This document shows, one piece after another, positions 1 to 44,748 of a stretch of 44,748 nucleotides of DNA (positions within the stretch are counted from its first letter, which is position 1; every line of letters begins with the position of its first letter). The position numbers were made by a program, and so were the translations under genes. Below the pieces are notes generated by a model, which saw only the letters and a list, made by a program, of their open reading frames with translations, made no database searches and was not told the DNA's origin. The stretch is from Escherichia phage Schulenburg, in sequence record MK931438.1. One strand, 5' to 3'.

Positions 1-12
1 AGGGCGTGTCTG

Positions 13-597
13 ATGCGCTCTGATGGTCAGACGCATATGTCAGGGGGTTATATGAAACTTACACTTAAGCAACCATCACCTGAGGTGGTGCAAGCTGCAC
101 ATGAAGAGGCTGTTAGCGCCAACCGTCGCCGTAAACGACCACGCGGCAAACAGAGCCTTTACCAGTCGTCCCGTAATTCCGCGGCATTGTGGAACCCGGA
201 CTATTGCGACGAGTTAATCCGGTTCTTCGACCGCAACTCGTGGGAACTCGTACCTACGTCCAAGGGTGACGAACGCCCGCTGATTCAGGATAAACCCCCG
301 TCACTGGCCCGCTTCGCCTTACACATCGGCGTCACTATCCCTATTATTAAGCTGTGGCTGCGTGAGATTCCGGCTTTCGCAGAAGCCTATGAAACCGCTC
401 AGGCGCTGGAAGAGGCGTATTTCACTGAGACCGGGGCCGCGGGTATCTCCGCTACGTTTGCTGCCGCGAAGTTAGGGTTAAGCAAAGAGAAACCGGTTGA
501 ATCCACCGAAGAGACCGCACCAACTGAGATTGTATTCACGGTAGCAGAGCCGGTAGGTAAAATCGTTACCACGAACATGGGCGAGGTAGAGGAATGA
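13..597 (+). CDS. terminase small subunit (putative)
   Basis: ORF immediately upstream of and overlapping (ATGA) the large terminase gene; start uncertain (ATG at 13, 37 or 52; GGGGG SD before 52); frame is open to the window edge so it may be 5'-partial. Confidence 0.45.
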   Translation: MRSDGQTHMSGGYMKLTLKQPSPEVVQAAHEEAVSANRRRKRPRGKQSLYQSSRNSAALWNPDYCDELIRFFDRNSWELVPTSKGDERPLIQDKPPSLARFALHIGVTIPIIKLWLREIPAFAEAYETAQALEEAYFTETGAAGISATFAAAKLGLSKEKPVESTEETAPTEIVFTVAEPVGKIVTTNMGEVEE

Positions 598-1844
598 GTA
601 TCCAGCTATCCGCCCCTCAGGCGCTGTTCCTGAACTGCGATAACAAATACAAGGCCTATGTTGGTGGTTTCGGTAGTGGCAAGACGTTTGTTGGCTGTCT
701 GGACCTTCTTACGTTCATGCTTAAGCACCCCGGTACGCGCCTGGGCTATTTCGGCCCGACCTACCCGGCTATCCGTGACATCTTCTACCCTACGTTCGAG
801 GAAGCGGCTAACCTCCTGGGCCTCGATGTACTGGTTAAATCTGGAGACAAAGAGGTCGTCGTCACACGCGGTAAGACGGTAATCGGTACAGTAATCTGCC
901 GCTCGATGGATAACCCCGGCTCTATCGTTGGCTTCAAAATTGCGGCTGCGGTCGTGGATGAACTTGACGTATTGAGTCGCGAGAAAGCGGAACTGGCGTG
1001 GAACAAAATCGTAGCCCGTATGCGTCTTGTTATTCCTGGCGTAATTAACCACATCTCCGTTACCACGACGCCGGAGGGATTCAAGTTCGTCTATGCCAAG
1101 TTCAAAGAGAACCCGACACCAAGTTACTCGATGGTGCAGGCTTCCACCCACGAGAACGCCAGATTCCTTCCGCCTGACTACATCAGCTCGCTGACCGAGA
1201 CTTACCCAGCGCAACTGATTAACGCGTACCTGAACGGTGAGTTCGTTAACCTGACATCCGGCAGCGTGTATTACGCGTATGACCGCCGCAAGCACCGCAG
1301 CAAAGAGACAATTCAACCTGGTGACACTTTGTACATCGGCCAGGACTTCAACGTTACGAAGAACGCCAGCGCCGTGTATGTGCAACGTAAAGACGGCTGG
1401 CACGCGGTAGCGGAACTGAAAGGCCTGTTCGATACGCCGGATACCGTGCGCGTAATTACAGAGAAGTGGAAGTCACAAGGCCACCGCATCGTCGTTTACC
1501 CCGACGCCAGCGGCAAGAATCGCAAAACCAACTCGGCGTCAATCTCTGATATTGCATTACTCCAGCAGGCGGGGTTTGATGTTCGCGCTAAATCCGCCAA
1601 CCCCCCGGTTAAAGACCGTGTTTTAGCCGTGAATACCGCACTGGAAAAAGGTAAGCTGTGGGTTAACGACCACTTATGCCCCGAGATAGCGAAGACGCTG
1701 GAGCAGCAGGCATACGACGATAATGGAGAGCCAGCTAAAGACGGCGTAATCGACCATATGGCGGATGCCCTCGGCTATCCTGTAGTTTACGAGATGCCGG
1801 TGGTTAAACCCGTAATCAACATCCCGGTGACTTTCGCACTTTAA
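594..1844 (+). CDS. terminase large subunit
   Basis: Walker A-like GGFGSGKT near N-terminus; 416 aa; sits between putative TerS and portal. Confidence 0.8.
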   Translation: MSIQLSAPQALFLNCDNKYKAYVGGFGSGKTFVGCLDLLTFMLKHPGTRLGYFGPTYPAIRDIFYPTFEEAANLLGLDVLVKSGDKEVVVTRGKTVIGTVICRSMDNPGSIVGFKIAAAVVDELDVLSREKAELAWNKIVARMRLVIPGVINHISVTTTPEGFKFVYAKFKENPTPSYSMVQASTHENARFLPPDYISSLTETYPAQLINAYLNGEFVNLTSGSVYYAYDRRKHRSKETIQPGDTLYIGQDFNVTKNASAVYVQRKDGWHAVAELKGLFDTPDTVRVITEKWKSQGHRIVVYPDASGKNRKTNSASISDIALLQQAGFDVRAKSANPPVKDRVLAVNTALEKGKLWVNDHLCPEIAKTLEQQAYDDNGEPAKDGVIDHMADALGYPVVYEMPVVKPVINIPVTFAL

Positions 1845-1856
1845 GAGGATTATTCA

Positions 1857-3338
1857 ATGTTAACTATGAACGGTCAGAATCAGGGTGTTAAGACAAAACA
1901 CCGGGAATGGCTGCATCACTTCGATAAATGGCAGAAGGTACGCCACGCACTGGAAGGCGACCTTATTCGCTATCTTCGCAACGTCGGGAAGAACGAGCCG
2001 GACCCGACCTACGCGGCACAGCGGCAGGAAGAATACGAGAACGGTGCTATCTGCTACAACTTCACTAAACGTACCCTGGCGGGGATGGTCGGCAGTGTCA
2101 TGCGCAAAGACCCTGAGCAGATTATTCCGCCTGAACTGGAGTACCTGCTACGTAATGCCGACGGTTCCGGTGTCGGGCTGTGGCAGCACGCGCAGGACAC
2201 GCTGATGGAAATTGACTCAGTAGGCCGTGGCGGGTTGCTGGTGGACGCGCCGGAGACCGCCGCCGCAACGGCAGCAGAGCAGAACGCAGGATTATTAAAC
2301 CCGGTCATCGCTTTCTATACCGCAGAGAACATCATCAACTGGCGCCTGACCCGCATCGGTTCAGTTAACCGCGTGACAATGGTCGTGTTGCGCGAAGTAT
2401 GGGAATACTCAGAACCAGGTGCAGAGTTCGAAACAAAGTTCGGTGAACAATACCGCGTTCTCGATTTGATTGACGGGCGCTACCGCCAGCGCATTTACCG
2501 CTTCGATGCCGAAGGTGGTGCGCAGGATGAAGTAATCGAAATATTCCCGGAACTCGGCGAACAGTTACGCGGTAAAATCCCGTTTACGTTCATTGGGGCA
2601 AGCAACAACGACGCCACTATAGACGATGCGCCTTTGCTGCCGTTGGCTGAACTCAATATCGGGCATTTCCGCAACAGCGCAGACAATGAGGAGTCCAGCT
2701 TCGTTGTAGGTCAGCCCACTCTGTTCATCGCCCCGGGCGGGAATATGAGCATGGAGCAGTGGAAAGAAGCCAACCCACACGGGGTACGCATGGGGTCGCG
2801 TTCAGGCCATAACATCGGTGAGGGCGGCAATGCGTTTCTGGTTCAGGCGGGGGAGAACAACCTCGCCAAGCAGAACATGCTGGATAAAGAGAATCAGGCC
2901 ATCCAGATTGGCGCACAGCTTATTACCCCGACGCAGCAAATCACCGCTGAATCGGCCCGTCTGCAACGTGGCGCTGATACGTCTGTTATGTCGACAATCG
3001 CACGTAACGTAAGCATGGCGTACACCGATGCGTTGCGCTGGGTAGCTGCGATGCTCGGGCTTAGTGACGGTACTGAGATTGAGTTCAAGCTGAATATGGA
3101 GTTCTTCCTGCAACCGATGACCGCTCAGGACCGCGCTCAGTGGATGGCGGACATTAATGCCGGTCTGCTGCCAGCGACCGCATACTACGCCGCGTTGCGT
3201 AAAGCAGGGGTGACTGACTGGACCGACGAGGATATTCAGAACGCTATTGAGGACGCACCTCTGCCGTTAGGTGCTGTTACTCAGGTGGCAGGAGAGATTC
3301 CGCAGTCGGTGCAGCAACAAGATGTCACTCAGCAGTAA
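1857..3338 (+). CDS. portal protein
   Basis: 493-aa ORF directly after TerL with GAGGA SD; synteny terminase-portal-MuF. Confidence 0.65.
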   Translation: MLTMNGQNQGVKTKHREWLHHFDKWQKVRHALEGDLIRYLRNVGKNEPDPTYAAQRQEEYENGAICYNFTKRTLAGMVGSVMRKDPEQIIPPELEYLLRNADGSGVGLWQHAQDTLMEIDSVGRGGLLVDAPETAAATAAEQNAGLLNPVIAFYTAENIINWRLTRIGSVNRVTMVVLREVWEYSEPGAEFETKFGEQYRVLDLIDGRYRQRIYRFDAEGGAQDEVIEIFPELGEQLRGKIPFTFIGASNNDATIDDAPLLPLAELNIGHFRNSADNEESSFVVGQPTLFIAPGGNMSMEQWKEANPHGVRMGSRSGHNIGEGGNAFLVQAGENNLAKQNMLDKENQAIQIGAQLITPTQQITAESARLQRGADTSVMSTIARNVSMAYTDALRWVAAMLGLSDGTEIEFKLNMEFFLQPMTAQDRAQWMADINAGLLPATAYYAALRKAGVTDWTDEDIQNAIEDAPLPLGAVTQVAGEIPQSVQQQDVTQQ

Positions 3339-3348
3339 GTTCACATAT

Positions 3349-3371
3349 AGCCCCGAAAGGGGCTTTCTTAT
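3349..3371 (+). terminator. intrinsic terminator-like hairpin after portal gene
   Basis: agcccc-gaaa-ggggct stem-loop followed by TTTCTTAT. Confidence 0.45.
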
Positions 3372-3407
3372 AGTATGCTATTAACTTTAGCGCCACAGGG
3401 TTTATCT

Positions 3408-4451
3408 ATGAGCTTACTTACATCTCTAATCAGCCACCAGATATGGCTGCAACGCACTGCATCCGGTGAGGTGAAAGACCTCGCGCCGTTCATTAAGGAG
3501 ATGCGGGACGAAATAAAACGGCAGGTGCTGTTATTCGGTGACGACGGGCGGAGCACTGCGCGACTGAATAAACTGTTACTCGACCTTGAAGAAGCGCTAA
3601 CCGGACTTACCGGCGATTGGCAAACAAAGCTGACAGAAGACCTTATGGAACTGGCGGCGTATGAGGCCGAGTGGAATGTAAAGACACTGACCACCAACGT
3701 AGATGCGGAATTTGTTACGCCTACTGCCGAACAGGTGTGGTCCGCTGCCGAGTTTCAACCCTTATCATTAAGCGACAAGCCTGTTGATTTCACTAAGCTG
3801 ATGTCGGGATGGGGTGAAACCGAAGTAGCACGTCTCGTAACCGGCGTTAAGATGGGCTTTGTTCAGGGTAAGACAACACGGCAGATTGTTAAGAATGTTG
3901 TTGGTGCTGGTGGTTTGGCGGACATTTCAGAACGTAACGCGGCTACTGTAATCCGCACCGCGCTGTCTCATGTATCCAACGAGGCCCGTAACGAGACGTA
4001 CCGCCAGAACGACGACATTATCGAGAAGTACGAGTGGGTGTCGACGCTGGACAGCCGTACCAGTACGATTTGTAGGGCCAGAGACGGAATGACGTGGGAA
4101 ATCGGTAAGGGGCCGATGCCCCCGGCCCATTTTGGGTGCCGAAGTACCACGGCACCTGTAATCAGTTCAGAGTTCGACTTCCTCGATAAAGGTGCAAAAC
4201 GTGCGGCTAAGGGCGCGGACGGAGGTACTCAGGTAAGCGCAGACACCACTTACTACGAGTTCCTGAAACAACAACCGGCGTGGTTCGTGGACGAAGCACT
4301 CGGGCCGACCCGCGGTGCGATATTCAGGAATAGTGGGATATCGCCAGAGGAATTCCGGGTAATATCTGTCGACGCTTTTGGTAGACCTTTAACCCTGAAG
4401 GAGATGGCGGAGTTAGACAACAGGGTTGCTGAATATCTTAGGTCGGTATAA
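3408..4451 (+). CDS. head morphogenesis protein (Mu gpF / SPP1 gp7-like)
   Basis: Follows portal; C-terminal motif AHFGCRSTTAP resembles the MuF-family H-x2-CRC signature; ATG 3408 (AGGG SD) preferred over ATG 3375, which lies in the terminator T-tract. Confidence 0.7.
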   Translation: MSLLTSLISHQIWLQRTASGEVKDLAPFIKEMRDEIKRQVLLFGDDGRSTARLNKLLLDLEEALTGLTGDWQTKLTEDLMELAAYEAEWNVKTLTTNVDAEFVTPTAEQVWSAAEFQPLSLSDKPVDFTKLMSGWGETEVARLVTGVKMGFVQGKTTRQIVKNVVGAGGLADISERNAATVIRTALSHVSNEARNETYRQNDDIIEKYEWVSTLDSRTSTICRARDGMTWEIGKGPMPPAHFGCRSTTAPVISSEFDFLDKGAKRAAKGADGGTQVSADTTYYEFLKQQPAWFVDEALGPTRGAIFRNSGISPEEFRVISVDAFGRPLTLKEMAELDNRVAEYLRSV

Positions 4452-4507
4452 AGTACACCTAGTAGCTAGCTTTGGTCGGTGAACTACTAAAAATAGAGAA
4501 AGAATAT

Positions 4508-4565
4508 AACCCCATGAAGGTATGCCTATCTCCGGCATCGACCAACCTTCATGGGGTTTTCTTAT
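4508..4565 (+). terminator. long hairpin plus T-tract (terminator-like)
   Basis: 12-14 bp stem ccccatgaaggt / accttcatgggg with ~23-nt loop, followed by TTTTCTTAT; the alternative ATG 4522 lies inside this hairpin. Confidence 0.45.
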
Positions 4566-4575
4566 AGGATTTAAT

Positions 4576-5145
4576 ATGGGAATTGTTTTTGGGGTAGGTA
4601 TTAATGATGTTTCACCAATAAGTTGCGGAGGGGTGCATATAGCGTCCTACGCCGGGTGGAAGAACATGTTAAAGAGGTGCTACGACAAGAAATGGCAGCA
4701 AAGAAACAGAACCTATACAGGTTGCCGTGTGTCTGACGATTGGTTGGTGTTCAGTAATTTCAAGGTCTGGTTTGATAATTTTTATGTACCTGGGTGGCAG
4801 ATAGATAAGGATTTACTGAACCCGGGAAATAAGGTTTACGATGCTTCTAACTGTGTTTTCATCCCCAAGTCCCTTAACACTTTCCTCACGGCCCACGACG
4901 CTCTTCGAGGCAAATACCCACTAGGTGTACATTTTCATAAACAAAAGAAAAGATTCATTGCCCAAGTATCCGTGGGTGGTGTATCTGAACAAATAGGCGC
5001 TTACGAAACCGCCCAAGAGGCACACGTAGCCTGGTTTCATAGAAAAATTGAATTAGCATATGAATACAAAGGCCTTTGCGATAGCATAGACCCACGCCTT
5101 TTCGAAGGCGTCTTACGTAAGATTAACTCAATGAAAGAGGTTTAG
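4576..5145 (+). CDS. HNH/AP2-type homing endonuclease-like protein
   Basis: N-terminal W-x2-M-x2-RC motif (GWKNMLKRC), degenerate His-Me-like region (IDKDLL..NCVFIP), C-terminal AP2-like segment (YETAQEAHVAW); AGGA SD 6 nt before ATG 4576. Confidence 0.55.
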   Translation: MGIVFGVGINDVSPISCGGVHIASYAGWKNMLKRCYDKKWQQRNRTYTGCRVSDDWLVFSNFKVWFDNFYVPGWQIDKDLLNPGNKVYDASNCVFIPKSLNTFLTAHDALRGKYPLGVHFHKQKKRFIAQVSVGGVSEQIGAYETAQEAHVAWFHRKIELAYEYKGLCDSIDPRLFEGVLRKINSMKEV

Positions 5146-5148
5146 TTT

Positions 5149-5607
5149 ATGGGCTTTTTTAAAGTAACTGATGTGCCGTCGCGTCGCGTAGTCCAATACG
5201 CCCGTGTATCCGGTTCTGGTGAGAACGTAACCTACGTTGAAGATGAAAGTGTACTAGGTACACCTGTAGACGAGATGCCGTATGTGGACAAGACCGGTAT
5301 CGCACTCTCTGCTGCTGGTATGCTTTATGAGATTCCGTATCTGGCAGATGCTGGTGATGTGTATTTCTCTGTGCAACCGAAAGACACCGAGCTGGTCGAC
5401 GGTAGCGCCACCATCACCGTCGAAGTTAAGGCGGGTAAAGCGCCGTATGTACTGACCTGGTACAAAGACGGGAAGGAAGTGGTGAACGCCCCGGAAGAGG
5501 CTCTGTCTCTGACTGTTAATGCGGCTGGTGAATACTTCACTAAAGTTACTGATGCCGATGGTGCGGAGGCCGTAAGCAAAGCGGCGAAGGTCTCTAAACC
5601 AGGATGA
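5149..5607 (+). CDS. Ig-like domain protein (possible capsid decoration)
   Basis: Beta-rich 152-aa ORF with Ig-like motif TVEVKAGKAPYVLTWYKDGKEV; AAAGAGG SD; in head module. Confidence 0.5.
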   Translation: MGFFKVTDVPSRRVVQYARVSGSGENVTYVEDESVLGTPVDEMPYVDKTGIALSAAGMLYEIPYLADAGDVYFSVQPKDTELVDGSATITVEVKAGKAPYVLTWYKDGKEVVNAPEEALSLTVNAAGEYFTKVTDADGAEAVSKAAKVSKPG

Positions 5608-5609
5608 TA

Positions 5610-5642
5610 AAAGGCCCCATAATGGGGCCTTAGTTTTATTTA
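5610..5642. terminator. bidirectional intrinsic terminator
   Basis: 8-bp stem aggcccca / tggggcct flanked by A-run upstream and TTTTATTT downstream; lies between convergent genes 5149-5607 (+) and 5636-6157 (-). Confidence 0.6.
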
Positions 5643-6157
5643 AATCGCGCAGGCATTAACACCATAAAGGCCGTGTTTGAAAATTGTATTTTGCATCCTC
5701 TGGTTTGGTCCTGGAAATCGAAACGAGCAATTTCATTTTTGTATGCCTTAGAAATCTTGTACGCGTCTGCCAAATAGCGCAGAGTGAACCCTATACTACC
5801 GACAACACCTGGTGTGATGTGCGCCACGCGTCTCCAGTCAGGAAAGTTTCCTTCTACAACATCTACCGGAAGTGTACATATAAGCGCACGATTATCGTCA
5901 TAGAAAGATACACTGCCGTTGTCGTGGTCTACCTCTGCGTAGTTAAATTTAGAAGGCTCTCTCCCTTTAATGTCGACGAGAACCCCTTTCTCAACGTTCG
6001 TCTTCACATTGTCGCAGAACAATCTATGACCGTCCGTAGACACTATCAATCCTTCAGGGTCTATGTAAAAAGCGTTCAAATAGTATCGAACATCATTTTT
6101 AGCCCTGCATATTTTCGCCCCTACATACGCAGGGAAAGTAATTACTGTAGTAACCAT
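5636..6157 (-). CDS. hypothetical protein (opposite-strand moron)
   Basis: 173-aa ORF on minus strand inside the head module; AGGAGG SD; own promoter motif upstream and convergent terminator; locally AT-rich. Confidence 0.6.
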   Translation of the reverse strand: MVTTVITFPAYVGAKICRAKNDVRYYLNAFYIDPEGLIVSTDGHRLFCDNVKTNVEKGVLVDIKGREPSKFNYAEVDHDNGSVSFYDDNRALICTLPVDVVEGNFPDWRRVAHITPGVVGSIGFTLRYLADAYKISKAYKNEIARFDFQDQTRGCKIQFSNTAFMVLMPARFK

Positions 6158-6184
6158 TTTATGCCTCCTGTTTAAGTTAACTGA

Positions 6185-6213
6185 ATAGTACCCTATTATA
6201 TTGGTGCGCGCAA
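6185..6213 (-). promoter_or_regulatory. type-B promoter/operator (TTGCGC-N17-TACTAT over palindrome AATAGGGTACTATT)
   Basis: Minus-strand TTGCGC, 17-nt spacer, TACTAT; inverted repeat AATAG-N4-CTATT overlaps the -10; about 30 nt upstream of moron start 6157. Confidence 0.45.
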
Positions 6214-6279
6214 ACTATTTATTTACGTATTCCAGTTATTCCACTCAATTGTAAACGTTGGAATAAACTATTCGAATAG

Positions 6280-6308
6280 TTGACTTTTCACTGAAAATAT
6301 GATAAGCT
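6280..6308 (+). promoter_or_regulatory. sigma70-like promoter (TTGACT-17-TAAGCT) of conserved RNA element, copy 1
   Basis: TTGACT, 17-nt spacer, TAAGCT; near-identical promoter and downstream sequence recur at about 37877. Confidence 0.5.
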
Positions 6309-6515
6309 CCACCTGAGCTTGTGAAGTATGAACAAGCGACCGCGGCGCGGGCAGGTAACGGAGCGGGACGTAAGTCCTGAGTGTAGTTACGCTGACGCGT
6401 TCGGAAGGGCCATAGTCTATTGCTTGTGTAAAAAGTAACTGGTTTACTGAGATTACGCCGTTTCTATGTTTAAATGATAAGGACTAGCGCCCCGCTTTAA
6501 GGCGGGGCTTTACTT
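6309..6515 (+). ncRNA. candidate promoter-proximal structured RNA / leader element (copy 1)
   Basis: About 40 nt (cctgagcttgtgaagtatgaacaagcgaccgcggcgcg) identical to copy 2, then about 130 nt diverged but alignable; hairpins gcttgt-N9-acaagc and ggac-GTAA-gtcc; ends with stem gccccgc/gcggggc plus TTTACTT just before the Rz SD. Confidence 0.3.
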
Positions 6516-6532
6516 ATCGAGAAAGGGGAAAC

Positions 6533-6919
6533 ATGAATCTTAAAGCAACTGTCGTAGCAGGAGCATGTTTCATCCTCCTGACATACGGCTACGGAATCTA
6601 CCAGTATCGCAGCGGCTGGGACGAAGGCCGGGCGAATCTCGTTTCGCAGCAACAGCAGAAAGCACAGGCTGAGTTAGCGAAGAAAACACAACGGCAGCAG
6701 CAGGATGAATCAAAGGCCGCCGCCGCTGACAACGAAGGCAAGACGAAATCAGAGGTGCTTACCCGTGAAGTCGTTAAGTACATTAAAACGCCTGGCCGCA
6801 GCGTGTGCACTTTCGACGATGCTCGCGTCCTGCTCAAGTCCCACGCCGTTGCCAACGCCAATTCCATCCCCGGATACGACGATGATGCAGCCGCCGTGCA
6901 AACTGGCACCGCCAAGTAG
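6533..6919 (+). CDS. i-spanin (Rz-like)
   Basis: N-terminal TM helix, then Q/A/K/E-rich coiled-coil region; 128 aa; contains an overlapping +1-frame lipoprotein ORF. Confidence 0.6.
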   Translation: MNLKATVVAGACFILLTYGYGIYQYRSGWDEGRANLVSQQQQKAQAELAKKTQRQQQDESKAAAADNEGKTKSEVLTREVVKYIKTPGRSVCTFDDARVLLKSHAVANANSIPGYDDDAAAVQTGTAK

Positions 6920-7028
6920 CGACGCTGACGAGGATTTAGCTATCGACGTTCAGAACGCCGAATGTGTACGGCAACTGAGACTGAAAGTGTTCATGTTGCA
7001 GGATTACGTGAGGAATATTCTGGAATAG
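6765..7028 (+). CDS. o-spanin (Rz1-like outer-membrane lipoprotein)
   Basis: +1-frame ORF overlapping the 3' half of Rz and extending past it; proposed GTG start with AGAGG SD; signal peptide KSLSTLKRLAAACALSTMLASC with lipobox LASC; Pro-rich mature region. Confidence 0.5.
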   Translation: MKSLSTLKRLAAACALSTMLASCSSPTPLPTPIPSPDTTMMQPPCKLAPPSSDADEDLAIDVQNAECVRQLRLKVFMLQDYVRNILE

Positions 7029-7110
7029 TTGCCTTGTATGTTGGAATAATTTATTCTTGACATGTAAATCCGGGAGGCCCGGATTCCAACGTCCAGGGGA
7101 CATACTGACT

Positions 7111-7812
7111 ATGAATCGTTTTTTACACTATCCGTTCCAGGAAGAAGCTGGGGCAGAAGATAAATCCGGCGGTGGCGACGCTCCAAAAATGTTCACCGCT
7201 GAAGAAGTTCAGGCGATGATTGAGAAAGAAGTTGCCGGACTTAAGGCCAATCAGGAAGCATTGCTGGCGGAGAAGAAAGAAGCCGCCCGTAAAGCAAAAG
7301 AGGCCGAAGAGGAACGTCAGCGCGCGCACCAGGAGGCGCTAAAAGCCGCCGGTAAGATGGACGAGTTCGAAAAGACGATTCGTAGCCAGTATGACCCGGT
7401 GTTAGCCGAGAAAGATGGTCGCATCACCAAAATGGCTGAGCGCATCCTCGGCAGCGAACGTAAAGCGGTGTTAGGCTCTTTCGCAGGTGATTTCATCACA
7501 CCGGAAGCAGTAGACATTCTTGCTCCGTTCGTTAAGACTGAGTTTGAAGGCGATGACGTGGTTACTAAGTTTGTTGGTGCAGACGGCAACGTAATCACAA
7601 CTGACCCGGAACAGTTCCGCAAGTACCTGCGCGAACACAAAGCGTTTTCGCATTTGATTAAAGCAAATGCAGCTTCCGGCGGCGGGGCTTCCGGTAGCAA
7701 AGGCGGCGGGGCCGCACCAGCGTTTAAAGACATGAACGAAGCGGAGCGTTTAGCTCTGTACAAATCGAACCCTGCCGAATTTGAACGGCAACTTAAAGCC
7801 CTGAGGAAATAA
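7111..7812 (+). CDS. scaffolding protein (putative)
   Basis: Ala/Glu/Lys-rich, coiled-coil-like, directly upstream of major capsid gene; ATG 7111. Confidence 0.55.
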   Translation: MNRFLHYPFQEEAGAEDKSGGGDAPKMFTAEEVQAMIEKEVAGLKANQEALLAEKKEAARKAKEAEEERQRAHQEALKAAGKMDEFEKTIRSQYDPVLAEKDGRITKMAERILGSERKAVLGSFAGDFITPEAVDILAPFVKTEFEGDDVVTKFVGADGNVITTDPEQFRKYLREHKAFSHLIKANAASGGGASGSKGGGAAPAFKDMNEAERLALYKSNPAEFERQLKALRK

Positions 7813-7814
7813 TA

Positions 7815-8864
7815 ATGGCAATTACCACTATCGGCGATATCGTAACTGGCAACGTACCCGTCCTTCTGTCCTATATGACTGAGGACCCGGTAGAGAAAAC
7901 TGCGTTCTTCCAGTCCGGCATCCTGGCCCCGACCCCGTACGCTGCTGAGATTGCTCGCGGTCCGTCCAACGTCGCTAATATTCCTTTCTGGAAAGCGATT
8001 GATACCTCTATCGAGCCGAACTACTCGAACGATGTATATCAGGACATCGCCACTCCACGCAACGTACAAACCGGTGAGATGATGGCACGCGTCGCTTATC
8101 TGAACGAAGGCTTCGGACAGGCAGACCTGACTGTTGAACTGACCAGCCAGAACCCGCTGCAATCTGTTGCCGCTCGTCTGGATAACTTCTGGCAGCGTCA
8201 GGCACAGCGCCGTCTGATTGCTACCGCTCTCGGCCTGTATAACGACAACGTAACGGCAACCGATGCTTACCACGAGCAGAACGACATGGTTATCGACGTG
8301 TCTGCGACTCTGGGCTTCGATTCTGGCGCGTTCATTGACGCTACCCAAACCATGGGTGACGCGCTGATGGGTAATGGTGGTGAAGTGCTGGGGGCAATCG
8401 CGATGCATAGCTTCGTGTATGCGCAGGCGCGTAAGCAACAGCTTATCGACTTCATCCGCGATGCCGACAACAACACCATGTTCGCCACCTACCAGGGCTA
8501 CCGCGTGATTGTTGACGACAGCATGACCGTAGTTGGTACTGACTCTAGCCGTAAGTTCATCTCCATCATCTTCGGCAACGGTGCTATCGGTTATGGTGAA
8601 GGCAACCCGTCCAACCCGCTGGAATATGAACGCGAAGCGTCTCGCGGTAACGGTGGTGGCGTAGAAACCCTGTGGACTCGTAAGACCTGGCTGCTGCACC
8701 CACTGGGCTACAGCTTCACCAGCGCGGTAATCACCGGCAACGGCACCGAGACTACCCCACGCTCCGCTTCCTGGCAGGACCTGGCAAACGCCTCCAACTG
8801 GAACCGTGTTGTTGACCGCAAGCATGTACCGATTGCCTTCCTGGTAACTGGTGTCGGGGCTTAA
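7815..8864 (+). CDS. major capsid protein
   Basis: 349-aa ORF after scaffold, followed by a strong terminator; synteny. Confidence 0.75.
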   Translation: MAITTIGDIVTGNVPVLLSYMTEDPVEKTAFFQSGILAPTPYAAEIARGPSNVANIPFWKAIDTSIEPNYSNDVYQDIATPRNVQTGEMMARVAYLNEGFGQADLTVELTSQNPLQSVAARLDNFWQRQAQRRLIATALGLYNDNVTATDAYHEQNDMVIDVSATLGFDSGAFIDATQTMGDALMGNGGEVLGAIAMHSFVYAQARKQQLIDFIRDADNNTMFATYQGYRVIVDDSMTVVGTDSSRKFISIIFGNGAIGYGEGNPSNPLEYEREASRGNGGGVETLWTRKTWLLHPLGYSFTSAVITGNGTETTPRSASWQDLANASNWNRVVDRKHVPIAFLVTGVGA

Positions 8865-8880
8865 GGTTAAGATATAATCG

Positions 8881-8908
8881 AGAGGGACTTCGGTCCCTCT
8901 TTTCATTT
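8881..8908 (+). terminator. intrinsic terminator after major capsid gene
   Basis: agagggac-ttcg-gtccctct hairpin followed by TTTCATTT. Confidence 0.6.
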
Positions 8909-8923
8909 ACTAAGAGGTGATTT

Positions 8924-9223
8924 ATGGCTAAGACCGGAAAAGGCTTGCCGCGCAGCCTTCAGAATGTCGACTTCGGCGACTTTGATATCCCCGTCACGCC
9001 CGCCACTACCAGCGTAGTTGGTGGCGTTAAAAAGTCAGCCACTGTAGCTGCACCCGCGGTCATTACCGCTGCCGCCGGGGCGCAGTCCGCTGCGGATCCG
9101 ACTAAAGTCGAGTTCGATGCTCTTGTAGCGGAGTACAACAAACTTCGAACCGATGTTACCGCGCTGCGCACTACCGTAGCAAATCTGTTGACTGCGCTTA
9201 AAAACGCAGGAACCGTAAGCTAA
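8924..9223 (+). CDS. hypothetical head-associated protein
   Basis: 99-aa ORF with SD, in head module. Confidence 0.5.
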   Translation: MAKTGKGLPRSLQNVDFGDFDIPVTPATTSVVGGVKKSATVAAPAVITAAAGAQSAADPTKVEFDALVAEYNKLRTDVTALRTTVANLLTALKNAGTVS

Positions 9224-9235
9224 AGGAGCTTAAAA

Positions 9236-9577
9236 ATGGTTGATGTAATTAAACGTCGTATTACTGGTGTGTCCGCCGATACCGTGGGTGCTAAAATCGA
9301 TATGGCAAATATCTCGCCAGCGTCTTTCTCTTCCGCGCTGGCGGCTACTACCTCCGTTACCGCAGGTGAAACCATGACACTGACCGTAACCGTAACGGGC
9401 GGTCTGGAGCCGTATTCCTACCAGTGGTACAAGAACAACAACGCTATCCCCGGCGCTAACGCTGCCACCTACAAGAAAACTTCGCTCGCTACTACCGATT
9501 CGGGTACGTATAAAGTGGTTGTTCACGATGTGTATGGTAATATTATCTCCAGCAGCACTGTAGCAACTGTGTCTTAA
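9236..9577 (+). CDS. Ig-like domain protein
   Basis: Motif PYSYQWYKNNNAIPGANAATY...SGTYKVVVHD typical of Ig-like folds; AAAGGAG SD. Confidence 0.55.
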   Translation: MVDVIKRRITGVSADTVGAKIDMANISPASFSSALAATTSVTAGETMTLTVTVTGGLEPYSYQWYKNNNAIPGANAATYKKTSLATTDSGTYKVVVHDVYGNIISSSTVATVS

Positions 9578-9613
9578 TACGACGGCCCTTCGGGGCCGTA
9601 ATAAGGAAAGGTC

Positions 9614-9793
9614 ATGGCAGATAATTATGTAATCCGCGAAAAGTACACCCACGTTGATGTTGTTGACGGTCAGGTAATGCCAGTTCGCGGTGCTGTAGAG
9701 GCGGATGAACTGGTTGCAACCCAACCGGACAACGAAGAAGCGCGCAACAACGGCGGTGGTACTAAGCGTCGTCGCCGTAAGTCGGAGGAATAA
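9614..9793 (+). CDS. small protein with basic C-terminus (59 aa)
   Basis: Not in ORF track (below 60 aa); AAGGAAAGG SD then ATG; ends KRRRRKSEE; fills the gap between flanking genes. Confidence 0.4.
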   Translation: MADNYVIREKYTHVDVVDGQVMPVRGAVEADELVATQPDNEEARNNGGGTKRRRRKSEE

Positions 9794-9796
9794 TTC

Positions 9797-10309
9797 ATGC
9801 CGCTAATCGTGGAGACAGGGGCAATCGTCCCGAATGCCGACAGTTACATTAGTCTGGCTGACGCCCGCGCGTTAGCGGCTAATTATGGCCTTGAGCTACC
9901 AGAAGACGATACCGCAGCAGAGGTGGCCTTACGCAACGGTGCTACTTATGTAGGGCTTGCAGAACCGCAGATGTGCGGTCGTCGAGTATCCGCCGAACAG
10001 TCTCTTGCATACCCCCGCACCGGCGTTACGTTAAACGGGTTCCCGGTGGTCAACAACGCCATTCCGAAACAGGTGATTCTTGCGCAGGTAATCGCTGCCG
10101 CTACATATGGCGCTGGTACTGAGGTGCGTGCTAACTCAGACGGGCGTTCAGTACAGACCGAACGCGTAGAGGGCGCGGTAACCGTCACCTACTTCAATAA
10201 CGGCAGCTCTGGCGCTACTACATCAATCACCGCAGCCGATGACGCCTTACGTCCGTTACTGTGCGGTGGTCTTAACAATGGTTTCTCGTTTAACGTGTAC
10301 CGGGGTTAA
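9797..10309 (+). CDS. head-tail connector/adaptor (putative)
   Basis: 170-aa ORF between head and tail genes; N-terminus MPLIVETGAIVPNADSYISLADA resembles head-tail adaptor N-termini; positional call. Confidence 0.45.
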   Translation: MPLIVETGAIVPNADSYISLADARALAANYGLELPEDDTAAEVALRNGATYVGLAEPQMCGRRVSAEQSLAYPRTGVTLNGFPVVNNAIPKQVILAQVIAAATYGAGTEVRANSDGRSVQTERVEGAVTVTYFNNGSSGATTSITAADDALRPLLCGGLNNGFSFNVYRG

Positions 10310-10311
10310 AA

Positions 10312-10926
10312 ATGGCGAAGACTAAATCAGAGATATTCACGCTAATCGGTTCCGAGCTACCGGACAACACGACCGGACTTATTACGCCTGCGAAGTTGCG
10401 CGGGGTATTAACCCAGATGGCTGACTCACCTATTTACGCCACTCCGGGTGTTAAAGAGGTTGAAGTTCTCCGCGCTGCGTTGACAGTAGCGCAAGCGCCT
10501 ACCGCAGTAGATACGGCGTTGCAGTTAACTTTCGGCTCTGCCCAGGGTAGTGCATCTGACCCGGTAATGATTAATGCTGCGGGTCTTGTTACGTTCAACA
10601 CCGCGGGTAACTACGCTGTTCGCATCAAGTTACAGGCCGGTCGTACAGGGGCCAGCGGTACATCTATCCTGTTATCGCGCATTCTTCTGAACGGTGCTCA
10701 GTACGGCTCTCCAGCTGCCACGAAACTGGTAAGCGCGGACACCACAATCCCGATTGAATCCCGCGTCGTTATTAACGCAACAGCAGGCCAGACGTTTGCC
10801 GTTCAGATTATGCGGGATAGCGCCGGGAGTAACTTCGGTGGCGTATACCCTCAAGCGGCTACCGTAACCGCATGGGGTGTAGCCCCCTCAGCGCTACTGG
10901 TTATTTCGAGACTGGAGGCCGCCTGA
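10312..10926 (+). CDS. hypothetical structural protein
   Basis: 204-aa ORF in neck region. Confidence 0.5.
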   Translation: MAKTKSEIFTLIGSELPDNTTGLITPAKLRGVLTQMADSPIYATPGVKEVEVLRAALTVAQAPTAVDTALQLTFGSAQGSASDPVMINAAGLVTFNTAGNYAVRIKLQAGRTGASGTSILLSRILLNGAQYGSPAATKLVSADTTIPIESRVVINATAGQTFAVQIMRDSAGSNFGGVYPQAATVTAWGVAPSALLVISRLEAA

Positions 10927-11285
10927 TGAGCACCGCTTTCAGTAAACGTATGCAAGGCGTTGGCACGCGCCTGCTAACCAAATTCGGTAGCACGGTATCT
11001 CTGGTTCGCGCTGGCTCGAAAGTGTGGGATGAGGTTCTCGGAGAGTACATCTGGTCTGCGGATGAAGTGCTGCCGCTGAAAGCCGTACCTGTTCCGGTTA
11101 ACGCGGGCTTGGTTAACGGCACAACCATTCAGGCGGGAGACATGATTGTTAAAGCCGATTACAGCGTCGTCCCGAAGATGGAAGACAAGGTGCAATTCGG
11201 CGGTGAGCAGTGGTCGGTAGTAGCCATCGAGAAGAAGATGGTTAACGATGACGTTGTGGCATATTTTATTCAGGTGAGAAAATGA
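10926..11285 (+). CDS. head closure / neck protein (putative)
   Basis: ATG 10926 overlapping upstream stop (TGATG); 119 aa. Confidence 0.45.
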   Translation: MSTAFSKRMQGVGTRLLTKFGSTVSLVRAGSKVWDEVLGEYIWSADEVLPLKAVPVPVNAGLVNGTTIQAGDMIVKADYSVVPKMEDKVQFGGEQWSVVAIEKKMVNDDVVAYFIQVRK

Positions 11286-11677
11286 GTTTCGCGCTTGATG
11301 TCTCTAAGTTCGTTGAGAAGGCGAAGAAGAACCCTGAAACGGTTATGCGTCAGGTGTCTATCAAGCTGTTTTCCGCTATTATAAAGGCGAGTCCGGTAGA
11401 CAAAGGGCGTTTTCGTATGAACTGGATGGCGTCGGGAGGAACCCCCGCTTCCGGAACTACAGACGCTACCGACAAGTCTGGTAACATCGCAATAGGAAAC
11501 GCCACTAGTTTTGTGCTGAAAGCCGCAGACTGGCACGAGTTCACGCTGACTAATAACCTGCCGTACGCCCAACCTCTTGAGTACGGTTGGTCGCAACAGG
11601 CCCCGCAAGGCATGGTCAGGACTAATGTGTCACGCTTCCAGCAACTAATTAATGAAGAAGCCAATAAGGTAAAATGA
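11282..11677 (+). CDS. HK97 gp10-like tail completion/neck protein
   Basis: Motifs PVDKGRFRMNW and LPYAQPLEYGW resemble the HK97 gp10 family signature. Confidence 0.55.
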   Translation: MSFALDVSKFVEKAKKNPETVMRQVSIKLFSAIIKASPVDKGRFRMNWMASGGTPASGTTDATDKSGNIAIGNATSFVLKAADWHEFTLTNNLPYAQPLEYGWSQQAPQGMVRTNVSRFQQLINEEANKVK

Positions 11678-12090
11678 TGGGCTACTTTGAAGACTTAACC
11701 AAAGCGTTCGACGTGCCGCTGGTAGCCTTCGGGGCCACCAACGGCATCAGGGTAGCGCTTGAGAACATCGACGCTCCGACGTCAACCGATACGCCATACC
11801 TTGCGAGTTACATGCTACTGGCGGATACCGAGCAGGCCGACTTATTTTTCACAGAGCAACGCGCCGGTGTTTATCAGGTGGACATTAACTACGCATCGGT
11901 GAAAGGTAGCGCGCCAATCAATAAAATGGCAGACTTACTTAACACGGCGTTTAAAGCAGGTAAGTCTTTTTCACGTAACGACATCTGCGCCGAAGTGCAA
12001 TCGGTTAGCCTGGGGCCGCTGATTGTAGAAAATGGATGGGCTAAAAGACCATTGTCGATTAACTTTATTGCATTCACCAAGAGGCTGTGA
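11674..12090 (+). CDS. tail terminator-like protein (putative)
   Basis: 138-aa ORF immediately upstream of major tail gene; positional. Confidence 0.45.
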   Translation: MMGYFEDLTKAFDVPLVAFGATNGIRVALENIDAPTSTDTPYLASYMLLADTEQADLFFTEQRAGVYQVDINYASVKGSAPINKMADLLNTAFKAGKSFSRNDICAEVQSVSLGPLIVENGWAKRPLSINFIAFTKRL

Positions 12091-13229
12091 ATATGGCTAC
12101 AACTCCTTTTAAGGGCGCGAATACCGCGCAATTCTATGTGGCGGAAACTACCCCGGGCGTGACACCGACTTCCCCGGTATGGTCGCCGTTGCGTAATACT
12201 GGCGGCGTTCCCGCGATTACCCGCGACACTTTGACCTCCAACGAACTGGACGGCAGCCGCGAAACTACGTCAATTCGCACTGGTAACAAACAGGTTAGCG
12301 GTGAATACGCCATCGAGCTTAGCTCTAAAAGTCAGGATGACTGGCTGGCAGGTGCTTTAGGCTCTACGTGGCAATCAGGTGTATCCTTAACTGACCTGTC
12401 AATTACCGTCGCACCGGCAGGCAAGACGTTCACCCGTGCTGATGGTAGCTTTATTACCGACGGCGTTGAAGTAGGCGACCTGATTGCGTTTACCGACTTA
12501 ACGGGAGATAACGCAAAACCGTTCATCGTCACTGCGGTAGAGGCACTGGTAGTGACCGGTGCGGGCATCCAGCACACTCTCACCACAGAGACCGCTACTA
12601 CTGCTGCTAAGACAGGCGACAAACTGGAAACCGGTAGCCAGTGTAAGACGTTCTCTATTCTCACATGGTACAAAGGCCAGTGCGGCGGGACTGACGCGTA
12701 CACGCTTACCAAAGGTGTAGAAGTTTCTGGTTTCACTGTTGAGCAGGCCGTTAACGCGATGGTAACGGGCAGCTTCCCGTTCATCGGGCGCAGCCAGGAG
12801 ATTCTCACCGAGCCGCCGTCTGGTTCTGATTTCTCCTCTGTTACGTTTGGTGATGAGCCGTTCTCCTCAGTTGACGTTTCTGTGTTCGATGGCTCTACGC
12901 CGTTGCGTTGTGATAGCCTTACCATCACCAACGACAACAGCGCGTCCGCGCAGTTCGAACTCGGCAACACTAACGTTGCGTTTGTGGAACGTAGCCGCGC
13001 GGCCAACACCTTCTCCATCTCCGGTAAGCTGTACGACATGGCGATGATTCAGAAGTTTATCAACGAACAGCAGGTAGAGATTAACTCTATTCTGGCGGGG
13101 GTAAACGGGGCTATGTCTTTCAGTCTGAAACGTGCAGAACTCACGGCGGTTACGCCAGAGATTGGTGGTCCTGAGTCAATCACTCAGAGCATAGAAGGAC
13201 AGTCAACAGGCAATCAATATCAATCTTAA
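12087..13229 (+). CDS. major tail protein (putative)
   Basis: 380-aa ORF upstream of chaperones and tape measure, followed by a strong terminator. Confidence 0.6.
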   Translation: MNMATTPFKGANTAQFYVAETTPGVTPTSPVWSPLRNTGGVPAITRDTLTSNELDGSRETTSIRTGNKQVSGEYAIELSSKSQDDWLAGALGSTWQSGVSLTDLSITVAPAGKTFTRADGSFITDGVEVGDLIAFTDLTGDNAKPFIVTAVEALVVTGAGIQHTLTTETATTAAKTGDKLETGSQCKTFSILTWYKGQCGGTDAYTLTKGVEVSGFTVEQAVNAMVTGSFPFIGRSQEILTEPPSGSDFSSVTFGDEPFSSVDVSVFDGSTPLRCDSLTITNDNSASAQFELGNTNVAFVERSRAANTFSISGKLYDMAMIQKFINEQQVEINSILAGVNGAMSFSLKRAELTAVTPEIGGPESITQSIEGQSTGNQYQS

Positions 13230-13243
13230 TCAATATCAATCTT
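13212..13243 (+). repeat. tandem direct repeat, 2 x 16 nt (aatcaatatcaatctt)
   Basis: Exact 16-mer duplicated back-to-back across the stop codon of the major tail gene. Confidence 0.5.
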
Positions 13244-13273
13244 CTATTGTAATACAGCGCATTAGCTACGCGT

Positions 13274-13310
13274 AAGGAAAAGGCCCCTTTCGGGGCCTTT
13301 TCCTTATTCC
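13274..13310. terminator. strong bidirectional intrinsic terminator
   Basis: Perfect 14-bp stem aaggaaaaggcccc / ggggccttttcctt with TTTC loop, A-rich 5' side and T-rich 3' side; between convergent genes. Confidence 0.7.
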
Positions 13311-13477
13311 TTCAATTGCATTGGGTAGAAGTTAACGAGTTCTCCTTTATCCCGAAGCCGTGAATATTCATCTAACGCATCTTCCCGGCTACTTACAGCA
13401 TAGATATCATTCCACTCGTCCCATTCTTTGTCGTATACGCGGATTATGTATATTGTTTTCATTACATTCTTACTCAT
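13304..13477 (-). CDS. hypothetical small protein (57 aa)
   Basis: Minus-strand ORF, ATG at 13477 (M15 of track ORF 13304-13519); last gene of the moron operon. Confidence 0.4.
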   Translation of the reverse strand: MSKNVMKTIYIIRVYDKEWDEWNDIYAVSSREDALDEYSRLRDKGELVNFYPMQLKE

Positions 13478-13700
13478 CAATATTACTCCTGTACTCTCGT
13501 AACTTCTCCAGACTTTCAATTGCTTCCGCTAAGTCGGTTCCGGTGTCTTTGTGCCCGCGAAGGCCCATACACAATAGCTTCTTCAATGCGTGCTGTAGCG
13601 CCGGGTCGCGAATGTCGAAGGCACGCAGCACATCATAAACGTCTACTGTCATAGTGCTGCCGTGAGTGTTTGTCATTGTGCGGTTGTATTTATTTGTCAC
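13470..13700 (-). CDS. hypothetical conserved small phage protein
   Basis: 76-aa ORF with GTG start preceded by AAGAGAG; motif DVYDVLRAFDI...HALKKLL..GLRGHK. Confidence 0.45.
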   Translation of the reverse strand: MTNKYNRTMTNTHGSTMTVDVYDVLRAFDIRDPALQHALKKLLCMGLRGHKDTGTDLAEAIESLEKLREYRSNIDE

Positions 13701-13890
13701 TGTTAACTCTCTTAAATCTGGCTATGCCTGACTCGTTAATGTTGCCTATTTCAAAGAAGCTGCGATATTTAGGCGAATACATTCTTACATCGCCATTCTC
13801 TAGGGTGACCCCTTCATATACAGCACCTACTTCGAATCCATTTTTCTCCGCGTACGGACTCACATCGGTGCATTCATACATGTCTTTCAT
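13690..13890 (-). CDS. hypothetical protein (66 aa)
   Basis: ATG overlaps stop of upstream gene (ATGA); same operon. Confidence 0.45.
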   Translation of the reverse strand: MKDMYECTDVSPYAEKNGFEVGAVYEGVTLENGDVRMYSPKYRSFFEIGNINESGIARFKRVNSDK

Positions 13891-15017
13891 CCAAGCATCT
13901 CCGGTGAAATAGTTAAACGTGCGACCTCGCCATATTCGGCGCTATAAGTAATTACATTTGCACTACGACCTGACATCCATCCGCCGCGAGAGGCGTAGGC
14001 GTCTTTAGCCGCCAGGGTGCGGTGTTGCTCAACAACCATGTTACGGCTTTCTACAATCTTCTGATGGTGCAGGTGGCCTACATGGGCGTAGCTGTAAACA
14101 CTCTCGCCGAACGCTTTGCGGAACTTGGCAATCATAACCGGTTCGATAGCGTCGAATCGTGCCTTATGCCCGTGGTGAAAGAACAGCGTCGTTTTGCCGT
14201 GTTGCACCATCTTGTAAACATCTGGCGACGTGTCGACGAACACCCGCGGCTCGTTGTCGTACAGCGTACTAAACATCTCAGCTAACCAAATCATTCCGCT
14301 TTCGTCGTGGTTTCCTTGCACGATAAGCAAGCGAACATTTTTATGCTTAACCAGCGCCATACCGACAACACGGCGTACCATACGAATCATGTAGCGGACC
14401 AGTTTCTGATAACGAGTGTCCGCATCAAGAACATGACCACTCGCTGGCGTAACCGCATCCAGACTATCGAAGTGCGCGAAGTCACCCAGCAGGTTAATAA
14501 CCCCAGTTCCTGCATCTGGTGCTTTCTGAAACGCCGCATCGAACCATCGGGAGAACAGGTCTTCTGCAATCTTCATGTCCCAGTCGTCGCCGCTCTCGTC
14601 GGCCCAGGCCAGCATACCGAGATGGAAATCAGATACAGTGTAAAGATTAAGTAGTTTATCGTCACGTTTGGCGCGAACGGCTTTAACAGGCGCAACCGGC
14701 GTAATCTCTGACTTCATGCCCTCGATTACAGCTTTCATCAACTCGACCTGACGTTCAGCGTCAGTGTCTGTCTTAACCCATTGCAACTTAGTGTTGCCGA
14801 ACTCGTCCACAAGCGACGACGTTCCTTTAATCTTGTAGCCGTCCGGGACAAGATGGCTAACGTCACGACCGTGACCTACGCCTTTCTTCGCCAGCTTCGC
14901 TTTACGGATACGAATAACTCGGTCTGAGATGCCGTATTTACGGGATATGTCGATAATCTTTGTTCCGGCGTTCAATTCTTCCTGTAACTGTTCGTCGGTT
15001 ATTTTAATCCGGGCCAT
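13887..15017 (-). CDS. HTH-domain + calcineurin-like metallophosphoesterase
   Basis: Metallophosphoesterase motifs in order: DFHLG, GDFAHFD, GNHDE, HHGH, GHLHH; N-terminal ~100 aa HTH-like; GAGGAAG SD. Confidence 0.7.
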   Translation of the reverse strand: MARIKITDEQLQEELNAGTKIIDISRKYGISDRVIRIRKAKLAKKGVGHGRDVSHLVPDGYKIKGTSSLVDEFGNTKLQWVKTDTDAERQVELMKAVIEGMKSEITPVAPVKAVRAKRDDKLLNLYTVSDFHLGMLAWADESGDDWDMKIAEDLFSRWFDAAFQKAPDAGTGVINLLGDFAHFDSLDAVTPASGHVLDADTRYQKLVRYMIRMVRRVVGMALVKHKNVRLLIVQGNHDESGMIWLAEMFSTLYDNEPRVFVDTSPDVYKMVQHGKTTLFFHHGHKARFDAIEPVMIAKFRKAFGESVYSYAHVGHLHHQKIVESRNMVVEQHRTLAAKDAYASRGGWMSGRSANVITYSAEYGEVARLTISPEMLG

Positions 15018-15056
15018 GCTTTACTTCCTCGTGTTTAGGATTTGTCCTATACTAGC

Positions 15057-15248
15057 TCACTTCTCTTTGACATTCGAGTTGCAAGCCCAGATTAAAATAA
15101 ATACCCACGGCAGCAGAACCCAGCCAAGAAACAGATTGGCCATGAATATCGCTAATTTCGCTTTATGACCCCGCATATGGGCCACTAAAAACGGGATAAA
15201 ATAAACTAAAACGATAATGATTAAGAAGAACATAGTAATACCTGTCAT
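15057..15248 (-). CDS. superinfection-immunity-like small membrane protein
   Basis: 63 aa, two predicted TM helices, motif YFIPFLVAHMRGHK...LGWVLLPWVFILIWA resembling Imm-type families; AGGAG SD. Confidence 0.5.
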   Translation of the reverse strand: MTGITMFFLIIIVLVYFIPFLVAHMRGHKAKLAIFMANLFLGWVLLPWVFILIWACNSNVKEK

Positions 15249-15289
15249 GGTGTAGCTCCTGTTTGAGTTAACATTGTTGGTGTAAGTGA

Positions 15290-15318
15290 ATAGTATCCTA
15301 TTATGTTGGGGTGCGCAA
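15290..15318 (-). promoter_or_regulatory. type-B promoter/operator (TTGCGC-N17-TACTAT over palindrome AATAGGATACTATT)
   Basis: Same architecture as sites near 6185, 38175 and 39101; about 40 nt upstream of the Imm-like gene. Confidence 0.45.
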
Positions 15319-15426
15319 GTAATGTGATAGAATAATTTTGCGCCTAGTGTCGCACACGAAAAGCGGGTGGTTCCCGTCTGGCGCATTTACCATTAACCTG
15401 TAACCTCTTAACCAAAGGATTAAAGA

Positions 15427-15843
15427 ATGAAACTTTCTGATTTTTATTACGAAGCTGAGGCAGAAAAAGGCGCCCGTATGCCGATACCACTGAAAGACGG
15501 CACCGATTCAGGGGAGTGGCTGAACGTTGTTTCACCGGAGGCAGACGTTGCTGTTAAAGCTATGAGGGCGTTTACACTTGCGTACCGCGCGGCATTAGGT
15601 AAATTGAAACCGCTTCGCGATAAATGCGAGGAACTGAAAGATTTCTCGGAATACAACATCAAGATGGAAGACGCCGCAACGGACCTTAACCGCCAGTTAG
15701 CGCTTGAACTGGTTAACGGTTGGAGTCTCGACGATGAATTTAATAAAGAGAACCTGAATACTCTTTTCTCACAATATAAACGACTCGCTGAACACGTTGT
15801 TGTTTTCCACAATGAACAGCTTCACCAATTGCAGGAAAAGTAG
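15427..15843 (+). CDS. tail assembly chaperone (gpG-like, putative)
   Basis: 138-aa ORF immediately upstream of tape measure gene. Confidence 0.5.
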   Translation: MKLSDFYYEAEAEKGARMPIPLKDGTDSGEWLNVVSPEADVAVKAMRAFTLAYRAALGKLKPLRDKCEELKDFSEYNIKMEDAATDLNRQLALELVNGWSLDDEFNKENLNTLFSQYKRLAEHVVVFHNEQLHQLQEK

Positions 15844-15848
15844 ACGCG

Positions 15849-16208
15849 TTGCTCCAGTTTGCCCGTTGGAACTTCATAACCCGCCACAAACGGCGGGAGT
15901 TTGACAGTATCGCCGACGGGCATAAAGCCGCGCTAATTGCTATGGGGGTTATGCAAGACGCGCCGGAAGCAACGCAGGACACAGGGCCGGAATGCCCCCC
16001 TGAGCTATTAACCACCTTCGAGAAGTACAGGGAAATCAAATTCACCCGCCGAGTGGACGATGATGGCATCAAGATGTACCCGCGCGAACAGTTAAGATGG
16101 TCGGATTTAGTGGCATACAGCACCGTTTCAGGCCAGAATATAGGCATGTTCGAATCTGACATCATCATGAGCTTAGACGCTATTTTCGAGGGTAGAAACG
16201 ATGGCTGA
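15849..16208 (+). CDS. tail assembly chaperone, second ORF (TTG start or frameshift extension)
   Basis: -1-frame ORF between chaperone 1 and TMP, overlapping TMP start; no ATG, only a TTG. Confidence 0.4.
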   Translation: MLQFARWNFITRHKRREFDSIADGHKAALIAMGVMQDAPEATQDTGPECPPELLTTFEKYREIKFTRRVDDDGIKMYPREQLRWSDLVAYSTVSGQNIGMFESDIIMSLDAIFEGRNDG

Positions 16209-18537
16209 TGTAGCTAGTTTAGTTGTAAAGGTATCAGAGCAAGGCGCGAAAGCTACATCGGACCGTCTTGATAATCTCTCCAAGTCGGCAAAAGTAGCGG
16301 GGGCAGCCGTAGCCGGACTCGCTTCAATCGTCGCCGCGACAGCGTACAAGGCCGCACAGGAACTGGTAGACTCCCAACGGCAACTGGACAAGATGTCCGC
16401 CAGCCTGAAAACGCTAACCGGAAGCACGCAGGGGGCAAGACAGGCGTTAAGCATCCTGCAAGACTTCGCGCGCGACACTCCGTATGGCCTTGAACAGGCG
16501 GTAGAGGGATTCCGTAAACTGGTGGCTCTCGGCCTTACCCCCTCAGAAGAAGCGTTGCGCTCCTATGGCAACACTGCCGCTGCTATGGGTAAAGACCTTA
16601 ATCAGATGATTGAGGCCGTTGCGGACGCCAGTACATTTGAATTTGAGCGCCTTAAAGAATTCGGCATCAAGGCCAAGCAGAACAAAAACGATGTTGAATT
16701 TACATTCCAGGGCACCACTACGGTAGTTAAGAAGAGCGCTGCCGACATCGAGCAATACCTGCTCAACATTGGTAACGTAAACTTCGCGGGGGCTATGGCG
16801 GACCAGGCCAACACACTTAACGGGGCCATCGCCAGTGCCAGCGACTCATGGTCGCAGTTAAAAATGACACTGGCTACCAGCCTTGATGTTGGTGCTCTTG
16901 CGGAGCCTATCCGGTACATCGATGATTTAATCCAGGAACTTAACGCACAGGTAGCATCCGGCGAACTCGCTGCTGAGATGCGTATGTGGGGCGACATCGC
17001 GTCAGAAGTGGGAAGCGCGATAGAGATGTCGTTCGACGCGGCATTTGGTTTCGTAGGCGACGCAATAAACGGGCTGAATGAACTTTGGGACTTTAGCAGT
17101 AAAAGTATCACCGATAGCGGCGAACAAACGGCGACAACCATCGCGGAATCAGCTGCCGATGCGCTCGATTTCATCGCGGAAGAATTTACCGCGATGGAGC
17201 GCTTCTTTGAAGATATGGTTAAAGGGGCACAGGACGCTGGCCGGTTGGTGAAAGCTGCCTTCACACCAGGGGAATCCGTAGACGTAGCAAAAAACATTAA
17301 CTTCCAGCTAGGGATGGCACTGGATACTCAGCGTGATGTTGCGGACCTGACCCGTAAAAGTTTCCGCGAACAGGTGGAGGCTCAGCAAAATATCGTCGCG
17401 CTTAAACGCGCGGCATATGACATCGACAAAGAAGCCGCTAAGGAAGAAGGGCTTAGTAAGTTTAAGGTAACTGGTGCCGGTGGCGGATCCGAAGATGATA
17501 GCGCAGGTGCAAAAGCCGCTAAGAAAGCGGCGGACGCGTTCGAGCGCCAGAAGAAAGCCGCTGAGGATTTCTACTACCAGTCGATTCATCTCAATGATGA
17601 CGTATTCCAGAAAATAGAAGCCAACCAGGAACAGCAGCTAACCAAGCTACAGGAGTTTTACGGCAATCAGCTTCTTAGCGACCAGCAATACGAGAACGCT
17701 AAAACTCAGATTATGTTGGAGGCGGACACCGCTCGCCAGGAAGAACTCGCCAAGCGGGAGAAAGAACGACAGGAGAAGAACCAGAAAGGTGAAGACTTCA
17801 TGGCTCAGACTATGGGTCAGAATGCCGCAGAGCTTGAGCTTTTGGAGATTCAGGAACAACAAAAACTGGACGTTGCGGACCGATACCGTGAACAGAATCT
17901 TATTAACGAGGAACAGTACCAGGCTGCGGTTAATGCTATAAACGACCAGTACGCGTTAAAACGCGCCAACGCTACAGGTAACGCTTTCGGCATGATGGCG
18001 GATAATATTAAATCGTCGCTTGGCGAAGCGTCTACCGCTTATAAAGCGTTTGCCATTGCGCAGGCCACCATCGCCACATACACATCCGCCATCGAGGCTT
18101 ATAAATCTGCATCGGCTATCCCTATTGTTGGATGGGTGCTCGGGCCTGTAGCAGCAGCTACAGCGGTAGCGGCAGGTCTCGCTAACATCAGCAAGATTCG
18201 TTCGGCCCGTGAGCAGGGCGGTAACTTAGCCGCAGGTCAGTTATCTACTATCGCGGAACGTAACAAGCCAGAAGTTATTATGCCTGCAGGGGCGTCACGC
18301 GTACGTACCGCGGAACAGATGCGCCAGATTATGGGCGAGAACGGCAACAAGTCAGGCGGTGACAGCGTGACAATCGTCAACAACACCACCGGACGAGTTG
18401 ATTCCGCCGTTACAGAGCGTGACGACGAAGGGCGGTTACGTGTTATCATCAGTGAAACAGTATCGGCGGCGTTACAAGACAGCAACAGTGCAATCTCCAA
18501 GTCCCGCCGGGCTACACGAAACCAGCCGGGGTATTAA
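16201..18537 (+). CDS. tail tape measure protein
   Basis: 778 aa, long Ala/Glu/Gln-rich coiled-coil segments, C-terminal hydrophobic stretch; position after chaperones. Confidence 0.85.
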   Translation: MADVASLVVKVSEQGAKATSDRLDNLSKSAKVAGAAVAGLASIVAATAYKAAQELVDSQRQLDKMSASLKTLTGSTQGARQALSILQDFARDTPYGLEQAVEGFRKLVALGLTPSEEALRSYGNTAAAMGKDLNQMIEAVADASTFEFERLKEFGIKAKQNKNDVEFTFQGTTTVVKKSAADIEQYLLNIGNVNFAGAMADQANTLNGAIASASDSWSQLKMTLATSLDVGALAEPIRYIDDLIQELNAQVASGELAAEMRMWGDIASEVGSAIEMSFDAAFGFVGDAINGLNELWDFSSKSITDSGEQTATTIAESAADALDFIAEEFTAMERFFEDMVKGAQDAGRLVKAAFTPGESVDVAKNINFQLGMALDTQRDVADLTRKSFREQVEAQQNIVALKRAAYDIDKEAAKEEGLSKFKVTGAGGGSEDDSAGAKAAKKAADAFERQKKAAEDFYYQSIHLNDDVFQKIEANQEQQLTKLQEFYGNQLLSDQQYENAKTQIMLEADTARQEELAKREKERQEKNQKGEDFMAQTMGQNAAELELLEIQEQQKLDVADRYREQNLINEEQYQAAVNAINDQYALKRANATGNAFGMMADNIKSSLGEASTAYKAFAIAQATIATYTSAIEAYKSASAIPIVGWVLGPVAAATAVAAGLANISKIRSAREQGGNLAAGQLSTIAERNKPEVIMPAGASRVRTAEQMRQIMGENGNKSGGDSVTIVNNTTGRVDSAVTERDDEGRLRVIISETVSAALQDSNSAISKSRRATRNQPGY

Positions 18538-18540
18538 CCA

Positions 18541-19941
18541 ATGAGTGATTTGAGATTCCCTATGTCCCTTCGACCAATAGTGTCGAAGGGGTACTCCCAA
18601 ACGCGAGGGAGTAATATCTGGCGTACAGAAGTGCAAGGTGGCGTGCCGCGACAGGGGCGTGATACATACTTTGAGCCAGTGCCGATTAGCGTTACGCTCG
18701 TCGTATCGTCGCTCGGGCGACAGGTGTTCTATAGCTTCCTGAACAACATAGACGGCGGTGCGTCTTCATTTATCATGCCGCACGATACGGGTTTAGGTCT
18801 CGAAGACCACCGGGTACTTATTACGTCGGACATTAGCGACAGCACCGACGATGGTAAAAACTGGGTAATTACTTTCACAGCAACCGCGGAGCGGACTGCG
18901 ATTCAGGAAGATACCTGCCTTACGAAGAATCTGCCAGATTTGTATGGTTGCTACGGGGATTGTCTGGGTAGTTTCCTGAAAATATACGCGAACTATGAGA
19001 CTACGTTCCCGCGCATCTGGAGCGATGAAGGGCCTGCAGGATACCCGCCGATTAACCTTCTGGCGTCCGCCCTGGATAGCCGCATTGTGTACGACGGGCC
19101 GCAGGTTTATTACATCAACCGCAACGGCAATCTTGTGCAATCAGCCACTAATGAATGGCCTCTAACATTTATTGATGGTGTTGCCGTTGGGCGTGTGCCG
19201 CCGGAGGTTGGTGGTCTAAACCTACTAAAAATGTCAGAGGACTTATCGGATCCCGTATGGGCGAAAACAAGGACTACTGTTACCTACGGTGGAACGCAAG
19301 ACCCTACCGGCGGAACGGGCGCATCCAAACTAGTCCCAACAACAACCACTGGTACTCATAACGTTTTACAATTGATAACCCCGGAAGCATCTACGGCATA
19401 CACCTATTCTGTTTTTGTGAAAGCAAATGGGTACAATAATGCTCTTGTTCAGATCGGAGTATTTGCTAGTCAGGTGGCAAGTAATCCTGTTTATGTAGAC
19501 CTATCTACGGGGGTGATAACATCAGCTAATGACTATTCAAGATGCGGTATAATAGCAGTAGGTGATGGCTGGTTTAGAGTATGGGTGCGAGTTATTACTA
19601 ATTCCTCCCCGACAAGTATAAACGCGTCTGTGTGGGCCTCTGACGCTGCTAACAACACGTCTTTCCCAAGTGATGGTGTTAGTGCTATATCAGTTTTTGG
19701 TGCCCAAATGGAGAAATCTACTAATTCATCGTCGTATATTAAAACCGAAGAAAATTTAATTACACGCCCTACAGCCTCGGCAAAAGTAGTAATGAGCGGA
19801 GCAACAAGCATCGACATTACATATTCCGACGACTCTGTGGTAAACGTTCCGTCTGTTGACGGTTATGCCTCCATACCCCAAGCGGATTCGGCGTGGGGTA
19901 GTAAATACATCACTCGTATCGACTTTAATGTGGACGGTTAA
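18541..19941 (+). CDS. distal tail protein (putative)
   Basis: 466-aa ORF immediately after TMP; positional. Confidence 0.45.
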   Translation: MSDLRFPMSLRPIVSKGYSQTRGSNIWRTEVQGGVPRQGRDTYFEPVPISVTLVVSSLGRQVFYSFLNNIDGGASSFIMPHDTGLGLEDHRVLITSDISDSTDDGKNWVITFTATAERTAIQEDTCLTKNLPDLYGCYGDCLGSFLKIYANYETTFPRIWSDEGPAGYPPINLLASALDSRIVYDGPQVYYINRNGNLVQSATNEWPLTFIDGVAVGRVPPEVGGLNLLKMSEDLSDPVWAKTRTTVTYGGTQDPTGGTGASKLVPTTTTGTHNVLQLITPEASTAYTYSVFVKANGYNNALVQIGVFASQVASNPVYVDLSTGVITSANDYSRCGIIAVGDGWFRVWVRVITNSSPTSINASVWASDAANNTSFPSDGVSAISVFGAQMEKSTNSSSYIKTEENLITRPTASAKVVMSGATSIDITYSDDSVVNVPSVDGYASIPQADSAWGSKYITRIDFNVDG

Positions 19942-19944
19942 TTT

Positions 19945-20460
19945 ATGAGCCAGGAATCAGTAGAAGCTGCCTATCGCCGTAAGCTGGCCTCAAATCCCGA
20001 CGGCGAAATTGACTACACGACGCTGGAGATAGTACACCCGCTTCTTTCAAAGCGGTATTTGCTTGTGCGCGGAACTTCCGACCTGACGGCGACGTTAGAG
20101 ACCGGAGAAGTCGTAACGTTTGAGGCTACCCCTATGGAGGCTAAAGGGGCCGCCAACAATAACGACATGGACCAGCGGGCGTCGTTCGCATTACCTGATA
20201 TTGGTAACCAGTTAGATGATGAGATGGACAGGATACCGCCTGATAATACCGTGCTACCTAAATTCATATTCCGCCGTTTTGTTGGTACTGATTTGTCTTA
20301 CCCGGCTGACGGGCCTGTTGTGTACGAGTTGCAGTCGATAAACCAGGAAAAGGGGCTATTTACCGCCGACGTTGGCGTTCCTATGTTGAACCAAAGGGCC
20401 ACTGGTGAACTAATGACCCCTTCAGTAATCCCATTGTTACGGGGCGTTTTGTTCACATGA
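19945..20460 (+). CDS. minor tail protein
   Basis: 171-aa ORF in tail tip cluster. Confidence 0.45.
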   Translation: MSQESVEAAYRRKLASNPDGEIDYTTLEIVHPLLSKRYLLVRGTSDLTATLETGEVVTFEATPMEAKGAANNNDMDQRASFALPDIGNQLDDEMDRIPPDNTVLPKFIFRRFVGTDLSYPADGPVVYELQSINQEKGLFTADVGVPMLNQRATGELMTPSVIPLLRGVLFT

Positions 20461-20822
20461 ATATTAATTCTTATACAGGGTTGCCGTACGACTTTCGCCG
20501 TCGTAATTGCTGGCACCATGTCCGTAACGTTCGTGCGGATGTAGGCCTCTTTACGCCTGAGTTTAACGTCGCTTCGCCAACACAGATTAACGACGCCTTC
20601 GAAGAAGGCCATAAAGATACTAAAGGCCTTGTACGCGTAGAAACTCCGCAAAACTTCGATGCCGTGCTGATGGCAACACGGCACAGAAACCGTGTAATCT
20701 GGCACGCCGGAGTATACTATGACGGTATGGTTAGTCATTGCGAGCTGGCGAGTCGCCAGGTACGGTTAGACCGTCTGGAAGACTTGCGCGAAACTTATGC
20801 GGAGATAGAATTTTGGCGCTGA
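20457..20822 (+). CDS. minor tail / tail assembly protein
   Basis: 121-aa ORF, ATGA overlap with upstream gene; Cys/His-containing (NCWHH, HAGVYYDG). Confidence 0.45.
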   Translation: MNINSYTGLPYDFRRRNCWHHVRNVRADVGLFTPEFNVASPTQINDAFEEGHKDTKGLVRVETPQNFDAVLMATRHRNRVIWHAGVYYDGMVSHCELASRQVRLDRLEDLRETYAEIEFWR

Positions 20823-20884
20823 CATTACATTACACCCGTAACGAAGCCGGTACTTTCGACCGCGAACGGCACAACGTACCGCCG

Positions 20885-23368
20885 ATGGAATACGTCGTCG
20901 CTAACATCCCCGACGGGGTGCCTGTACGTATTTACCGTGGCGAGATCGGCGAGGACACGGAAGTAACTGAAGATTTCGAAGCGCTGAAAGAAGACGATGT
21001 TTTCCATATTATCGAAGGCGCTGGTGACGGTGGCGGTTTTCTGGGTAAACTCCTGGACCCTTTGGGTGTGCTTAAATTTGTTACCAAGTTGATTTCTCCG
21101 TCGCAGAAAACGCCTAAAACGAGTTTAGCGAACCAGCAGGCTGAGTCCCCCAACAACAGCCTGACGGACCGAAACAATAAACCCCGTCCATATGAACGGT
21201 CGTATGATATTTGCGGCAGAGTCCAGACTATCCCTAATGACCTCATGACTACCTATAAAATATTCGATGAATCTGGTCGCATTATTGAATACGGATACTA
21301 CGATGCCGGTCGTGGGTATCTGGACATCAAGGCCGAAGATATTACCGACGGCGATACTAAGGTACAGGAGATTACGGGGACCTCTGTCGCGGTGTACGCG
21401 CCGTTTACATCCCCCAACAATACAAATACCCCGCAGCTTCTGGTGGGGGAACCTATCAATCAGAATCTTTATATAACTATCGCGTCTAATGAAGTAGATG
21501 GAGCCGTTCTTAAAGCCCAGAACGATATTCGGGTCAACCCAAGCGACACGGGCCGCGTGAGATATGACTCTGCTACAAAAATTGGATACCTGTATGACGA
21601 CACGGGGGATTCTGGCTTCGCGGAAATATTATCTGTTGGTGACACCGCGTCGTTCAATAACTTTGACGTTCCGGACGTAACAAATACCAACGGCAACTTT
21701 CGTGTTCTTTATGTCGATAACTTCGAGCTGCGGGTCGACACCGGCGGCGCGTCTAATTGGGCTGCTTTAGGCTCAACCACCTATTCACTTTCCCGGAGAA
21801 GTGACACGTGGGTAGGCCCCGTGGATACGTATGAAAGAACATTAACCGACTGGACCACCTTAAACCGCCTGGAAGTTGAACGCGTAGTAGCCAACATCGC
21901 TGCCGCTAACGGTATGTATAAAGACAACGGCAGTAAATTGCGTACGTCGGTAACTATTGAACTCCAATACCAACTACTCGATGAAACCGGTGCCCCATAC
22001 GGGAGTATCTATTCAAAACAGGCCGTTATATCTGGTCGGTCCGCCGACTACACCGGAGTTACTATTTACGCCGACTTGCCCATGAGGTCGAAAGTTAGGG
22101 TACGTGCCCGTCGTGTTACCAACCTGGACCTTGATTTCGAGGGCACCGTGGTAGACGAGGTTTCCTATATCAACCTTTACGGTCAGGTCCGTGACACTAC
22201 GCCACATTACGGCAATCGTACTACCGTACACTCGGCACGTAAGCAGACGCCGCGGGCCGCAGAGATTAAGCAACCACAGTTACGTATGGTCGCCACAGAG
22301 ATGGTGTACAAATACCTCGGTAATGGTGTATTCGACACCGTAATGACACCGAATACTCAGGCCATTCAATCATTAATACGTCTCGCCCGTGACCCAGTAG
22401 TAGGTAATCTCAACCTAACAACATCCAATATGGACAAGTTGTTAGCGACTCAGACCGAGATTGAGAATTATTTCGGTAACGTGGAGGCGGGTCAATTCTG
22501 CTACACTTTTGACGACTATAAAATGACCATGCAGGATATCATCAGCACAATAGCCGATGCTATTTTCTGCACTCCATATCGTAAAGGGCAAGACATATTA
22601 CTGGATTTCGAGCGCCCGCGTATGGGGCCGGAAATGGTATTCACACATCGAAGTAAGACAACAGCTTCGGAAAAGTGGACGCGCACATTCAACGACGCTC
22701 AGGTATACGATAGTCTTAAGTTCTCCTACATCGACCCAGATACTAACGTAAAAGAGACCATCAGCATTCCCGCCGAGGGCGGTGTTAACACAGAAACGTA
22801 TGACTCTAAAGGTATACGTAATTATCGTCAGGCGTACTGGGCGGCGTACCGTCGGTACCAGAAGAACCTGTTGAAGAAGGTGACGGTATCATTCACGGCG
22901 ACAGAAGAAGGGGTTTTTGTGCTTCCAGGACGGGCAATAAGCGTAGTTAAAGGCTCGCGAGTAGCACCTCAAGATGGTTATGTCGTTGCCGTTAATGGGC
23001 TTACCCTTACTCTTTCTCAGCCGGTTACGTTTACTCCGGGTGATGACCACTCACTGATTCTTAAGAAGAGAGACGGCGGAGTTCAAAGTGTTGCTGTTGT
23101 GCCTGGAAGCCACGACCGTGAAGTGGTTATGCTCTCTGCGCCTCAAGAGGCGATATACACAGGGAATAGCGCACTAAAAACTGAGTTTTCATTCGGTAAC
23201 GAAGCAAGGCATAATGCTCAGATGATTCTTGTTTCTACAGTTGACCCCGGAGACGACAGAACGGTTAAGATTACCGGGATTAACTATGAAGCAGATTTCT
23301 ATAAATACGACGGCGTCGCGCCATACGGCAGCGGTTTCTCCGACGGATTCAGCGATGGTTTTAATTAA
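20885..23368 (+). CDS. tail tip / host specificity protein (gpJ-like, putative)
   Basis: About 827 aa from first ATG (track ORF begins at TTG 20738); large beta-rich protein between minor tail genes and tailspike. Confidence 0.5.
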   Translation: MEYVVANIPDGVPVRIYRGEIGEDTEVTEDFEALKEDDVFHIIEGAGDGGGFLGKLLDPLGVLKFVTKLISPSQKTPKTSLANQQAESPNNSLTDRNNKPRPYERSYDICGRVQTIPNDLMTTYKIFDESGRIIEYGYYDAGRGYLDIKAEDITDGDTKVQEITGTSVAVYAPFTSPNNTNTPQLLVGEPINQNLYITIASNEVDGAVLKAQNDIRVNPSDTGRVRYDSATKIGYLYDDTGDSGFAEILSVGDTASFNNFDVPDVTNTNGNFRVLYVDNFELRVDTGGASNWAALGSTTYSLSRRSDTWVGPVDTYERTLTDWTTLNRLEVERVVANIAAANGMYKDNGSKLRTSVTIELQYQLLDETGAPYGSIYSKQAVISGRSADYTGVTIYADLPMRSKVRVRARRVTNLDLDFEGTVVDEVSYINLYGQVRDTTPHYGNRTTVHSARKQTPRAAEIKQPQLRMVATEMVYKYLGNGVFDTVMTPNTQAIQSLIRLARDPVVGNLNLTTSNMDKLLATQTEIENYFGNVEAGQFCYTFDDYKMTMQDIISTIADAIFCTPYRKGQDILLDFERPRMGPEMVFTHRSKTTASEKWTRTFNDAQVYDSLKFSYIDPDTNVKETISIPAEGGVNTETYDSKGIRNYRQAYWAAYRRYQKNLLKKVTVSFTATEEGVFVLPGRAISVVKGSRVAPQDGYVVAVNGLTLTLSQPVTFTPGDDHSLILKKRDGGVQSVAVVPGSHDREVVMLSAPQEAIYTGNSALKTEFSFGNEARHNAQMILVSTVDPGDDRTVKITGINYEADFYKYDGVAPYGSGFSDGFSDGFN

Positions 23369-23380
23369 AGAGGACTCTAT

Positions 23381-25753
23381 ATGTCAAGCGGATGCGGTGA
23401 CGTTTTAAGCCTGGCGGATTTACAAACCGCCAAGAAGCACCAGATTTTCGAAGCCGAGGTTATTACCGGTAAATCCGGCGGCGTAACCGGTGGTGCGGAT
23501 ATCGATTATGCGACCAACGCGGTTACTGGTCAGATGCAGAAGACTCTCCCTGCCGTGTTGCGAGATGCGGGGTTCTTCCCGGCATCTTTTGATTTCACTA
23601 CCGGCGGGACATTATCGGCTACAGACCGCAATAAGGTCGTTTATGACCCAGTAAGCATGGCCTGGTATTCATGGGGCGGTTCTTTACCAAAGGTTGTCCC
23701 CGCGGAAACTAACCCGTTACTGGACACAAATTGGAAACCGCAAACAGACCCGAATCTACGCAATGACCTTGAAAATGGCATGTACAGAACGGACGCAACC
23801 GCCGTTAAATATGTTCCTGGGGTGGTTATAAACAGCACAACAGATAACCGGGCCGCATTGTATGCATTCCCTGGCAAAGTTTATATCCCAAAAGACGTCC
23901 AGCTACGCTGTAATTTCCTGCCAGATGATGATGTAACAAAATTTACTGGTGAAGGAAAAATTCTCACGCGCGACCCATGGGGTAACGAGCACATTTTCGA
24001 CGTTTCACTGGCAACTCATGGGAGCAAATACACTGCATTCAACGTAATAAACCAGTTCGCTCGCCGCAATACGCTATGTCGTGTTGGTATCATTGGTGAC
24101 TCAATCACAGACGGCGCATACGGAACCGACTGGGTAGCCAACCCAACTGATTCAAACGGGGACCTTTCTTCGACTAATTACGACCACAATGGCAATGGTG
24201 GCGCAGGTTCCTGGTTCCGTACCTTCACGGACTGGCTTAACCAATTTACAAAAAATGGTGCTTTCATCTTTAAAGCAGAAAACTGCGCATCTTCTGGAAA
24301 GCGACTTATTGACGGGTGGGCTAATCGTAATTTCGACCATGGCTTTTTCAAAAACACTGCATACGGGAATGTTCCACCGGATGTCTGCTTTATGTCTATG
24401 GGCGTTAACGATAACGGCCAACTGGATACGTTAGGGTTCGATCAGTACTTATTCCGTTTTGAGCAGTTTATCCGTAAAGCATGGGGCTATGGATGTGCTG
24501 TCTGCGTTGTTTCAATGAACCAGAATGGCTCACAATGGGCGGCTCTCGAGGCATCAATCAAGAAGCATATTGAACGCCTGTTCCCCGCGGTAGAGTTCCT
24601 CGATCTCTCTCAGGCAGTAACTGAGATGTACAGAGATGTCGGTAGCTACACCTTAGAAGAAATTTGCCGTCGTCCTACCAATGGCTCTTTCGACTACACG
24701 CACTTTGCGCCCCTTGGTCACCAATATATTGGCGCTTATGCCGCGACCAAGGTTATGCCTTATCGCGTCCATAAGGCCGCAAAAGGGAATAATTTCCTGC
24801 CTGTGTCGCCTAACGATATCCAACCATTCGGGTACCCTTCCGGCAGTACATATGACGTTTCTATGGAGCGACTTAGCGGAAATTCATACCTGAATGGGCT
24901 TACCGGATGGGGCGTGGTTAAACCCGCTACTGAAAATTTAACCATACGATATTTTGTCTGGTGTGATACTTCTGACATATCAATGGTTATTTTTGAGCCA
25001 TATAACCCTACTTACATTGGTTCCGGGCGCGCAAATACTGTATCAATACGCCAACAAGATACCCGTAATACAGCATATATCTCCGGTAATATCGCGAGTA
25101 ATGGCGTCTCATCGTTTACGAACAAACTCACCACACGAACTGGGATCCTTAGAAAAGGACTGAATAAGATTGAGATTGTTTACGATGGTACGCCGTCGAA
25201 AGTATACCCTCCCGCTCTGTTATTCAGAGGAGAGCTGAACGAATCATGTTCTCAGAACACCTCTGTATACTTGGCTGCAAATGCGATAAAGGGTGTTTAC
25301 GGTCAATTAAGGGATAAAGCTGATTTGTTATTGTCATATGCGGCTGAAACCGCAAATGATGAAGCGCCGGATATGTACGGCGCTACTAAGTCATCAAATG
25401 TTCAAAATGTTGTCCTGTCAGCTTTGCCCGTTGATTGTGGTGTTGTTTTTTACTACAAACCCACGTCACAAAGTGGAGTTGTCGCCAAGCGAGTGGCGAC
25501 TGGCATCGAGATCTCGACGATGCTTTTTGGCGCACTTACTGTTATCGGCACCTTGACTTGCGATGTGACCGGCGAAGTCATGCTCACAGCCGGCCTGGCA
25601 CCTTCAGTACCTACAATAACAGTTAAACCCACTACCGGCGGCACTGTTCAACAAACTGTTACTGGTCACTCTGGCGGCAAGATAGCCCTGATTAACAAGG
25701 GGGCTTCCGGTAACACAATAACGGTTAAATCTTCATCTCAATTCGTCATTTAA
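23381..25753 (+). CDS. tailspike / receptor-binding protein with SGNH (GDSL) esterase domain
   Basis: SGNH blocks in order: GDSITDG (block I), GVNDNG (block III), DYTHFAPLGH (block V D-x2-H); 790 aa; last gene of tail module; AAAGAGGA SD. Confidence 0.7.
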   Translation: MSSGCGDVLSLADLQTAKKHQIFEAEVITGKSGGVTGGADIDYATNAVTGQMQKTLPAVLRDAGFFPASFDFTTGGTLSATDRNKVVYDPVSMAWYSWGGSLPKVVPAETNPLLDTNWKPQTDPNLRNDLENGMYRTDATAVKYVPGVVINSTTDNRAALYAFPGKVYIPKDVQLRCNFLPDDDVTKFTGEGKILTRDPWGNEHIFDVSLATHGSKYTAFNVINQFARRNTLCRVGIIGDSITDGAYGTDWVANPTDSNGDLSSTNYDHNGNGGAGSWFRTFTDWLNQFTKNGAFIFKAENCASSGKRLIDGWANRNFDHGFFKNTAYGNVPPDVCFMSMGVNDNGQLDTLGFDQYLFRFEQFIRKAWGYGCAVCVVSMNQNGSQWAALEASIKKHIERLFPAVEFLDLSQAVTEMYRDVGSYTLEEICRRPTNGSFDYTHFAPLGHQYIGAYAATKVMPYRVHKAAKGNNFLPVSPNDIQPFGYPSGSTYDVSMERLSGNSYLNGLTGWGVVKPATENLTIRYFVWCDTSDISMVIFEPYNPTYIGSGRANTVSIRQQDTRNTAYISGNIASNGVSSFTNKLTTRTGILRKGLNKIEIVYDGTPSKVYPPALLFRGELNESCSQNTSVYLAANAIKGVYGQLRDKADLLLSYAAETANDEAPDMYGATKSSNVQNVVLSALPVDCGVVFYYKPTSQSGVVAKRVATGIEISTMLFGALTVIGTLTCDVTGEVMLTAGLAPSVPTITVKPTTGGTVQQTVTGHSGGKIALINKGASGNTITVKSSSQFVI

Positions 25754-25757
25754 ATAC

Positions 25758-25790
25758 AAAAGGCCCCGAAAGGGGCCTTTTCTCTACTTT
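25758..25790. terminator. bidirectional intrinsic terminator at structural/replication module boundary
   Basis: aaaaggcccc-gaaa-ggggcctttt hairpin with flanking A and T runs. Confidence 0.65.
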
Positions 25791-25917
25791 TCTAATAACT
25801 TCTCCAGTACAAACGCCAGTTGCGCATTGGCGGCGTCTCTCTGCTGCCGTAGTCGTAGAACCTCCTCTTCGAGTCCCTTGATACGTTTTTGCAATGCTGG
25901 AATCGGGGCTGTGATGT

Positions 25918-26409
25918 TCACGCGGTTTCTCCGTGGTTTTCATGAAATCCGTAAGCAGCTTCCGCAGCTTTACGCGCGGCGACAGCTTCGTCAAAATTAT
26001 CAAACCTTCCAATAGTTTTTGTCTTTCTAAATTTGGTTATTTGTACCAACCACTTGCACCGCTCTTTGTCAAATGACACCCCTACCGCCCCAGACCTATT
26101 ACGCCCGGTAGCCAGCCTGTTCATAGCGTTTTCCTGCTTAGTAACTACCCTTAAATTTGCGAGCCTGTTATCTGCGCGATTATGGTTCTGATGGTCTATT
26201 TCCATGCCGTCTGGTATAGGCCCATTGAACATTTCCCATATGACCCGGTGTGCGCGGTAGATAACCCCGTTGTAGCGAAACTGAATGTAGCCGAACTTGT
26301 TTAGTGTTCCGGCTACAGCACCTTTAGCAACATTTTTAGCAGGTTTTATAACCCATATTAGATTTCCGGTCTCCGGTTCATACCGTAGTACATTCTTCCA
26401 GATAAACAT
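25918..26409 (-). CDS. HNH endonuclease with AP2 domain
   Basis: HNH motif EIDHQNHNRADNRLANLRVVTKQEN; C-terminal AP2-like GVSFDKERCKWLVQI...GRFDNFDEAVAARKAAEAAYG. Confidence 0.8.
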   Translation of the reverse strand: MFIWKNVLRYEPETGNLIWVIKPAKNVAKGAVAGTLNKFGYIQFRYNGVIYRAHRVIWEMFNGPIPDGMEIDHQNHNRADNRLANLRVVTKQENAMNRLATGRNRSGAVGVSFDKERCKWLVQITKFRKTKTIGRFDNFDEAVAARKAAEAAYGFHENHGETA

Positions 26410-27830
26410 TATCGTTTCCTTCTCTTCATATAATTAAGTAGTTCGTCCTGTACAGACCTTTTCTCGTCTGTACGCGCGGCGACAACTTCATCAAGAGTAT
26501 CTCGGGCTATTATTTTATAAATGAATACAGACCGTTTGTATCCGGATTGCATCTGCCTTACTGGGCCTATACGCTCGATAACCTGCAGATAATGTTCCAG
26601 GTTCCACCCCTGACTCATAAAAGCCATGTGATGCCCGCCGTGTTGTAGCGACAGCCCGTGGCCCGCGGAGGCTGGGTGTATCAGGAGCATAGGTATCTCG
26701 CCACGGTTCCACGCTTCCATCTGCTTATTACCCTTGGCCCCTTTGGCAAACGCCTGGGCTTGTGGGAATCTCTTAAGGATGCGCTCCAGTTCATGCTTGA
26801 ACTGATAGGCCACCAGTAACGGCGCACCATGCAACTCTTCAACAATGGACTCCAGCGCGTCCAGCTTCGTGTCATGCACTTTCTCCCAGTCTTTCGTTGC
26901 TTCGCCATCTGGCCCTGATACATACACGGCACCGGACGCAATCTGCAAACACTTAGATGTCTTCGCAGCCGCGTTAGCCGCTTCAACTTCTCCGCTCTCC
27001 AGTTCCGCGAATAGCTTCTCCTCCATATCTATGTACGCCTGACGCGCTTTCTTCGGCAGGTCAATTTCCACCGGCACGATAATCGGCGCTTCACAACCGA
27101 ACCACTCGGCGGCGTCAATCGTCAGGCTAATGTCTTTCATCTTCTGGTGAATTTCATTATCCGCACCAGGGCGTGCATGATACTCACGCGCCATAGCCGA
27201 TTTGCCTTTCTGTACCGAGTTAAACCATCGGTCGGTGAATGCCGTGTATGAAGAACCGAGGCGCTCGCCCGCGTCGATAAACCAGTTCTGACCCCACAAG
27301 TCTTTGAGGCCGTTCGGTGACGGCGTTCCCGTCAGGTTTATAAAACGCTTGACCCTACCGAACGCAACCTTGCTAAGCGCCTTTGCCCGCTTGCTGCCAC
27401 CTGAACGACTGCGGAATGATTTCAGTTTCGTGCTCTCATCGGCAACGATAACCGTAAAAGGCCAGTCGTCTTTGCCGTAATAGTCAATAAGCCACTCGAT
27501 AACTTCGTAGTTTGTACAGACCACATTAGCGTCTGACTCCAGTGCCGCGATGCGGCGCTTCTCTGAACCTGTCGCATCTACGACGCGCAGACACGGGAAT
27601 CGCCATTTCTCTTGTTCTGATGGCCATGTGCCGGACGCAACACGCAGCGGGGCGAGGATTAACACGCGGTCGTCGTCCGTAAGCTGCCCGTTGCGGAACA
27701 GTCGGTTAAGCACCCACATCGTTGCGGAACTTTTGCCGGCGCCCATCGAAGCCCAAATATTACAGCGAGGATGCTGTAGCATGAACGAAGTCATGAGCTT
27801 CTGGTACTCGCGCCTTTGAAACTTACTCAT
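26409..27830 (-). CDS. SNF2/DEAD-like helicase
   Basis: Walker A ASMGAGKSS; DExx box VIVADESTKLK; 473 aa. Confidence 0.75.
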   Translation of the reverse strand: MSKFQRREYQKLMTSFMLQHPRCNIWASMGAGKSSATMWVLNRLFRNGQLTDDDRVLILAPLRVASGTWPSEQEKWRFPCLRVVDATGSEKRRIAALESDANVVCTNYEVIEWLIDYYGKDDWPFTVIVADESTKLKSFRSRSGGSKRAKALSKVAFGRVKRFINLTGTPSPNGLKDLWGQNWFIDAGERLGSSYTAFTDRWFNSVQKGKSAMAREYHARPGADNEIHQKMKDISLTIDAAEWFGCEAPIIVPVEIDLPKKARQAYIDMEEKLFAELESGEVEAANAAAKTSKCLQIASGAVYVSGPDGEATKDWEKVHDTKLDALESIVEELHGAPLLVAYQFKHELERILKRFPQAQAFAKGAKGNKQMEAWNRGEIPMLLIHPASAGHGLSLQHGGHHMAFMSQGWNLEHYLQVIERIGPVRQMQSGYKRSVFIYKIIARDTLDEVVAARTDEKRSVQDELLNYMKRRKR

Positions 27831-28018
27831 TTTGCCACCAGCACCAGCTCTTTACGCCCGAACGCCGTAACGTTACCTGTTACGTCTTCAATAACCAGTT
27901 TACCGTTCGACTCGACGAACACCGTATCAACGGCAACAGGTTGACGGGTCTTAACATTGAAAATCATGTCGCCAGGTACGATGTCACGTGCGGGTTTGCG
28001 GTCATATTCGTGTTTCAT
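27827..28018 (-). CDS. hypothetical protein (63 aa)
   Basis: AAGGAA SD; first gene after the 28052-28080 promoter; overlaps helicase start. Confidence 0.5.
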   Translation of the reverse strand: MKHEYDRKPARDIVPGDMIFNVKTRQPVAVDTVFVESNGKLVIEDVTGNVTAFGRKELVLVAK

Positions 28019-28048
28019 TTCTCAATTCCTTATATTGTTGGTGTAGGA

Positions 28049-28348
28049 CTAACTATAATAGTTTGCTATTATGTCGTCAACCTCTTCTTTTGTTCCTACT
28101 ACAAAAACATTTGCGTCACGTTTACGAAGCCGTTTGTGCTCCCGTAACTGATGTTCCTCCGGTTCCGTGTTTTCATCCTTCTTCACCTCTACAAACCATA
28201 TAACCCCTCCCGGAAGGACAACCAACAGGTCAGGCGCTCCGTTTCTACCCTCATACACTATCTTACGAACGAGGCCGCCAAGGGCCTCGAATTGCTCTTT
28301 TGCGTATTTCTGAATCTTGCCTTCCGGAGTCATGAGCGCAAAACCCAT
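28049..28348 (-). CDS. VRR-NUC domain nuclease
   Basis: PD-(D/E)xK-type motif PDLLVV...WFVEVKKDE; 99 aa. Confidence 0.6.
   Translation of the reverse strand: MGFALMTPEGKIQKYAKEQFEALGGLVRKIVYEGRNGAPDLLVVLPGGVIWFVEVKKDENTEPEEHQLREHKRLRKRDANVFVVGTKEEVDDIIANYYS
28052..28080 (-). promoter_or_regulatory. type-A promoter with operator in spacer (TTGACG-17-TATAGT; ATAATAG-N4-CTATTAT)
   Basis: Minus-strand -35/-10 with 17-nt spacer containing a perfect 7-bp inverted repeat; overlaps the 3' end of the VRR-NUC gene. Confidence 0.55.
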
Positions 28349-28476
28349 GCAAGGAAAGCCCCACCAACAACGGCAGCACCAACAAACTTAAAGAACAGGT
28401 CATAATAGAACATCGAAGCTATTCCCGCACTGAGTAACAGTGCGAGCATGGTTACTATCGTCCAAAATACAAACAT
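28330..28476 (-). CDS. small hydrophobic protein (48 aa, putative)
   Basis: Not in ORF track; ATG-initiated, stop overlaps VRR-NUC start; one of several overlapping small-ORF candidates in 28350-28690. Confidence 0.3.
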   Translation of the reverse strand: MFVFWTIVTMLALLLSAGIASMFYYDLFFKFVGAAVVGGAFLAWVLRS

Positions 28477-28685
28477 TGTCATAATACACACCCCTCACGT
28501 TTCGTATGCTCAATTCCGCAGCGCGGACAGATTCGACAATCTTCTTCATATAACCGGTATATTTTCATTCCGGCACCCACAGATAAATTGCGATTAACAT
28601 ACCCAATACGGCAACCATCATGCCGTACTGTCCCTCGTGACAGTAACCACCGGCGGCGAATCCAGCCAGTACCGCGATAATCAGT

Positions 28686-30857
28686 TTACTTAGCATAGCG
28701 CTTCATCTCCGCACCTTCTGCAACCAAAGGGAATCCCTCCGCCCAGTCAGGCAATTCACACATCAACCTCTCAAGCTCTGCAACATTGTATTCAGGCGAA
28801 TCTGGCGTCTCGCAGATAATCTCATCGTGTACATGAAGCACAATCGGGTAGCCGTTTGCTTCAACTTTAAGTAGCGCGTTAGCCAGCAAATCACGGCACA
28901 ACGCCTGCGTACAGTTTTCCACCAGTTTGCCTGAGTACGTGTACTGGAATCCCCACTGACGCGTTAACTGGTTCTCCCCCTGGTACTTGATGCGCACGTT
29001 AGTAGAAACTTTTCCGTCTTCGTCTGTCTCTTTCGACACGCTTAAACCGACGCCAGGGTAGGACATAACACGTCCCGACGGCAACGTCATGCGCAACCAC
29101 CAACCCGCTACCTTGTTGCCGTTGTTGTCTGTTTCTACGTTGCGGGAAAACTTAACTCCGCGCGGGCCAGCGGAGAACTCTTTCCCCGGATTACGTATAG
29201 CTGCCATAGCTGCGTCTTCAATATCGCGCCAGAATTGTACTATCGCCGGGTTGGCTTCCCGGTACATTCGTTTCAGAGCGTCACATGTACGCCAGACTTT
29301 CTTATCAAGGATATATGATGGTCGGTCATCCTTTTCACCCGGACGCGGAGGACGTTTAGCTTCCTGAATACGTGCCCACTCGTAACCACGTGCCGTAGCG
29401 GCCCATATATGGTCAGGGAAAGTTCCAGCTAAAATGTTAGTCATGTCGTTCAAATCAAGCCCTAAGTTTTTAGCAAACGTGACGAAAGCGCCCACACCCC
29501 CCGCGTAGCCCAGTCCGAGAACCATTGCTTTGGCTATTTGTCTTTGGTCTTTTGTTACGTCGTCATAACTAACATTGAACACGGTTGATGCGAGTTTCTT
29601 GTACACATCAACTCCGTTTACAAATACTTCTATTAAATCGTCTTCACCCGCCAGCCAGGCCAGCCCACGACCTTCAACGTTAGAGTAATCGGCAACAACA
29701 AACTTGTGTCCGGCTTCCGGGATGATGCAGCTACGCACCGTCGATGCCGTCAGCTTGGCGACATCAAAGCGGCGATGTGCACGTCCTTTCAGTAGCGCAG
29801 AAATACCTTTATCCAGTTCATCGTCATGATAGTACCCGCGGGCCAGGTTCTGTGGCTGGAAGCCTTTGCCAGCGAATCGTAGCGTACGCTTAGCCCCGCC
29901 GTACTGGATACAACCACGGCGGCGGTCGTCTGACGAGCGGCCTAGCAACAGCGGGTTATATTTCGTTGACGCAGTTGACGCGGCCCCGAGGCGCATTTCG
30001 ATAATCATGCGTGCATCGTCGGGTAAATCCTCGTCAGCCAGCAGGTCGTTAAGAGTAGACTTCTGTGCGTTATGGATGCGATGCGCAGGGGCCAGTTCAC
30101 GCAGAATCGGCAGGAAGTCTTTACCGGTAAGCGAGCCGCCGTATTTGCGCTGGGCTTCTTCCTGCAACTGCGCCTTGTGCTTCTCTACGGCTTCAATCGC
30201 TGCTTCCGCCAGCGCAACATCAACCTTGAACCCACGGTCATTGATTAACTGGTCCAGTTCCAGTACACGGTCTTCGAACTCAGAGTTACCCCACCGCGGC
30301 AGCTTATGGAAGACTTCACGCATCGCGGTGATGTCGCTCACGGCGTACTTGATGAACAGCGCCCACTCGTCCAGGTGCGTTTCGGCGGTGTAGCGGCGGA
30401 TTTTGTAGTTCTTCGGCGTAGGTTTAGAGAAACGCTGAATCAGCGCCTTGCCGCGTTTATCTTTCGCGTTGTCTGCCGATACACCCAGCACTTCGCACAA
30501 CGCATCAAGTGAACCCGGCAGCGCGTGGCGAAACGCCCAAATCATCGTATCAATGGTGTTGCTTACAGGAATATCAAAACCCCAGCAGTGTTTCATGATG
30601 AGCCTGTCGAACATTGAGCCGTTGTGCCACACCATCTTGATACGGCTGTTCGGCTTAACCAGGCGGCGTAAGGCGCGGTGCAAATCCCCCGGCATGTCGC
30701 TGCCGTCGGTGCAATCCCATACCTGCACAGGCTCGTCATCAAAAGCATAGGTACAGATTAGCACTTCGGTAGTTGGATGTTCGGCGTAAGCGTAAGAACC
30801 GACTTTCTTTAAATCGGCCTCGGAGAATGTTTCAAAGTCCAGGTATAAGTAGCTCAT
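28686..30857 (-). CDS. DNA polymerase, family A, with 3'-5' exonuclease domain
   Basis: Exo I motif YLDFETFS; Pol I motif A VVADYSNVEGR, motif B RQIAKAMVLGLGYAGG, motif C HVHDEIICE; ATG at 30857 (AAGGAAAAAG SD) preferred over TTG 30911. Confidence 0.85.
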   Translation of the reverse strand: MSYLYLDFETFSEADLKKVGSYAYAEHPTTEVLICTYAFDDEPVQVWDCTDGSDMPGDLHRALRRLVKPNSRIKMVWHNGSMFDRLIMKHCWGFDIPVSNTIDTMIWAFRHALPGSLDALCEVLGVSADNAKDKRGKALIQRFSKPTPKNYKIRRYTAETHLDEWALFIKYAVSDITAMREVFHKLPRWGNSEFEDRVLELDQLINDRGFKVDVALAEAAIEAVEKHKAQLQEEAQRKYGGSLTGKDFLPILRELAPAHRIHNAQKSTLNDLLADEDLPDDARMIIEMRLGAASTASTKYNPLLLGRSSDDRRRGCIQYGGAKRTLRFAGKGFQPQNLARGYYHDDELDKGISALLKGRAHRRFDVAKLTASTVRSCIIPEAGHKFVVADYSNVEGRGLAWLAGEDDLIEVFVNGVDVYKKLASTVFNVSYDDVTKDQRQIAKAMVLGLGYAGGVGAFVTFAKNLGLDLNDMTNILAGTFPDHIWAATARGYEWARIQEAKRPPRPGEKDDRPSYILDKKVWRTCDALKRMYREANPAIVQFWRDIEDAAMAAIRNPGKEFSAGPRGVKFSRNVETDNNGNKVAGWWLRMTLPSGRVMSYPGVGLSVSKETDEDGKVSTNVRIKYQGENQLTRQWGFQYTYSGKLVENCTQALCRDLLANALLKVEANGYPIVLHVHDEIICETPDSPEYNVAELERLMCELPDWAEGFPLVAEGAEMKRYAK

Positions 30858-31009
30858 TTCTTTTTCCTTAAATCCAGTGCCTTCGTTTCGCTTAATCTTA
30901 TTTTCATACAATCACAGCAAATCCACACATGCTTGTACCCGGCCCGGTACTCATCTGCATACCACGGAAGCGGTTTCATATAGCGATAAACGTGCTTACA
31001 GAAAAACAT
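30854..31009 (-). CDS. small Cys-rich protein (51 aa, putative zinc-binding)
   Basis: Not in ORF track; MFFCKH...WICCDCMK; stop overlaps polymerase ATG (ATGA), suggesting translational coupling. Confidence 0.35.
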   Translation of the reverse strand: MFFCKHVYRYMKPLPWYADEYRAGYKHVWICCDCMKIRLSETKALDLRKKK

Positions 31010-31021
31010 TATTTTCGACCC

Positions 31022-31049
31022 TTAGTAAAAAGGCCCAATGAAGGGCCTT
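31022..31049 (-). terminator. intrinsic terminator-like hairpin (minus strand)
   Basis: aaggccc / gggcctt stem followed on minus strand by TTTTT; downstream of the DUF2815-like gene. Confidence 0.45.
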
Positions 31050-31068
31050 AGTTAAATTGATTCAGATA

Positions 31069-31695
31069 TTAGCGGCGACGACGTTCGCGGCGCGGTGCTT
31101 CATCTTCTTCGTCGTCTTCCAGGTCAGTAACACTTGCAGAGACTTTAGAACCGCCAAACGCTTTACCTTCGCCGGCGTATTTAATCGCCAGCAGGTTAAC
31201 GCCGAGGACTTTATATTTCTGGCTGAACCAGATTTCAACGCTTACGTTAGCGACGCAGCCGCTGTAAACCTGTTCACCTTCAATCTGTTCGCCTTCGACG
31301 TTGAAGTCAGGCTCTACCTGAGTTTCACCTTTTTTAGAGGTTACAATCAGAGGTTGTTTCTGTGCCTTCGCTTTGAAGTAGAAGCCTTCCGGGAAGTCTT
31401 CAAAAGGATTATCACGCTCGGCGATGTCCTTAATAGCACATTTATCCATGTGCTTGCCTTCGCCGTAGTTTGACTTCATCCACTTCTCGGCAGCAGCGGC
31501 CCCCAGTGCTTCCTCTACAACCGCATAAACAGTGTCGTACATTTCGTCGATTTGCGCATGGTCAGACGGCAGAATGATAGTCGCGCTGTACTGACCTTTA
31601 GTGATAGAGCCATCGTCGTTTTCACGGTCTTTTTCGCGTTCGAATACGTTAACCCATGCAGTGTTTACTTTACGCAGATTTAATTTCAGTCCCAT
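31069..31695 (-). CDS. ssDNA-binding-like protein (DUF2815-like)
   Basis: 208 aa with acidic Asp/Glu-rich then Arg-rich C-terminal tail; adjacent to DUF2800-like nuclease and polymerase. Confidence 0.5.
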   Translation of the reverse strand: MGLKLNLRKVNTAWVNVFEREKDRENDDGSITKGQYSATIILPSDHAQIDEMYDTVYAVVEEALGAAAAEKWMKSNYGEGKHMDKCAIKDIAERDNPFEDFPEGFYFKAKAQKQPLIVTSKKGETQVEPDFNVEGEQIEGEQVYSGCVANVSVEIWFSQKYKVLGVNLLAIKYAGEGKAFGGSKVSASVTDLEDDEEDEAPRRERRRR

Positions 31696-31753
31696 TTGAT
31701 TTCTCGCTTTTAAGTTTCGTTTACTCCGGGAAGCTGCCCGGCCAGTGATTAGA

Positions 31754-31782
31754 ACTATAATAGCTAACTATTCAGGTGTCAA
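31754..31782 (-). promoter_or_regulatory. type-A promoter with operator in spacer (TTGACA-17-TATAGT; AATAG-N4-CTATT)
   Basis: Perfect -35, 17-nt spacer containing inverted repeat gAATAGTTAGCTATTat; immediately after the DUF2800-like stop. Confidence 0.55.
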
Positions 31783-31786
31783 CACT

Positions 31787-33031
31787 TTATTCTAAATCTT
31801 CTTCACTAACCTGATTCCACTCAGGCCGTTTGTCGTCTGCCGTTGCTACACATGGTGCACCTGGCTTACGTGTGATGAAGTCTTTCAGTTCTTCTTCCGG
31901 TATAACTTTAACCGCTTCGGTCGGCGTCATGAGAACGACTTTGTTCAGCATAGTGCCGTATTTCTCAGCCACCTTATCAGCGTCTTTCCACGCACGATTA
32001 CCCGGACGACCCTCGACCAGCTTGTAACCCGGCACTTTCTTGCCAGAATGCAACGCGGCAGCCATAGCTTTCTCAACCTTGTCGATGTGCTGGCGCAACA
32101 ACGGCAGCTTCTCATACTCGGCGACGAGTTGCTCGGGTGTCAGTTCCAGCGCAAAGTCGTCCTCCAGTTCTTCCACCAGTACAGAATTAACAGTCTTCGT
32201 CCTGGCGACGCACTGTTCCGAGAACCGGCACCACTGGCAACCATCGACTGACGGCTTAAAGTCGGACGCTTTCAGGTTCTTCTTACCACGGAAGTACGCA
32301 TCGAGTGCTAACAGCGCGCGTTTATGTGCGAACTTAGTGAACAGTTCCAGGCCTTCAACCGAGATATCCCACTCCGACGCACCGCCAGCATACGGCTGGA
32401 AGATGACCAGACGAACAGTTGTTATGTTATATCGTCTCTTTAGTCGGCGATAAACACCGAGAGCGTAAAGCATAAGCTGCTTGTTTTCTTTCGCTTCGAC
32501 ACGATGCCGTCCGGTTTTCAGGTCACCAATAATGAGCATGTGCTCGTCGGTGTTCGCCAGTTCCTGCACGGCAACAAGGTCAGCGGTCCCGAACGTCTCA
32601 ACGCCTTCATATCCCGGATGCAGCACCTCTGTAAGATTGACGCGCATTTCCAGCTTGGCGTAAGTCGCTACGTCGATAATCGGTTTGCAGTAGTCGGTGT
32701 ACTTACGCACCTGCTCAATCATGTCCGCCGTAATAAGTACCGCACCTTTCATAAGGCTGATTAACGCCTTAATCTGGCCTTTGCCTTCATCCAGCACGTA
32801 AGCCCCGACTTCACGCTCTAACGGCAACGCAGTGCCTTTGATGTACTGGTTAAGGTGAATCTCAGCTATGGTGTGCATGGCTGTGCCCAATACGGCGGCT
32901 TTACCTGACGTATTTGGAATGTCTTTTTCACATGCCAGTGATGCACTGCACGTCAGCCACTTCTTAGCGCCTGACGGCGACAACAGGGCGTGCACATCGT
33001 TATTGCCGCCGCGTTCTTTTAGTTTCATCAT
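31787..33031 (-). CDS. PD-(D/E)XK Cas4-like nuclease (DUF2800-like)
   Basis: N-terminal HALLSPSGAKKWLTC, nuclease motif TADLVAV...IIGDLKTG, C-terminal Cys cluster CQWCRFSEQC. Confidence 0.7.
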   Translation of the reverse strand: MMKLKERGGNNDVHALLSPSGAKKWLTCSASLACEKDIPNTSGKAAVLGTAMHTIAEIHLNQYIKGTALPLEREVGAYVLDEGKGQIKALISLMKGAVLITADMIEQVRKYTDYCKPIIDVATYAKLEMRVNLTEVLHPGYEGVETFGTADLVAVQELANTDEHMLIIGDLKTGRHRVEAKENKQLMLYALGVYRRLKRRYNITTVRLVIFQPYAGGASEWDISVEGLELFTKFAHKRALLALDAYFRGKKNLKASDFKPSVDGCQWCRFSEQCVARTKTVNSVLVEELEDDFALELTPEQLVAEYEKLPLLRQHIDKVEKAMAAALHSGKKVPGYKLVEGRPGNRAWKDADKVAEKYGTMLNKVVLMTPTEAVKVIPEEELKDFITRKPGAPCVATADDKRPEWNQVSEEDLE

Positions 33032-33285
33032 TTGGACTCCACCGGTAACTCAGGTAAATACATCCAGTGTGTTATACCCATCTCTATATACCGTTTCGTG
33101 TATAACTGTTTTCCGTTTTCATCCAGACCGGCGGTGATATCGTCGAAGTAATCCTGGATGTGAACAAAATCAATTCCACCTTCAGGGAAGCCGTTGTCAT
33201 CATATTTACTTCCGTCTACGGAGCAAACCAAAACAGCATCATCTTTTGATTCCGGTAACGCATCATTTACGCTAACCCAATTCAT
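33028..33285 (-). CDS. hypothetical protein (85 aa)
   Basis: ORF with overlapping start/stop coupling in the leftward operon. Confidence 0.5.
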   Translation of the reverse strand: MNWVSVNDALPESKDDAVLVCSVDGSKYDDNGFPEGGIDFVHIQDYFDDITAGLDENGKQLYTKRYIEMGITHWMYLPELPVESK

Positions 33286-33554
33286 ACCCTAACCTCCCAC
33301 TGGTCGATTAAATGTCGTGTCTTATGGTCGCAGTGCATAGCCCATCCATACATCGACTCGAAGACATAAAAGTCACTTTTAACAAAAGTCGTGCGCTTAA
33401 TCTGCGACATGTGACGGCCTATATCTTTAGGCCGTGGTACTTTGCCTAAGTACGCCATCTCTTCCATCTGGTGTGCGCCGGACGGAGCGCGCAACAGCCA
33501 TAGCGCCTCTGCGTTATCCCGCCGGTCAACGGCGCGGTAGAGTTGGTAAATCAT
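33282..33554 (-). CDS. hypothetical protein (90 aa)
   Basis: ORF in leftward operon. Confidence 0.5.
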   Translation of the reverse strand: MIYQLYRAVDRRDNAEALWLLRAPSGAHQMEEMAYLGKVPRPKDIGRHMSQIKRTTFVKSDFYVFESMYGWAMHCDHKTRHLIDQWEVRV

Positions 33555-33597
33555 AATTACGACCCTCAGTTAAAGCGGCCCGAAGGCCGCGAGATAG

Positions 33598-34095
33598 TTA
33601 TTCTTCTTCGAAATACTTGTTCTTGATTGCCGTCAGGCGTTCCAGGTATTCGGCCAGGTCTTCGTCTTTAATCGCGGCAATCTTCATCTTCTTGCCGGTG
33701 AACTCTTCTAGCAGTTCATCCGAATCATCGCACGCGGCATCGCTCGGGCCTTCGTTAATTGCATCGTCGATAGCCTGAATCTGGTCGCGCAGAGACTGGT
33801 AATCGACTTCTTCCTTCTCTTCCGTCTCTGGCGTCGATTCCTCTACTTTAGCTTTACGCGGCTTACGTTTCGGCTTCTCTTCTTCCGCCGGTTTAGTGTC
33901 AACCAGGTCTTCACCTTCGACCGGGATTTCTTTTGTTTCTTCTTTAATACTTTCAGAGAACTGCTCAATTTTATGCGCGGCTACTGCGGCGGCCTCTTTG
34001 GCAGTAGTTGGCGCGAACTGTTTTGCACTGTTCGCAGCAATCAGTTCATGGGCAACTACGAAACGCTCCAGTAATTTCAGAAATTGTTCTAACAT
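33598..34095 (-). CDS. highly acidic protein (165 aa)
   Basis: Glu/Asp-rich, low-complexity central region; AGGAGAG SD; early position in leftward operon. Confidence 0.55.
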   Translation of the reverse strand: MLEQFLKLLERFVVAHELIAANSAKQFAPTTAKEAAAVAAHKIEQFSESIKEETKEIPVEGEDLVDTKPAEEEKPKRKPRKAKVEESTPETEEKEEVDYQSLRDQIQAIDDAINEGPSDAACDDSDELLEEFTGKKMKIAAIKDEDLAEYLERLTAIKNKYFEEE

Positions 34096-34110
34096 TTGTT
34101 TCTCTCCTGT

Positions 34111-34260
34111 TTATTTATACTTAACGGTTTTGACTAACTGGCCTGTTGCTTTGTCGAAGAAGCCAACACGATTGTTGCTTACGCTATATCGTGCGGTTTC
34201 TTTAGTTACAAATGCGATATCAAGGCCTAACAGAATCTTTGCTTTGCGGTTGTTAACCAT
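34111..34260 (-). CDS. small basic protein (49 aa, putative)
   Basis: Not in ORF track; AGGAGAG SD then ATG; first ORF after the 34291-34319 promoter. Confidence 0.35.
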   Translation of the reverse strand: MVNNRKAKILLGLDIAFVTKETARYSVSNNRVGFFDKATGQLVKTVKYK

Positions 34261-34290
34261 TGTGTCTCTCCTCTCGTTTGGTATGGGCTA

Positions 34291-34319
34291 ACTATAATAG
34301 CGAACTATTCACTTGTCAA
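34291..34319 (-). promoter_or_regulatory. type-A promoter with operator in spacer (TTGACA-17-TATAGT; AATAG-N4-CTATT)
   Basis: Minus-strand promoter divergent from the HTH regulator gene; inverted repeat gAATAGTTCGCTATTat in spacer. Confidence 0.55.
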
Positions 34320-34322
34320 TGG

Positions 34323-34352
34323 GCTTTTCTAAAATAATTAATATGGTACTAT
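34323..34352 (+). promoter_or_regulatory. candidate promoter of HTH regulator with half-palindrome AATATGGTACTATT
   Basis: TACTAT -10-like hexamer with weak -35; operator-like motif related to the type-B sites. Confidence 0.35.
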
Positions 34353-34383
34353 TCACGCATCAACTAACTAAGGAGTAACTGAC

Positions 34384-34599
34384 ATGCAACCATCTGAACT
34401 AGGCATCCGTGTAGAACAACGCCGTAAAGAACTCGGCATCTCCCAGCGCCGTCTGGCTGTCCTGACTGGCGTTTCCCAGGGCGCGATTAACCAACTGGCA
34501 CTTGGGGTAACTCAGGACGTCCGCCCGGCGACGCTGTTTAAACTGGCGGAAGTGCTGGAGGTAGACGCCAAGTGGCTGGCGTTAGGTGAAGGGGCTTAA
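34384..34599 (+). CDS. HTH XRE-family transcriptional regulator (Cro/CI-like)
   Basis: 71 aa; HTH region ELGISQRRLAVLTGVSQGAINQLALG; AAGGAG SD; divergent from operator-containing promoters. Confidence 0.7.
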   Translation: MQPSELGIRVEQRRKELGISQRRLAVLTGVSQGAINQLALGVTQDVRPATLFKLAEVLEVDAKWLALGEGA

Positions 34600-34616
34600 T
34601 GCCCCTTTCTTTTTAT
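34589..34616 (+). terminator. intrinsic terminator after HTH regulator gene
   Basis: aaggggc-ttaat-gcccctt hairpin followed by TCTTTTTAT. Confidence 0.55.
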
Positions 34617-34630
34617 AGCAACTTATCGAG

Positions 34631-34927
34631 CTATTCCAAATTCTTAATCGTGTGTTGCACGTTCAGGTACTGAATCCACGCAAAAAGCCATACGCTTAAC
34701 GGAAAACTAACCACAGCTGCCGTTCTGAAAACAATGTGGACGGTACACGCTACAATTTCCTTTACCGTCATATCCAGAACGTGGCGCAATTCTGCAACTT
34801 CCTCTAACGCTAGCTTGCAAGCAGGCCACCATTGGTGTGCTACACAAGAAACACATGTCAGGTACGACGGGCGGTATCCAGCCCTCACTGCTTTAAACGG
34901 GTTATCTATAAAATCGTAGATATTCAT
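34631..34927 (-). CDS. hypothetical Cys-containing protein (98 aa)
   Basis: ORF downstream of primase in same operon; hydrophobic C-terminus. Confidence 0.5.
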   Translation of the reverse strand: MNIYDFIDNPFKAVRAGYRPSYLTCVSCVAHQWWPACKLALEEVAELRHVLDMTVKEIVACTVHIVFRTAAVVSFPLSVWLFAWIQYLNVQHTIKNLE

Positions 34928-37185
34928 TCCAAATCCTCTTCTGTCACTATCAGCATCTCATTCGGCTCGTATATTGTCTTCGGAATCTTGTTATCGTTTA
35001 TGCCCCACGGCAGCCGATATTGCTTAGGTATAGGCCTGTTGTTATTATCCAGCCCAGAGACGATAACCCCAGCCTCGTGCATCTCCTCCAGTTTCTTTCG
35101 AAGGTCGTTATTAGCGTTAATCGGTACACCATAACTATCTTCTTTCGCCGCTTTGACGATAGCGGACATAGAAAACCCTCGCTTGTCGTCGCCCTGCTCC
35201 TGCAATTTACCTAATGCGTAAATAACCGTAGCTTCTTTGGTACCCAGTTTCTCGAACTGGCCTACCTTTTCTTTAACGGCTTCCTTCTGTTCGTCGGTCA
35301 TACCTTCTACTTTCTTCACGAAGACAGAGAAGGCGTTAAAGTTAACAAAGACATCGATGTGCGGATTTCCCGCGTCAAAATCTCGCACATCGTCACTGCT
35401 ATACCCTTCCGGAAGCACCATGAAGTTGTGAGTTGGTTCTTTCTTTTCCGGTGGCTCCGCTATCTGAATCTTCTGTATTACGAATCCTCTGGCTTTCTGC
35501 CGTTCTCCGTTTCGGTTCTTTATGTGATACAGGTTTATCTCTAAGTTATTGTCGTTGTCTGGTTTATGCAGGAACATCCCGTTATCGATGGAGTTGTGAA
35601 AGTCGCTCCCACCCTTCGGCATCATGCCGTTTTCAGACGGTACGGTTTCGTCGATGTTTTTAGTCGGGTGCACCATAGCGCCTACCGCAGCGTTAAGCGT
35701 CGACGCTATTTCGTTAAGCGCCTGCGCCGCTTCTTTCATCGACCTGTTGTCGTTCTCGTCGAAGCCTGGTATGCAAGTTTGTAGGGTATCAAACGTAACC
35801 TTTACAATTTTCTCTTCACCGGCGACACGGCGCATCATTCTTACCGCCTGGCGGCGCCATGCTTCATCAAGTAAATTACACCCATCGGCAACACAATCGA
35901 TAATGTGCAAGCGGTCCAGGCTATCCCCGAGGGCAATCTGCAAAGACTTTTTATGTCGCCCGAACGACTGTGCGCCTTCACCGGCGAAAATGAACGCATG
36001 TCCTTCTGCAACCTCTGCCCCACCGAACGCATATCTTTTTTCGGCGGCAATAGCGGCGTCAATCGCCATACTAAATGTCGACTTACCAGTGTGGGACTTT
36101 GCGCAAATGTAAAACGATTCGTTAGTCTGCATAAGGCCGTCTACGACGGAGTAAGCAGGTTCTTTTTCAACTTCCGGCTCGTCTTCGAGGTCTTCCAGAG
36201 TGCAAGTTACAGGCTCTTCATTCTCTGTGCGGTGTAATTCCTCAATCTCTTCGTCCGGTAAATCAGGCAGAGCCGCACGAATGCTGTTAATACTGATAGG
36301 TTGCTTGTCTACGTTAAGCTCGTCCGGAAGACCGCACATACGCAGAGCCAAATGTTGTCGGCGGTTAAGCTCGGTGCAAGCGCCGTTGTTTGTGTGCTGG
36401 CACACGAAGCGCACTTCTTTACCATCAAGCATAATGCTGGTGGAGCCTTTGCCGGTGTGCAGGTGTTCGTTAGGGCAAGGCACTTCGTACCCGCGACCGG
36501 AAGATAAAGCGTCAAGGCCAAGCTCCGCTTCGCAGAAATGCGCTATATCCGCGTTAAGCCCATGCTCATCGGCAGCAAGGGTCTTAGCTTCACGTTTACG
36601 CAACCCCATTTCTTCGGCTTTCTTGATGTACCGCTCGGCACGGATAACACGCCCTTCTGTAACCGTTATCTTCGACTCTTTATGCGGCAGGTAGATAAGG
36701 CGGTTGCCATCTTCTGTGCAGTGGTCACGCAGCGCTTCGTCTATCTCTAACTCTGCACAAATGGCGCGTTGTACCATCCACGCATCGTTAGAGTTAAACG
36801 GCGTGCGTGCAGGTACAAGAACGCGAAAGGCGTAATCCCCGTTTTTACACGCGTGCTGATGCGACGCCGTTGTGTGCAGAATGTTGAAGAACGGCGCGTT
36901 CTTGAATTTGCGCGTCAGGTCGCGGTACTGAGCGCGGTTGAGATGGTCGAAGTCGAACTTAACCACACTGTCTTCCAGAATCGCGTTCTTACGGCGACCG
37001 CCAACCGGCGCAATAGCTTTCTGCTTAATCTTGGCCGCGTCGTACTCTTCCTTAGTCCATGACGGGTCTACGGACAGACGCTTCGATGTATCGCAGACAT
37101 ACTCTACAAACTGCTCCAGTGGCATTTCACGGGCTACCGGGTTTTTATCGAATGTGTTACGCAGCGTTGCAAAAACAATATTCAT
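34924..37185 (-). CDS. DNA primase/helicase (P-loop NTPase)
   Basis: 753 aa; Walker A AKSHTGKST; large N-terminal domain; position in replication module. Confidence 0.65.
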   Translation of the reverse strand: MNIVFATLRNTFDKNPVAREMPLEQFVEYVCDTSKRLSVDPSWTKEEYDAAKIKQKAIAPVGGRRKNAILEDSVVKFDFDHLNRAQYRDLTRKFKNAPFFNILHTTASHQHACKNGDYAFRVLVPARTPFNSNDAWMVQRAICAELEIDEALRDHCTEDGNRLIYLPHKESKITVTEGRVIRAERYIKKAEEMGLRKREAKTLAADEHGLNADIAHFCEAELGLDALSSGRGYEVPCPNEHLHTGKGSTSIMLDGKEVRFVCQHTNNGACTELNRRQHLALRMCGLPDELNVDKQPISINSIRAALPDLPDEEIEELHRTENEEPVTCTLEDLEDEPEVEKEPAYSVVDGLMQTNESFYICAKSHTGKSTFSMAIDAAIAAEKRYAFGGAEVAEGHAFIFAGEGAQSFGRHKKSLQIALGDSLDRLHIIDCVADGCNLLDEAWRRQAVRMMRRVAGEEKIVKVTFDTLQTCIPGFDENDNRSMKEAAQALNEIASTLNAAVGAMVHPTKNIDETVPSENGMMPKGGSDFHNSIDNGMFLHKPDNDNNLEINLYHIKNRNGERQKARGFVIQKIQIAEPPEKKEPTHNFMVLPEGYSSDDVRDFDAGNPHIDVFVNFNAFSVFVKKVEGMTDEQKEAVKEKVGQFEKLGTKEATVIYALGKLQEQGDDKRGFSMSAIVKAAKEDSYGVPINANNDLRKKLEEMHEAGVIVSGLDNNNRPIPKQYRLPWGINDNKIPKTIYEPNEMLIVTEEDLE

Positions 37186-37202
37186 TTCTTTTTCTCCGCA
37201 CG

Positions 37203-37310
37203 TTATAAGGCTTCATGCATACGGCGCATTGCGCGGTTCATCTTTACCGGTGCGGAGAAGTCTGCGCCGTGTTTCTGGCGGCGTAGCTGTGGACCTATTA
37301 ATTTCGCCAT
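37203..37310 (-). CDS. small ORF (35 aa, speculative)
   Basis: AAGGA SD then ATG just upstream of primase; could be a leader peptide or non-coding. Confidence 0.25.
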   Translation of the reverse strand: MAKLIGPQLRRQKHGADFSAPVKMNRAMRRMHEAL

Positions 37311-37350
37311 TGTATAATCCTTGTGCTTACTTTGATGATTTGTGCTTCGG

Positions 37351-37384
37351 CCCCGACGTCCTAGCGTTGGGGTTTCTTTTATTT
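37351..37384 (+). terminator. plus-strand intrinsic terminator-like hairpin in a minus-strand operon
   Basis: ccccgacg / cgttgggg stem (with one G-U pair) followed by TTTCTTTTATTT; preceded about 35 nt upstream by TGTATAAT. Confidence 0.4.
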
Positions 37385-37591
37385 ATCGCCTGCAAACCAC
37401 GCGTGCGCAGAATCATAGAAACGACATTTACTTAATACCTCGATTGGCATCTTAATAATGCGCGTCGGTTCCGACAAATGATTAGGCTTACATATTTCTA
37501 CATAGAATCCGCTGTCAGTAATTTCTGACGCAAACTTAAACCGGTATTTAACTTTACCGTCTTCAAAGTAACAACCCATACGCCCAATCAT
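37379..37591 (-). CDS. hypothetical protein (70 aa)
   Basis: ORF coupled to upstream AlpA-like gene. Confidence 0.5.
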   Translation of the reverse strand: MIGRMGCYFEDGKVKYRFKFASEITDSGFYVEICKPNHLSEPTRIIKMPIEVLSKCRFYDSAHAWFAGDK

Positions 37592-37770
37592 TTCACGTTC
37601 TCCTTAATCCATGCTTCAACTTTATTACGGTCAAATGTACCCGGTAAACGGCGGCCCATTACTTTAATACAGCAGTCAGGGAATTTACCACTGCGCAGCC
37701 AGTTATTAATTGTCTGACGTGTCACACCGATACGTTCTGCTACTTCATTCTGGGTCATGTAATGTTGCAT
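37588..37770 (-). CDS. AlpA/Xis-like DNA-binding protein
   Basis: MTQNEVAERIGVTRQTINNWLRSGKFP HTH; ATG at 37770 with AGGAGA SD. Confidence 0.5.
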   Translation of the reverse strand: MQHYMTQNEVAERIGVTRQTINNWLRSGKFPDCCIKVMGRRLPGTFDRNKVEAWIKENVK

Positions 37771-37801
37771 TTTTATATCTCCTGTTTGTTTGGTGAAGCT
37801 G

Positions 37802-37830
37802 AGTATAGGATAGCGGGAATGTAAAAGCAA
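37802..37830 (-). promoter_or_regulatory. sigma70-like promoter (TTGCTT-17-TATACT) for AlpA-like operon
   Basis: Minus-strand -35/-10 with 17-nt spacer about 30 nt upstream of ATG 37770. Confidence 0.45.
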
Positions 37831-37876
37831 CCAAAACGCCACACAAAGTTACTAAGATACAAAAGATGCTACTGGT

Positions 37877-37905
37877 GTTGACTTTTACTAAGAAATATGG
37901 TAAGC
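37877..37905 (+). promoter_or_regulatory. sigma70-like promoter (TTGACT-17-TAAGCT) of conserved RNA element, copy 2
   Basis: Same hexamers and spacing as the copy at about 6280. Confidence 0.5.
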
Positions 37906-38105
37906 TCAGCCTGAGCTTGTGAAGTATGAACAAGCGACCGCGGCGCGCGGCAGGCGAAACGAGCACGTGTAGCGTGTGGAGTGAGGCTCGCTAGCGCGTT
38001 TGGGAGGCCCAAAGTCTATTGTAATTCCCGCCTAAATATCTAAGTTACTGATTTGCCGTAGGTTATATCCGCAAGCTCACTCACTCTTGGTGCCTTCGGC
38101 ACCAC
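37906..38105 (+). ncRNA. candidate promoter-proximal structured RNA / leader element (copy 2)
   Basis: Shares the about 40-nt core and a further diverged about 130 nt with copy 1; hairpin gcttgt-N9-acaagc; ends near the ggtgcc-ttcg-ggcacc hairpin. Confidence 0.3.
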
Positions 38106-38174
38106 GTTCGTTTCGCTCGCTACACCATTAAACAAAAGAATCACAACGGCAACGTAACCATTTTCAATGAATCT

Positions 38175-38203
38175 CTTGCACACCCCAACATAATAGGATA
38201 CTA
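38175..38203 (+). promoter_or_regulatory. type-B promoter/operator (TTGCAC-N17-TACTAT over palindrome AATAGGATACTATT)
   Basis: About 35 nt upstream of first early gene. Confidence 0.45.
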
Positions 38204-38238
38204 TTCACTTATCGGAACGAGACAGAGGAGTGAGGGTT

Positions 38239-38421
38239 ATGTTTAAGAAGGGTCAGTTGGTTAAAGTAAAAGGGACCAGGGCTTTTTGCTGCGTAGAGTG
38301 GTGTATTGAAATAGATGGGCTTGTTAAGGTTAAAAATGTATTCATAGGCCACTACAGTATATTGCACACGAAAGACATAGAACTCATCGGCAACAATTTT
38401 AAATTCAAAGGGGCGAAGTGA
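38239..38421 (+). CDS. hypothetical early protein (60 aa)
   Basis: ATG with GAGGAG SD; first gene of rightward early cluster. Confidence 0.5.
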   Translation: MFKKGQLVKVKGTRAFCCVEWCIEIDGLVKVKNVFIGHYSILHTKDIELIGNNFKFKGAK

Positions 38422-38609
38422 TGGGAGAATTAATTTACGACGTATACGTCGACGGGGTTATCTCAGAGACGACAAGTAATAAAGATTACGCAATAAAGCT
38501 GTATGTGTATTACGCCGCAGAGGTAGGAAGGATGGTCGAAGTGCGGGAGAGAACGGCATCGAATCATGGTGCCAGTGCCGACGACTCTGAGGGAGGTTGC
38601 CGTAAATGA
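38418..38609 (+). CDS. hypothetical early protein (63 aa)
   Basis: ATGA overlap coupling. Confidence 0.5.
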   Translation: MMGELIYDVYVDGVISETTSNKDYAIKLYVYYAAEVGRMVEVRERTASNHGASADDSEGGCRK

Positions 38610-38797
38610 GAATTCGTATAACTGATGTTGAACAAACATGCCCTGAGGAATACCAGGACGTTAGCCTTGCGTACTTTGGCGTCTCTGTTGGTGATGAGTT
38701 CGACGTAGGTATTAGTTGCGAATATGGGTTTGTTGTAAATCATCGCGGCGAGAATTTGTTCGTCCGTAATTCTGAATGCGAAGTTCTGGAGGACTAA
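38606..38797 (+). CDS. hypothetical early protein (63 aa)
   Basis: ATGA overlap coupling. Confidence 0.5.
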   Translation: MRIRITDVEQTCPEEYQDVSLAYFGVSVGDEFDVGISCEYGFVVNHRGENLFVRNSECEVLED

Positions 38798-38800
38798 GTT

Positions 38801-38962
38801 ATGAGAGAAGCGTTCGAACGGTGGGCCGTCGTCGAGGGTCTGCCGGTTAACAAGGGTTCGAAGAAAGAGTACCTGAACGTTAAGACGCGTCTCGCGTGGC
38901 GGGCGTGGAAAGCTGGTGTGCAATATCGTGCCGGTATGACAGGTGGTGTAACAGGTCAATAG
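38801..38962 (+). CDS. hypothetical early protein (53 aa)
   Basis: Not in ORF track; GGAGGA SD then ATG 38801. Confidence 0.4.
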   Translation: MREAFERWAVVEGLPVNKGSKKEYLNVKTRLAWRAWKAGVQYRAGMTGGVTGQ

Positions 38963-38984
38963 TTTAGGATTTTACTGAGTGACT

Positions 38985-39025
38985 TACGCTGCTGTGTAGC
39001 AGCGTATCATTTTTCTCATTTTTTG
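38985..39025 (+). terminator. intrinsic terminator
   Basis: 9-bp stem tacgctgct / agcagcgta with GTGT loop followed by TCATTTTTCTCATTTTTT. Confidence 0.6.
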
Positions 39026-39100
39026 TCCTATTTCGCCAAACGCAACAATCGAATCGACTATTGCAGGAGATGCAATAATACAAACACCAATAAAATTTAC

Positions 39101-39129
39101 TTGCACGATGGGGAAGAATAGGATACTAT
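39101..39129 (+). promoter_or_regulatory. type-B promoter/operator (TTGCAC-N17-TACTAT over palindrome AATAGGATACTATT)
   Basis: About 35 nt upstream of ATG 39161. Confidence 0.45.
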
Positions 39130-39160
39130 TCATTTACACAAACGAGAGGAGAGGCAGAAT

Positions 39161-39310
39161 ATGGTTACTTTGATGATTATGGAGTTCGAAAACAGCGCTG
39201 CAACTTACCGCGAGATGACTATGGCGCAGGCGTACCACCTGGCTAAACACGGCAACTTCTACAAGGCTCAAATCATTAATGAGTTTGGGGTAATTGACTA
39301 TGAATTTTAA
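39161..39310 (+). CDS. hypothetical protein (49 aa)
   Basis: Not in ORF track; GAGGAGAGG SD then ATG. Confidence 0.4.
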   Translation: MVTLMIMEFENSAATYREMTMAQAYHLAKHGNFYKAQIINEFGVIDYEF

Positions 39311-39572
39311 CAGCTACACCGTGACCGTTGATTTTGAGGGGCTGGAGTTGCCCCTCCCTAACAACTACCGGTACATAACGCGCGATAGTAATGGGTTTAT
39401 TCAGGGGTGGAGGAACAAACCGACGGACACTGAGTTCGGGATGTCAGGAGGGGAAGAGCTGCCGATCACTTTCGGGCACCAAAGTAGTAATGAAGAACTT
39501 AAAACGGTGATTCGTAAGTATCGTCGCCGCGGTAACACCGGGCTTATCGCAATAACAGGCGCTGTTGAATAA
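39300..39572 (+). CDS. hypothetical protein (90 aa)
   Basis: ATG 39300 overlapping upstream ORF end. Confidence 0.5.
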   Translation: MNFNSYTVTVDFEGLELPLPNNYRYITRDSNGFIQGWRNKPTDTEFGMSGGEELPITFGHQSSNEELKTVIRKYRRRGNTGLIAITGAVE

Positions 39573-39591
39573 GTGAGAGGAGAGACAGAAG

Positions 39592-39711
39592 ATGTATAAG
39601 TATTTGACGGTGGAGAAACTGGAGCAGCTTTATGCTGAGTTGCGAGTTTGCAGCGTATGCAACGGCGACAACGAGCATGTTTACGGAGAACTGGAGGTAG
39701 CTGATGAGTAA
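39592..39711 (+). CDS. small ORF (39 aa, speculative)
   Basis: GAGAGGAGAG SD then ATG; contains C-x2-C. Confidence 0.3.
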   Translation: MYKYLTVEKLEQLYAELRVCSVCNGDNEHVYGELEVADE

Positions 39712-40180
39712 CAAAAACGAAGTATTCGAGTACCTGATTGACCAGTTACGGCAGCAGGTAAATAGTAACCAGTGCGAAGACCTGGCGCACGAGGTGCTGT
39801 CACTCAAGAATCAGTTACGTGATGTGTCAGAACATATTAAGGAGTTGCATAAGGCGTTGGCTACAGCTACAGGTGACGTAGGCGCTTATATAGCAGCAGA
39901 GCAATCTGGTTGCCGTAAGGAAGATACTCAGTACAACGCCTGGAGGCCGCATTACGGTGCACGACAACCTGTGCCGGATGGGACTATGGTATTTATCCGG
40001 TATCGCAACGGGGAGGAGCCGAAACACAGTGTAGCAGCAGAAAAGCGGTCGTGGATTTGGGATGGAACATACGCAGACATAGTGGAATACAAGATTGACA
40101 CACAGGAATGCGAGCACAATTGGTTATATAGTAAACACAAAAGTGGCTTCGTTTGCTTTAATTGTGGGGCGCGTAAGTAA
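39704..40180 (+). CDS. hypothetical protein with C-terminal zinc-ribbon-like motif
   Basis: 158 aa; C-terminus CEHNW...CFNCG. Confidence 0.55.
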   Translation: MSNKNEVFEYLIDQLRQQVNSNQCEDLAHEVLSLKNQLRDVSEHIKELHKALATATGDVGAYIAAEQSGCRKEDTQYNAWRPHYGARQPVPDGTMVFIRYRNGEEPKHSVAAEKRSWIWDGTYADIVEYKIDTQECEHNWLYSKHKSGFVCFNCGARK

Positions 40181-40383
40181 TGACCAGCATCTTATTTATC
40201 TGGACACTTACCGCAGGCCAGATGCAACTGGCGGCATCAGAAACGTTTTACTCGATGGAGGCGTGCCAGTCAGCGGCACGCGCCGCAGAGAACGCGCACT
40301 TCCTGTTTCAGGGTGACAAGCCCAACGATTCAGAGGTACGCGCTATCTGCTCACCTAAGCGACTTGGTAAACAGGAGAGATAA
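40180..40383 (+). CDS. hypothetical protein with N-terminal hydrophobic segment
   Basis: 67 aa; ATGA overlap. Confidence 0.45.
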   Translation: MTSILFIWTLTAGQMQLAASETFYSMEACQSAARAAENAHFLFQGDKPNDSEVRAICSPKRLGKQER

Positions 40384-40385
40384 TT

Positions 40386-40568
40386 ATGGCTGTTCGCAAA
40401 GGCTTTTATGAAGATGGCCACTTCGATAGCAAAGTAAACGGGGAGTACGTAAGTTATGAAGACTACGCGAAACTCGAAGCCGAGTTACAGAAATACAAAG
40501 ACCAGTTCCCGGATTACGTCGAGTGCGCGAACTGTGGGTCAATTACACATGTGGAAGGGGTGGAGTGA
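40386..40568 (+). CDS. hypothetical protein (tandem paralogue 1)
   Basis: 60 aa; shares motif YV-YEDYAKLEAEL with the next ORF. Confidence 0.45.
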   Translation: MAVRKGFYEDGHFDSKVNGEYVSYEDYAKLEAELQKYKDQFPDYVECANCGSITHVEGVE

Positions 40569-40762
40569 TGGTGCAGAGATATGAGGTAAAAGCGTGGGGC
40601 CTGCCAGAGCCTGAGATGGCTGAGTACGCATACGGCGATTATGTAGAGTATGACGCTTATCTGAAACTTGAAGCAAAGTTACGTGAATTCGCCGAACAGG
40701 TAATGTACGCACCTTGTTCGAAAGTTACAGAAGAAATGGCCCGCGAGATTCTCGGAATATGA
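40568..40762 (+). CDS. hypothetical protein (tandem paralogue 2)
   Basis: 64 aa from ATG 40568; motif YVEYDAYLKLEAKL. Confidence 0.45.
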   Translation: MVQRYEVKAWGLPEPEMAEYAYGDYVEYDAYLKLEAKLREFAEQVMYAPCSKVTEEMAREILGI

Positions 40763-41052
40763 GCCTCGCAACTGACATCCTGAAACGAAGCGGCCTTGCG
40801 CCGCTGTCGCCGAGAGCGAATACACGAATACACAAGCGCCGCCGTAACGCGCTGTACCATGAGATTCAGGCCAGACGCAAAGCGGTCCGCGCCTGCGGAT
40901 TCCAGAGCGGGAAGGCCGTTAATCTAGGCGAGTTTAAGACGAAGGAACGCGCAGCAATCGCTAATCGGATATTTAATTACTGGAAATCGCTGGGATATGA
41001 TGATATTCCGACGAAACCGCAGAGACGACAATACATCTGGAGACATAAATAA
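40759..41052 (+). CDS. hypothetical basic protein (97 aa)
   Basis: Arg/Lys-rich; ATG 40759 overlaps upstream stop. Confidence 0.45.
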   Translation: MSLATDILKRSGLAPLSPRANTRIHKRRRNALYHEIQARRKAVRACGFQSGKAVNLGEFKTKERAAIANRIFNYWKSLGYDDIPTKPQRRQYIWRHK

Positions 41053-41082
41053 ACCGTTATTAAGATAATTCCTAACCGTGCT

Positions 41083-41122
41083 ATCCTCCAGTTACTGCAT
41101 ACTTAATACGCACCTGGAGGAT
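41083..41122 (+). promoter_or_regulatory. SD-sequestering hairpin upstream of holin start
   Basis: 9-bp stem atcctccag / ctggaggat with about 22-nt loop; the 3' arm contains the GGAGGA SD for the TTG start at 41128. Confidence 0.4.
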
Positions 41123-41127
41123 TCATC

Positions 41128-41436
41128 TTGGATAAATTTACTGAAACAGTGACAGGCTGGCTTCTGGCTGCCGCACTAGCCGGTGGGGTAATCGGACTAA
41201 GGCAACATAAGTCCGCTATTTCCGGCCCTATCGACGGCTTCTGCTTTATTGCAACTGGATTCACTTGCGCCGTATTCGGTGCACCTCTCGCTGCCCAATG
41301 GTTTGGCATTACCGGTGAGCGTGAGATAGCTGGCCTTGGCTTCATTATCGCTATTCTCTGGATGCCTATTTATTCCCGTCTCTCCGGTATCGTCGCCGGA
41401 GAATACATCGCACGTCGAGGAGGTGGCAATGAATGA
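41128..41436 (+). CDS. holin (putative)
   Basis: 102 aa, predicted 2-3 TM helices, charged C-terminus; TTG start; immediately upstream of endolysin. Confidence 0.5.
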   Translation: MDKFTETVTGWLLAAALAGGVIGLRQHKSAISGPIDGFCFIATGFTCAVFGAPLAAQWFGITGEREIAGLGFIIAILWMPIYSRLSGIVAGEYIARRGGGNE

Positions 41437-41710
41437 GTTATTCTGGTTTGGCGGTATGCTCGCTATCGGAGGCACATCGCTGTTTAACGTATACCACCCC
41501 AGCGTTGACGACGGGCTATTCGGTCGGGTGCTCTATATCCTGACCGCTATCGTCTGCGCCGCCGGGTGTATCCACCTGCTACAGGGCAGCGTGTCACCAA
41601 CGTTGCCGGAAACACTAATCACCCTGGTAGCGCTGCGACAGATTCGTCAATCGTGGCTGCATTACCAGTCGAAAGGAGGACATAAGCGTGTCTCGAAACA
41701 TTTCAGATAA
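41429..41710 (+). CDS. holin-like / antiholin membrane protein (putative)
   Basis: 93 aa from ATG 41429 (AGGAGG SD), two predicted TM helices, basic C-terminus; overlaps both neighbours. Confidence 0.45.
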   Translation: MNELFWFGGMLAIGGTSLFNVYHPSVDDGLFGRVLYILTAIVCAAGCIHLLQGSVSPTLPETLITLVALRQIRQSWLHYQSKGGHKRVSKHFR

Positions 41711-42191
41711 TGGATTGCAGTTCAAGAAAGCGTGGGAGAAGTTTCGTGGAACTGCGTACAAAGCCACAAAGAACGAGAAATACTGGACTATAGGCTGGGG
41801 CCATACCGGACCAGATGTGTACGAAGGGCAGAAGATTACCGAGGGTCAGGGGTTGCTGTTACTTAACCGTGATATGCAGTGGGCGGTGAAAGCAGTAGAC
41901 GAGGTGGCGCATCCATCGCTTACCCAGGCCCAGTTTGATGCCGTTGTTGACCTGGTGTTTAACGCCGGAACTGGTGTTATCGCAGCGACTACCGGAACCG
42001 GTAAGGCGCTACGGCAGGGGGACATCGCAGCCTTACGGCACAAGATGAGCCAGTTCATTAACCAGCGCAACCCTAAGACCGGTAAACTTGAACCTGTTCT
42101 GGGCCTGCGCCGTCGTGTAGCGGGTCGCCTGGCGCTGTTCGACGGTAAACCGTGGCAGGAGGCGGAGGATATCGGGAGGGCTGTTAAGTGA
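41688..42191 (+). CDS. endolysin, GH24 phage lysozyme
   Basis: T4-lysozyme-like motifs WEKFRGTAYK and YWTIGWGHTG; GTG start with AAAGGAGGA SD. Confidence 0.85.
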   Translation: MSRNISDNGLQFKKAWEKFRGTAYKATKNEKYWTIGWGHTGPDVYEGQKITEGQGLLLLNRDMQWAVKAVDEVAHPSLTQAQFDAVVDLVFNAGTGVIAATTGTGKALRQGDIAALRHKMSQFINQRNPKTGKLEPVLGLRRRVAGRLALFDGKPWQEAEDIGRAVK

Positions 42192-42323
42192 TGGACGAAT
42201 ACGAAGGTGTTTAGTATTATGGTTAAGCCAAGTTTTTCGTATTTGCATACTAAGCCTTGGTAAACCTGAAGCAGCAGCCCAAGCGGTGGAGACTGCGTAG
42301 GGTTCAGAGGCTTATGACCGAAA

Positions 42324-42352
42324 CCCGGACCGCGAATCCGGGTTTTATTTTA
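42324..42352 (+). terminator. intrinsic terminator 1 after lysis cassette
   Basis: acccgga-ccgcgaa-tccgggt hairpin followed by TTTATTTT. Confidence 0.6.
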
Positions 42353-42356
42353 CCAA

Positions 42357-42385
42357 TTGACACCTGAGAATAATCCGACGATACT
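42357..42385 (+). promoter_or_regulatory. candidate promoter (TTGACA-17-GATACT)
   Basis: Perfect -35 with weak -10, located between the two terminators. Confidence 0.3.
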
Positions 42386-42424
42386 TAAATCACCTCCTGT
42401 TCCATCCCTCTGCTCTCCAGTTTT

Positions 42425-42457
42425 ATCCCGGCCCTGACCCAGCCGGGATTTTTTTTA
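42425..42457 (+). terminator. intrinsic terminator 2 after lysis cassette
   Basis: 8-bp stem atcccggc / gccgggat followed by 7-8 T. Confidence 0.65.
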
Positions 42458-42478
42458 TCTATTTTCTGTAATGACTAG

Positions 42479-42507
42479 TTGACTATTACCTACGACCCTA
42501 TTATATT
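42479..42507 (+). promoter_or_regulatory. sigma70-like promoter (TTGACT-17-TATATT)
   Basis: About 35 nt upstream of ATG 42541. Confidence 0.5.
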
Positions 42508-42540
42508 TACTTCATCGACAACGAGAACGGAGTAGAGAAG

Positions 42541-42741
42541 ATGAAGCGTTACCAGAAGAAAACGGTAGAGCAGTTTATGGGGTACCTTAACGAGATGGGT
42601 CTTTCTGTTTACGGGCCGAGTATGACGCCAGAAGGAGAAGAAACAGGTGCGCTAATGGATTATGACGCGGATACGATAGTGGCCCGCTATAAATATATAA
42701 CTAAAGGCACTTTATGTAAGTTTGGGGGTTTCCGTAAATGA
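42541..42741 (+). CDS. hypothetical protein (66 aa)
   Basis: GGAG SD; first gene after promoter. Confidence 0.5.
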   Translation: MKRYQKKTVEQFMGYLNEMGLSVYGPSMTPEGEETGALMDYDADTIVARYKYITKGTLCKFGGFRK

Positions 42742-42887
42742 AAATCAAAGATATCGAAGCATTCAAAGACGCACAACTGATGGCGCGTATCGCCGTTAGT
42801 AACCTGAGCAACAATATCCCAGCGGACGCGTTCTGGTTCGCTGCGATGCAGACACTGAAATCAGCTTATGCAGGAGAGAAGAAATGA
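42738..42887 (+). CDS. hypothetical protein (49 aa)
   Basis: Not in ORF track; ATGA overlap chain. Confidence 0.4.
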   Translation: MKIKDIEAFKDAQLMARIAVSNLSNNIPADAFWFAAMQTLKSAYAGEKK

Positions 42888-43042
42888 GCGAACAAGGTCT
42901 AGTAAGCCAACCGTTACGTGTAGGCCGTAAAGTCAGTCATACCCCGTTCCCGACACGCGAGGAACTGATGAAACGTAACAGTTTCCCTGGGCCGGACAAG
43001 AACAAGTATCTTAATCGCATGTGGGGAGAGCGTAAAGAATGA
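42884..43042 (+). CDS. hypothetical protein (52 aa)
   Basis: Not in ORF track; ATGA overlap chain. Confidence 0.4.
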   Translation: MSEQGLVSQPLRVGRKVSHTPFPTREELMKRNSFPGPDKNKYLNRMWGERKE

Positions 43043-43212
43043 CTAACAACGAATACGAAAAAGCATGCGTAGAATCGGCGACCGGTGAATCTGAAATAGC
43101 GTGGATTGACGCCCACATCGAGCACCACTTACGGCAGGTAGATAATCTTATGGCACGCCGCCGTGAGCTGATTAATCGCTTCAACCTGAACAAAGGTGAC
43201 ACCAATGCCTAA
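43039..43212 (+). CDS. hypothetical protein (57 aa)
   Basis: Not in ORF track; ATGA overlap chain. Confidence 0.4.
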   Translation: MTNNEYEKACVESATGESEIAWIDAHIEHHLRQVDNLMARRRELINRFNLNKGDTNA

Positions 43213-43444
43213 AATCACAATCGCATCACTCGAGCGCCGCATTCTGGTGCTTGAGTCGGAGAAACGGACGCTAGGCGGTCAACTGTCAATTAATGGTGAG
43301 TTTCAGCTGGAGGCGTTTAAGTTGTTGCTTGATAAGTTGAAAGAGGGTGAAAAATCTTGCGAGCACGATTACTGCATACGTGTTGTTGGCGAGGCACGAC
43401 TTATCGCATGCCTGAAATGTGGTAAAGCGTATGGATTCGCCTAA
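43205..43444 (+). CDS. hypothetical protein with C-terminal C-x-C pairs
   Basis: 79 aa from ATG 43205; CEHDYC...CLKCG. Confidence 0.45.
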   Translation: MPKITIASLERRILVLESEKRTLGGQLSINGEFQLEAFKLLLDKLKEGEKSCEHDYCIRVVGEARLIACLKCGKAYGFA

Positions 43445-43613
43445 ACCGGTAGTTATTGATGGCGTCCTGTGGAAACCCTACTCGGTTAACCACATCGACG
43501 CCGACGGGAAGAAGTTCAGCTTCTACATTTTTGCGATTAGCCGCGAGCACGCCGCTTGTGTGGTCGACGATATACGAGAAACGGCGTGGCTAGGCGATGA
43601 GATAGTTGGGTAG
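43431..43613 (+). CDS. hypothetical protein (60 aa)
   Basis: ATG 43431 overlapping upstream gene. Confidence 0.4.
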   Translation: MDSPKPVVIDGVLWKPYSVNHIDADGKKFSFYIFAISREHAACVVDDIRETAWLGDEIVG

Positions 43614-43759
43614 TTATGTTCAGTGACATTAACGCAGCAATCGAAGAAGCAATCTGGCGTCGTTACAACGGCGAGCAACAACGGCACTTCTGCCTGGTGC
43701 AACGGGGGTAACATGATTGCCGTAGTGCAGGACCGCGATAACAAATACCCAAATGCGAT

Positions 43760-43978
43760 GTGGACAACGAGGAATTTCTTAGGATGAAACAGTTCTTTAT
43801 CAGCTACAACTGGTCAAACGGTCGGAGTTCAGGCTTCGGAAACTGCACCGCGTCGCCGAAAAACGGGGAAAAGTTCACATTGTCAGAGCTTAGAATAATT
43901 GAAGATGAAGCGAAAGAGCATGTGCCGCACGGCGCAAAAGCCATAATCATGTGCATAACGGAGATTGCCCCAGAATGA
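43760..43978 (+). CDS. hypothetical protein (start GTG 43760 or ATG 43784)
   Basis: ORF with ambiguous start. Confidence 0.4.
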   Translation: MDNEEFLRMKQFFISYNWSNGRSSGFGNCTASPKNGEKFTLSELRIIEDEAKEHVPHGAKAIIMCITEIAPE

Positions 43979-44211
43979 TTACCAGCATTCCGAACCTGAT
44001 TAAAGAATACGGCACGATGGCGGAGACATGCCGACAAACCGGCATCAATGAAATGACAATTCGCAAGTACAGCAAAGACGTGGATTGCGAGCGACATGTA
44101 ATTTATAACAACCGTCTGATGACGCACGTTAAAACAAGCCCGGTGTTATTCACGCGCCGCGGTATCACGAAGACTGAGCAACGCATTGCACGAGAGGAGA
44201 GTGAAGAATGA
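43975..44211 (+). CDS. small HTH-like DNA-binding protein (putative)
   Basis: 78 aa; segment AETCRQTGINEMTIRKY is HTH-like; ATGA overlap. Confidence 0.4.
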   Translation: MITSIPNLIKEYGTMAETCRQTGINEMTIRKYSKDVDCERHVIYNNRLMTHVKTSPVLFTRRGITKTEQRIAREESEE

Positions 44212-44426
44212 GCCGAAATATAGAGTACAAAGGTTCACATTTTTGCGTGTGGGATAACATAAACTATGTTGCCACTGATGAAGATGGTGGCGTGTACGGT
44301 TTCGAGCATGAACCCGTTATTGAAGGACTTGAATGGGTCTGGACAAGCGATAACGGTGAGGTGCAGTGCTTGGGGTGTATTGAGAATCAGGACGTAGACT
44401 GGAAGGAGTCATTGGTGCGGATATGA
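44208..44426 (+). CDS. hypothetical protein (72 aa)
   Basis: ATGA overlap coupling. Confidence 0.45.
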   Translation: MSRNIEYKGSHFCVWDNINYVATDEDGGVYGFEHEPVIEGLEWVWTSDNGEVQCLGCIENQDVDWKESLVRI

Positions 44427-44538
44427 AACTACTAATCATCCCGAACGCCTGGGTAATCGCTGTAGCTAACGACCACTACGGCGGCGATGGTAAACGAGCA
44501 CAGCGTCACGGACTATACAACTGATTGGAGAGTAAGAG

Positions 44539-44676
44539 ATGAGTATTCTGAATAAAATAGGCAACTGGATTGTGGCTAAACCGTACCGATATTGGGTAGT
44601 GCAATGGTTGCTGAACTGCGTTACGTTCTTCGCTGCGTGTATTACAGTGGCCTTCATATTTAAGGCCATATCCTGA
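44539..44676 (+). CDS. small membrane protein (45 aa, putative)
   Basis: Not in ORF track; GGAGAG SD then ATG; hydrophobic core; followed by terminator. Confidence 0.3.
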   Translation: MSILNKIGNWIVAKPYRYWVVQWLLNCVTFFAACITVAFIFKAIS

Positions 44677-44682
44677 CCATCA

Positions 44683-44707
44683 AGCCCTCTACGGAGGGCT
44701 TTTCTGT
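44683..44707 (+). terminator. intrinsic terminator-like hairpin
   Basis: agccctc-tacg-gagggct followed by TTTCTGT. Confidence 0.45.
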
Positions 44708-44748
44708 ACATCCCGCCCAATCCCCTTATATAATCCCTTTAGACGCGT

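Follow-up and report, generated by a model that had tools for sequence, protein, structure and literature searches.

The promoter that precedes the SSB gene of this phage, here called P_ssb, would be a sigma-70 promoter gated by a dimer of a 434-Cro-like HTH_3 protein bound in the spacer between its −35 and −10 boxes, and it is toward this reading, taken as a whole, that we lean. The evidence comes from the window, that is, the whole stretch of DNA analyzed (44,748 nucleotides of Escherichia phage Schulenburg, MK931438.1), which over 30.5-33.5 kb shares 99.8% identity with Escherichia phage Snoke (MK931441), a 44-kb virulent siphovirus belonging to Kagunavirus, subfamily Guernseyvirinae, and which has hundreds of relatives, the Salmonella Jerseyviruses among them.

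Results

A Near-Consensus Promoter in Front of the SSB Gene

P_ssb lies on the minus strand, with the −35 hexamer TTGACA at 31782-31777, the 17-nt spacer CCTGAATAGTTAGCTAT, and the −10 hexamer TATAGT at 31759-31754, in the context ...TAAAGTG TTGACA CCTGAATAGTTAGCTAT TATAGT TCTAATCACTGG..., and this rereading agrees with a preliminary description of the region, in which the same two boxes and the same spacing had been noticed. When both strands of the 44.7-kb window were scanned against the sigma-70 consensus, the only sites to agree at 11 of the 12 positions were this promoter and the one that begins at 34319; moreover, P_ssb unites the two hexamers, a spacing within 16-18 bp and, downstream on the same strand, the SSB gene, whose ATG is 58 nt away. 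Judged by these elements it is a strong promoter of the host sigma-70 type placed before a phage SSB gene, and it seems to us highly probable that it is a real promoter. Its geometry predicts 31747 on the minus strand, 7 nt beyond the −10, as the point where transcription would begin.

The SSB gene (31069-31695, minus strand) is the first after P_ssb and encodes an Enc34/T7 gp2.5-like protein of the family PF10991, formerly DUF2815 (Pfam E 1.3e-14), annotated in Snoke as “ssDNA binding protein”; after it come a small ORF and the gene of the family-A DNA polymerase (28686-30911, minus strand). On the upstream side is a DUF2800/PD-(D/E)XK exonuclease gene (31787-33031), and since P_ssb begins 4 nt past the stop codon of this gene, it can be regarded as an internal booster within a longer transcription unit. 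It had been described as the promoter of an SSB/polymerase operon, and the order of the genes agrees with this, the SSB coming first and the polymerase downstream, but directly past the SSB stop codon there is a terminator-like hairpin, AAGGCCC-ttcatt-GGGCCTT followed by TTTA (31025-31049, minus strand; −14 kcal/mol, z −2.2), at a position equivalent to that of an annotated terminator in Serratia phage Scapp, so that the transcript of P_ssb may be largely monocistronic. Most of the product would probably be SSB mRNA, with some transcripts continuing into the polymerase gene. Close to the 5′ end of this mRNA, within the 5′-UTR, folding indicates a conserved stem-loop, CCGGG-N6-CCCGG (31726-31741, minus strand), whose 5-bp stem is invariant and whose loop is variable in 33 distinct relatives, PSDA-2 included.

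A Recurrent Palindrome in Two Registers

The spacer of P_ssb is filled by an inverted repeat, as had already been observed, and on reexamination this is the 14-bp palindrome AATAG-TTAG-CTATT (AATAGTTAGCTATT, 31759-31772), formed of two 5-bp arms and a 4-bp center, which takes up spacer positions 5-17 and whose last T is at the same time the first T of the −10 box. Enrichment and conservation both suggest that AATAG-N4-CTATT is very probably the operator of a protein, with a center that the protein probably does not contact. The composite pattern of promoter and palindrome is matched three times (0.16 matches expected), a number reached by 0 of 100 shuffles, and the three promoters so matched also form the first family of an unbiased repeat search; AATAGNNNNCTATT with at most one mismatch is found 11 times in the window where 1.08 matches would be expected; and in a census of all the palindromes of the form 5-N(0-8)-5 in the window, AATAG-N4-CTATT comes first, with seven copies, the runners-up being GC-rich terminator stems with three copies each.

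All seven exact copies are located at promoters, and they do so in two registers. In the three promoters of type A, which are on the minus strand and serve replication and recombination genes, 4 nt separate the −35 from the palindrome, the last base of which is also the first of TATAGT. The two sisters of P_ssb, which the preliminary description had placed near 28052 and 34291, could be located exactly: TTGACG-acat-AATAGCAAACTATT-ATAGT (28052-28080, minus strand) is that of the SNF2-type helicase operon and lies within the last codons of the ORF 28049-28348, and TTGACA-agtg-AATAGTTCGCTATT-ATAGT (34291-34319, minus strand) serves as promoter for small genes, DUF551 and the DUF2800 exonuclease, and points away from a gene for a Cro-like protein. 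In the four promoters of type B, the −35 is TTGCGC or TTGCAC, the palindrome starts 10 nt after it, and the right arm itself supplies a TACTAT −10. These are found at 6185-6213 (minus strand; TTGCGC-17-TACTAT, with the operator 6184-6197 over the −10), at 15290-15318 (minus strand; operator 15289-15302; a superinfection-immunity/phosphoesterase operon), at 38176-38204 (plus strand; operator 38192-38205; small genes of no assigned function), and at 39101-39129 (plus strand; operator 39117-39130; small genes and an HslV-like protease). A further copy with one mismatch, AATATGGTACTATT (34340-34353), covers the −10 TACTAT of a weak promoter, that of the Cro-like gene (34324-34353, plus strand), an arrangement conserved in phiEc3, and the operators of this promoter and of the divergent one at 34319 are 44 bp apart. 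Several operators, that of the presumed regulator included, overlap promoters in this way, and at least eight promoters of the genome, P_ssb being one of them, are candidates for gating by the same operator. The type A design of the preliminary description stands, but it is only one of at least two registers that the operator adopts.

Between type A and type B, the operator changes its position with respect to the contacts of the polymerase by 6 bp, a freedom that fits a protein which needs only to overlap the footprint of the RNA polymerase, and that does not fit a recognition element of the polymerase itself or the docking of a factor in a fixed geometry. This bears on the possibility that the palindrome serves for loading or for activation, as either an element for an antiterminator of the Q/AlpA type or the site of a MerR-type activator. 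The binding elements of lambda Q and of P. aeruginosa AlpA do sit in promoter spacers; the phage encodes, as will be seen, an HTH_17 protein, of the same clan as AlpA and the N-terminal domains of MerR; and the terminator after the SSB gene is a partial one. However, a shift of 6 bp between at least two registers is hard to reconcile with fixed docking on the RNA polymerase, the palindrome is a symmetric site of the dimer type, and no pause-inducing −10-like element common to the regions downstream of the three type-A promoters, such as Q or AlpA would call for, was found. A site of the MerR type would be expected in a poor promoter with a spacer of 19-20 bp, whereas P_ssb is near-consensus and its 17-bp spacer is optimal, so that realignment or activation of this kind is unneeded. 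For all this, we regard a loading or activation site as highly improbable.

The palindrome was also considered as a hairpin in RNA or DNA, and this was discarded, for the repeat at 31759-31772 folds at −2.5 kcal/mol (z −0.49), and its arms are invariant and never co-vary; a scan of the whole window with Rfam gave no family at the gathering score. The hairpin being negligible, the signal would therefore reside in the recognition of the sequence itself, and its two-fold symmetry points to a dimeric DNA-binding protein.

Conservation among Relatives

The sample of relatives comprised 36 from IMG/VR, fetched via the SSB protein, and several GenBank genomes. Among 28 distinct orthologues of P_ssb, the numbers of variants per column were 0,2,0,0,1 in the left arm, 3,7,4,6 in the center, and 0,0,0,1,0 in the right arm, and among 27 orthologues of the helicase promoter they were 0,2,0,0,0, then 0,6,8,3, then 0,0,0,0,0; that is, variant cells amount to 4/280 and 2/270 in the arms, and to 20/112 and 17/108 in the centers, respectively. 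The arms are thus under about the same constraint as the two promoter hexamers, whereas drift affects the center and the 4 nt beside the −35, as corresponds to a symmetric 5+4+5 site with constant outer arms and a variable middle. The −35 itself is TTGACT in one of the 28 orthologues and otherwise invariant, the −10 is TATAGT or TATATT, and the spacer is of 17 bp, or of 18 bp in a few relatives. The relatives differ in the genes upstream of P_ssb, and the homology starts exactly at the −35 box.

At greater distances the same arms persist. In the Jerseyvirus Ent2, whose SSB has 78% protein identity, the promoter reads TTGACA-agtt-AATAGTACTCTATT-ATATT, with the arms kept and the flanks and center changed; in the divergent Kagunavirus phiEc3 (SSB 62% identical), all seven sites are kept; and PSDA-2 has a degenerate motif, AWTAK-N4-STATT, at its promoters, the statistics of which are biased, as it was defined after viewing the sites. 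In Serratia phage Scapp, a GC-rich genome with the same replication module and a Cro-like gene, no comparable palindrome was found. When IMG/VR was scanned for the type-A pattern, among the matches listed only contigs of 35-45 kb had more than one match; several of these are Guernseyvirinae relatives of the above sample, and the remaining, scattered single matches are consistent with chance.

These alignments have to be weighed against a simpler possibility, namely that there is no operator, and that the three type-A promoters are a duplicated cassette whose spacer has been kept for promoter strength or through recent descent. The repeat search did return the three type-A promoters as one family, aligned over ~44 nt, and most of the relatives examined are closely related, so that phylogenetic inertia accounts for part of the invariance. 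However, within those alignments free variation is seen at the central 4 bp and at the 4 nt beside the −35, but not in the arms; the palindrome recurs in type-B promoters, which have another −35, another spacer and another −10; it is kept in lineages in which the surrounding DNA has diverged; and it appears again in the immunity regions of unrelated prophages, discussed below. A spacer without an operator is thus very unlikely, and we continue with the palindrome as the site of a protein.

The Candidate DNA-Binding Protein

Only two DNA-binding proteins can be recognized in the early regions: a 71-aa protein of the HTH_3 family (34384-34599, plus strand; E 2.3e-12), with SQGAINQL as its recognition helix, and a 60-aa protein of the HTH_17 family, from the excisionase/MerR clan (37588-37770, minus strand). 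The gene of the former is monocistronic, with a terminator at 34588-34608, and adjoins two copies of the operator (34296 and 34340), in what would be the classical arrangement of autoregulation. The nearest relatives of known structure are 434 Cro (E 8e-6) and the 434 repressor, and in related phages the protein is annotated as “Cro,” “DicA,” or “repressor.” The reader of the operator is, we think, probably this Cro-like protein. The copy of the operator at the promoter of its own gene has a mismatch, however, which counts against this reading. A homologue search with the protein returned only contigs of Kagunavirus size, and distant genomic contexts were not reached by it.

The comparison of subfamily members does not speak for a single candidate. 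The Cro-like protein of Jerseyvirus is only 49% identical overall and has a clearly different helix, SQSLITHL, yet the AATAG/CTATT arms are unchanged; therefore, either the code that relates helix to operator is not one-to-one, or some other protein reads the site. That other protein could be the HTH_17 protein or another small phage protein, which would occlude the polymerase from the spacer in the same manner. The HTH_17 protein remains 84% identical from Kagunavirus to Jerseyvirus, two genera with the palindrome in common, and in the Kagunavirus K1B4 an HTH gene belongs to the group that peaks earliest (PMC12645636). Against this, two Kagunavirus lineages (L013 and L033) have an altered HTH_17 helix, STMTLNRW, alongside an unaltered palindrome; in PSDA-2 the degenerate motif is kept and the Cro-like gene is present, if changed, but no homologue of HTH_17 is detectable; there is no copy of the operator beside the HTH_17 gene; and the independent association in prophages is with HTH_3 proteins. 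Furthermore, the usual targets of winged helices of the excisionase type are direct repeats or single sites, and not 14-bp palindromes. Taking together the changes of helix in the Jerseyviruses and in L013 and L033, neither candidate co-varies cleanly with the operator within the subfamily, and a reader other than the Cro-like protein is, on the whole of this evidence, unlikely.

The Same Palindrome in Prophage Immunity Regions

Independent evidence in favor of the HTH_3 protein was obtained by scanning IMG/VR for pairs of AATAG-N4-CTATT sites separated by 10-40 nt, which gave 37 loci. Most of these have 17-39% GC and seven have ~48% GC, compositions at which chance or unrelated matches are to be expected. 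The only GC-rich ones are four (L165, L180, L184, and L197), with 64-67% GC, at which chance matches to so AT-rich a pattern would be negligible, and all four are prophage immunity regions. In them, the palindromes lie between a divergent cI, coding for HTH_3 plus Peptidase_S24, and a cro of the YdaS type, and in two or three of the four (L165, L180, and L184) a second, OL-like pair of palindromes is found 1.1-1.6 kb away; the counterpart of L180 is a prophage of Rhizorhabdus histidinilytica (UM2, NZ_FUYM01000003). The recognition helices of these CI proteins are TQGAISQI or TQGAIWQI, to be compared with SQGAINQL in the 71-aa protein, with an overall identity of 38-40%. In other sphingomonad homologues of CI, which share the C-terminal domain and have a different HTH, the AATAG palindrome is absent and other palindromes are present. 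The AATAG palindrome would thus appear to be the cI/cro operator of unrelated prophages, the repressors of which have a recognition helix almost identical to that of the 71-aa protein.

The prophages are also relevant to a third kind of reader, a factor of the host, E. coli or Salmonella, similar to TrpR or OxyR. The trp operator ACTAGTTAACTAGT and the ATAG/CTAT elements of OxyR resemble AATAG-N4-CTATT, and the motif is common to phages of two host genera whose own candidate regulators have diverged. However, the operator of TrpR has symmetric CTAG cores (ACTAG-TTAA-CTAGT), and here all seven copies have ATAG/CTAT in their place and the center is free; the site of OxyR is formed of ATAG-N7-CTAT units at 10-bp phasing, and the spacing here is ATAG-N4-CTAT. 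In addition, the same palindrome would serve as cI/cro operator in alphaproteobacterial prophages, in which the obvious reader is an HTH_3 protein of their own, and a phage would have no evident reason to make eight early promoters depend on the status of tryptophan or peroxide. Among the generally known motifs of TrpR, OxyR, NrdR, ArgR, LexA, Lrp, and FNR, none matches both the sequence of the arms and their spacing. Recognition by a host factor is highly improbable, and the Cro-like protein remains the reader we prefer.

Discussion

That P_ssb is a promoter occluded by a repressor had been proposed from its design, and the computational evidence supports the proposal through four observations: the recurrence of the palindrome across promoters, the conservation of its arms, the presence of a 434-Cro-like gene, and the association found in prophages. 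The following course of events is proposed. Immediately upon infection, the sigma-70 polymerase of the host would fire the near-consensus promoters of types A and B, and P_ssb, inside the leftward replication transcription unit, would boost the expression of the gp2.5-like SSB from a start near 31747, with read-through past the weak terminator carrying its transcription to the DNA polymerase gene. Meanwhile, the Cro-like protein would accumulate from its own weak promoter, which bears a weak operator, and a dimer of the 71-aa protein would come to bind the 14-bp operator with one recognition helix in each 5-bp arm, the central 4 bp being left without contacts. Whether placed within the spacer, as in type A, or on top of the −10, as in type B, the dimer would exclude the RNA polymerase, and early and replication transcription would in this way be limited or shut off. 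As the same operator recurs at seven or more further promoters of the early or replication class, and in weakened form over that of the regulator itself, the Cro-like protein would act as a genome-wide regulator of early and middle transcription, by negative feedback or shut-off.

The timing in such a scheme may be compared with RNA-seq of the Kagunavirus K1B4 (PMC12645636), the one such study found for the genus, in which the HTH gene is early, a “specific DNA binding” gene is middle, and the polymerase is late; these data are at the level of genes and of a timing too coarse to bring out a shut-off, and one of the replication genes is not seen in them. A broader reading would make of this Cro-size protein a timer for the whole genome, one that shuts at least eight early and replication promoters and also activates late transcription. 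Half-sites AATAG are fused to the −35 of late-type promoters, AATAGTTGACT at 6275 and ACTAGTTGACT at 42474, and are conserved in Jerseyvirus; they may be what mediates the late activation, and the affinities of the operators may be graded by the register and by the uncontacted bases of the center. If true, this would be a switch from early to late made by one protein and derived from a temperate cI/cro module, with an operator code common to alphaproteobacterial prophages, but we consider this double role rather doubtful.

A repressor that excludes the polymerase from a sigma-70 promoter is a classical mechanism, and the switch is of an ordinary kind. In the Pant promoter of P22 with the Arc operator, and in PLlacO-1 and PLtetO-1, the operator lies between the −35 and the −10 of a strong sigma-70 promoter, and the bound repressor keeps the polymerase out. 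The likeness to P_ssb is nevertheless only mechanistic, given that Arc is a ribbon-helix-helix tetramer with a 21-bp site, and that LacI and TetR have unrelated folds and longer operators. With lambda Q and AlpA, the phage has in common an element between the −35 and the −10 and a small HTH protein from the clan of AlpA and the excisionases; in contrast, the elements of Q and AlpA are not symmetric palindromes and are found in a fixed register with a promoter-proximal pause, whereas here the register varies and a shared pause element is absent.

The closest parallel is that of phage 434. Its operators are of 14 bp, with contacts in the outer 5+5 bp and none in the inner 4 bp (PMC1636474). As in OR1-3 and OL1-3, the site of the window phage is two-fold symmetric, of the form 5+4+5, and overlaps core promoter elements; on the other hand, the arms are ACAA(N) in 434 and AATAG here, and the helix is QQSIQ in 434 and QGAINQ here. 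Moreover, 434 has tripartite arrays of operators, with competition between CI and Cro, and a temperate switch, whereas the window phage is virulent and has a lone protein of the size of Cro, the binding of which is predicted, with single operators over at least eight promoters. The four GC-rich prophages have the identical AATAG-N4-CTATT, with a variable center, and operators that overlap the −35/−10 region, but they differ in being temperate, in the autocleavage domain Peptidase_S24, in a Cro of the YdaS type, in the OR- and OL-like pairs of operators, and in having hosts from another bacterial class.

In the searchable literature, no account was found of this operator, of the promoters of the Guernseyvirinae, or of their transcriptional program. 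What would be new is a lone regulator of the 434 Cro type whose single operators are scattered over the genome of a virulent phage, as well as the sharing of an operator, and of a nearly identical recognition helix, between the window phage and temperate prophages of alphaproteobacteria. The annotation as “repressor” in relatives should not be taken as evidence of lysogeny, because neither an integrase nor a repressor of the length of CI is annotated in Snoke, LSPA1, or phiEc3; the 71-aa protein is more likely a regulator of shut-off in the lytic cycle.

The phages of the Guernseyvirinae, Kagunavirus and Jerseyvirus alike, are among those most often isolated for therapy and for the biocontrol of E. 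coli and Salmonella, and they serve as a chassis for engineering. A compact pair formed by a candidate repressor and its operator would be usable in synthetic biology, and, for the phages themselves, the operator, the candidate repressor, and the map of eight promoters together constitute a testable model of how the timing of genes may be achieved without an RNA polymerase of the phage's own.

The SSB Promoter and its Transcript

Among the relatives (loci L004-L039), homology picks up exactly at the -35 hexamer of P_ssb, the minus-strand promoter of the gene for single-stranded DNA-binding protein (SSB), which carries the 14-bp operator AATAG-N4-CTATT in its spacer (the type-A arrangement), while the gene upstream of it varies, at least four unrelated sequences being found in the position of window 31783-31800. 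The promoter-operator unit appears to be the boundary of a recombination module.

Downstream, the 5′-UTR of the SSB mRNA contains a stem-loop, CCGGG-N6-CCCGG (31726-31741, minus strand), detected by folding and by comparison with relatives: in 33 distinct relatives, the distant PSDA-2 included, the stem is invariant and the loop variable (5–7 nt), and the folding energy by itself is unremarkable (z +0.49). It may be a 5′ hairpin that stabilizes the mRNA, or a site of autoregulation by SSB. A second, terminator-like hairpin (31025-31049, minus strand) lies directly 3′ of the SSB stop codon, ahead of the polymerase gene, and the repeat search found a similar GC-rich hairpin motif (family D4) again at 5608-5640 and 25757-25789.

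Other Promoters that Bear the Operator

The operator at 15289-15302 is flanked by back-to-back promoters (15289-15335), namely, a type-B promoter, in which the operator overlaps the -10 box, on the minus strand, and on the plus strand the promoter of the tail operon, TTGGGG-16-TGaTAGAAT, the -35 box of which begins 3 nt from the palindrome; a single dimer bound here could affect transcription both ways. The type-A promoter of the helicase operon (28052-28080) is situated within the last ~10 codons of an ORF (28049-28348) annotated in the relative Snoke as an endonuclease, and therefore the same stretch is under both coding and regulatory constraint.

As for the Cro-like gene, whose product is the candidate reader of the operator, in Salmonella phage PSDA-2 (locus L003, 4119-7011) and Serratia phage Scapp the primase-helicase gene is directly downstream of it on the same strand, being divided into four ORFs in the PSDA-2 record; in Kagunavirus and Jerseyvirus the two genes are convergent.

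The same arms are also present in an unrelated phage group of about 48% GC (IMG/VR loci L162, L164, L166, L170, L181, L186, and L193), as a fixed 17-mer, ACTAATAGATAACTATT, with 2–7 copies per locus, in which the AATAG/CTATT arms are included and the centre is invariant. A simple pattern search of these loci saw no helix-turn-helix of the QGAIxQ type, that of the Cro-like protein, near the copies, and the 17-mer may be the site of a different regulator, or belong to an iteron system.

A Repeated Leader and the Late Promoters

Repeat search and alignment revealed an element of ~170 nt in two plus-strand copies, one heading the late structural operon (6279-6450) and the other (37877-38045) preceding the type-B promoter at 38176. 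In each copy, a TTGACT-17-TAAGCT promoter, its -10 extended by TGn, is followed by ~105 nt of conserved, transcribed sequence. From nine distinct copies, taken from the window and its relatives, RNAalifold predicted 31 pairs, eight of them with compensatory double changes, and an Rfam scan of the whole window gave no match to the element. The element is a candidate for a structured leader or a small RNA, perhaps an antitermination RNA of put-like type.

In promoters of late type (6265-6288 and 42474-42487), an operator half-site is joined to the -35 box (AATAGTTGACT at 6275 and ACTAGTTGACT at 42474), and both fusions are kept in the Jerseyvirus phages LSPA1 and Ent2; furthermore, at 6265-6280 there is a perfect 16-bp palindrome, AACTATTCGAATAGTT, with its half-sites arranged tail to tail. 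Together, these half-sites and the palindrome could mean that the regulator that reads the operator also acts positively at the late promoters.

What the first reader, a model, noticed from the sequence alone, without database searches (positions are those of the whole stretch)
33598..34095. Highly acidic, low-complexity early protein (candidate DNA mimic / anti-restriction factor)
A 165-aa protein with a long Glu/Asp-rich central segment is the first sizeable gene after the operator-controlled leftward promoter at about 34291. Acidic DNA-mimic proteins encoded early by phages commonly inhibit restriction-modification or other DNA-binding host defences; it could instead be a replication accessory protein.
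Basis: inference. Interest (0 to 1): 0.45.

Follow-up and report, generated by a model that had tools for sequence, protein, structure and literature searches.

The report
Conserved acidic partner of phage exonuclease
The ORF is a real, strongly acidic 165-residue phage protein, but the evidence points away from an anti-restriction DNA mimic: it is the conserved, uncharacterised lead gene of the phage's exonuclease / annealing-protein / DNA-polymerase operon and most likely a flexible adaptor for that machinery.

Summary
The window is a Kagunavirus (99.9% identical to Escherichia phage Snoke). The ORF at 33598..34095(-) is real: 165 aa, pI 4.56, net charge -19, annotated as hypothetical protein CPT_Snoke_048 and matching phrog_3127 (unknown function). 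It has three parts. The first is an almost invariant N-terminal amphipathic helix (residues 1-26). The second is a disordered E/K/P-rich spacer (27-96) that evolves fast and is not consistently acidic across the family. The third is a very acidic three-helix bundle (97-165). It is a core gene, found upstream of the DUF2800 (Cas4-like) exonuclease, gp2.5-type SSB and PolA operon in 64 of 64 related metagenomic loci. Remote homologues with the same layout sit directly upstream of DUF2800 in Chi, APSE-7 and a Staphylococcus phage. Its sequence tracks the exonuclease, not the mosaic helicase-primase. Nothing links it to Ocr, ArdA or Gam. BASEL Kagunavirus Bas70 carries an 80%-identical copy and is still restricted about 10^-5 by EcoKI and by type II and III systems. 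My best reading, at modest confidence, is a non-enzymatic tether or regulator of the exonuclease/annealing module. The function is untested.

The parts
33598..34095 (-). CDS of the 165-aa acidic protein ('X'; = CPT_Snoke_048, phrog_3127), stop codon included
34018..34095 (-). Residues 1-26: N-terminal amphipathic helix MLEQFLKLLERFVVAHELIAANSAKQ. It is the most conserved element of the whole module.
   Evidence: AF2 helix 2-26, pLDDT about 81. Identity is 87% across genera where the helicase-primase is 31-34% identical. dN/dS 0.02-0.04.
33808..34017 (-). Residues 27-96: disordered E/K/P-rich polyampholyte spacer, variable in length (33-91 aa in the family)
   Evidence: pLDDT about 50; net charge +4 to -11 across the family; dN/dS 0.29-0.59
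33847..33876 (-). Residues 74-83: basic patch KPKRKPRKAK inside the spacer, recurrent in the family
   Evidence: alignments; sequences
33601..33807 (-). Residues 97-165: acidic three-helix bundle (net -12), ending in KYFEEE
   Evidence: AF2 helices 99-115, 119-133, 144-163, pLDDT >90; net -8 to -20 across the family; dN/dS 0-0.12; only generic three-helix-bundle fold matches
34102..34108 (-). Shine-Dalgarno AGGAGAG, 6 nt upstream of the ATG
   Evidence: sequence read; annotated RBS in Snoke
34111..34260 (-). 49-aa ORF between the promoter and X. Not annotated in Jersey, Ro145c2YLVW or VSe103.
34291..34319 (-). Leftward sigma70-type promoter match TTGACA-17-TATAGT (11/12)
   Evidence: consensus match only
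34295..34363 (.). Two 25-bp direct repeats (34295-34319, 34339-34363), candidate operators for the adjacent Cro-like HTH gene (34384..34599 +)
   Evidence: HTH annotated
33575..33590 (-). GC-rich hairpin GCGGCC-CGAA-GGCCGC (as read on the + strand) immediately after the stop codon of X; no good T-run follows
31787..33031 (-). DUF2800 / PD-(D/E)XK Cas4-like exonuclease, the proposed partner. X always lies upstream of it on the same strand.
31069..31695 (-). gp2.5/Enc34-type ssDNA-binding and annealing protein of the same operon, with an acidic-then-Arg-rich C-terminal tail

Best explanation
X is the conserved lead gene of the phage's recombination/replication operon (DUF2800 Cas4-like exonuclease, gp2.5-type SSB/annealing protein, family-A DNA polymerase). 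It encodes a non-enzymatic, three-part protein.

- A coiled-coil-like N-terminal helix, used for self-association or docking.
- A long, flexible E/K/P-rich spacer.
- A small, very acidic three-helix bundle that docks on a partner.

My proposal is that it works as a flexible tether or regulator of the exonuclease/annealing machinery. It would couple the nuclease to the SSB-coated DNA or to the replisome, or hold the nuclease in check. A functional parallel is the Red-beta C-terminal three-helix bundle, which links lambda Exo, Beta and host SSB.

Shown here:
- the gene is real and under purifying selection;
- the domain layout (predicted, not solved);
- invariable synteny with the exonuclease;
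- sequence co-variation with the exonuclease;
- remote homologues in the same position in very distant phages;
- no relation to known DNA mimics;
- phages carrying the gene are restriction-sensitive.

Inferred, not shown:
- the adaptor role;
- the identity of the partner;
- the timing of expression.
For: Synteny:
- X precedes DUF2800, the gp2.5-type SSB and PolA in Snoke, Serratia Otaku, Salmonella ZS, Enterobacter phiEap-2, HK578, eiAU-183 and two metagenomic contigs.
- It is present upstream of the exonuclease on the same strand in 64 of 64 IMG/VR loci of the clade that include upstream sequence.
- The ORFs between X and the exonuclease come and go (gap 41-1268 nt). In VSe103, X abuts the exonuclease.

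Distant modules:
- In 11 of 12 sampled loci whose exonuclease is only 30-34% identical, a protein with the same helix/linker/helical-domain layout lies directly upstream of DUF2800. A shorter 103-aa ORF occupies that place in the twelfth, L082. The stop and start codons often overlap.
- The same holds in Staphylococcus phage LH1 and APSE-7. In Chi the chi_044 protein is one gene away from the exonuclease, with chi_045 between them.
- An HMM of these distant proteins, searched against 9,093 ORFs, returns only X-family proteins after its own members: 23 consecutive hits, best E 5e-5, most of them above E = 0.01.
- hhalign of the two alignments gives 63% probability and E 7e-5 over the C-terminal domain.

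Co-variation of the structured parts of X:
- with the exonuclease, Pearson 0.97;
- with the SSB, Pearson 0.89;
- with the helicase-primase, Pearson 0.68;
- within the close clade, Spearman 0.42, 0.17 and 0.01 respectively.
The helicase-primase is mosaic and flips orientation between clades.

Architecture: AF2, region-specific dN/dS and per-region charge.

Literature: the duf2800-gp2.5-polA module is recognised (PMC8093625). That paper describes a three-gene module and does not list an upstream gene.
Against: - No interaction has been shown or even modelled. The tools gave no complex prediction or contact map.
- The co-variation with the exonuclease could reflect physical linkage alone.
- An N-helix that is 87% identical across genera while the phage replisome proteins diverge to 31-60% would also fit binding to an invariant host protein.
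- The remote homology rests on moderate statistics.
- No knockout or expression data exist for this gene.
Confidence: 0.45

Rival explanations
1. X is an inhibitor of a host nuclease, a functional analogue of lambda Gam or T7 gp5.9. It would be encoded with the phage's own exonuclease/annealase, as gam is with bet and exo, and would block RecBCD through its acidic domain or N-terminal helix.
For: - Its operon position upstream of an exonuclease/annealase pair resembles gam-bet-exo.
- Conserved acidity of the folded domain.
- A near-invariant N-helix is compatible with an invariant enterobacterial target.
- Kagunavirus and Dhillonvirus, both carriers of X, are sensitive to P2 Old, a system classically linked to loss of RecBCD activity.
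Against: - No sequence or fold relation to Gam (hhalign 0.1%) or to any RecBCD inhibitor in the PDB.
- The three HK578 escapers of OLD map to gp43, to the helicase-primase gp46 and to the gp45-46 promoter region, not to gp44, which is X. The window's homologue of gp43 is the neighbouring 90-aa ORF.
- Remote homologues occur in phages of Gram-positive and Bacteroidota hosts, with pI up to 9.0. A charge mimic would not be expected there.
Confidence: 0.17
2. X is a host-takeover protein aimed at some other conserved host factor, for example DnaB, SSB, the beta-clamp, RNA polymerase or a nucleoid protein. It would recruit that factor to the phage replisome or neutralise it.
For: - The extreme conservation of the N-helix relative to all neighbouring phage proteins.
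- A strong Shine-Dalgarno sequence and a promoter-proximal position suggest abundant expression.
- Small helical acidic phage proteins often bind host proteins (general knowledge).
Against: - Takeover genes are usually patchy and sit in variable regions. X is fixed in the operon across families, and in distant phages of unrelated hosts.
- No recognisable clamp-binding or SSB-tip-like motif stood out when the alignments were read by eye.
- No data point to any particular host target.
Confidence: 0.2
3. One reading: X is an Ocr/ArdA-type DNA mimic that blocks type I restriction-modification, BREX or other DNA-binding defences.
For: - High net negative charge.
- The gene is promoter-proximal.
- BREX and many other defences were not tested on these phages.
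Against: - Bas70, with an 80%-identical X and an essentially identical C-terminal domain, is restricted 5e-6 to 1.3e-5 by EcoKI and 1e-4 to 1e-3 by EcoCFT_I, and strongly by EcoRI, EcoRV, EcoCFT_II and EcoPI. Bas71 and Bas72 behave similarly. The authors describe 'high sensitivity to RM systems'.
- hhalign against T7 Ocr gives 0.4% probability, and no DNA-mimic structure appears in the fold searches.
- The acidic middle is disordered and charge-variable.
- It is a core syntenic gene with non-acidic remote homologues.
Confidence: 0.05
4. X is a late or structural (scaffold-like or virion) protein, as the propagated name '13.88 kDa late protein' suggests.
For: - Many GenBank records carry that name. 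It traces to Salmonella phage MB78 entry Q9T1Z8.
- A weak PHROG hit to a 'major tail protein' family, E 8e-4 with no significant domain.
Against: - The gene sits in the replication/recombination operon behind a sigma70-type promoter, far from the structural genes, in every genome examined.
- The MB78 entry is a 123-aa fragment, and the basis of its name could not be checked here.
- The tail-protein hit is compositional.
Confidence: 0.03

Closest known systems
phrog_3127 (uncharacterised): HK578 gp44, Sodalis phage SO-1 gp46, Edwardsiella phage eiAU gp46, Salmonella phage MB78 '13.88 kDa late protein', Bas70_0047
   Same: Full-length homologues (E 6e-68 to the PHROG profile). They share the helix, spacer and acidic-bundle layout and the position at the head of the exonuclease-SSB-PolA operon.
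   Different: None in kind. The window's protein is 100% identical to a deposited protein. No member has a tested function.
Uncharacterised proteins directly upstream of DUF2800 in distant phages: Chi chi_044, Staphylococcus phage LH1 ORF37, APSE-7 ORF19, and metagenomic members of phrog_408, 18562, 22695, 5053 and 3709
   Same: An N-terminal amphipathic helix, a P/A/E/K-rich linker and a C-terminal helical domain of about 55-65 aa with a shared motif (LL.eyGv.k...L). They lie upstream of DUF2800, often with overlapping stop and start codons; in Chi one gene (chi_045) lies between. Profile-level similarity is shown.
   Different: Only remote similarity (hhalign 63%). They are much less acidic (pI 4.4-9.0). 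The N-helix sequence differs and linker length ranges widely (APSE-7 ORF19 is 305 aa).
Red-beta C-terminal domain of phage lambda, a three-helix bundle that binds lambda Exo and the host SSB tail (PDB 6M9K, 8TFU)
   Different: No detectable homology (hhalign 0.3%). The fold match is generic. In lambda the bundle is part of the annealase itself, whereas here it is a separate protein. The interaction is not shown for X.
T7 Ocr (gp0.3) and ArdA DNA-mimic anti-restriction proteins
   Same: Small, helical and strongly acidic.
   Different: No sequence, profile or fold relation. In X much of the charge sits in a disordered polyampholyte. X is a core operon gene rather than a leading-end accessory gene. 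Phages carrying X are fully restricted by type I systems.
Lambda Gam and T7 gp5.9 RecBCD inhibitors
   Same: Encoded with a phage recombination module; helical and acidic.
   Different: No homology and no fold match. The HK578 OLD-escape mutations fall in neighbouring genes, not in the X homologue.

Membership tests
phrog_3127 (function unknown) | Full-length match to the family profile | tested here: met
   E 6.1e-68, residues 1-165 on profile positions 1-177 of 178. HK578 gp44, Otaku and two metagenomic members also match.
phrog_3127 (function unknown) | Position at the head of the DUF2800 exonuclease, gp2.5-type SSB and PolA operon | tested here: met
   64 of 64 IMG/VR loci
Wider class of DUF2800-upstream proteins (phrog_408, 18562 and others) | Profile-level similarity of the C-terminal helical domain | tested here: inconclusive
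   hhalign probability 63%, E 7e-5 over 57 columns. The reciprocal HMM search is highly specific, with 23 of 23 next-best hits in the X family, but the E-values are modest and most lie above 0.01 (best 5e-5). Otaku X hits phrog_18562 at E 0.003.
Wider class of DUF2800-upstream proteins (phrog_408, 18562 and others) | Same three-part layout and a position immediately upstream of DUF2800 | tested here: met
Ocr / ArdA DNA-mimic anti-restriction proteins | Sequence or profile similarity to the family | tested here: not met
   hhalign against T7 Ocr gives 0.4% probability. phmmer and hmmsearch against all PDB sequences at E<=10 give no hit. No Pfam hit above threshold.
Ocr / ArdA DNA-mimic anti-restriction proteins | A rigid folded surface displaying a DNA-like array of carboxylates | tested here: not met
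Ocr / ArdA DNA-mimic anti-restriction proteins | Carrier phages escape type I restriction | tested here: not met
   From published raw data, not my own experiment. Bas70 (X 80% identical) has EOP 5e-6 to 1.3e-5 on EcoKI and 1e-4 to 1e-3 on EcoCFT_I. Bas71 and Bas72 are restricted to a similar degree.
Ocr / ArdA DNA-mimic anti-restriction proteins | Inhibition of BREX | not testable with these tools
   No BREX plating data for Guernseyvirinae came up in the one search made. One search returned three papers that hold both terms, and I did not read them for this point.
Lambda Gam-type RecBCD inhibitors | Homology or fold similarity to Gam | tested here: not met
Lambda Gam-type RecBCD inhibitors | Inhibits RecBCD, or triggers P2 Old | not testable with these tools
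   Indirect evidence only. Carriers are Old-sensitive, but the HK578 escapers map to gp43, gp46 and the gp45 promoter region, not to gp44.
Red-beta C-terminal adaptor domain | Homology to Red-beta | tested here: not met
Red-beta C-terminal adaptor domain | Binds the cognate exonuclease and/or an SSB tail | not testable with these tools
   No complex prediction or contact output was available. The only indirect support is co-variation with the exonuclease and overlapping stop/start codons in distant homologues.

The most novel reading that the evidence does not exclude
X and its remote homologues are a previously unrecognised fourth universal component of the widespread duf2800-gp2.5-polA phage module. 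DUF2800 was found in 1,551 phage records from Gram-negative, Gram-positive and Bacteroidota hosts. On this reading X is a multivalent flexible tether that physically couples the Cas4-like exonuclease to the gp2.5-type annealing protein or replisome. It would do as a separate subunit what Red-beta's C-terminal domain does in lambda Red.
Probability: 0.3. Interest if true: 0.55.

Novelty: new variant of a known kind. Interest (0 to 1): 0.36.

Why it matters
If the adaptor reading is right, the module described in the literature as three genes (duf2800-gp2.5-polA) has a fourth conserved part. That part would be needed to understand, or to reconstitute, gp2.5-type recombination. This matters for recombineering tools built from such modules, and for explaining how Cas4-like phage nucleases are targeted or restrained.

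It also corrects two things. An attractive anti-defence candidate turns out to be poorly supported. The label '13.88 kDa late protein' carried by many GenBank records also looks misleading.

As it stands, the gene is an already deposited hypothetical protein of unknown function, so the practical weight is modest.

Tried and rejected
Searches for a known relative, all without a useful result:
- Pfam: nothing above threshold.
- PADLOC: nothing.
- PDB sequence searches with the single protein and with a 22-sequence profile: no hit at E<=10.
- BFVD: only family members.
- afdb50: not available.
- hhalign against T7 Ocr, lambda Gam and lambda Bet: all below 1% probability.
- An exhaustive HMMER search of 1.84 billion cluster representatives: only 29 hits and no domain fusions, apart from one protein with a duplicated C-terminal domain.

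Literature:
- Nothing on phrog_3127.
- Nothing useful on '13.88 kDa' or on MB78.
- The K1B4 RNA-seq paper contains the homologue (gene _003) but does not state its temporal class.
- tblastn of one distant analogue (L086) against cultured phages found nothing.

Ideas considered and dropped:
- A transmembrane N-terminus. The helix is amphipathic with a heptad-like pattern.
- A beta-clamp-binding motif. Q4 is not conserved.
- A HeH/SAP-like DNA-binding motif in the C-terminal domain. There is no fold support, and the domain is strongly acidic in this clade.
- The antisense 131-aa ORF at 33896..34291(+). It lies antisense to X and to the 49-aa ORF, and I did not examine it further.

I did not try a fused-chain AlphaFold run for complexes.

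Full report
**What the window is.** The 2.4 kb around the finding is 99.9% identical to Escherichia phage Snoke, a Kagunavirus of the Guernseyvirinae. The ORF corresponds to CPT_Snoke_048, annotated 'hypothetical protein'. An identical protein is on record from a 44,748-bp contig.

**The observation.**
- The ORF at 33598..34095(-) encodes 165 aa behind a strong Shine-Dalgarno sequence.
- It has 43 D+E and 24 K+R, net charge about -19 and pI 4.56.
- It carries the highest D+E fraction and the largest negative charge among 68 non-overlapping ORFs of the window.
- tblastn finds it in 484 phage records, and about 2,377 database proteins match it.
- Codon-level comparison with four relatives gives dN/dS of 0.02-0.04 for residues 1-26, 0.29-0.59 for residues 27-96 and 0-0.12 for residues 97-165. 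It is therefore a real, selected gene.
- The leftward promoter is a good consensus match: TTGACA-17-TATAGT, 34319..34291. Two 25-bp direct repeats lie beside a Cro-like HTH gene.
- A 49-aa ORF sits between the promoter and the gene.

**Anatomy.**
- AlphaFold2, run on a 20-sequence alignment, predicts an N-terminal helix at 2-26 (pLDDT about 81). Residues 27-97 are disordered (pLDDT about 50). Residues 99-163 form a confident three-helix bundle (pLDDT > 90).
- Alignments across the family show the N-helix MLxKFLxLLERFVVAHELIAANS to be nearly invariant.
- The N-helix is 87% identical between genera whose helicase-primases are 31-34% identical, whose SSBs are 45-51% identical and whose exonucleases are about 60% identical.
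- The middle is an E/K/P-rich polyampholyte. Its length ranges from 33 to 91 aa and its net charge from +4 to -11.
- The conserved acidity lies in the C-terminal bundle, net -8 to -20.

**Context.**
- In every relative examined, X heads an operon of DUF2800 (PD-(D/E)XK, Cas4-like) exonuclease, Enc34/gp2.5-type SSB, PolA and an SNF2 helicase. It sits next to an HTH regulator and the helicase-primase.
- The family (phrog_3127, function unknown) also includes Dhillonvirus HK578 gp44 and Edwardsiella phage eiAU gp46.
- An exhaustive search of 1.84 billion cluster representatives found only 29 matches, so the recognisable family is narrow.
- I scanned IMG/VR with an exonuclease alignment. X was present, upstream and on the same strand, in 64 of 64 loci of the clade that include upstream sequence.
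- The accessory ORFs between X and the exonuclease vary (gap 41-1268 nt), and the helicase-primase lies in either orientation.
- In Salmonella virus VSe103, X directly abuts the exonuclease.

**A wider class.**
- In the 12 distant DUF2800 loci recovered (exonuclease 30-34% identical), the ORF directly upstream of the exonuclease has the same layout in 11. That layout is an N-terminal amphipathic helix, a P/A/E/K-rich linker and a C-terminal helical domain of about 55 aa. A shorter 103-aa ORF occupies the position in the twelfth (L082).
- Stop and start codons often overlap, and pI ranges from 4.4 to 9.0.
- These proteins fall into several PHROGs, all of unknown function. One of them, phrog_18562, is also weakly hit by the Otaku X protein.
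- hhalign of the two alignments gives 63% probability and E 7e-5 over the C-terminal domain.
- An HMM of the distant set, searched against 9,093 ORFs, returns only X-family proteins after its own members: 23 consecutive hits, best E 5e-5, with most above E = 0.01.
- The same kind of protein precedes DUF2800 in Staphylococcus phage LH1 (ORF37) and APSE-7 (ORF19, 305 aa). In phage Chi the candidate is chi_044, one gene away.
- DUF2800 exonucleases occur in 1,551 phage records.
- The literature recognises a duf2800-gp2.5-polA module (PMC8093625). That paper describes three genes and does not list an upstream one.

**Which partner?**
- Pairwise distances of X's structured parts across 64 loci correlate with those of the exonuclease (Pearson 0.97) and the SSB (0.89) far better than with those of the helicase-primase (0.68).
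- Within the close clade the Spearman values are 0.42, 0.17 and 0.01.
- The helicase-primase is mosaic: 65% identical between Snoke and Bas70, against 94-96% for the exonuclease and SSB.
- This fits X and the exonuclease being one inherited unit, although physical linkage alone could produce it.

**Against the DNA-mimic or anti-restriction reading.**
- Pfam, PADLOC and PDB sequence searches give nothing.
- hhalign against T7 Ocr and lambda Gam stays below 1% probability.
- The BASEL collection phenotyped Kagunaviruses directly. Bas70 carries an X that is 80% identical overall, with a C-terminal domain that differs at one residue.
- Bas70 plates at 5e-6 to 1.3e-5 on EcoKI, 1e-4 to 1e-3 on EcoCFT_I, and 1e-6 to 7e-5 on EcoRI, EcoRV, EcoCFT_II and EcoPI. 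Bas71 and Bas72 are restricted to a similar degree (PMC11990801 S1 Data).
- The authors summarise this as 'high sensitivity to RM systems'. BREX was not tested.

**The Gam-like rival.**
- Kagunavirus and Dhillonvirus are sensitive to P2 Old.
- A 2026 preprint isolated three Old escapers of HK578. They map to gp43 (a frameshift), the helicase-primase gp46 and the gp45-46 promoter region, not to gp44, which is X.
- The window's homologue of gp43 is the neighbouring 90-aa ORF at 33282..33554 (31% identity).
- This weakens the idea that X is the RecBCD-related trigger, but three escapers cannot exclude it.

**Verdict.**
- The headline interpretation is not supported.
- My best explanation, at confidence about 0.45, is a non-enzymatic tether or regulator. 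The N-helix would serve for self-association or docking, the spacer for reach and the acidic bundle for partner binding, all serving the exonuclease/annealing module.
- The partner and the mechanism are inferred, not shown.
- The name '13.88 kDa late protein' seen in many records traces to a 123-aa MB78 entry. I could not verify its basis.
- Whether the gene is early is also unproven. The one Kagunavirus RNA-seq study contains the homologue (gene _003) but does not report its temporal class.

Noticed in passing
window 33282-33554 (-): This 90-aa ORF just downstream of X is a homologue (31% identity, E 4e-9) of HK578 gp43. A frameshift in gp43 lets HK578 escape the P2 OLD defence, according to a 2026 preprint. 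The ORF is absent from Salmonella virus VSe103, so it is an accessory gene and a candidate OLD trigger in Kagunaviruses.
   Followed up: partly
window 31069-31695 (-), C-terminus: The gp2.5/Enc34-type SSB ends in an acidic run followed by an Arg-rich tip (DLEDDEEDEAPRRERRRR). Bas70, Otaku and HK578 have the same Arg-rich tip, and ZS, phiEap-2 and L007 have mixed acidic and basic tails. The tails described for T7 gp2.5 and Enc34 ORF6 are acidic. It could be a docking site for the acidic C-terminal domain of X, but that is speculation.
   Followed up: partly
window 34295-34319 and 34339-34363: Two 25-bp direct repeats (core ACTATTCAC), 44 bp apart. One overlaps the -35 of the leftward promoter. 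The other lies just upstream of the Cro-like HTH gene (34384..34599 +). They are candidate operators.
   Followed up: partly
window 34924-37185 (-) and related loci: The helicase-primase gene is mosaic. It is only 65% identical between Snoke and Bas70, while the exonuclease and SSB are 94-96% identical. Its orientation relative to the exonuclease operon differs between clades (34 same, 28 opposite among 62 loci).
   Followed up: partly
window 33575-33590: A GC-rich hairpin (GCGGCC-CGAA-GGCCGC on the + strand) lies immediately after the stop codon of X and before the next gene's ribosome-binding site. No proper T-run follows. It could be an attenuator or an RNA-stabilising element that sets X expression above the downstream genes.
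   Followed up: no
window 33028-33285 (-): An 85-aa DUF551 protein (pI 4.15). Per residue it is more acidic than X, and it lies between X and the exonuclease. It is one of the variable accessory ORFs of this slot.
   Followed up: no
GenBank records of Guernseyvirinae: The product name '13.88 kDa late protein' has spread through many records for this 16-19 kDa protein of the replication operon. It comes from a 123-aa Salmonella phage MB78 entry (Q9T1Z8) and looks misleading.
   Followed up: partly
L095 (APSE-7) 1582-2499; L094 (Chi) 1670-2086; L096 (Staph LH1) 2127-2489: Distant phages carry a protein with the same helix, linker and helical-domain layout upstream of their DUF2800 exonuclease: immediately upstream in APSE-7 and LH1, one gene away in Chi. 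In APSE-7 it is 305 aa with a very long P/K/E/A linker.
   Followed up: partly

Follow-up and report, generated by a model that had tools for sequence, protein, structure and literature searches.

A single-domain Cro-like protein and graded candidate operators at the sigma-70 promoters of a virulent Kagunavirus, Escherichia phage Schulenburg

Does a gene for a Cro-like regulator placed beside a pair of divergent promoters form a genetic switch, and if it does not, what does the regulator control? The question is raised by a locus of Escherichia phage Schulenburg (MK931438.1), of which we analyzed the whole 44,748-nucleotide stretch, called the window below. The window is a Kagunavirus genome close to phage Snoke and, in the region of the locus, 100% identical to it; the ORF for the helix-turn-helix (HTH) protein is labeled "Cro" in GenBank and its Snoke counterpart, CPT_Snoke_050, "transcriptional regulator Cro." Kagunaviruses and Jerseyviruses are among the most often isolated therapeutic and biocontrol phages for Escherichia coli and Salmonella and also serve as small chassis for synthetic phage work, and a "Cro/repressor" annotation regularly prompts safety questions about lysogeny. 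In the literature searched, we found nothing on the mechanism of transcription control in these phages, and a paper on a K1-phage collection contained nothing about promoters. An earlier note on the sequence described the locus as a candidate genetic switch with operator-containing promoters, whose repressor controls the replication module.

Results

The HTH gene (34384..34599, plus strand) encodes a protein of 71 aa and is preceded by a Shine-Dalgarno sequence AAGGAG (34371..34376, plus strand) that is annotated as a ribosome-binding site in Snoke. It is monocistronic and ends in an intrinsic terminator (34588..34617, plus strand), which holds the stop codon in its hairpin loop and is also present in the Snoke annotation. 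The only Pfam domain in the protein is HTH_3 (PF01381; residues 11–65, 47.2 bits vs. a gathering cutoff of 23 bits, E = 2.3e-12). A PDB sequence search gave 434 Cro (7.9e-6) and the N-terminal domain of the 434 repressor (1.5e-5) as the best solved relatives, matching over residues 6–68 and thus nearly the full length. The AF2 model (pLDDT 85) has five helices, at residues 5–17, 21–28, 32–39, 48–57, and 62–66, the second and third forming the helix-turn-helix. Foldseek matched the model with probability 1.0 and TM scores of 0.73–0.85 to 434 Cro, P22 c2, SinR, and C proteins; for 434 Cro, free or bound to OR1 (2cro/3cro), the TM scores were 0.77–0.85 with 36–40% identity. Judged from the sequence matches and the structural model, the product is a Cro/CI-type HTH protein, as the earlier note had stated, with the single-domain build of the Cro type.

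The leftward promoter described in the note, TTGACA-17-TATAGT (34291..34319, minus strand), was recovered with its −35 at 34319..34314 and its −10 at 34296..34291; with 11 of 12 consensus matches it was the top score of the promoter scan. It serves the gp049–gp045 operon of small proteins, a DUF551 protein, and a PD-(D/E)XK nuclease. Its spacer is filled by the palindrome AATAG-N4-CTATT in the form AATAGCGAACTATT (34296..34309, 23.2 bits), here called O_L, which has one base in common with the −10. The degenerate copy noted upstream of the HTH gene was also present: AATATGGTACTATT (34340..34353, 17.0 bits), called O_R, has one mismatch and overlaps the −10 of the inferred promoter of the gene, an extended −10 TGgTACTAT with a poor −35 (34344..34352, plus strand). 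The scan predicted an alternative promoter, TTCACT-16-TAAAAT, at 34308–34335 (plus strand).

A Cro/CI-type gene with divergent promoters could belong to a bistable lysis–lysogeny or pseudolysogeny switch in a cryptically temperate phage. An excisionase-like HTH_17 gene in the genome, the names "repressor" or "DicA" used in some GenBank records, and the report of an anti-repressor-like gene from a Jerseyvirus (PMC9409062) would agree with this. The locus itself argues against it. The 71-aa protein has no C-terminal oligomerisation domain or LexA-like S24 peptidase domain in Pfam or in the AF2 model. No second regulator is present in the divergent operon, where gp049–gp045 matched neither an HTH nor a peptidase family of Pfam or PHROGs and the divergent gene product is a protein of 49 aa without DNA-binding signature. 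In agreement with the note, which had found no integrase and doubted a role in lysogeny, there was no integrase in the Snoke annotation or among the ORFs of the window; likewise, neither CI nor a maintenance function was found in that annotation or among the window's own ORFs at 40.9–44.7 kb. The locus occurred in 0 of 5,426 complete E. coli genomes, the sole match being a CRISPR spacer, and the genus is strictly lytic according to the literature. We found none of three marks of a lambdoid switch, i.e., a divergent CI antagonist, an integrase together with lysogens, or three adjacent cooperative operators, and consider a hidden temperate life style extremely improbable. "Genetic switch" was accordingly an overstatement: there is no antagonistic second regulator, and each promoter has one operator instead of a tripartite OR. 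The most likely reading of the locus is one-component repression with autoregulation rather than a lysogeny switch.

The genome-wide motif search that the note had proposed extended its four sites to 11. The window contains seven exact copies of AATAG-N4-CTATT, while 0.04 are expected from base composition, and 11 copies with at most one mismatch, whereas 100 dinucleotide-preserving shuffles gave 1.08 such copies on average and never more than 5. A weight matrix trained solely on other Kagunavirus genomes, with the window left out, found 11 sites of 14.4–24.6 bits, the next best scoring 8.8, so that the scores are bimodal. All 11 sites are intergenic and lie 20–60 nt 5′ of a ribosome-binding site and start codon, the two that are overlapped by an ORF being so only by an over-extended or antisense one. 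The clear sites, seven strong and four weak, stand at most of the recognizable promoters, the weak ones at the regulator's own promoter and at structural-gene promoters. Around each strong site, the sigma-70 promoter is complete and its spacer 17 nt long. The divergent region contains two sites, 44 bp apart from center to center, and all other promoters a single one.

The sites fall in three registers relative to the promoter hexamers. In class A, found at three leftward replication and recombination operons, the palindrome lies in the spacer and touches the −10, with the common geometry of a −35, 4 nt, and the palindrome, whose final T is shared with TATAGT. Besides O_L, this class comprises the two further leftward promoters of equal geometry that the note had listed: TTGACA-17-TATAGT (31754..31782, minus strand; operator 31759–31772, 24.0 bits) ahead of the operon for SSB and DNA polymerase and TTGACG-17-TATAGT (28052..28080, minus strand; operator 28057–28070, 24.6 bits) ahead of the operon for gp037 and the helicase; both are conserved in relatives. 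In class B, the site lies over the −10, as at the regulator's own promoter and at four others. The right arm of AATAGGATACTATT (38192..38205, 22.5 bits) forms the −10 TACTAT of the rightward TTGCAC-17-TACTAT promoter of the gp057 operon, and the remaining class B sites cover the −10 of the rightward promoter of the gp062 operon (39117..39130, 21.9 bits), of the leftward TTGCGC-17-TACTAT promoter of the imm and phosphoesterase operon (15289..15302, 22.5 bits), and of the leftward sliding-clamp promoter (6184..6197, 21.9 bits). The class B promoters have long flanking similarity and may be duplicates, for which reason their sites do not count as independent evidence. In class C, weak sites lie over the −35 of two structural-gene promoters: ACTAGTTGACTATT (42474..42487, 15.8 bits) contains the −35 of a rightward TTGACT-17-TATATT promoter that, by synteny with Snoke and SE2, drives small genes and then the terminase, and AATAGTTGACTTTT (6275..6288, 14.4 bits) that of a rightward TTGACT-17-TAAGCT promoter with spanin, scaffold, and capsid genes downstream. 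The last weak site, TATAGTATGCTATT (3369..3382, 15.8 bits), is found between the genes for the portal and for capsid morphogenesis, directly behind a terminator, and no convincing promoter could be assigned to it.

The proposal that one repressor controls the replication module fits the leftward replication promoters, which do carry sites, but was too narrow and partly wrong. The promoters of the imm operon and of two rightward small-gene operons have sites as well, and so do those of the sliding clamp and of the regulator and two that serve structural genes; the inferred promoter of the primase–helicase operon (approximately 37846..37818) has none.

Across approximately 35 related genomes, the arms of the palindrome are nearly invariant and the 4-bp center drifts. 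In alignments anchored on the downstream genes, 4 of 30 arm columns were variable in comparison with 10 of 12 center columns (Fisher P = 3.5e-5). None of the 33 distinct Kagunavirus upstream sequences lacks O_R, with a single one differing at a center base only, and O_L has invariant arms and a variable center in the same set. Two promoters of Jerseyvirus SE2 carry an identical 14-mer, in both orientations, and at the orthologous imm promoter the palindrome is offset by 3 bp relative to the hexamers between Kagunavirus and Jerseyvirus. The operator assumed in the note is supported in this respect: in its placement and selective conservation, the palindrome appears to behave as one.

The motif has been read differently before. 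In fBC-Eco01 (PMC9825357), PHIRE gave seven "phage promoters" with the consensus tgAATAGTa-ccTATTat-T that were attributed to a phage RNA polymerase, and the Golestan paper (PMC7203180) likewise gives seven PHIRE promoters. The palindrome could then be an element recognized by a phage polymerase or a redirected host polymerase, and not a repressor site, and with this agree both the publication of the same consensus as a promoter set and the position of every site at the start of a transcription unit. Promoters of a phage RNA polymerase would come with such a polymerase and a motif position fixed relative to the transcription start, and we found neither: the Snoke annotation has no RNA polymerase gene, the divergent tail of the window has no resembling ORF, and the motif occurs in three registers and both orientations, which is not expected of a polymerase recognition element. 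The complete sigma-70 promoters around the strong sites and the conservation of a dyad with a free center also speak against this explanation, which we judge to be very unlikely.

We then compared the palindrome with the regulators of the same genomes, drawing close homologues of the Cro-like protein from phage and IMG/VR collections. The protein was present in every examined lineage that has the motif or a variant of it, namely Kagunavirus, Jerseyvirus, Serratia phage Tsm2, and the PSDA-2 lineage, and three Cro clades correspond to three operator variants. In Kagunavirus (recognition helix SQGAINQ), 42 of 110 half-sites have G and 56 have T as the base that flanks the arm; in Jerseyvirus (SQSLITH), it is T in 40 of 40; and the PSDA-2 lineage (TQSAISH) has TAATA-N6-TAATA, three per genome in comparison with approximately 0.05 expected, while the inverted form never occurs. 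As a direct repeat, the PSDA-2 variant is awkward for a symmetric dimer. Simple covariation of helix and operator is weak, since the Kagunavirus and Jerseyvirus helices differ at 4 of the 6 variable positions while the AATAG/CTATT core is common to both. The operator differences covary also with everything else that is lineage specific. Distant Cro homologues (L055–L080) were dropped from the covariation test as uninformative because they come from unrelated high-GC phages without comparable promoter architecture.

The differing helices over a common core would also fit a genuine operator bound by some other factor, i.e., the HTH_17 protein (37588–37770, minus strand), the NinH-like protein (43951–44211, plus strand), or an unrecognized phage or host protein, with the Cro-like protein regulating something else. 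For HTH_17, the case is that Kagunavirus and Jerseyvirus, which have the core in common, share it at 82% identity and that it is lacking in the PSDA-2 lineage with its altered motif; its gene sits behind a site-free promoter, and an "HTH domain" gene was one of the four earliest genes in an RNA-seq study of a Kagunavirus. We nevertheless rejected HTH_17 as the binder, since it is missing from the Kagunavirus loci L028 and L014, with six and three exact sites, and from Tsm2, where 27 kb of sequence has two exact and two near-exact sites. It is also only 70% identical in L009 and L030, its helix varying within Kagunavirus while the sites do not. Proteins of the HTH_17/excisionase type are, moreover, usually monomers that bind direct repeats. 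The presence of the NinH-like protein is out of step with the motif: PSDA-2, with its altered motif, has the protein, and the examined 27 kb of Tsm2 yielded no copy. A host transcription factor is made unlikely by the differing motif variants of Jerseyvirus and PSDA-2, both of which infect Salmonella. We know of no E. coli factor with an AATAG-N4-CTATT dyad, and the OxyR-like ATAG-N7-CTAT and TrpR-like CTAG spacings do not fit it. Overall, binding by another factor seems unlikely to us, though less so than the published promoter reading. Co-occurrence, geometry, and the exclusion of rivals point to the Cro-like protein as the probable binder.

Discussion

With moderate confidence, we propose that the locus encodes a lone, single-domain, 434-Cro-like repressor that acts on graded operators in a virulent Kagunavirus, its binding and repression being inferred from the genomes. 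A dimer of the 71-aa protein would bind 14-bp operators of the form (T/G)AATAG-N4-CTATT(A/C), which lie, in three registers, over core elements of host sigma-70 promoters that are complete in other respects; because of this overlap, occupancy should block RNA polymerase. If binding represses and site strength sets the temporal order, the accumulating protein would begin by shutting off the seven promoters whose sites are perfect and, at higher levels, would throttle its own promoter through the conserved one-mismatch site, whereas the structural-gene promoters, with one-mismatch sites, would be least affected. Two operators flank the Cro-like gene itself. In the literature searched, we found no binding or expression data for the Cro-like protein or its homologues. 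In a coarse RNA-seq time course of another Kagunavirus, the middle class includes a "specific DNA binding" gene that is probably the Cro-like gene; this timing neither supports nor refutes the repressor model.

Late expression may follow other rules. The structural-gene promoters are near-consensus sigma-70 promoters, and downstream of two of them lie a conserved structured leader and a terminator; late timing may therefore rest on antitermination and not on the repressor. Rfam has no family for the leader, at the gathering threshold over the whole window or with E values up to 1 for the second copy, and its single-sequence fold was not significant (z = −1.4). Joining these parts, one may picture a virulent siphovirus with most of its transcription under one partnerless Cro-type repressor, graded operators on nearly all sigma-70 promoters ordering the shut-off, perfect at the early and DNA-metabolism promoters and with one conserved mismatch at its own and the structural-gene promoters, a two-copy leader RNA with a terminator providing late antitermination, and operator and repressor coevolving in three genera of Guernseyvirinae, including a change from inverted to direct half-sites. 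This combined picture is tentative, and we doubt that it holds in all its parts.

If a lone repressor with an 11-site regulon does bring about the early shut-off, the worry about lysogeny would be settled, the published interpretation, in which the motif marks promoters of a phage RNA polymerase, would be corrected, and a compact, orthogonal repressor–operator pair with natural affinity variants would become available. Conceptually, it would extend the 434/lambda Cro paradigm only incrementally, as a rather ordinary case of a familiar kind.

Among known systems, the PHIRE promoters of fBC-Eco01 have the same motif in a similar count of seven. The PHIRE papers treat the sites as promoters, and the phage RNA polymerase invoked for fBC-Eco01 is apparently not encoded in these genomes; in our analysis, motif and sigma-70 hexamers can be separated, and the behavior of the motif is operator-like. 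The lambdoid CI/Cro switch likewise has a divergent promoter pair flanking operators beside a Cro/CI-type HTH gene, but the present locus has no CI, integrase, cooperative triple operators, or prophage copies and, as built, cannot be bistable.

The C proteins of restriction–modification systems, such as C.AhdI and C.BclI, are also small, single-domain HTH_3 proteins and were among the top structural matches. They autoregulate from dyad "C-boxes" over their own promoter and use sites of graded affinity as a timing device. Their target is a single restriction–modification operon that they both activate and repress, whereas the 11 targets predicted here have placements that point to repression only.

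The closest parallel is phage 434 Cro, a 71-aa protein of the same five-helix HTH_3 fold, the best solved relative by sequence (E value of 8e-6) and, with TM scores up to 0.85, among the top structural matches; a conserved Gln opens helix 3 in both. Operators of phage 434 are 14 bp long, with conserved outer bases ACAA...TTGT and a variable center that is not contacted, and the sites described here have equal length and the same 5-4-5 layout. The proposed role, repression of early promoters including its own, is the same too. Nevertheless, the two proteins are only 36–40% identical, and the half-site is AATAG here and ACAA in 434. Unlike the 434 system, the one predicted in this virulent phage has no CI partner and no tripartite OR/OL, and its putative repressor would bind one operator per promoter at 11 sites across the genome in three registers.

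Recurrence of a palindrome at promoters across the genome

The earlier note described a rightward gene for a 71-aa HTH protein beside a leftward TTGACA-17-TATAGT promoter, with an inverted repeat in the promoter spacer and a degenerate copy upstream of the gene itself, and all of these were found. The gene, with AAGGAG ahead of its start codon, occupies 34384–34599 on the plus strand, and its product matches Pfam HTH_3 (E = 2.3e-12). The promoter hexamers at 34319..34314 and 34296..34291 rank first among the sigma-70-like matches of the scan, and the palindrome AATAG-N4-CTATT (AATAGCGAACTATT, 34296–34309) occupies their spacer; the degenerate copy, AATATGGTACTATT, lies at 34340–34353, 31 nt before the start codon. 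The recurrence claimed for two other leftward promoters holds with identical geometry at 31782..31754 and 28080..28052. A genome-wide motif search, suggested in the same note, gave 11 sites, far above background: the window has 7 exact copies where base composition predicts 0.04, and the 11 copies with at most one mismatch compare with a shuffle mean of 1.08 and a shuffle maximum of 5. Scored with a weight matrix built solely from other Kagunavirus genomes, the 11 sites reach 14.4–24.6 bits and the next best sequence 8.8 bits. Chance does not account for the palindrome.

Apart from a weak site at 3369, which follows a terminator in the gap separating the portal gene from the capsid-morphogenesis genes, the sites (named by their first position) fall into three promoter architectures. 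In class A, the palindrome lies within the spacer and shares its final base with the -10; these sites precede the leftward helicase (28057), SSB/DNA-polymerase (31759) and nuclease (34296) operons. Class B combines a -35 TTGCRC and a 17-nt spacer with a -10 TACTAT made by the right arm of the palindrome, and serves the sliding clamp (6184), imm/phosphoesterase (15289), two rightward small-gene operons (38192 and 39117) and the regulator's own promoter (34340), where the single mismatch (AATAT) yields a TG extended -10, TGgTACTAT. Class C sites, at 42474 and 6275 upstream of the packaging and structural operons, hold the -35 TTGACT inside the palindrome and carry one mismatch each. The seven perfect sites score 21.9–24.6 bits, and the four imperfect ones (the own promoter, the two structural-gene promoters and 3369) score 14.4–17.0 bits. 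Two recognisable promoters are site-free: a leftward TTGCTT-17-TATACT at ~37846..37818, ahead of the genes for an HTH_17 protein and the primase-helicase, and a rightward TTGACT-17-TAAGCT at 37869–37897. Given this distribution, the motif is neither confined to the replication module nor covers it fully, and the control of that module by one repressor, as proposed earlier, is too restrictive and in part mistaken.

Two sites have unusual surroundings. Within 15245–15386, a strong class B promoter and its operator (15289–15302) lie inside the annotated or longest ORF of imm (CPT_Snoke_025, superinfection immunity protein, in phage Snoke), and a CAGGAG ribosome-binding site and ATG follow ~40 nt downstream; the annotated imm start is therefore probably too far upstream. 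In the divergent control region of the clamp and structural genes, a perfect 16-bp palindrome, AACTATTCGAATAGTT (6263–6278), has its half-sites facing outward and abuts the weak operator at 6275–6288, the two sharing AATAG.

Separation of the palindrome from polymerase contacts

Four independent observations say that the palindrome is a functional element distinct from polymerase contacts. Its register with respect to the -35 and -10 takes three forms in the window, and at the orthologous imm promoter the distance from the -35 to its start is 11 nt in the window and 8 nt in the Jerseyvirus SE2. The element is also orientation-independent: the extended, slightly asymmetric Kagunavirus site (TGAATAG...CTATTAT) points one way in class A and the other way in class B, and in SE2 an identical 14-mer, AATAGAGTACGATT, is found at two promoters in both orientations. 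In promoter alignments of 27–33 distinct sequences each, which were not selected for the motif as they were anchored on the downstream genes, 4 of 30 arm columns vary against 10 of 12 centre columns (Fisher p = 3.5e-5), and two of the four variable arm columns stem from six rows in which the promoter has been replaced. The spacer of a sigma-70 promoter is normally free to vary, and the combination of conserved arms with a drifting centre is characteristic of a site bound by a dimer. Even the mismatches are conserved: the one-mismatch site of the own promoter is present in all 33 distinct Kagunavirus sequences, and the structural-gene promoters carry ACTAG in Kagunavirus and the mirror-image CTAGT in Jerseyvirus.

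In the Kagunavirus fBC-Eco01, the motif was published as seven 'phage promoters' with the consensus tgAATAGTa-ccTATTat-T and ascribed to a phage RNA polymerase (PMC9825357); for Golestan, of the same genus, seven PHIRE promoters are likewise reported (PMC7203180). The ascription to a phage polymerase is probably wrong, since the Snoke annotation contains no RNA polymerase gene and the registers and orientations of the motif speak against a polymerase recognition element.

The Cro-like protein as candidate binder

The 71-aa protein is annotated as 'transcriptional regulator Cro' in Snoke, and its gene is named Cro, repressor or DicA across many GenBank records; we found no experimental work on it in the literature. 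By sequence, the solved proteins most similar to it are 434 Cro (E 7.9e-6) and the DNA-binding domain of the 434 repressor, aligned over residues 6–68, and an AF2 model with five helices (pLDDT 85) superposes on free and OR1-bound 434 Cro with TM 0.77–0.85. The operators of phage 434 are likewise 14 bp long, with conserved outer bases and a centre that is not contacted, and the geometry of the palindrome therefore fits the Cro-like protein.

Among 74 IMG/VR loci and four full or partial genomes, a Cro homologue was found in every motif- or variant-bearing lineage examined. Identity to the window protein is at least 94% in Kagunavirus (helix 3 SQGAINQ), 48% in Jerseyvirus (SQSLITH), 42% in Serratia phage Tsm2 (SQGMLNH) and 41% in the PSDA-2 lineage (TQSAISH). 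The HTH_17 protein (37588–37770, minus strand) was at first favoured as the binder, since Kagunavirus and Jerseyvirus have it with 82% conservation and PSDA-2 lacks it; however, it is also missing from Tsm2 and from two Kagunavirus loci, L014 and L028 (the latter with 6 exact sites), all of which retain sites, and is just 70% identical in L009 and L030, where the sites are unchanged. The distribution of a NinH-like HTH protein did not correspond to that of the motif. A host factor is unlikely, because Jerseyvirus and PSDA-2 both infect Salmonella and their motif variants differ.

The operator varies by lineage. The base flanking the arms is T in 40 of 40 Jerseyvirus half-sites, giving TAATAG-N4-CTATTA; of 110 Kagunavirus half-sites, 42 have G there and 56 have T, usually one of each per site; three Jerseyvirus-type genomes with an otherwise Kagunavirus-like SSB promoter have T where all Kagunaviruses have G. 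The recurrent promoter motif of the PSDA-2 lineage is TAATA-N6-TAATA (e.g., at 37, 3089 and 13251 in PSDA-2 itself, and in loci L051 and L053), with 3 copies per genome against ~0.05 expected; its inverted form was never found in that lineage, and a direct repeat is odd for a symmetric HTH dimer. The sequences fit a repressor and sites that have evolved together, which they do not prove because all lineage-specific features covary; Kagunavirus and Jerseyvirus, moreover, have the palindrome core in common despite differing recognition helices.

Phage lifestyle and the absence of a bistable switch

The 2 kb around the HTH locus are 100% identical to Snoke (MK931441; Guernseyvirinae, Kagunavirus) and match 444 phage records, nearly all Kagunavirus or Jerseyvirus. 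The window is collinear with Snoke from end to end at 90–99% identity except for a few replaced segments. Two stretches do not align: 4131–5131, the part of the capsid morphogenesis gene that carries the intein, and 41050–44748, the lysis-distal small-gene region that includes the NinH-like ORF (43951–44211).

Published descriptions give the genus as strictly lytic (PMC7203180, PMC9825357). No integrase is annotated in Snoke or found among the window ORFs, and the HTH locus occurs in 0 of 5,426 complete E. coli genomes, in line with the earlier view that this is probably not a lysogeny switch. The term genetic switch used there goes too far: Pfam and PHROGs searches of the divergent operon genes revealed no second regulator at the locus. 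With no second regulator, no integrase and no copy in those genomes, the locus is not a bistable switch. The sole match in the 5,426 genomes is a 33-nt CRISPR spacer of strain 2017.09.02CC (NZ_AP025214.2, 4038667–4038699), 100% identical to 34315–34347, the intergenic stretch between the two operators.

A conserved leader RNA and a mosaic neighbour module

A conserved, apparently structured leader of ~130–145 nt follows both TTGACT-17-TAAGCT extended -10 promoters, at 6296–6440 (promoter 6280–6308) and 37884–38030 (promoter 37869–37897), with a terminator-like hairpin 60–70 nt past each copy (6489–6508 and 38088–38104). The copies are 79% identical to each other and 74–100% conserved in 18 other Kagunavirus loci. 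RNAalifold predicts 24 pairs, 4 with compensatory changes and one seen as UA, CG and AU; an inner hairpin has changed wholly in sequence and kept its pairing. No Rfam family matched. The short Snoke ORFs 007 and 056, annotated over the copies, are out of frame relative to each other, and the leader is therefore probably non-coding. The promoter-leader-terminator layout resembles lambda PR'-6S-tR' or the HK022 put RNAs, and the leader may act in put-like or Q-type antitermination or else be an sRNA. The arrangement may be a route for turning on late genes, in which case the regulatory reach of the Cro-like protein would be limited.

The module that separates the primase-helicase gene from the rightward control region is mosaic (37203–37770, compared with 12559–13144 in L028): in some Kagunaviruses, the HTH_17 gene and its neighbours are swapped for a 149-aa and a 47-aa Cys-rich protein, and the primase N-terminus is divergent.

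Proposed regulation and known systems

From this anatomy we infer binding, repression and a temporal order. Host RNA polymerase would begin transcription at the near-consensus sigma-70 promoters, and the Cro-like protein, produced from its own monocistronic unit, would accumulate and fill operators over the spacer and -10, the -10 or the -35, occluding polymerase. The perfect sites of the replication, recombination and small-gene operons would be occupied first, the one-mismatch own site would provide negative autoregulation, and the structural-gene promoters, with their conserved single mismatches, would be least sensitive. In the sole time-course RNA-seq of a Kagunavirus, a coarse one, one of the four early genes is labelled 'HTH domain', and the middle class includes a 'specific DNA binding' gene adjacent to one labelled 'AAA domain'. 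If the early gene is HTH_17, this would fit an immediate-early role for the site-free HTH_17/primase promoter.

The regulator gene ends in a hairpin and T-run with the stop codon inside the loop. Around 34600–34640, this terminator looks unidirectional, and leftward transcripts of the primase-helicase operon, whose end is at 34631, might for that reason run antisense through the regulator gene to the operators; such read-through could permit transcriptional interference.

The earlier observation is thus confirmed, and its interpretation finds support in part. This is a genuine, well-conserved feature that makes mechanistic sense, but it belongs to a familiar kind and part of it had been annotated before. 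The system is best placed beside that of 434 Cro, from which its deployment departs in an unusual way: it has no partner, belongs to a virulent phage and has ~11 putative single operators spread over the genome.

Follow-up and report, generated by a model that had tools for sequence, protein, structure and literature searches.

The 5' untranslated regions of the ompA type carry 5'-terminal hairpins that stabilise bacterial and phage mRNAs, and the put RNAs enable E. coli RNA polymerase to resist pausing and termination without a phage protein, via the zinc-binding domain of the beta' subunit. Two such elements, putL and putR, are found in the lambdoid phage HK022, where they are paralogous, promoter-proximal antiterminator RNAs that act in cis (PMC9378689). 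The leader RNA that we describe here resembles the HK022 pair in that (i) there are two paralogous RNAs per genome, each located just after a sigma-70 promoter that heads an operon containing terminators; and (ii) no recognisable N- or Q-type protein accompanies them, the hosts again being enterobacterial.

The window, i.e., the whole 44.7-kb stretch of DNA that was analyzed, is the complete or nearly complete genome of a Kagunavirus (subfamily Guernseyvirinae). Its gene layout, deduced from open reading frames and PHROGs/Pfam matches, begins with terminase, portal and head genes on the + strand (13-5607), followed by a single RusA-like gene on the - strand (5636-6157). The + strand resumes with the Rz/Rz1 spanin, scaffold, capsid and connector genes (6533 to about 13229), among them an Rz-like spanin gene (6533-6919) immediately after the copy 1 leader, and continues with tail genes onward to 25753. 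The replication genes occupy the - strand from 37770 back to 25918, their first gene encoding a 60-aa HTH_17 protein (37588-37770), while small early genes run on the + strand from the ATG at 38239, followed by holins and endolysin (41128-42191) and on into the terminase genes. At 93% identity, the region of interest (37877-38105) matches both Raoultella phage RP180 and many K1G-type phages of E. coli. A sequence-only reading had described it as a promoter-proximal element between the leftward operon and a rightward promoter, and this is indeed where it lies: the HTH gene is on one side and on the other, outside the repeat and ahead of the first early gene, is a second, near-consensus promoter on the + strand (TTGCAC-17-TACTAT, 38176-38204).

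The same reading had proposed that this region is the paralogue of an element near 6280, sharing its promoter, a core of about 40 nt and a diverged but alignable tail. We found exactly two occurrences of the 38-mer CCTGAGCTTGTGAAGTATGAACAAGCGACCGCGGCGCG in the window, both on the + strand (6312-6349 and 37910-37947); it had matches in none of 100 dinucleotide-preserving shuffles, the chance expectation being 0. The repeat as a whole extends over 71 nt at 87% identity (6279-6349 versus 37877-37947), with TTGACT-17-TAAGCT identical in both copies. A covariance model of the leader family, applied to the whole window, recovers 6309-6426 with 137 bits (the type A structured core of copy 1, + strand, which is the reference member of the family) and 37907-38025 with 92.9 bits, and gives no third match. 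Upstream of the -35 hexamer the two loci are unrelated. The paralogy, the common promoter and the common core are thus substantiated by the exact 38-mer, the 71-nt block and the model matches to both copies, whereas the claim of an alignable tail stands up to about 6426 and 38025, respectively; beyond these points alignment is weak and only short motifs, TTACTGA and GCCGT, are in common. The element is a genuine second copy, consisting of a promoter and a folded leader RNA of about 100 bases.

The copy 2 promoter (37878-37906, + strand) comprises the -35 hexamer TTGACT (37878-37883), a 17-nt spacer ending in TGg and the -10 hexamer TAAGCT (37901-37906); in copy 1 (6280-6308, + strand) the corresponding elements are TTGACT (6280-6285), a 17-nt spacer and TAAGCT (6303-6308), and in both copies the spacer ends in the TGn of an extended -10 element. 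Among the six sequence types into which the family divides (A-F, see below), types A-E show no variation in the hexamers or the TG, type F has T(T/A)GACT and TACGCT, and the -10 element takes the form T-A-N-N-C-T in every type (TAAGCT, TACGCT, TAACCT). A simple promoter scanner does not list the leader promoter, since TAAGCT agrees with TATAAT at only three of six positions; we call it a promoter because the -35, TG and -10 elements are conserved across types while the spacer sequence drifts. This conservation pattern is that of a real extended -10 promoter, from which we infer that it fires, with transcription of copy 2 predicted to start at the G/A of 37913-37914. The hexanucleotide AAGTAT (37922-37927, approximately +10 to +15) fits the -10-like pause element NANNAT in types A-D and is absent in types E, F and G, the last being a more distant relative.

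Two side observations concern promoters. Five nucleotides after TAAGCT, both copies contain the near-copy TGAGCT (37901-37918 and 6303-6320), the two words together forming an inverted repeat, AAGCTC..GAGCTT, that spans the predicted start site; type F has an exact second TACGCT 3 nt after the first. Such inverted or direct repeats could constitute an operator or a pause signal. Separately, the genome contains a family of near-consensus sigma-70 promoters (TTGCAC/TTGACA-17-TACTAT/TATAGT) embedded in the longer conserved motif AATAGGATACTATTCA, with sites on the + strand at 38176-38204 and 39117-39147 and on the - strand at 28052-28080, 31754-31782 and 34291-34319. These promoters stand at the head of the early rightward genes and give the leftward replication operon three re-starts; they form a class distinct from the TAAGCT promoters of the leader modules.

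The leader itself is an RNA of about 100 nt that consists of a 5'-terminal hairpin (P1), the dinucleotide GA and a long interrupted arm. In copy 2, P1 (GCUUGU-GAAGUAUGA-ACAAGC, 37915-37935, + strand) is paired in 100% of alignment cells, the sole variants being U-A to U-G. The GCUUGU/ACAAGC stem is that of types A-E; in the same place, type F has ACGCU-UUC-AGCGU and type G has UUCGU-UCU-ACGAA. The arm (37938-38003, + strand), which is supported by covariation, is built from CCG/UGG (YGG across types), a bulged C, GGCGC/GCGUU, GGCAG/CUAGC (GGCAG/CUGNC across types) and an inner helix, and is capped by the apical hairpin CACG-UGUAG-CGUG (37964-37976, + strand). Its internal loop is asymmetric (GGAG versus AGUGUA in type A) and includes a conserved GAGUG that is invariant in types A-E. 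Two registers are possible for the inner helix in type B, CGAG/CUCG and GCGA/UCGC. The arm is followed by a conserved single-stranded segment, GAGGCCCAAAGUCUAUUG (38004-38021, + strand), which reads GGAAGGGCC..CUAUUG in other types, giving the consensus UUCGGAAGGGCC..CUAUUG across the six types.

Support for this fold, which the sequence-only reading had anticipated in calling the element a structured RNA, comes from compensatory changes over 38 distinct sequences. Standard pairs account for 92.1% of the cells in a covariance-model-guided alignment of these sequences, a procedure in which fitting to the model favours structure, as compared with 81.2% after column shuffling (a value of 92.1% was reached in 0 of 500 shuffles) and 28-40% when the pairing partners were slid; both-sided changes occur at 10 pairs and the covariation score is 0.282 versus 0.107. 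At the third pair of GGNGC/GCN'UU, for example, C-G (19), U-A (15) and A-U (3) all occur, and the inner and apical helices have wholly different sequences between types with pairing always kept. RNAalifold, run independently of the model, recovers the same helices, and the minimum-free-energy fold of the copy 1 sequence alone equals the consensus fold (z = -2.3). G-U pairs, which fill about 13% of cells and are invariant at two pairs, both of them in the GGCGC/GCGUU helix, would be A-C mismatches on the reverse strand, and the + strand fold is better than that of the - strand by 7-12 kcal/mol. The element is a structured RNA on the + strand, the fold of which is under selection.

These pairing data also bear on whether the conserved unit acts as DNA, as a start-site operator or as a recombination linker, with copy 2 as a by-product of recombination. 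Several properties would suit such a role: the inverted repeat AAGCTC..GAGCTT and the P1 palindrome overlap the -10 element and the start site, the highly conserved block of copy 1 extends into its flanks (relative to the Salmonella Jerseyvirus S103, 89% at 6201-6300 and 92-93% at 6501-6700, compared with 99% at 6301-6500), core types have moved between genomic slots, and the upstream neighbour differs (RusA-like gene here, methyltransferase gene in S103). Against this, the G-U cells, including the two invariant pairs, would amount to A-C mismatches if the palindrome were one of DNA or if the other strand were the one that paired, and helices that are kept by compensation while their sequence is replaced point to selection on RNA pairing; we therefore consider a DNA-level role very improbable.

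An AUG in the P1 loop opens a small reading frame (MNKRPRR...) of 22 aa in copy 2 (37926-37994) and 36 aa in copy 1 (6328-6438), only the first seven residues being common to both. We rejected it as a coding sequence, as it has no usable Shine-Dalgarno sequence, type E lacks its ATG and the frame is shifted by indels between types. A tertiary pairing between a 5' CCUG and a 3' AGG(G/C) was likewise discarded, the variants at these positions being inconsistent with it.

The position of P1 raises the possibility that the leader is a 5' stabiliser or processing module, one that blocks 5'-end-dependent decay by RNase E, or provides an RNase III site, and so sets the half-life of the mRNA rather than its transcription. 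In types A-E, 1-2 nt separate P1 from the predicted start, and in types F and G the hairpin is at the 5' terminus, leaving at most two unpaired nucleotides at the predicted 5' end, and its position has been kept although its sequence has fully changed. Moreover, the arm, at about 24 bp with interruptions, has the size of an RNase III substrate, and in the early slot the leader can be replaced by unrelated, equally structured modules, as would be expected of a generic physical function. What such a role leaves unexplained is the strict conservation of the unpaired GGCAGG, GAGUG, UUCGGAAGGGCC and CUAUUG, as well as the 99% identity over 200 nt across genera, and we regard it as somewhat unlikely.

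Between the core and the genes, the A/U-rich copy 2 tail (38022-38087, + strand) contains UAUCUAAGUUACUGAUUUGCCGUAGG (38035-38062) and a CTCA repeat (38076-38087); every leader type, whichever slot it occupies, has TTACTGA and GCCGTA in its tail. The tail ends at a GC-rich hairpin with a 7-bp stem and a UUC triloop, UGGUGCC-UUC-GGCACCA (38088-38104, + strand), rather than the previously suggested ggtgcc-UUCG-ggcacc with 6 bp and a tetraloop. It is followed by CGUUCGUUUCG, in which the T-tract is weak (CGTTCGTTTC), so that the hairpin is a weak intrinsic terminator at best. In copy 1, the tail and terminator hairpin occupy 6427-6508 (+ strand), with GCCCCGC-UUUAAG-GCGGGGC at 6489-6508 followed by UUUACUUAU. 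A stable hairpin is present at this position in every leader type; the U-tract is not conserved, a usable one being missing in types B, E, F, G and H, and terminator read-through is therefore not a conserved feature of the family.

Several further observations relate to the tail. The copy 2 hairpin is flanked by (CTCA)n at 38076-38087 and (GTTTC)n at 38104-38119, the copy numbers of which differ among close relatives (more CTCA in L003, one extra GTTTC in L014), indicating that the distance from core to hairpin is unconstrained. It is also bracketed by two invariant words, TTGCCGT (38053-38059) and the complementary ACGGCAA (38146-38152), the latter within GAATCACAACGGCAACGTAAC, a conserved block that immediately precedes the next promoter; a local hairpin is formed by these words in types G and H (TTACGGCA..TGCCGTAA). 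The tail word GCCGTAGGTT (38055-38066) agrees with the RfaH ops element GGCGGTAGnnTG at seven of 10 specified positions. This ops-like GCCGTAGnnT, with its 7/10 match, is found in types B and L022, the dominant type A (6455-6466) lacking the TAG. A boxA-like ACUCUUUUAAGAA follows the hairpin in type E loci, and the window's own sequence is not convincing in this regard.

Given that it has a promoter of its own and a hairpin at either end, the 3' one being GC-rich and in type A followed by UUUACUUAU, the element could also be read as a trans-acting small RNA of about 190-200 nt from promoter to hairpin, which would titrate or guide a host factor, the two copies providing a higher dose and the downstream genes being transcribed by leak-through. 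The extreme conservation across hosts would fit a conserved host target, and the early genes have a strong promoter of their own, so that copy 2 is not needed to transcribe them. The late spanin-capsid operon, in contrast, has the leader promoter as its only recognisable one. The 3' hairpin lacks a U-tract in types F, G and H; a terminator is plausible in type A only; complementary matches within the phage genome reach 10-11 nt, which is the chance level; and neither similarity to E. coli sequences nor a homologue of the element in the E. coli chromosome was found. We thus judge a trans-acting role to be unlikely.

The same layout of a promoter, a covarying core with invariant junction nucleotides, a hairpin and genes is the classical one of a riboswitch-like attenuator, in which the core would be an aptamer for a metabolite, a signal or a protein and would gate the hairpin, thereby timing the late and lysis genes. 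Type B can form an alternative hairpin, UUUGGG-AGG-CCCAAA (37999-38013), that competes with the closing helix CCG/UGG and is seen in the minimum-free-energy fold. On the other side, a search for a conserved, mutually exclusive sensor/terminator pairing found none, the core and the hairpin forming together in the thermodynamically predicted folds; the U-tract is not conserved, and the spacer to the hairpin varies in length. In addition, no known class matches: Rfam 15 at the gathering score gave no match in the whole window, Rfam at E up to 10 gave only chance-level matches for the two copies, and Rfam at E up to 1 gave no match for six related loci. An attenuator of this kind appears improbable to us. 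ARAGORN found no tRNA or tmRNA, and our literature search yielded no description of the leader, genome papers giving only generic promoter and terminator predictions; the leader RNA family is undescribed.

To determine how widespread the leader is, we collected homologues from (i) IMG/VR, via the HTH and scaffold proteins; (ii) pattern scans of three collections; and (iii) GenBank. They fall into six sequence types with one common fold: A is copy 1, B is copy 2, C, D and E are other Kagunavirus copies, and F is the late-operon copy of many Jerseyviruses, which the covariance model finds at 38-47 bits. The pattern scan of IMG/VR returned only contigs of Guernseyvirinae size and one chance match in GC-rich sequence, and in the metagenome and GTDB scans there was no new type among the matches listed, nearly all others being chance matches in GC-rich genomes. 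By these searches, the family is restricted to Guernseyvirinae. One metagenome contig, L156 (OIHY01001419.1), has the upstream flank of copy 1 fused to a core of the copy 2 type with its tail and early genes; it is probably a chimera that arose in assembly across the 71-nt direct repeat, or else a real deletion or recombination product, and was excluded from the evidence.

Of 180 matching GenBank records, 179 contain copy 1 (type A), at 95-99% identity (101 from Escherichia, 65 from Salmonella, and others); in these it heads the late, spanin-scaffold-capsid operon of Jersey/K1G-type phages. In a comparison of the window with S103, the adjacent genes are 66-88% identical, as opposed to 99% for 6301-6500. 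The - strand gene upstream of copy 1, a RusA-like resolvase gene here (5636-6157), is an adenine methyltransferase gene in S103 (L093 3160-3888), and phage SETP3 has no - strand gene upstream of its late-slot leader; copy 1 therefore sits at a mosaic boundary.

The second copy is much less common. It was found in only about 42 of the 180 GenBank records, all Kagunavirus-like, where it heads the rightward early operon, and in 18 of the 40 IMG/VR loci identified through the HTH protein; in the other loci, unrelated structured modules of the L022, L005 and L034 types occupy the early slot. SETP3 has a single copy, in its late slot (5769-5873), and an L022-type module in its early slot. As the second copy is confined to this fraction of genomes and other modules fill its slot, copy 2 is, on sequence grounds, a lineage-specific transplant of the late-operon promoter and core into the early slot. 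The argument that two copies retained in a compact genome point to function is accordingly weakened as far as copy 2 is concerned, but function is supported by the near-universal, 99% conserved copy 1 and by covariation within the copy 2 variants. Type D occurs in the late slot of L053 and in the early slots of L068, L085 and L092, suggesting that the module works independently of its position. The two slots themselves look like old paralogues, since they have in common the -10 element TAAGNT, a 3' 'hairpin + AGYCUAU(A)UU', UUACUGA, GCCGUA and a hairpin before the genes.

Two sets of related modules deserve mention. Types G (loci L369, L373 and L376) and H (L370 and L375), all upstream of an Rz gene in the late slot, are distant relatives with the same promoter style, a 5' hairpin, a GC-rich core, a similar tail and two motifs in common with the leader element: CGGAAGGGYC and a 3' internal-loop motif, (G)UAGCGU(U/A)A versus GAGUGUAG. 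In the pre-gene hairpin of type G, the apical GCUUUAAGGC is kept and the polarity of the stem is flipped relative to type A. The alternative early-slot module lies upstream of the HTH gene in L019, L021-L023, L025, L031 and L032 and at 37530-37760 of L388, its hosts being other Kagunaviruses and the Jerseyvirus SETP3. It consists of a promoter (TTGACA-17-TAAG(G/T)T), a long hairpin with compensated changes in its stem (GCTTAA/TTAAGC, GCCGAA/TTAGGCGGC, GTTTAACCC/GGGTTAAAC), then TTACTGAAC and CTAT(A)TTC, and looks like a second undescribed structured leader.

Homology of the leader to the HK022 put RNAs was ruled out by covariance model and by local alignment. With filters off, the leader model scores at best 7.8 bits in the HK022 immunity region, with no match at putL or putR, and Smith-Waterman scores against putL and putR are within the shuffle distribution, except for one of eight comparisons, which reached a level of one in 500 shuffles. 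No Q-, N- or AlpA-type antiterminator was identified by PHROGs/Pfam among 30 proteins (those of 22 rightward-region open reading frames, the two leftward genes beside copy 2 and the neighbours of copy 1), many of the small proteins being without annotation. The neighbour described earlier as AlpA-like (37588-37770) is no more than a 60-aa HTH_17 protein. As it has no match other than HTH_17, we judged it unlikely to be a Q/AlpA-type antiterminator; the residues of AlpA extend beyond 140 and its N-terminal ring is required (PMC9371919).

Our favoured explanation, which we put forward tentatively and with well under even confidence, is that the element is a cis-acting leader that modifies the elongating RNA polymerase, by a logic similar to that of put. 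Following initiation at a sigma-70-type extended -10 promoter, the folded leader of about 100 nt would be transcribed from about +2, would fold behind the polymerase that made it and would act on that polymerase in cis, alone or together with a host or phage factor. Pausing or termination would thereby be suppressed, both at the hairpin of the leader and at subsequent terminators, located at 8880-8901 and 13278-13302 (late side) and at 38088-38104 and 38985-39006 (early side). The family has its home at the start of the late operon, with its Rz spanin, scaffold, capsid and connector genes, and copy 2 is this promoter and core transplanted into the leader slot of the early operon.

We favour an effect on the polymerase in cis because the core is fused to a promoter at the head of an operon and works in either slot, because it is conserved between phages whose hosts share an identical polymerase, and because no protein antiterminator is recognisable. 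The core always adjoins the conserved promoter and always heads a + strand operon, and in each operon there are hairpin or terminator signals after the leader and further inside, those of the late operon including 6489-6508. The 99% identity of copy 1 between E. coli and Salmonella phages, with 66-88% in the flanking genes, would fit recognition of an invariant host machine such as RNA polymerase. Several findings speak against the cis model: a strong promoter follows each early terminator (38176-38204, and the repeat of the motif at 39117-39147), the copy 1 unit ends at about 13300 with only one internal terminator, a promoter-like site (15268-15296) precedes the tail genes, unrelated modules can fill the early slot, the leader hairpin has no conserved U-tract, the core-to-hairpin distance is unconstrained and no similarity to put was detected in sequence or by the model. 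The case for a need for processive antitermination is weak. In its strongest form, this explanation is rather unlikely: the leader would then represent a second RNA class, with no evolutionary relationship to the first, whose members bind the host polymerase that made them and confer resistance to pausing and termination without a phage protein. Virulent siphophages (Jerseyvirus and Kagunavirus) would drive their late operon with it, and it would be portable enough for some lineages to have copied it ahead of the early one.

Guernseyvirinae are among the most frequently isolated phages of E. coli and Salmonella and are candidates for therapy and biocontrol, and the leader may bear on how they time gene expression with the host polymerase alone. 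The most conserved 200 nt of these genomes are a non-coding leader RNA, supported by covariation, at the head of the late operon. Should it act on RNA polymerase, it would be a second independent example of RNA-only elongation control, and synthetic operons would gain a compact, portable part. As a stabiliser, sensor or decoy, it would still provide a handle on late gene expression and on engineering in the subfamily. The six or more natural types and the swap between slots amount to a ready-made set of compensatory mutants.

Among known systems, the leader is similar to ompA-type 5' untranslated regions in that a long operon mRNA begins, to within a few nucleotides, with a hairpin, but a much larger, sequence-conserved core extends beyond the terminal hairpin. 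Like the Q-dependent PR'-6S-tR' region of lambda and the PalpB/AlpA system of P. aeruginosa, it has a constitutive-looking sigma-70 promoter, behind which come a leader some 200 nt long, a hairpin or terminator, and lysis genes ahead of morphogenesis genes; here, copy 1 (type A) is followed by the Rz/Rz1, scaffold and capsid genes. It differs from these systems in that the -10-like pause element is not conserved (AAGTAT at about +10 is present in types A-D only) and in that the fold of the leader is under selection, the fold of the lambda leader not being known to be needed. It differs further in lacking a Q or AlpA homologue among the proteins scanned, the 60-aa HTH protein being without the part that forms the exit-channel ring (PMC9371919).

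With the other modules of Guernseyvirinae (F, G and H in the late slot; L022, L005 and L034 in the early slot), the leader shares its position, a -10 element with TG (TAAGNT, TACGCT or TAACCT), the 3' 'hairpin + AG(C/U)CUAU(A)UU', UUACUGA, GCCGUA and a stable pre-gene hairpin, although the 5' cores are not alignable, with the exception of type F (38-47 bits). The put RNAs of HK022 differ from it in sequence and profile, with no similarity detected, in the size of the core (about 70 nt, compared with about 100 nt in the leader) and in helix pattern; they belong to a lambdoid phage, whereas Guernseyvirinae are virulent and have a facultative second copy, and activity on RNA polymerase is for the leader only proposed here. 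Nonetheless, the two domains of the leader, P1 and one long interrupted arm separated by GA, may correspond to the two bulged stem-loops of put, a short first hairpin and a longer, interrupted second stem.

Follow-up and report, generated by a model that had tools for sequence, protein, structure and literature searches.

The promoter-like element at 38176-38204 of the window (the whole 44,748-bp stretch analyzed here, a near-complete Kagunavirus genome of the Guernseyvirinae) belongs to a small family of sites in which a weak -35 hexamer is paired with an odd -10, TACTAT, that is itself embedded in an inverted repeat. The locus thereby poses three linked questions, namely what these elements are, what recognizes the repeat, and in which direction such recognition would act on transcription.

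The Guernseyvirinae (Kagunavirus, Jerseyvirus and Cornellvirus) are among the commonest siphophage isolates used in therapy and biocontrol against E. coli and Salmonella. Over the 5 kb compared, the window is 97.7% identical to Escherichia phage Snoke, and approximately 91% of the genome is coding. Packaging, head and tail genes run rightward (13-25753) and replication genes leftward (25918-34095); a cro-like gene at 34384 is rightward and is followed by a leftward helicase-primase block, and the small early genes, the lysis genes and further small genes up to the window end are again rightward. No integrase is annotated in the phage's relatives, which the literature regards as virulent, and the large non-coding regions gave no match to known RNAs when the window was scanned against Rfam.

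Four promoter-like sites with a palindrome over the -10

A genome-wide scan for TTGCRC-N17-TACTAT returned exactly four matches, at 6185-6213 and 15290-15318 on the minus strand and at 38176-38204 and 39101-39129 on the plus strand, as compared to none in 100 dinucleotide-preserving shuffles. These are the four sites, here termed type B, that a first-pass annotation of this DNA had reported, save that its coordinates for the element under study (38175-38203) were off by one. The inverted repeat that it had described over the -10, AATAG-N4-CTATT, is likewise present throughout, with AATAGGRTACTATT found at all four sites. Inspection of the sites revealed the features expected of sigma-70 promoters: hexamers resembling a -35 and a -10 are separated by 17 bp, in keeping with the 17±1 bp of this class, the -10 has the typical A (-11) and T (-7), and the elements are placed before a transcription unit with a short leader, a Shine-Dalgarno sequence and a start codon, the last of these falling, together with its Shine-Dalgarno, 28-42 nt downstream of each site (-10 to ATG). 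The match to consensus is poor (3/6 at the -35 and 4/6 at the -10, approximately 7/12 in total), and a strict promoter scan missed the sites. From these features, we infer that the four elements fire as host-type sigma-70 promoters of a virulent E. coli phage.

The element under study (38176..38205, plus strand) consists of a -35 TTGCAC (38176-38181), a 17-nt spacer and a -10 TACTAT (38199-38204), with the palindrome AATAGGATACTATT spanning 38192-38205. A terminator-like hairpin (38088-38104) precedes it, and four small ORFs whose products are of unknown function (38239-38962) lie downstream. The second plus-strand element (39101..39130; TTGCAC-N17-TACTAT, palindrome 39117-39130) also follows a terminator-like hairpin (38985-39006) and stands before a DUF7170 gene (39161), beyond which small genes lead towards the lysis cassette. 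Both minus-strand elements read TTGCGC-N17-TACTAT. The one at 15289..15318 (palindrome 15289-15302) serves a leftward island within the tail module that comprises Imm, a superinfection-immunity protein (15248-15057), an SbcD-like metallophosphoesterase (15017-13887) and a 66-aa ORF; the other, at 6184..6213 (palindrome AATAGGGTACTATT, 6184-6197), serves a leftward 173-aa gene in the head module (6157-5636) that encodes a DNA-metabolism protein of phrog_3007. The initial description of the four units as two morons and two early clusters needs refinement, in that the moron cargo (Imm, the SbcD-like nuclease and the DNA-metabolism protein) is itself of an early type. The sites at 6184, 15289 and 38192 are situated in divergent intergenic regions.

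One palindrome in three promoter registers

The palindrome extends beyond the type B family. Perfect copies of AATAG-N4-CTATT number seven in the genome against 0.03 expected, and, among 5-N-5 palindromes, the repeat ranks first in frequency in the Kagunavirus and Jersey genomes examined. The three copies outside type B (28057, 31759 and 34296) all fall in promoters of a second class, type A (TTGACR-N17-TATAGT), which score higher against sigma-70 than any other sites in the genome (10-11 of 12 positions). Allowing one arm mismatch yields 11 sites (7 perfect and 4 imperfect) against 0.9 expected; every one of the 11 is non-coding or at a gene end, and 10 overlap sigma-70-like core promoter elements. 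Three registers are used: the repeat lies over the -10 in type B, within the spacer in type A, and over the -35 in two TTGACT promoters (type C), so that its centre falls at approximately -12.5, -18.5 and -33.5, respectively. In extended form, the candidate operator measures 14-16 bp, (K)AATAG-N4-CTATT(M). A half-site common to types A and B had been noted in the first-pass annotation, together with the idea that one protein might serve both; because the same palindrome is present in full in three type A promoters as well as in type B, a single factor probably does act on the two classes.

All three type A promoters are on the minus strand. That at 34291..34319 (TTGACA-N17-TATAGT, perfect palindrome 34296-34309 in the spacer) diverges from the cro-like gene and heads the leftward early/replication operon. 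The promoter at 31754..31782 (TTGACA-N17-TATAGT, palindrome 31759-31772) lies upstream of the genes for the ssDNA-binding protein and DNA polymerase, and that at 28052..28080 (TTGACG-N17-TATAGT, palindrome 28057-28070) is located between the DNA polymerase gene, upstream, and the helicase block, downstream. The 28057 and 31759 sites sit within a unidirectional gene array, with nothing on the opposite strand to transcribe.

Among the departures from the perfect palindrome, AATATGGTACTATT (34340..34353, plus strand) covers the -10 (TACTAT, 34347-34352) of the promoter that serves the cro-like gene itself, and constitutes a fifth type B-like site, upstream of that gene, which had been overlooked. 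This promoter lacks a -35, and the sole mismatch in its operator creates a TGn extended -10 (TGgTACTAT); the mismatch is retained in approximately 30 Kagunavirus sequences. The two type C sites, both on the plus strand, carry one-mismatch operators over the -35. The first, ACTAGTTGACTATT (42474..42507; TTGACT-N17-TATATT), comes after the terminator that follows the lysis genes and is upstream of small genes and terminase; the second, AATAGTTGACTTTT (6275..6308; TTGACT-N17-(TGa)TAAGCT), drives an approximately 200-nt leader that ends in a terminator-like hairpin (6489-6508), before the spanin and head genes. A degenerate copy, TATAGTATGCTATT (3369..3382, plus strand), falls right after a terminator (3349-3364), has no -35, and overlaps the annotated ATG (3375) of a head-morphogenesis gene. 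An RNA-level role for the palindrome was considered and rejected, as the repeat lies upstream of its own promoter's predicted start and would form a stem of only 5 bp.

Lineage-specific arms and a candidate binder

Within 37 Kagunavirus sequences, 72 type B sites (50 distinct sequences) define the consensus CTTGCACaC....A.AtAATAGG.TACTATTCA.TTA. Conservation reaches at least 90% in CTTGCAC, in the arms of the palindrome and in TACTATTCA; the second base of the centre varies, as does the part of the spacer that precedes the palindrome. Hexamers and spacing are conserved in these 72 sites and in 80 type A sites, and across the 152 classified sites conservation of the arms is 90% or more, variation being found in the central bases and the flanking spacer. 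The left arm of type A sites is still at least 90% conserved even though it lies inside the spacer, a region in which sigma-70 reads no sequence. Between Kagunaviruses, the promoter-operator cassette is kept and the downstream cargo differs.

Comparison of more distant lineages shows that the arms themselves can change. Seven copies of AATAG-N4-CTATT are found in Kagunavirus (the window and Bas71) and four of TAATAG-N4-CTATTA in Jersey; Pantoea phage AH01 has no AATAG-N4-CTATT but five copies of AATAC-N4-GTATT and two hybrids, and the Cornellvirus VSiP has no AATA-N6-TATT but three copies of TATTA-N6-TAATA. Eight copies of AATA-N6-TATT, with mixed inner bases, occur in phiEap-2, and two metagenomic lineages, L099 and L101, carry five copies of TAATA-N6-TATTA (inner bases again mixed) and three of TTAGC-N2-GCTAA, respectively. 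Both arms change together from lineage to lineage, and promoter positions and registers are kept: the AH01 palindromes occupy the leftward islands, the region around cro and the early promoter that points rightward, and one of the L101 sites has the type A layout (TTGACT-N17-TATAGT) and two the type B layout (TTGACC/G-N17-TAAAGT). In AH01, the orthologous counterpart of the 15290 site reads TTGCAC-N17-TAGTAT; as TAGTAT there accompanies a GTATT arm and TACTAT here a CTATT arm, the third base of the -10 follows the operator arm. The TTGCRC hexamer, taken at first as a family trait, holds as such in Kagunavirus but not as a defining feature, since the Jersey equivalent of the 39101 site has a TTGACA -35 and that of the 15290 site has TTGCAT and a palindrome displaced by 3 nt.

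Host sigma-70 is essentially identical across these Enterobacterales hosts. The symmetric, lineage-specific changes in the arms and the conservation of the type A left arm therefore indicate that sigma-70 is insufficient to account for the pattern, and a dimeric, lineage-specific DNA-binding protein would explain both. Taken as comparative sequence evidence, these observations strongly suggest that a phage-encoded factor acts at the palindrome.

Three HTH proteins, at 34384, 37588 and 13887, had been put forward as the possible factor. Pfam recognizes only two in the window, an HTH_3 protein at 34384 and a 60-aa HTH_17 (excisionase/MerR-like) protein at 37591..37770 on the minus strand; the 13887 product is a metallophosphoesterase/SbcD-like nuclease and was rejected as an HTH regulator. 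The HTH_17 protein is restricted to Kagunavirus and Jerseyvirus, and tblastn finds no homologue in AH01, VSiP or phiEap-2. As these three lineages retain palindrome-bearing promoters at syntenic positions, HTH_17 is disfavored as a universal binder. With 13887 not an HTH protein and HTH_17 missing from three lineages, the Cro-like protein at 34384 remains.

This 71-aa protein (34384..34599, plus strand), the proposed operator-binding repressor, is encoded monocistronically ahead of a terminator (34588-34608). It matches Pfam HTH_3 (E=2.3e-12) and, over its full length, 434 Cro (E=8e-6), 434 repressor (E ~1e-5) and P22 C2, all of which bind as dimers to 14-18-bp palindromes whose centre is uncontacted. 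The gene is present in each of the six complete genomes compared, as well as in four additional lineages that were retrieved with the Cro-like protein, and in each lineage it sits between divergent promoters that carry that lineage's palindrome; in the window, the flanking sites are those at 34296 and 34340, 44 bp apart. It encodes the sole recognizable HTH common to all six complete genomes, and none of the other small proteins conserved across all lineages has a recognizable DNA-binding domain. Across Kagunavirus loci the protein is 94-100% identical, bar one sublineage at 78%, amid mosaic neighbors. Bas71 had appeared to offer a natural cro-like knockout, an idea that was rejected because an unannotated gene encoding a 98.6% identical product is present at 32649-32861. 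A 165-aa protein divergent from cro was considered as a hidden CI and rejected: Pfam and PHROGs recognize no domain in it, its sequence is acidic and of low complexity in the centre, and its homologues are all close and none is annotated.

The geometry and the specificity of the proposed pairing call for some caution. The 5-bp arms are separated by 9 bp centre to centre, which is short for an HTH dimer, or by 10 bp only when the flanking base, itself weakly conserved, is included. The recognition helices (SQGAINQ, SQSLITH, TQGGIGH, TQSAISH and SQGYISH) yield no simple code for operator specificity, and Kagunavirus and Jersey share the same operator, yet their Cro-like proteins are only 48% identical; the link between protein and operator is thus correlative, at the level of lineages. 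Within these bounds, the Cro-like protein is most likely the binder, and is the best candidate that the genomes offer.

Probable repression by occlusion and the competing explanations

We think it reasonably likely that the type B elements are sigma-70 promoters overlapped by a palindromic operator, which is shared across registers and at which a dimer of the Cro-like protein represses transcription. Bound to its operator, the dimer would occlude RNA polymerase; occlusion of sigma-70 promoters by a Cro-type repressor is a textbook principle, and since all the operators fall within the polymerase footprint, their occupation should be repressive. The first-pass annotation had proposed either dependence on, or repression by, a phage factor; the phage factor and repression are favored by this analysis, and dependence, in the sense of activation, is disfavored by the position of the site inside the footprint. 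The Cro-like protein would be made early, from its own promoter with an imperfect operator, and would turn down the perfect-operator promoters, namely those that serve replication, the small early genes and both leftward islands within the structural modules. Imperfect-operator promoters, including that of the Cro-like gene itself, would stay active longer as a result of graded affinity. Perfect sites are found at early, replication and accessory promoters, and conserved imperfect ones at the regulator's own promoter and at rightward promoters towards late genes, a division that suggests graded shut-off. If nearly every promoter carries the operator, simple early shut-off requires that such graded affinity be assumed.

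A bolder proposition, which we regard as possible but doubtful, is that a single Cro-like repressor times essentially the whole transcription program of a virulent siphophage that uses host RNA polymerase only, and that at least four mutually orthogonal repressor/operator specificities amount to a form of 'heteroimmunity'. Were one protein to act as the timer in this way, perfect operators would close the early promoters first, and imperfect operators (over the -35, or with the TG-creating mismatch) would keep the regulator's own and the late-directed promoters running.

Several other explanations bear on who binds and to what effect. Activation of the weak type B promoters by the Cro-like protein or another factor, in place of repression, would fit their poor -35 (3/6) and non-consensus -10 (4/6), as well as the coarse expression data for Kagunavirus vB_Eco_K1B4 (PMC12645636), in which a superinfection-immunity gene, taken as the homologue of the 15290 unit's first (Imm-type) gene, peaks late with the leftward replication genes. 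The site, however, is centred at approximately -12.5 in type B and -18.5 in type A, within the polymerase footprint. Known activator sites lie at approximately -41.5 or further upstream, and MerR-type activators that bind the spacer act where an over-long spacer of 19-20 bp holds the dyad. Here every type A and type B site has a 17-bp spacer and the type B dyad covers the -10; spacers of this optimal length exclude a MerR-like mechanism. The operator is also present in TTGACA-N17-TATAGT promoters, which are near consensus and need no activation. We consequently judge activation unlikely and repression the better, because more economical, reading of the sequence. A further suggestion, to which we give comparably little weight, is that the palindrome is an operator read by HTH_17 (37591-37770) or by another, unrecognized phage protein. 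HTH_17 is a genuine DNA-binding domain, its gene adjoins the 38176 promoter region, an HTH gene taken as its homologue by position is among just four 'early' genes in K1B4 (PMC12645636), and the link between the Cro-like protein and the operator is correlative. Set against this is the retention of syntenic palindrome-bearing promoters in AH01, VSiP and phiEap-2, none of which has an HTH_17 homologue; as to another protein, the 165-aa product divergent from cro is acidic and of low complexity, without a recognizable domain. To our knowledge, HTH_17/excisionase-type proteins are not typically dimeric binders of short symmetric palindromes.

Alternatively, there may be no phage regulator at all. 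Symmetry in bacterial promoters that yields divergent transcription is a known phenomenon, and the palindrome could be a by-product of back-to-back -10-like hexamers, in bidirectional or simply well-conserved host promoters: such hexamers are present on both strands of the palindrome (TACTAT/TATTAT), and three sites (6184, 15289 and 38192) occupy divergent intergenic regions. This account is improbable in view of the co-changing of both arms between phage lineages in the face of a near-constant sigma-70, the conservation (at least 90%) of a type A left arm that lies in the spacer, the absence of anything on the other strand at 28057 and 31759, and the three registers of the operator relative to the core hexamers. 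A host DNA-binding protein could be invoked on the grounds that all hosts are Enterobacterales and that the sites overlap host-type promoters, but lineage-specific arm changes among phages of closely related hosts make this very unlikely, and no E. coli regulator with such a consensus (AATAG-N4-CTATT) is known to us. Lastly, the fBC-Eco01 genome paper labels a PHIRE repeat with the consensus tgAATAGTa-ccTATTat-T as seven 'phage RNAP promoters' (PMC9825357, Table S2). PHIRE, however, detects repeats only, and the motif is a palindrome at a fixed spacing within -35/-10 hexamers; moreover, no RNA polymerase gene is annotated in six relatives (Snoke, Bas71, Jersey, AH01, VSiP and phiEap-2), and the large ORFs are all assigned to other functions. 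With no polymerase gene in six relatives, the label is almost certainly wrong.

Relation to known systems and significance

The repeat itself has been seen before. In VB_EcoS-Golestan, PHIRE yielded seven 'conserved promoter sequences' (PMC7203180, Table S4), which precede ORF3, ORF7, ORF23, ORF48 (two sites), ORF54 and ORF59 and correspond to positions 3369, 6185, 15290, 34296, 34340, 38176 and 39101 of the window; the Golestan and fBC-Eco01 lists contain the same 20-mers and the same positional set as found here. Both papers list the repeat only, with no palindrome, -35/-10 register, Cro-like link or cross-genus covariation. In the Jersey GenBank record (KF148055), three of the four perfect palindromes coincide with sigma-70 promoters annotated as 'TTGACA(N15-18)TATAAT-like'; these are presented as ordinary host promoters, and the embedded palindrome goes unmentioned. 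A literature search found no work on transcription regulation in Guernseyvirinae and no 5'-end mapping, and the single transcriptome that it located, the K1B4 RNA-seq time course (5-120 min), is too coarse to address co-regulation (PMC12645636). What was already known is thus the repeat, in two genome papers and mislabeled in one; what is new here is its interpretation as an operator, its three registers, an explanation for the odd -10 and the cross-lineage covariation series.

Within lambdoid phages, operators of comparable design are found, as in the 14-bp ACAA-N6-TTGT of 434 and the 18-bp P22 C2 site with its four uncontacted central base pairs. The present arrangement resembles lambdoid Cro/CI systems in having a small HTH_3 protein, closest among proteins of solved structure to 434 Cro, 434 repressor and P22 C2, encoded beside candidate operators; in its short palindromes with conserved arms and a free, variable centre, which fall on the core of sigma-70 promoters (-10, spacer or -35); and in the position of the cro-like gene, which is flanked by operator-bearing promoters that diverge and has an imperfect operator in its own promoter that would allow autoregulation. 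The lineage-specific operator variants likewise recall lambdoid immunity specificities. Unlike lambdoid phages, however, this phage is virulent, with no CI partner, integrase or lysogeny module. In place of OR1-3 and OL1-3, single sites are spread genome-wide over approximately 11 promoters, including those of islands in the head and tail modules, and the cro-like promoter region is flanked by a pair of sites 44 bp apart, not by a cooperative set of three neighboring ones. The divergent 165-aa protein has no HTH, and the locus does not qualify as a lambdoid immunity region.

A second parallel is provided by the C proteins of restriction-modification systems, which are HTH_3 dimers of approximately 70-80 aa that bind short palindromes (C-boxes) over their own and target promoters and form an affinity-timed switch, usually activating and then repressing through two adjacent boxes. 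The small HTH_3 protein and the palindromes over its own and other promoters are shared with these systems; the genetic context is different, there being no adjacent restriction-modification pair, and the sites are single and lie inside core promoters.

For the biology of these phages, the analysis turns an unexplained repeat into a testable regulon of approximately 11 promoters, one operator and one candidate repressor, and accounts for the odd TACTAT -10, the third base of which would be set by the operator arm. Accessory islands within structural modules, one of which includes a superinfection-immunity gene, share the operator of the early promoters. If the proposed scheme is true, the specificity classes, at least four in number, would furnish compact, orthogonal repressor-promoter parts, and they could decide the outcome of co-infection and superinfection between relatives, a matter that bears on interference among phages combined in cocktails.

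Hairpins at gene-block boundaries and the stretch after the endolysin gene

Symmetric hairpins that are almost identical to one another, AAAAGGCCCC-N4-GGGGCCTTTT, form a family in the window, with members at 5608-5640, 13278-13302, 25757-25789 and 31026-31058, each lying at a boundary between convergent gene blocks. The same hairpin family is carried by Jersey, AH01 and VSiP, complete genomes of related lineages, and these elements likely serve as bidirectional intrinsic terminators.

A further non-coding stretch of about 350 bp (42192-42540) is flanked by the endolysin gene on one side and the next genes on the other. Inspection of this region revealed a promoter-like site at 42357 (TTGACA-N17-GATACT), a strong terminator at about 42428-42455 and, after it, a promoter at 42479 (TTGACT-N17-TATATT). 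Taken in order, promoter, short transcript, terminator and second promoter form a layout similar to that of late-control regions.

Atypical copies of the proposed operator and the neighborhood of the Cro-like gene

Two further elements resemble the putative operator, the AATAG-N4-CTATT palindrome that overlaps predicted promoters. One, AACTATTCGAATAGTT, is a perfect 16-bp everted palindrome at 6265-6280 that adjoins the -35 of the 6279 promoter and presents the operator arms in reversed order (CTATT-CG-AATAG), an arrangement that may reflect shared or overlapping half-sites. The other, TATAGTATGCTATT, is a degenerate copy at 3369-3382 that sits directly 3' of a terminator (3349-3364), has no -35, and extends across the ATG at 3375 annotated as the start codon of the head-morphogenesis gene, an assignment that may be wrong. 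The 3369 site is also included in the PHIRE repeat list for the Kagunavirus Golestan (PMC7203180).

The gene for the Cro-like protein, the candidate operator binder, is present in the Kagunavirus relative Bas71 at 32649-32861 (98.6% identical to that of the window), where the GenBank record, PQ850615, leaves it unannotated. The window's helicase-primase (34924-37185, minus strand) belongs to a mosaic variant, matched at 95% identity or higher by just 19 phage records; the version in most Kagunavirus and Jerseyvirus genomes is about 30% identical, and its alignment covers only half of the protein. In AH01, VSiP and phiEap-2, the strand of the helicase-primase gene relative to the cro-like gene is opposite.

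Paired promoter and leader modules

The window contains two paralogous plus-strand modules, at 6279-6515 and 37877-38110, in which a promoter is joined to a leader. Homology between them extends over roughly 200 nt, with 87% identity across the first 71 nt. Both share TTGACT-N17-TAAGCT with a TGn extended -10, and in both a palindrome distinct from the operator, AAGCTC-N5-GAGCTT, covers the -10/+1 region; between genomes its arms are kept and its center varies. Each GC-rich leader is closed by a terminator-like hairpin (6489-6508 and 38088-38104, respectively). A scan of the window against Rfam returned no match for either module.

Spanin and head genes lie downstream of the first copy. The corresponding non-coding position in phiEap-2, 5' of its spanin and head genes, holds four clustered copies of a different palindrome, GAATAA-N-TTATTC (11501-12680). 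The second copy is directly followed by the type B promoter at 38176 (TTGCRC-N17-TACTAT, with the operator over its -10). Of 35 Kagunavirus loci, about 18 carry this second copy, and Bas71 lacks it.

The module may represent a late promoter that carries a second operator; an antitermination-type leader or a small RNA may or may not be part of it.

Follow-up and report, generated by a model that had tools for sequence, protein, structure and literature searches.

A conserved leader hairpin that is predicted to occlude the Shine-Dalgarno sequence of a holin gene in Escherichia phage Schulenburg

The timing of lysis is central to phage fitness, and little is known about the control of holin production beyond lambda, T4, and a few other models. 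In lambda, a stem-loop upstream of the holin gene S gates ribosome access to the Shine-Dalgarno sequence (SD) that serves Met1, which affects the timing of lysis (bioRxiv 10.1101/2025.05.14.654169). This structure, known as sdi in the older literature, lies directly 5' of the holin start. It is small (nucleotides -21 to -7), and it splits initiation between two in-frame starts, Met1 (which gives the antiholin) and Met3 (which gives the holin). A different kind of control is found in the mRNAs of the type I toxins tisB and hok, which are not translated as long as a 5' segment ties up the ribosome-binding region and become active once they are shortened at the 5' end. The short form of these mRNAs arises by RNA processing, and antisense RNA is involved. 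Finally, in generic SD-occluding hairpins, and in RNA thermometers such as ROSE and fourU, an anti-SD pairs with the SD within a single hairpin.

We analyzed 44,748 nt from Escherichia phage Schulenburg (MK931438.1), which we will call the window. Schulenburg is a Kagunavirus-like (Guernseyvirinae) siphophage of E. coli. About 120 phage genomes, nearly all of them from Kagunavirus, match the region at 80-92% identity, and the best match is phage Snoke. As in lambda, a structure that is predicted to control access to the SD lies directly 5' of a holin start. Lambda's dual-start motif was not found in this holin gene: the N-terminus (MDKFTETV) has no second Met nearby, and the nearest in-frame alternative, a GTG at codon 8, has no SD.

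The lysis cassette and its leader hairpin

The hairpin sits in a 75-nt gap that is 5' of a three-gene lysis cassette on the + strand. The features of the cassette are:

41128-41436, + strand: holin 1 gene (102 aa, TTG start); matches phrog_2359 (holin, E = 7e-30); class I, with three transmembrane segments annotated in relatives (annotation of Snoke)
41128-41130, + strand: start codon of holin 1 (TTG); no possible start precedes it in the open reading frame; invariant in 80 relatives
41429-41710, + strand: holin/antiholin-like gene 2 (93 aa); matches phrog_2508 (E = 3e-30); its ATG overlaps the end of holin 1
41688-42191, + strand: endolysin gene, with a GTG start; matches PF00959 (Phage_lysozyme, E = 8e-25)
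42321-42351, + strand: intrinsic terminator that ends the cassette, AAACCCGGA-N7-TCCGGGTTT, then TATTTT

Holin 1 is a putative holin, and its name comes from the family match, from the transmembrane segments predicted in its relatives, and from the gene order. The TTG at 41128 is its sole plausible start, because it is the first after an in-frame stop, there is no Met until about residue 80, and the MDK at the N-terminus aligns with ATG-initiated homologs from Dhillonvirus. The second holin-like gene has a strong SD, GAGGAGG (duplex of -13.1 kcal/mol, accessibility of 0.38). When we searched bacterial genomes for prophage relatives, we found none.

A previous reading of this DNA, from the sequence only, had proposed that a 9-bp stem places the SD of the TTG-initiated gene within a duplex. 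The elements of this hairpin, along with a weaker helix around it, are:

41076-41080, + strand: 5' side of a weak outer helix, in which CC pairs with G41130-G41131 and GUG pairs with C41124-U41126; predicted, and covers the start codon in part
41083-41091, + strand: 5' arm of the hairpin (anti-SD), ATCCTCCAG, from an inverted-repeat search and the fold
41092-41113, + strand: loop of 22 nt, A/U-rich, with potential in-register pairs 41093/41112 and 41095/41110
41114-41122, + strand: 3' arm of the hairpin, CTGGAGGAT, from an inverted-repeat search and the fold
41116-41121, + strand: SD of holin 1 (GGAGGA), within the 3' arm; duplex with the 3' end of 16S rRNA of -9.3 kcal/mol, and a 6-nt spacer to the TTG

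The two arms pair perfectly, at just the positions that had been given for them, and the SD does lie within the 3' arm, where its predicted probability of being unpaired, or P(unpaired), is 0.0015. The structural part of the proposal is borne out: the helix is real and under selection, and GGAGGA is predicted to be paired on any + strand RNA that contains both arms. On its own, the hairpin has a predicted energy of -14.2 kcal/mol, and 5 of its 9 perfect pairs are G-C.

Could such a hairpin arise by chance? Inverted repeats of 9 bp are common in the window: there are 25 with their arms within 40 nt, versus a rough chance expectation of about 7, and the length of the stem alone is not significant. 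The fold of 55 nt (-15.6 kcal/mol, z = -2.4) was matched in stability by 5 of 200 shuffles, and in a 108-nt context, the z score of the hairpin fold is only -1.3. The placement of the hairpin argues against chance. With the ribosome-binding region held fixed and the 74 nt upstream of it shuffled 1,000 times, just 3 of the shuffles hid the SD core as fully (the median P(unpaired) across shuffles was 0.38, versus the observed 0.0015). Similarly, among 55 candidate starts on the coding strand, the SD core of holin 1 has the lowest accessibility, with two near-ties. (Our first measure of accessibility, the mean over -15 to -5, understated the occlusion, and we used the SD-core measure instead.) For the entire ribosome-binding region (-16 to +12), the predicted opening energy is an unremarkable 11.8 kcal/mol, versus a genome-wide mean of 10.9 kcal/mol, so the modeled occlusion is specific to the SD rather than unusually strong overall.

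Searching the covariance models of Rfam 15 gave no match over the hairpin and two chance-level hits elsewhere in the region (E > 5). We also considered whether the hairpin might be an RNA thermometer. The predicted P(unpaired) of the SD rises only from 0.0005 to 0.004 between 25 and 50 °C, and because this melting profile is flat, we do not consider it to be a thermosensor.

Conservation of the hairpin and homology to a terminator hairpin

To describe conservation, we used 80 related sequences (27 haplotypes) from 40 IMG/VR loci, about 38 metagenome contigs, and several GenBank genomes; nucleotide diversity was computed over 42 distinct sequences. The most conserved part of the lysis cassette is:

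41077-41153, + strand: block under strong purifying selection, comprising the hairpin, the SD, the start codon, and codons 1-8, including their third positions

Positions 41082-41153 are near-invariant across the 80 sequences, and third positions are freely polymorphic from 41154 on. Over 41068-41157, nucleotide diversity is 0.009-0.05, compared with 0.1-0.35 for the flanking coding sequence; by gene, the values are 0.1-0.24 (remainder of holin 1, and holin 2) and 0.2-0.36 (endolysin). The conservation is unaffected by the upstream neighbor, which can be a 112-aa open reading frame (as in the window) or an inserted gene for an HslV-like protease. The boundary of this insertion or deletion is directly upstream, near 41052, and might suggest that the conservation is due only to recent recombination at a module junction, so that the hairpin, like a chance inverted repeat, would have no function. 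But diversity falls more than 10-fold within an island of 75 nt, with diverged sequence on either side. Together with the placement test, and with the compensated changes that maintain the helix across genera (see below), this makes us strongly disfavor a functionless hairpin, which we view as very improbable.

The few changes within Kagunavirus mostly maintain or extend the helix. Across the 80 relatives, the 5' arm varies only by A41090>G, which yields a G·U pair and is found in L040 and L042 (two backgrounds), and the 3' arm varies only by T41115>C, which breaks one pair in L084. In the L030/L042 clade, substitutions at 41096, 41109, 41111, and 41113 add in-register pairs, for a stem of 13-14 bp (-20 to -21 kcal/mol), and in L027, 41092 T>G adds a G-C pair. 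Within the genus, too little varies for covariation to be informative (10 of 14 pairs are constant). The loop is nearly as conserved as the stems, which is beyond what pairing alone requires. A pseudoknot between GUUACUG in the loop (41091-41097) and CAGUGAC (41147-41153) was considered but found to be unsupported: L027, L058, and L059 have the compensatory combination of 41096A and 41148T, but 41148T occurs alone in four haplotypes.

The Schulenburg hairpin is homologous to the terminator hairpin of Dhillonvirus, whose holin is about 50% identical to Schulenburg's holin 1. The Dhillonvirus leader is cgTGaTATAGTCCCAGTGAG-CTAAAA-CTTACTGGGACT-T7-ATG, with a 12-bp stem and a U-tract and without an SD. 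This is a canonical intrinsic terminator that touches the ATG of the holin, and an outer helix covers the AUG. A covariance model that was built only from Kagunavirus hairpins hits the Dhillonvirus element in 7 of 8 loci, at the homologous position (E = 0.001-0.05, which should be taken as rough values). In 6 of 12 pairs, both bases differ between the two genera and pairing is retained, in either plausible register, and both genera have CGTGnTAT directly 5' of the helix. In other words, the Schulenburg helix descends from a terminator or shares ancestry with one. These pairs were counted from a covariance-model alignment and an explicit table of pairs, which replaced an earlier attempt with MAFFT and RNAalifold. 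(RNAalifold found no structure in the MAFFT alignment of the Kagunavirus and Dhillonvirus leaders, because aligning the sequences puts the arms out of register.) We left one covariance alignment, which contained reverse-strand self-hits of the hairpin, out of the pair counts.

The genes upstream of the element are unrelated between the two genera, so the element travels with the holin. We had also considered that a Q-like regulator might be encoded directly upstream; the upstream proteins of Kagunavirus and Dhillonvirus are not related to each other, and the Kagunavirus one has no match in Pfam, so we rejected this idea. G·U pairs are present in L040, in L042, and in Dhillonvirus, as well as in the non-homologous stems of KW1E and eiAU (described next), which points to + strand RNA rather than to a symmetry of the DNA. 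Overall, the helix is an old and selected feature of the holin leader on the + strand RNA.

Other lineages of the holin family have related layouts. In phages KW1E_UTAR, KLB16, and KLB22, TTGACC-N17-TACTAT ends exactly where an 8-bp terminator stem starts, and T7-T8 and the ATG follow. In Edwardsiella phage eiAU, TGtTACCAT abuts a 9-bp terminator stem, which is followed by TTTTCTT and an ATG. (Translation from this ATG gives an N-terminus of MDLWQK; the annotated start of eiAU's holin is 18 codons downstream, so the annotated protein looks too short.) In Pseudomonas phage Amjad_SA, TGcTACCAT is within a long hairpin. The Serratia phages Scapp and Smarc4 have a good terminator about 45 nt upstream, then TTTACC-N18-TAATCT abutting the hairpin arm, then a TTG start. 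Their promoter-like spacer is constant in length and variable in sequence. Their hairpin has a stem of just 6-7 bp, with the SD in its 3' arm (AGGGGCT), and in Scapp, an outer helix covers the UUG. The sequence of the loop is not conserved between Scapp and Smarc4, nor in Dhillonvirus. Pectobacterium phage Wc4 has only partial similarity to this layout, and the arrangement is absent from three lineages of the family (ep3, PPpW-3, and BcepC6B). In ep3 and PPpW-3, the holin is directly after a gene annotated as a "late transcriptional activator," and in BcepC6B, a free SD (AAGGAG) precedes the holin.

Is the Schulenburg hairpin itself a terminator? We rejected this reading because of the tail and the loop. 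The sequence 3' of the hairpin, TCATCTTGG (TCATCTT), has an nT of 1.5 and is not a U-tract, while the tails in Dhillonvirus are T6-T7. At 22 nt (12-14 nt in the L042 clade), the loop is longer than the roughly 3-8 nt of intrinsic terminators. A terminator discriminant, which is a d'Aubenton-Carafa 1990-type score, is -55 (-38 to -66), versus +14 to +28 for typical Dhillonvirus elements. Our terminator scan also called nothing at the hairpin. A less strict version of this idea is that the hairpin is a weak terminator, a pause site, or a target for antitermination, so that polymerase coming from upstream gets to the lysis genes only in part or late, and the pairing of the SD is incidental. This would fit with the homology to the Dhillonvirus terminator, with the terminators at the same position in KW1E/KLB and eiAU, and with the 4 T among the first 7 bases of the tail. 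However, it must contend with the same tail, loop, discriminant, and scan results, and it does not account for the specific conservation of the TTG and of the complementarity between the anti-SD and the SD. We consider a transcriptional role of this kind to be improbable.

A promoter-like element and the possible origin of the holin transcript

The 5' arm of the hairpin overlaps a promoter-like element, and there is a palindrome just upstream:

41079-41087, + strand: extended -10-like element TGcTATCCT, which overlaps the 5' arm; transcription is predicted to start near A41094
41060-41075, + strand: imperfect palindrome, TTAAGATAATTCCTAA, of doubtful function; TTAAGA, its left half, weakly resembles a -35 hexamer, with a spacing of 16 nt to TATCCT

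TGcTATCCT has the key features of a sigma-70 extended -10 element (TG at -15/-14, A at position 2 of the hexamer, and T at position 6). The hexamer matches just 4 of the 6 positions of the -10 consensus; galP1, an extended -10 promoter that the element resembles, has a hexamer that is about as poor. Neither TG nor TATCCT varies, and the position between them (41081) is C or G at about 50:50. The element aligns with cgTGaTATAGT from Dhillonvirus, which also overlaps the arm. Across the holin family, a -10-like hexamer abuts or lies inside the 5' half of the hairpin in six lineages, and four of these have the TG extension. From these sequences, we infer that TGcTATCCT may be an active promoter, with a start near 41094. 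The palindrome is polymorphic at 41063 and 41075 without covariation, and its -35-like hexamer is either TTAAGA or TTAGGA. In another Kagunavirus, fBC-Eco01, neither a promoter nor a terminator was predicted in the corresponding intergenic region (PMC9825357, supplementary Table S2). In a literature search, we did not find transcript maps for Kagunavirus or Dhillonvirus or any description of the hairpin.

Our favored reading, to which we assign a probability of about 0.45, is that the hairpin blocks the translation of holin 1 only on read-through RNA and so insulates synthesis from the holin's own promoter. The hairpin would be a + strand leader structure whose 3' arm is the SD of the holin and whose 5' arm doubles as part of the extended -10 element. 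RNA from upstream would carry both arms, because our scan found no + strand terminator-like site between 39006 and 42321, so transcripts of the small upstream genes should run into the lysis cassette. These RNAs would fold, which would bury the SD and part of the TTG and leave holin 1 untranslated. In contrast, RNA from the embedded promoter, starting at around 41094 (about 7 nt past the -10 element), would be missing the anti-SD arm. It would have a 34-nt, A/U-rich leader with a free SD and would be translated at a modest rate, as set by the weak promoter and the TTG start. Filtering transcripts by their origin would insulate the synthesis of the holin, and hence the timing of lysis, from read-through transcription.

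The size of the effect can be estimated from predicted folds. For RNAs with the 5' arm, the P(unpaired) of the SD is 0.001-0.005 and the opening energy is 10.0-12.3 kcal/mol, while for an RNA that starts at 41094, these are 0.38 and 5.8 kcal/mol. With a Salis-type conversion (0.45 per kcal/mol), the gap in opening energy would correspond to a difference of about 7- to 18-fold.

The relatives suggest how else this filter might be built. In Dhillonvirus, KW1E/KLB, and eiAU, a hairpin at the same position would do the insulating job as a full intrinsic terminator, while Kagunavirus, and apparently the Scapp-like Serratia phages as well, lack the U-tract and would block translation instead. In Dhillonvirus, KW1E, and eiAU, where the ATG is in contact with the terminator, there are only two ways to transcribe the holin, by reading through the terminator or by starting inside it, and we propose that a promoter overlapping the 5' arm is a neat solution to this problem. 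Several points count against the filter. Apart from the poor match of the hexamer, the weak and polymorphic -35-like sequence, the different candidate promoter listed by a consensus scan (below), the uninformative covariation within Kagunavirus, the broken pair in L084, the three lineages without the arrangement, and the unremarkable opening energy of the entire ribosome-binding region, the outer helix and the stem offer another explanation for the invariant CGTG and for part of the -10-like motif. And in Scapp and Smarc4, the terminator about 45 nt upstream would make a filter on read-through seem partly redundant.

The main rival explanation, in line with the suggestion of the sequence-only reading that the hairpin could set the lysis clock by limiting holin translation, is that all of the holin mRNAs start upstream of 41083. 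Occlusion of the SD, together with the TTG start, would then keep translation uniformly low, so that the holin accumulates slowly and this sets the lysis time; the A/U-rich loop might be a standby site for the ribosome. This explanation and the filter on transcript origin share the same molecular act, occlusion of the SD, and differ in which RNAs are affected. The occlusion is indeed predicted on every RNA with both arms, the TTG is invariant, and the loop and the first eight codons are conserved as expected for a tuned ribosome-binding region. In Scapp and Smarc4, the holin has both a TTG and an SD within the 3' arm despite a terminator that already stops read-through, and this combination fits selection for low translation of the holin. 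There is also the precedent of lambda S, where an upstream stem-loop governs ribosome access to the SD (bioRxiv 10.1101/2025.05.14.654169). Transcripts that carry the full hairpin could come from a candidate promoter that was listed by a consensus scan, GAGACA-N18-GATAAT at 41040-41069, but this candidate is specific to its context: its -35 is missing from genomes with the HslV-like gene upstream. A uniform throttle also leaves unexplained why -10-like elements, four of them with a TG extension, recur at the 5' half of the hairpin in six lineages, and why Dhillonvirus has a full terminator that touches the ATG, with no room for a promoter downstream. Overall, we regard uniformly low translation as a real possibility but a somewhat doubtful one. 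If it is correct, then the hairpin is a well-conserved but ordinary case of SD occlusion.

Alternatively, the hairpin might be an operator, at which an RNA-binding protein from the phage or the host, or a small RNA, opens or locks the loop or the stem and so times the translation of the holin. The near-invariance of the 22-nt loop within Kagunavirus would be consistent with this, and there is a conserved candidate small RNA, with anti-SD boxes, directly 3' of the lysis cassette, where a transcript of about 65 nt is predicted at 42392-42459. But the loop is not conserved in Dhillonvirus or between Scapp and Smarc4, and neither the loop motif, nor TGnTATCCT, nor the upstream palindrome has a meaningful second copy within the window. 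A link between the candidate small RNA and the lysis genes is not supported, as their start regions rank only 20th, 34th, and 38th of 55 for this RNA; it also has the same sense as the 5' arm. Given these results, as well as the absence of an Rfam match and the flat predicted melting, an operator seems about as unlikely as a transcriptional role.

Returning to the filter on transcript origin, we tentatively suggest that it extends beyond Schulenburg. Holins of phrog_2359 may travel with a compact nested module, a hairpin whose 5' arm shares sequence with the -10 element of the lysis promoter, so that the hairpin forms only on RNA from upstream. The output of the module would be switched between termination (in Dhillonvirus, KW1E/KLB, and eiAU) and occlusion of the SD (in Kagunavirus and the Scapp-like phages), and the module could be a general insulator of the lysis clock in virulent siphophages.

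Significance and comparison with known systems

If the favored reading is correct, then these phages have a simple and portable way to tie a toxic gene to a single promoter, by placing the -10 element inside a structure that silences foreign transcripts, and one and the same helix can change from terminating transcription to blocking translation. Such an element could serve as an insulator in engineered phages. Also, Kagunaviruses and Dhillonviruses are widely isolated as therapy candidates against pathogenic E. coli, so knowing how their latent period is controlled would be of practical use.

Among known systems, tisB and hok share with the favored reading a small membrane-damaging protein and activation that depends on the 5' end of the mRNA. 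In Schulenburg, the short form would come from an internal promoter, and we found neither a processing site nor an antisense RNA. As in ROSE and fourU thermometers, the anti-SD and the SD are in one hairpin, but the predicted exposure of Schulenburg's SD stays at 0.0005-0.004 from 25 to 50 °C, and there is no match in Rfam.

The stem-loop of lambda S works similarly to the Schulenburg hairpin, but there is no sequence relationship between them. The Schulenburg hairpin is 40 nt and precedes a single start (TTG), it has the whole GGAGGA in its stem, and it overlaps a -10-like element. Because it has no dual start, a much larger helix, and a different ancestry, it is not a member of the lambda S type.

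Comparable hairpins occur in other phages with this family of holins. The Dhillonvirus terminator has a homologous position and helix and the same CGTGnTAT, and, like the elements of KW1E/KLB and eiAU, it has a -10-like element at its 5' arm. The terminators in these three groups have loops of 6-7 nt, tails of T6-T8, an ATG, and no SD, while in Schulenburg the loop is 22 nt, the U-tract is missing, the 3' arm contains an SD, and the start is TTG. Like Schulenburg, Scapp and Smarc4 have a TTG, an SD (AGGGG) in the 3' arm, a loop of 19-20 nt, an outer helix that touches the start, and a -10-like element (TAATCT) that abuts the 5' arm. They differ from Schulenburg in having a separate canonical terminator upstream, a shorter stem, and loops that are not conserved between the two phages. 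Overall, the Schulenburg hairpin is an SD-occluding leader hairpin with an unexpected evolutionary link to a terminator that overlaps a promoter-like element.

A conserved transcription unit beyond the lysis genes

Just 3' of the lysis cassette (the two holin genes and the endolysin gene), we found a conserved short transcription unit:

42357-42459 (+), conserved short transcription unit
42357-42385 (+), sigma-70-like promoter, TTGACA-N17-GATACT, which opens the unit
42425-42459 (+), hairpin of 8 bp (G+C) followed by U8, which closes the stretch of about 65 nt that follows the promoter

The 5' part of this unit is C/U-rich and unstructured, and it contains two boxes that resemble an anti-Shine-Dalgarno sequence (CACCUCCUG and CUCUCCAG). 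Across 37 relatives, diversity within the unit is just 0.02-0.12, while the neighbouring stretch at 42190-42350 is hypervariable. The unit may encode a small RNA of the phage, or it may serve as a leader subject to attenuation. Its sole match in Rfam was below threshold (RF02278, toxic sRNA; 25 bits, compared to a gathering score of 50), and when we compared it to the start regions of the lysis genes, there was no preferential match. The promoter and the terminator of this unit were given, without an RNA, in the study of phage fBC-Eco01 (PMC9825357).

The window has another promoter-like site with a terminator-like hairpin within about 30 nt downstream:

37290-37318 (+), promoter-like site, TGGACC-N17-TATAAT
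37349-37374 (+), strong terminator-like hairpin, 11 pairs, with the tail TCTTTTATTT

Together (37290-37374, +), these could form another very short transcript, or else an attenuator where the block of rightward small genes begins.

A repeated near-palindromic 20-mer

The near-palindromic 20-mer TGAATAGTAnCCTATTATnT occurs seven times in the window, versus 0.02 copies expected:

6182 and 15287 (+), copies of TGAATAGTAnCCTATTATnT
31755, 34292, 34336, 38188 and 39113 (-), copies of TGAATAGTAnCCTATTATnT

None of the seven is near the holin gene. Some copies overlap strong sigma-70-like promoters, such as those at 31754-31782 and 34291-34319 (both -). The fBC-Eco01 study named this motif a "phage RNAP promoter" (PMC9825357). 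Its appearance is closer to that of an operator or promoter element.

Probable gene loss, and Shine-Dalgarno sequences predicted to be paired

In about 40% of relatives, a gene for an HslV-like protease lies directly upstream of the holin leader hairpin (for example, at 1850-2287 of locus L001); its presence is polymorphic. In the window, non-coding positions 41060-41068 correspond to the final codons of the HslV-like gene (…TTA GGA TAA). The window seems to represent the form with the deletion, and its junction lies near 41052.

For two other Shine-Dalgarno cores in the window, the predicted pairing is as complete as for that of the holin, with a probability of being unpaired of 0.002-0.003. 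These precede the candidate starts at 10926 (+) and 39348 (+), and the former also uses CTGGAGG.

Separately, the 19-mer GGAGGATTCATCTTGGATA is also present in metagenome contigs that are unrelated to the phage (L064, L085, L088, L097 and L080). There, it is preceded by CCTCCCAYSG, which yields a tight anti-SD/SD hairpin upstream of TTG and short ORFs (7-45 codons). This hairpin may be a conserved element of another group of organisms.

Holin starts in related lineages

Phages ep3 (L156) and PPpW-3 (L157) have a homologous holin without any leader, and a gene annotated as "late transcriptional activator" ends 0-4 nt before the holin's start. In Dhillonvirus and KW1E, a strong intrinsic terminator precedes the holin gene, its U-tract running straight into the ATG, and no Shine-Dalgarno sequence is recognisable:

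L043 1102-1146, L044 and L138-L152 (Dhillonvirus), terminator abutting the holin ATG
L153 548-610 (KW1E), terminator abutting the holin ATG

In the Dhillonvirus variant L151, the helix is kept, as an inserted C pairs with an A>G change. For Edwardsiella phage eiAU (KF772233, L155), the holin start annotated at locus position 522 probably lies 18 codons too far downstream. If translation begins at the in-frame ATG at 468, the protein starts with MDLWQK…, in agreement with the N-terminus of the holin family; this ATG sits immediately 3' of the terminator's U-tract. In Dhillonvirus and KW1E, the U-tract before the ATG may be an S1-dependent landing site for ribosomes.
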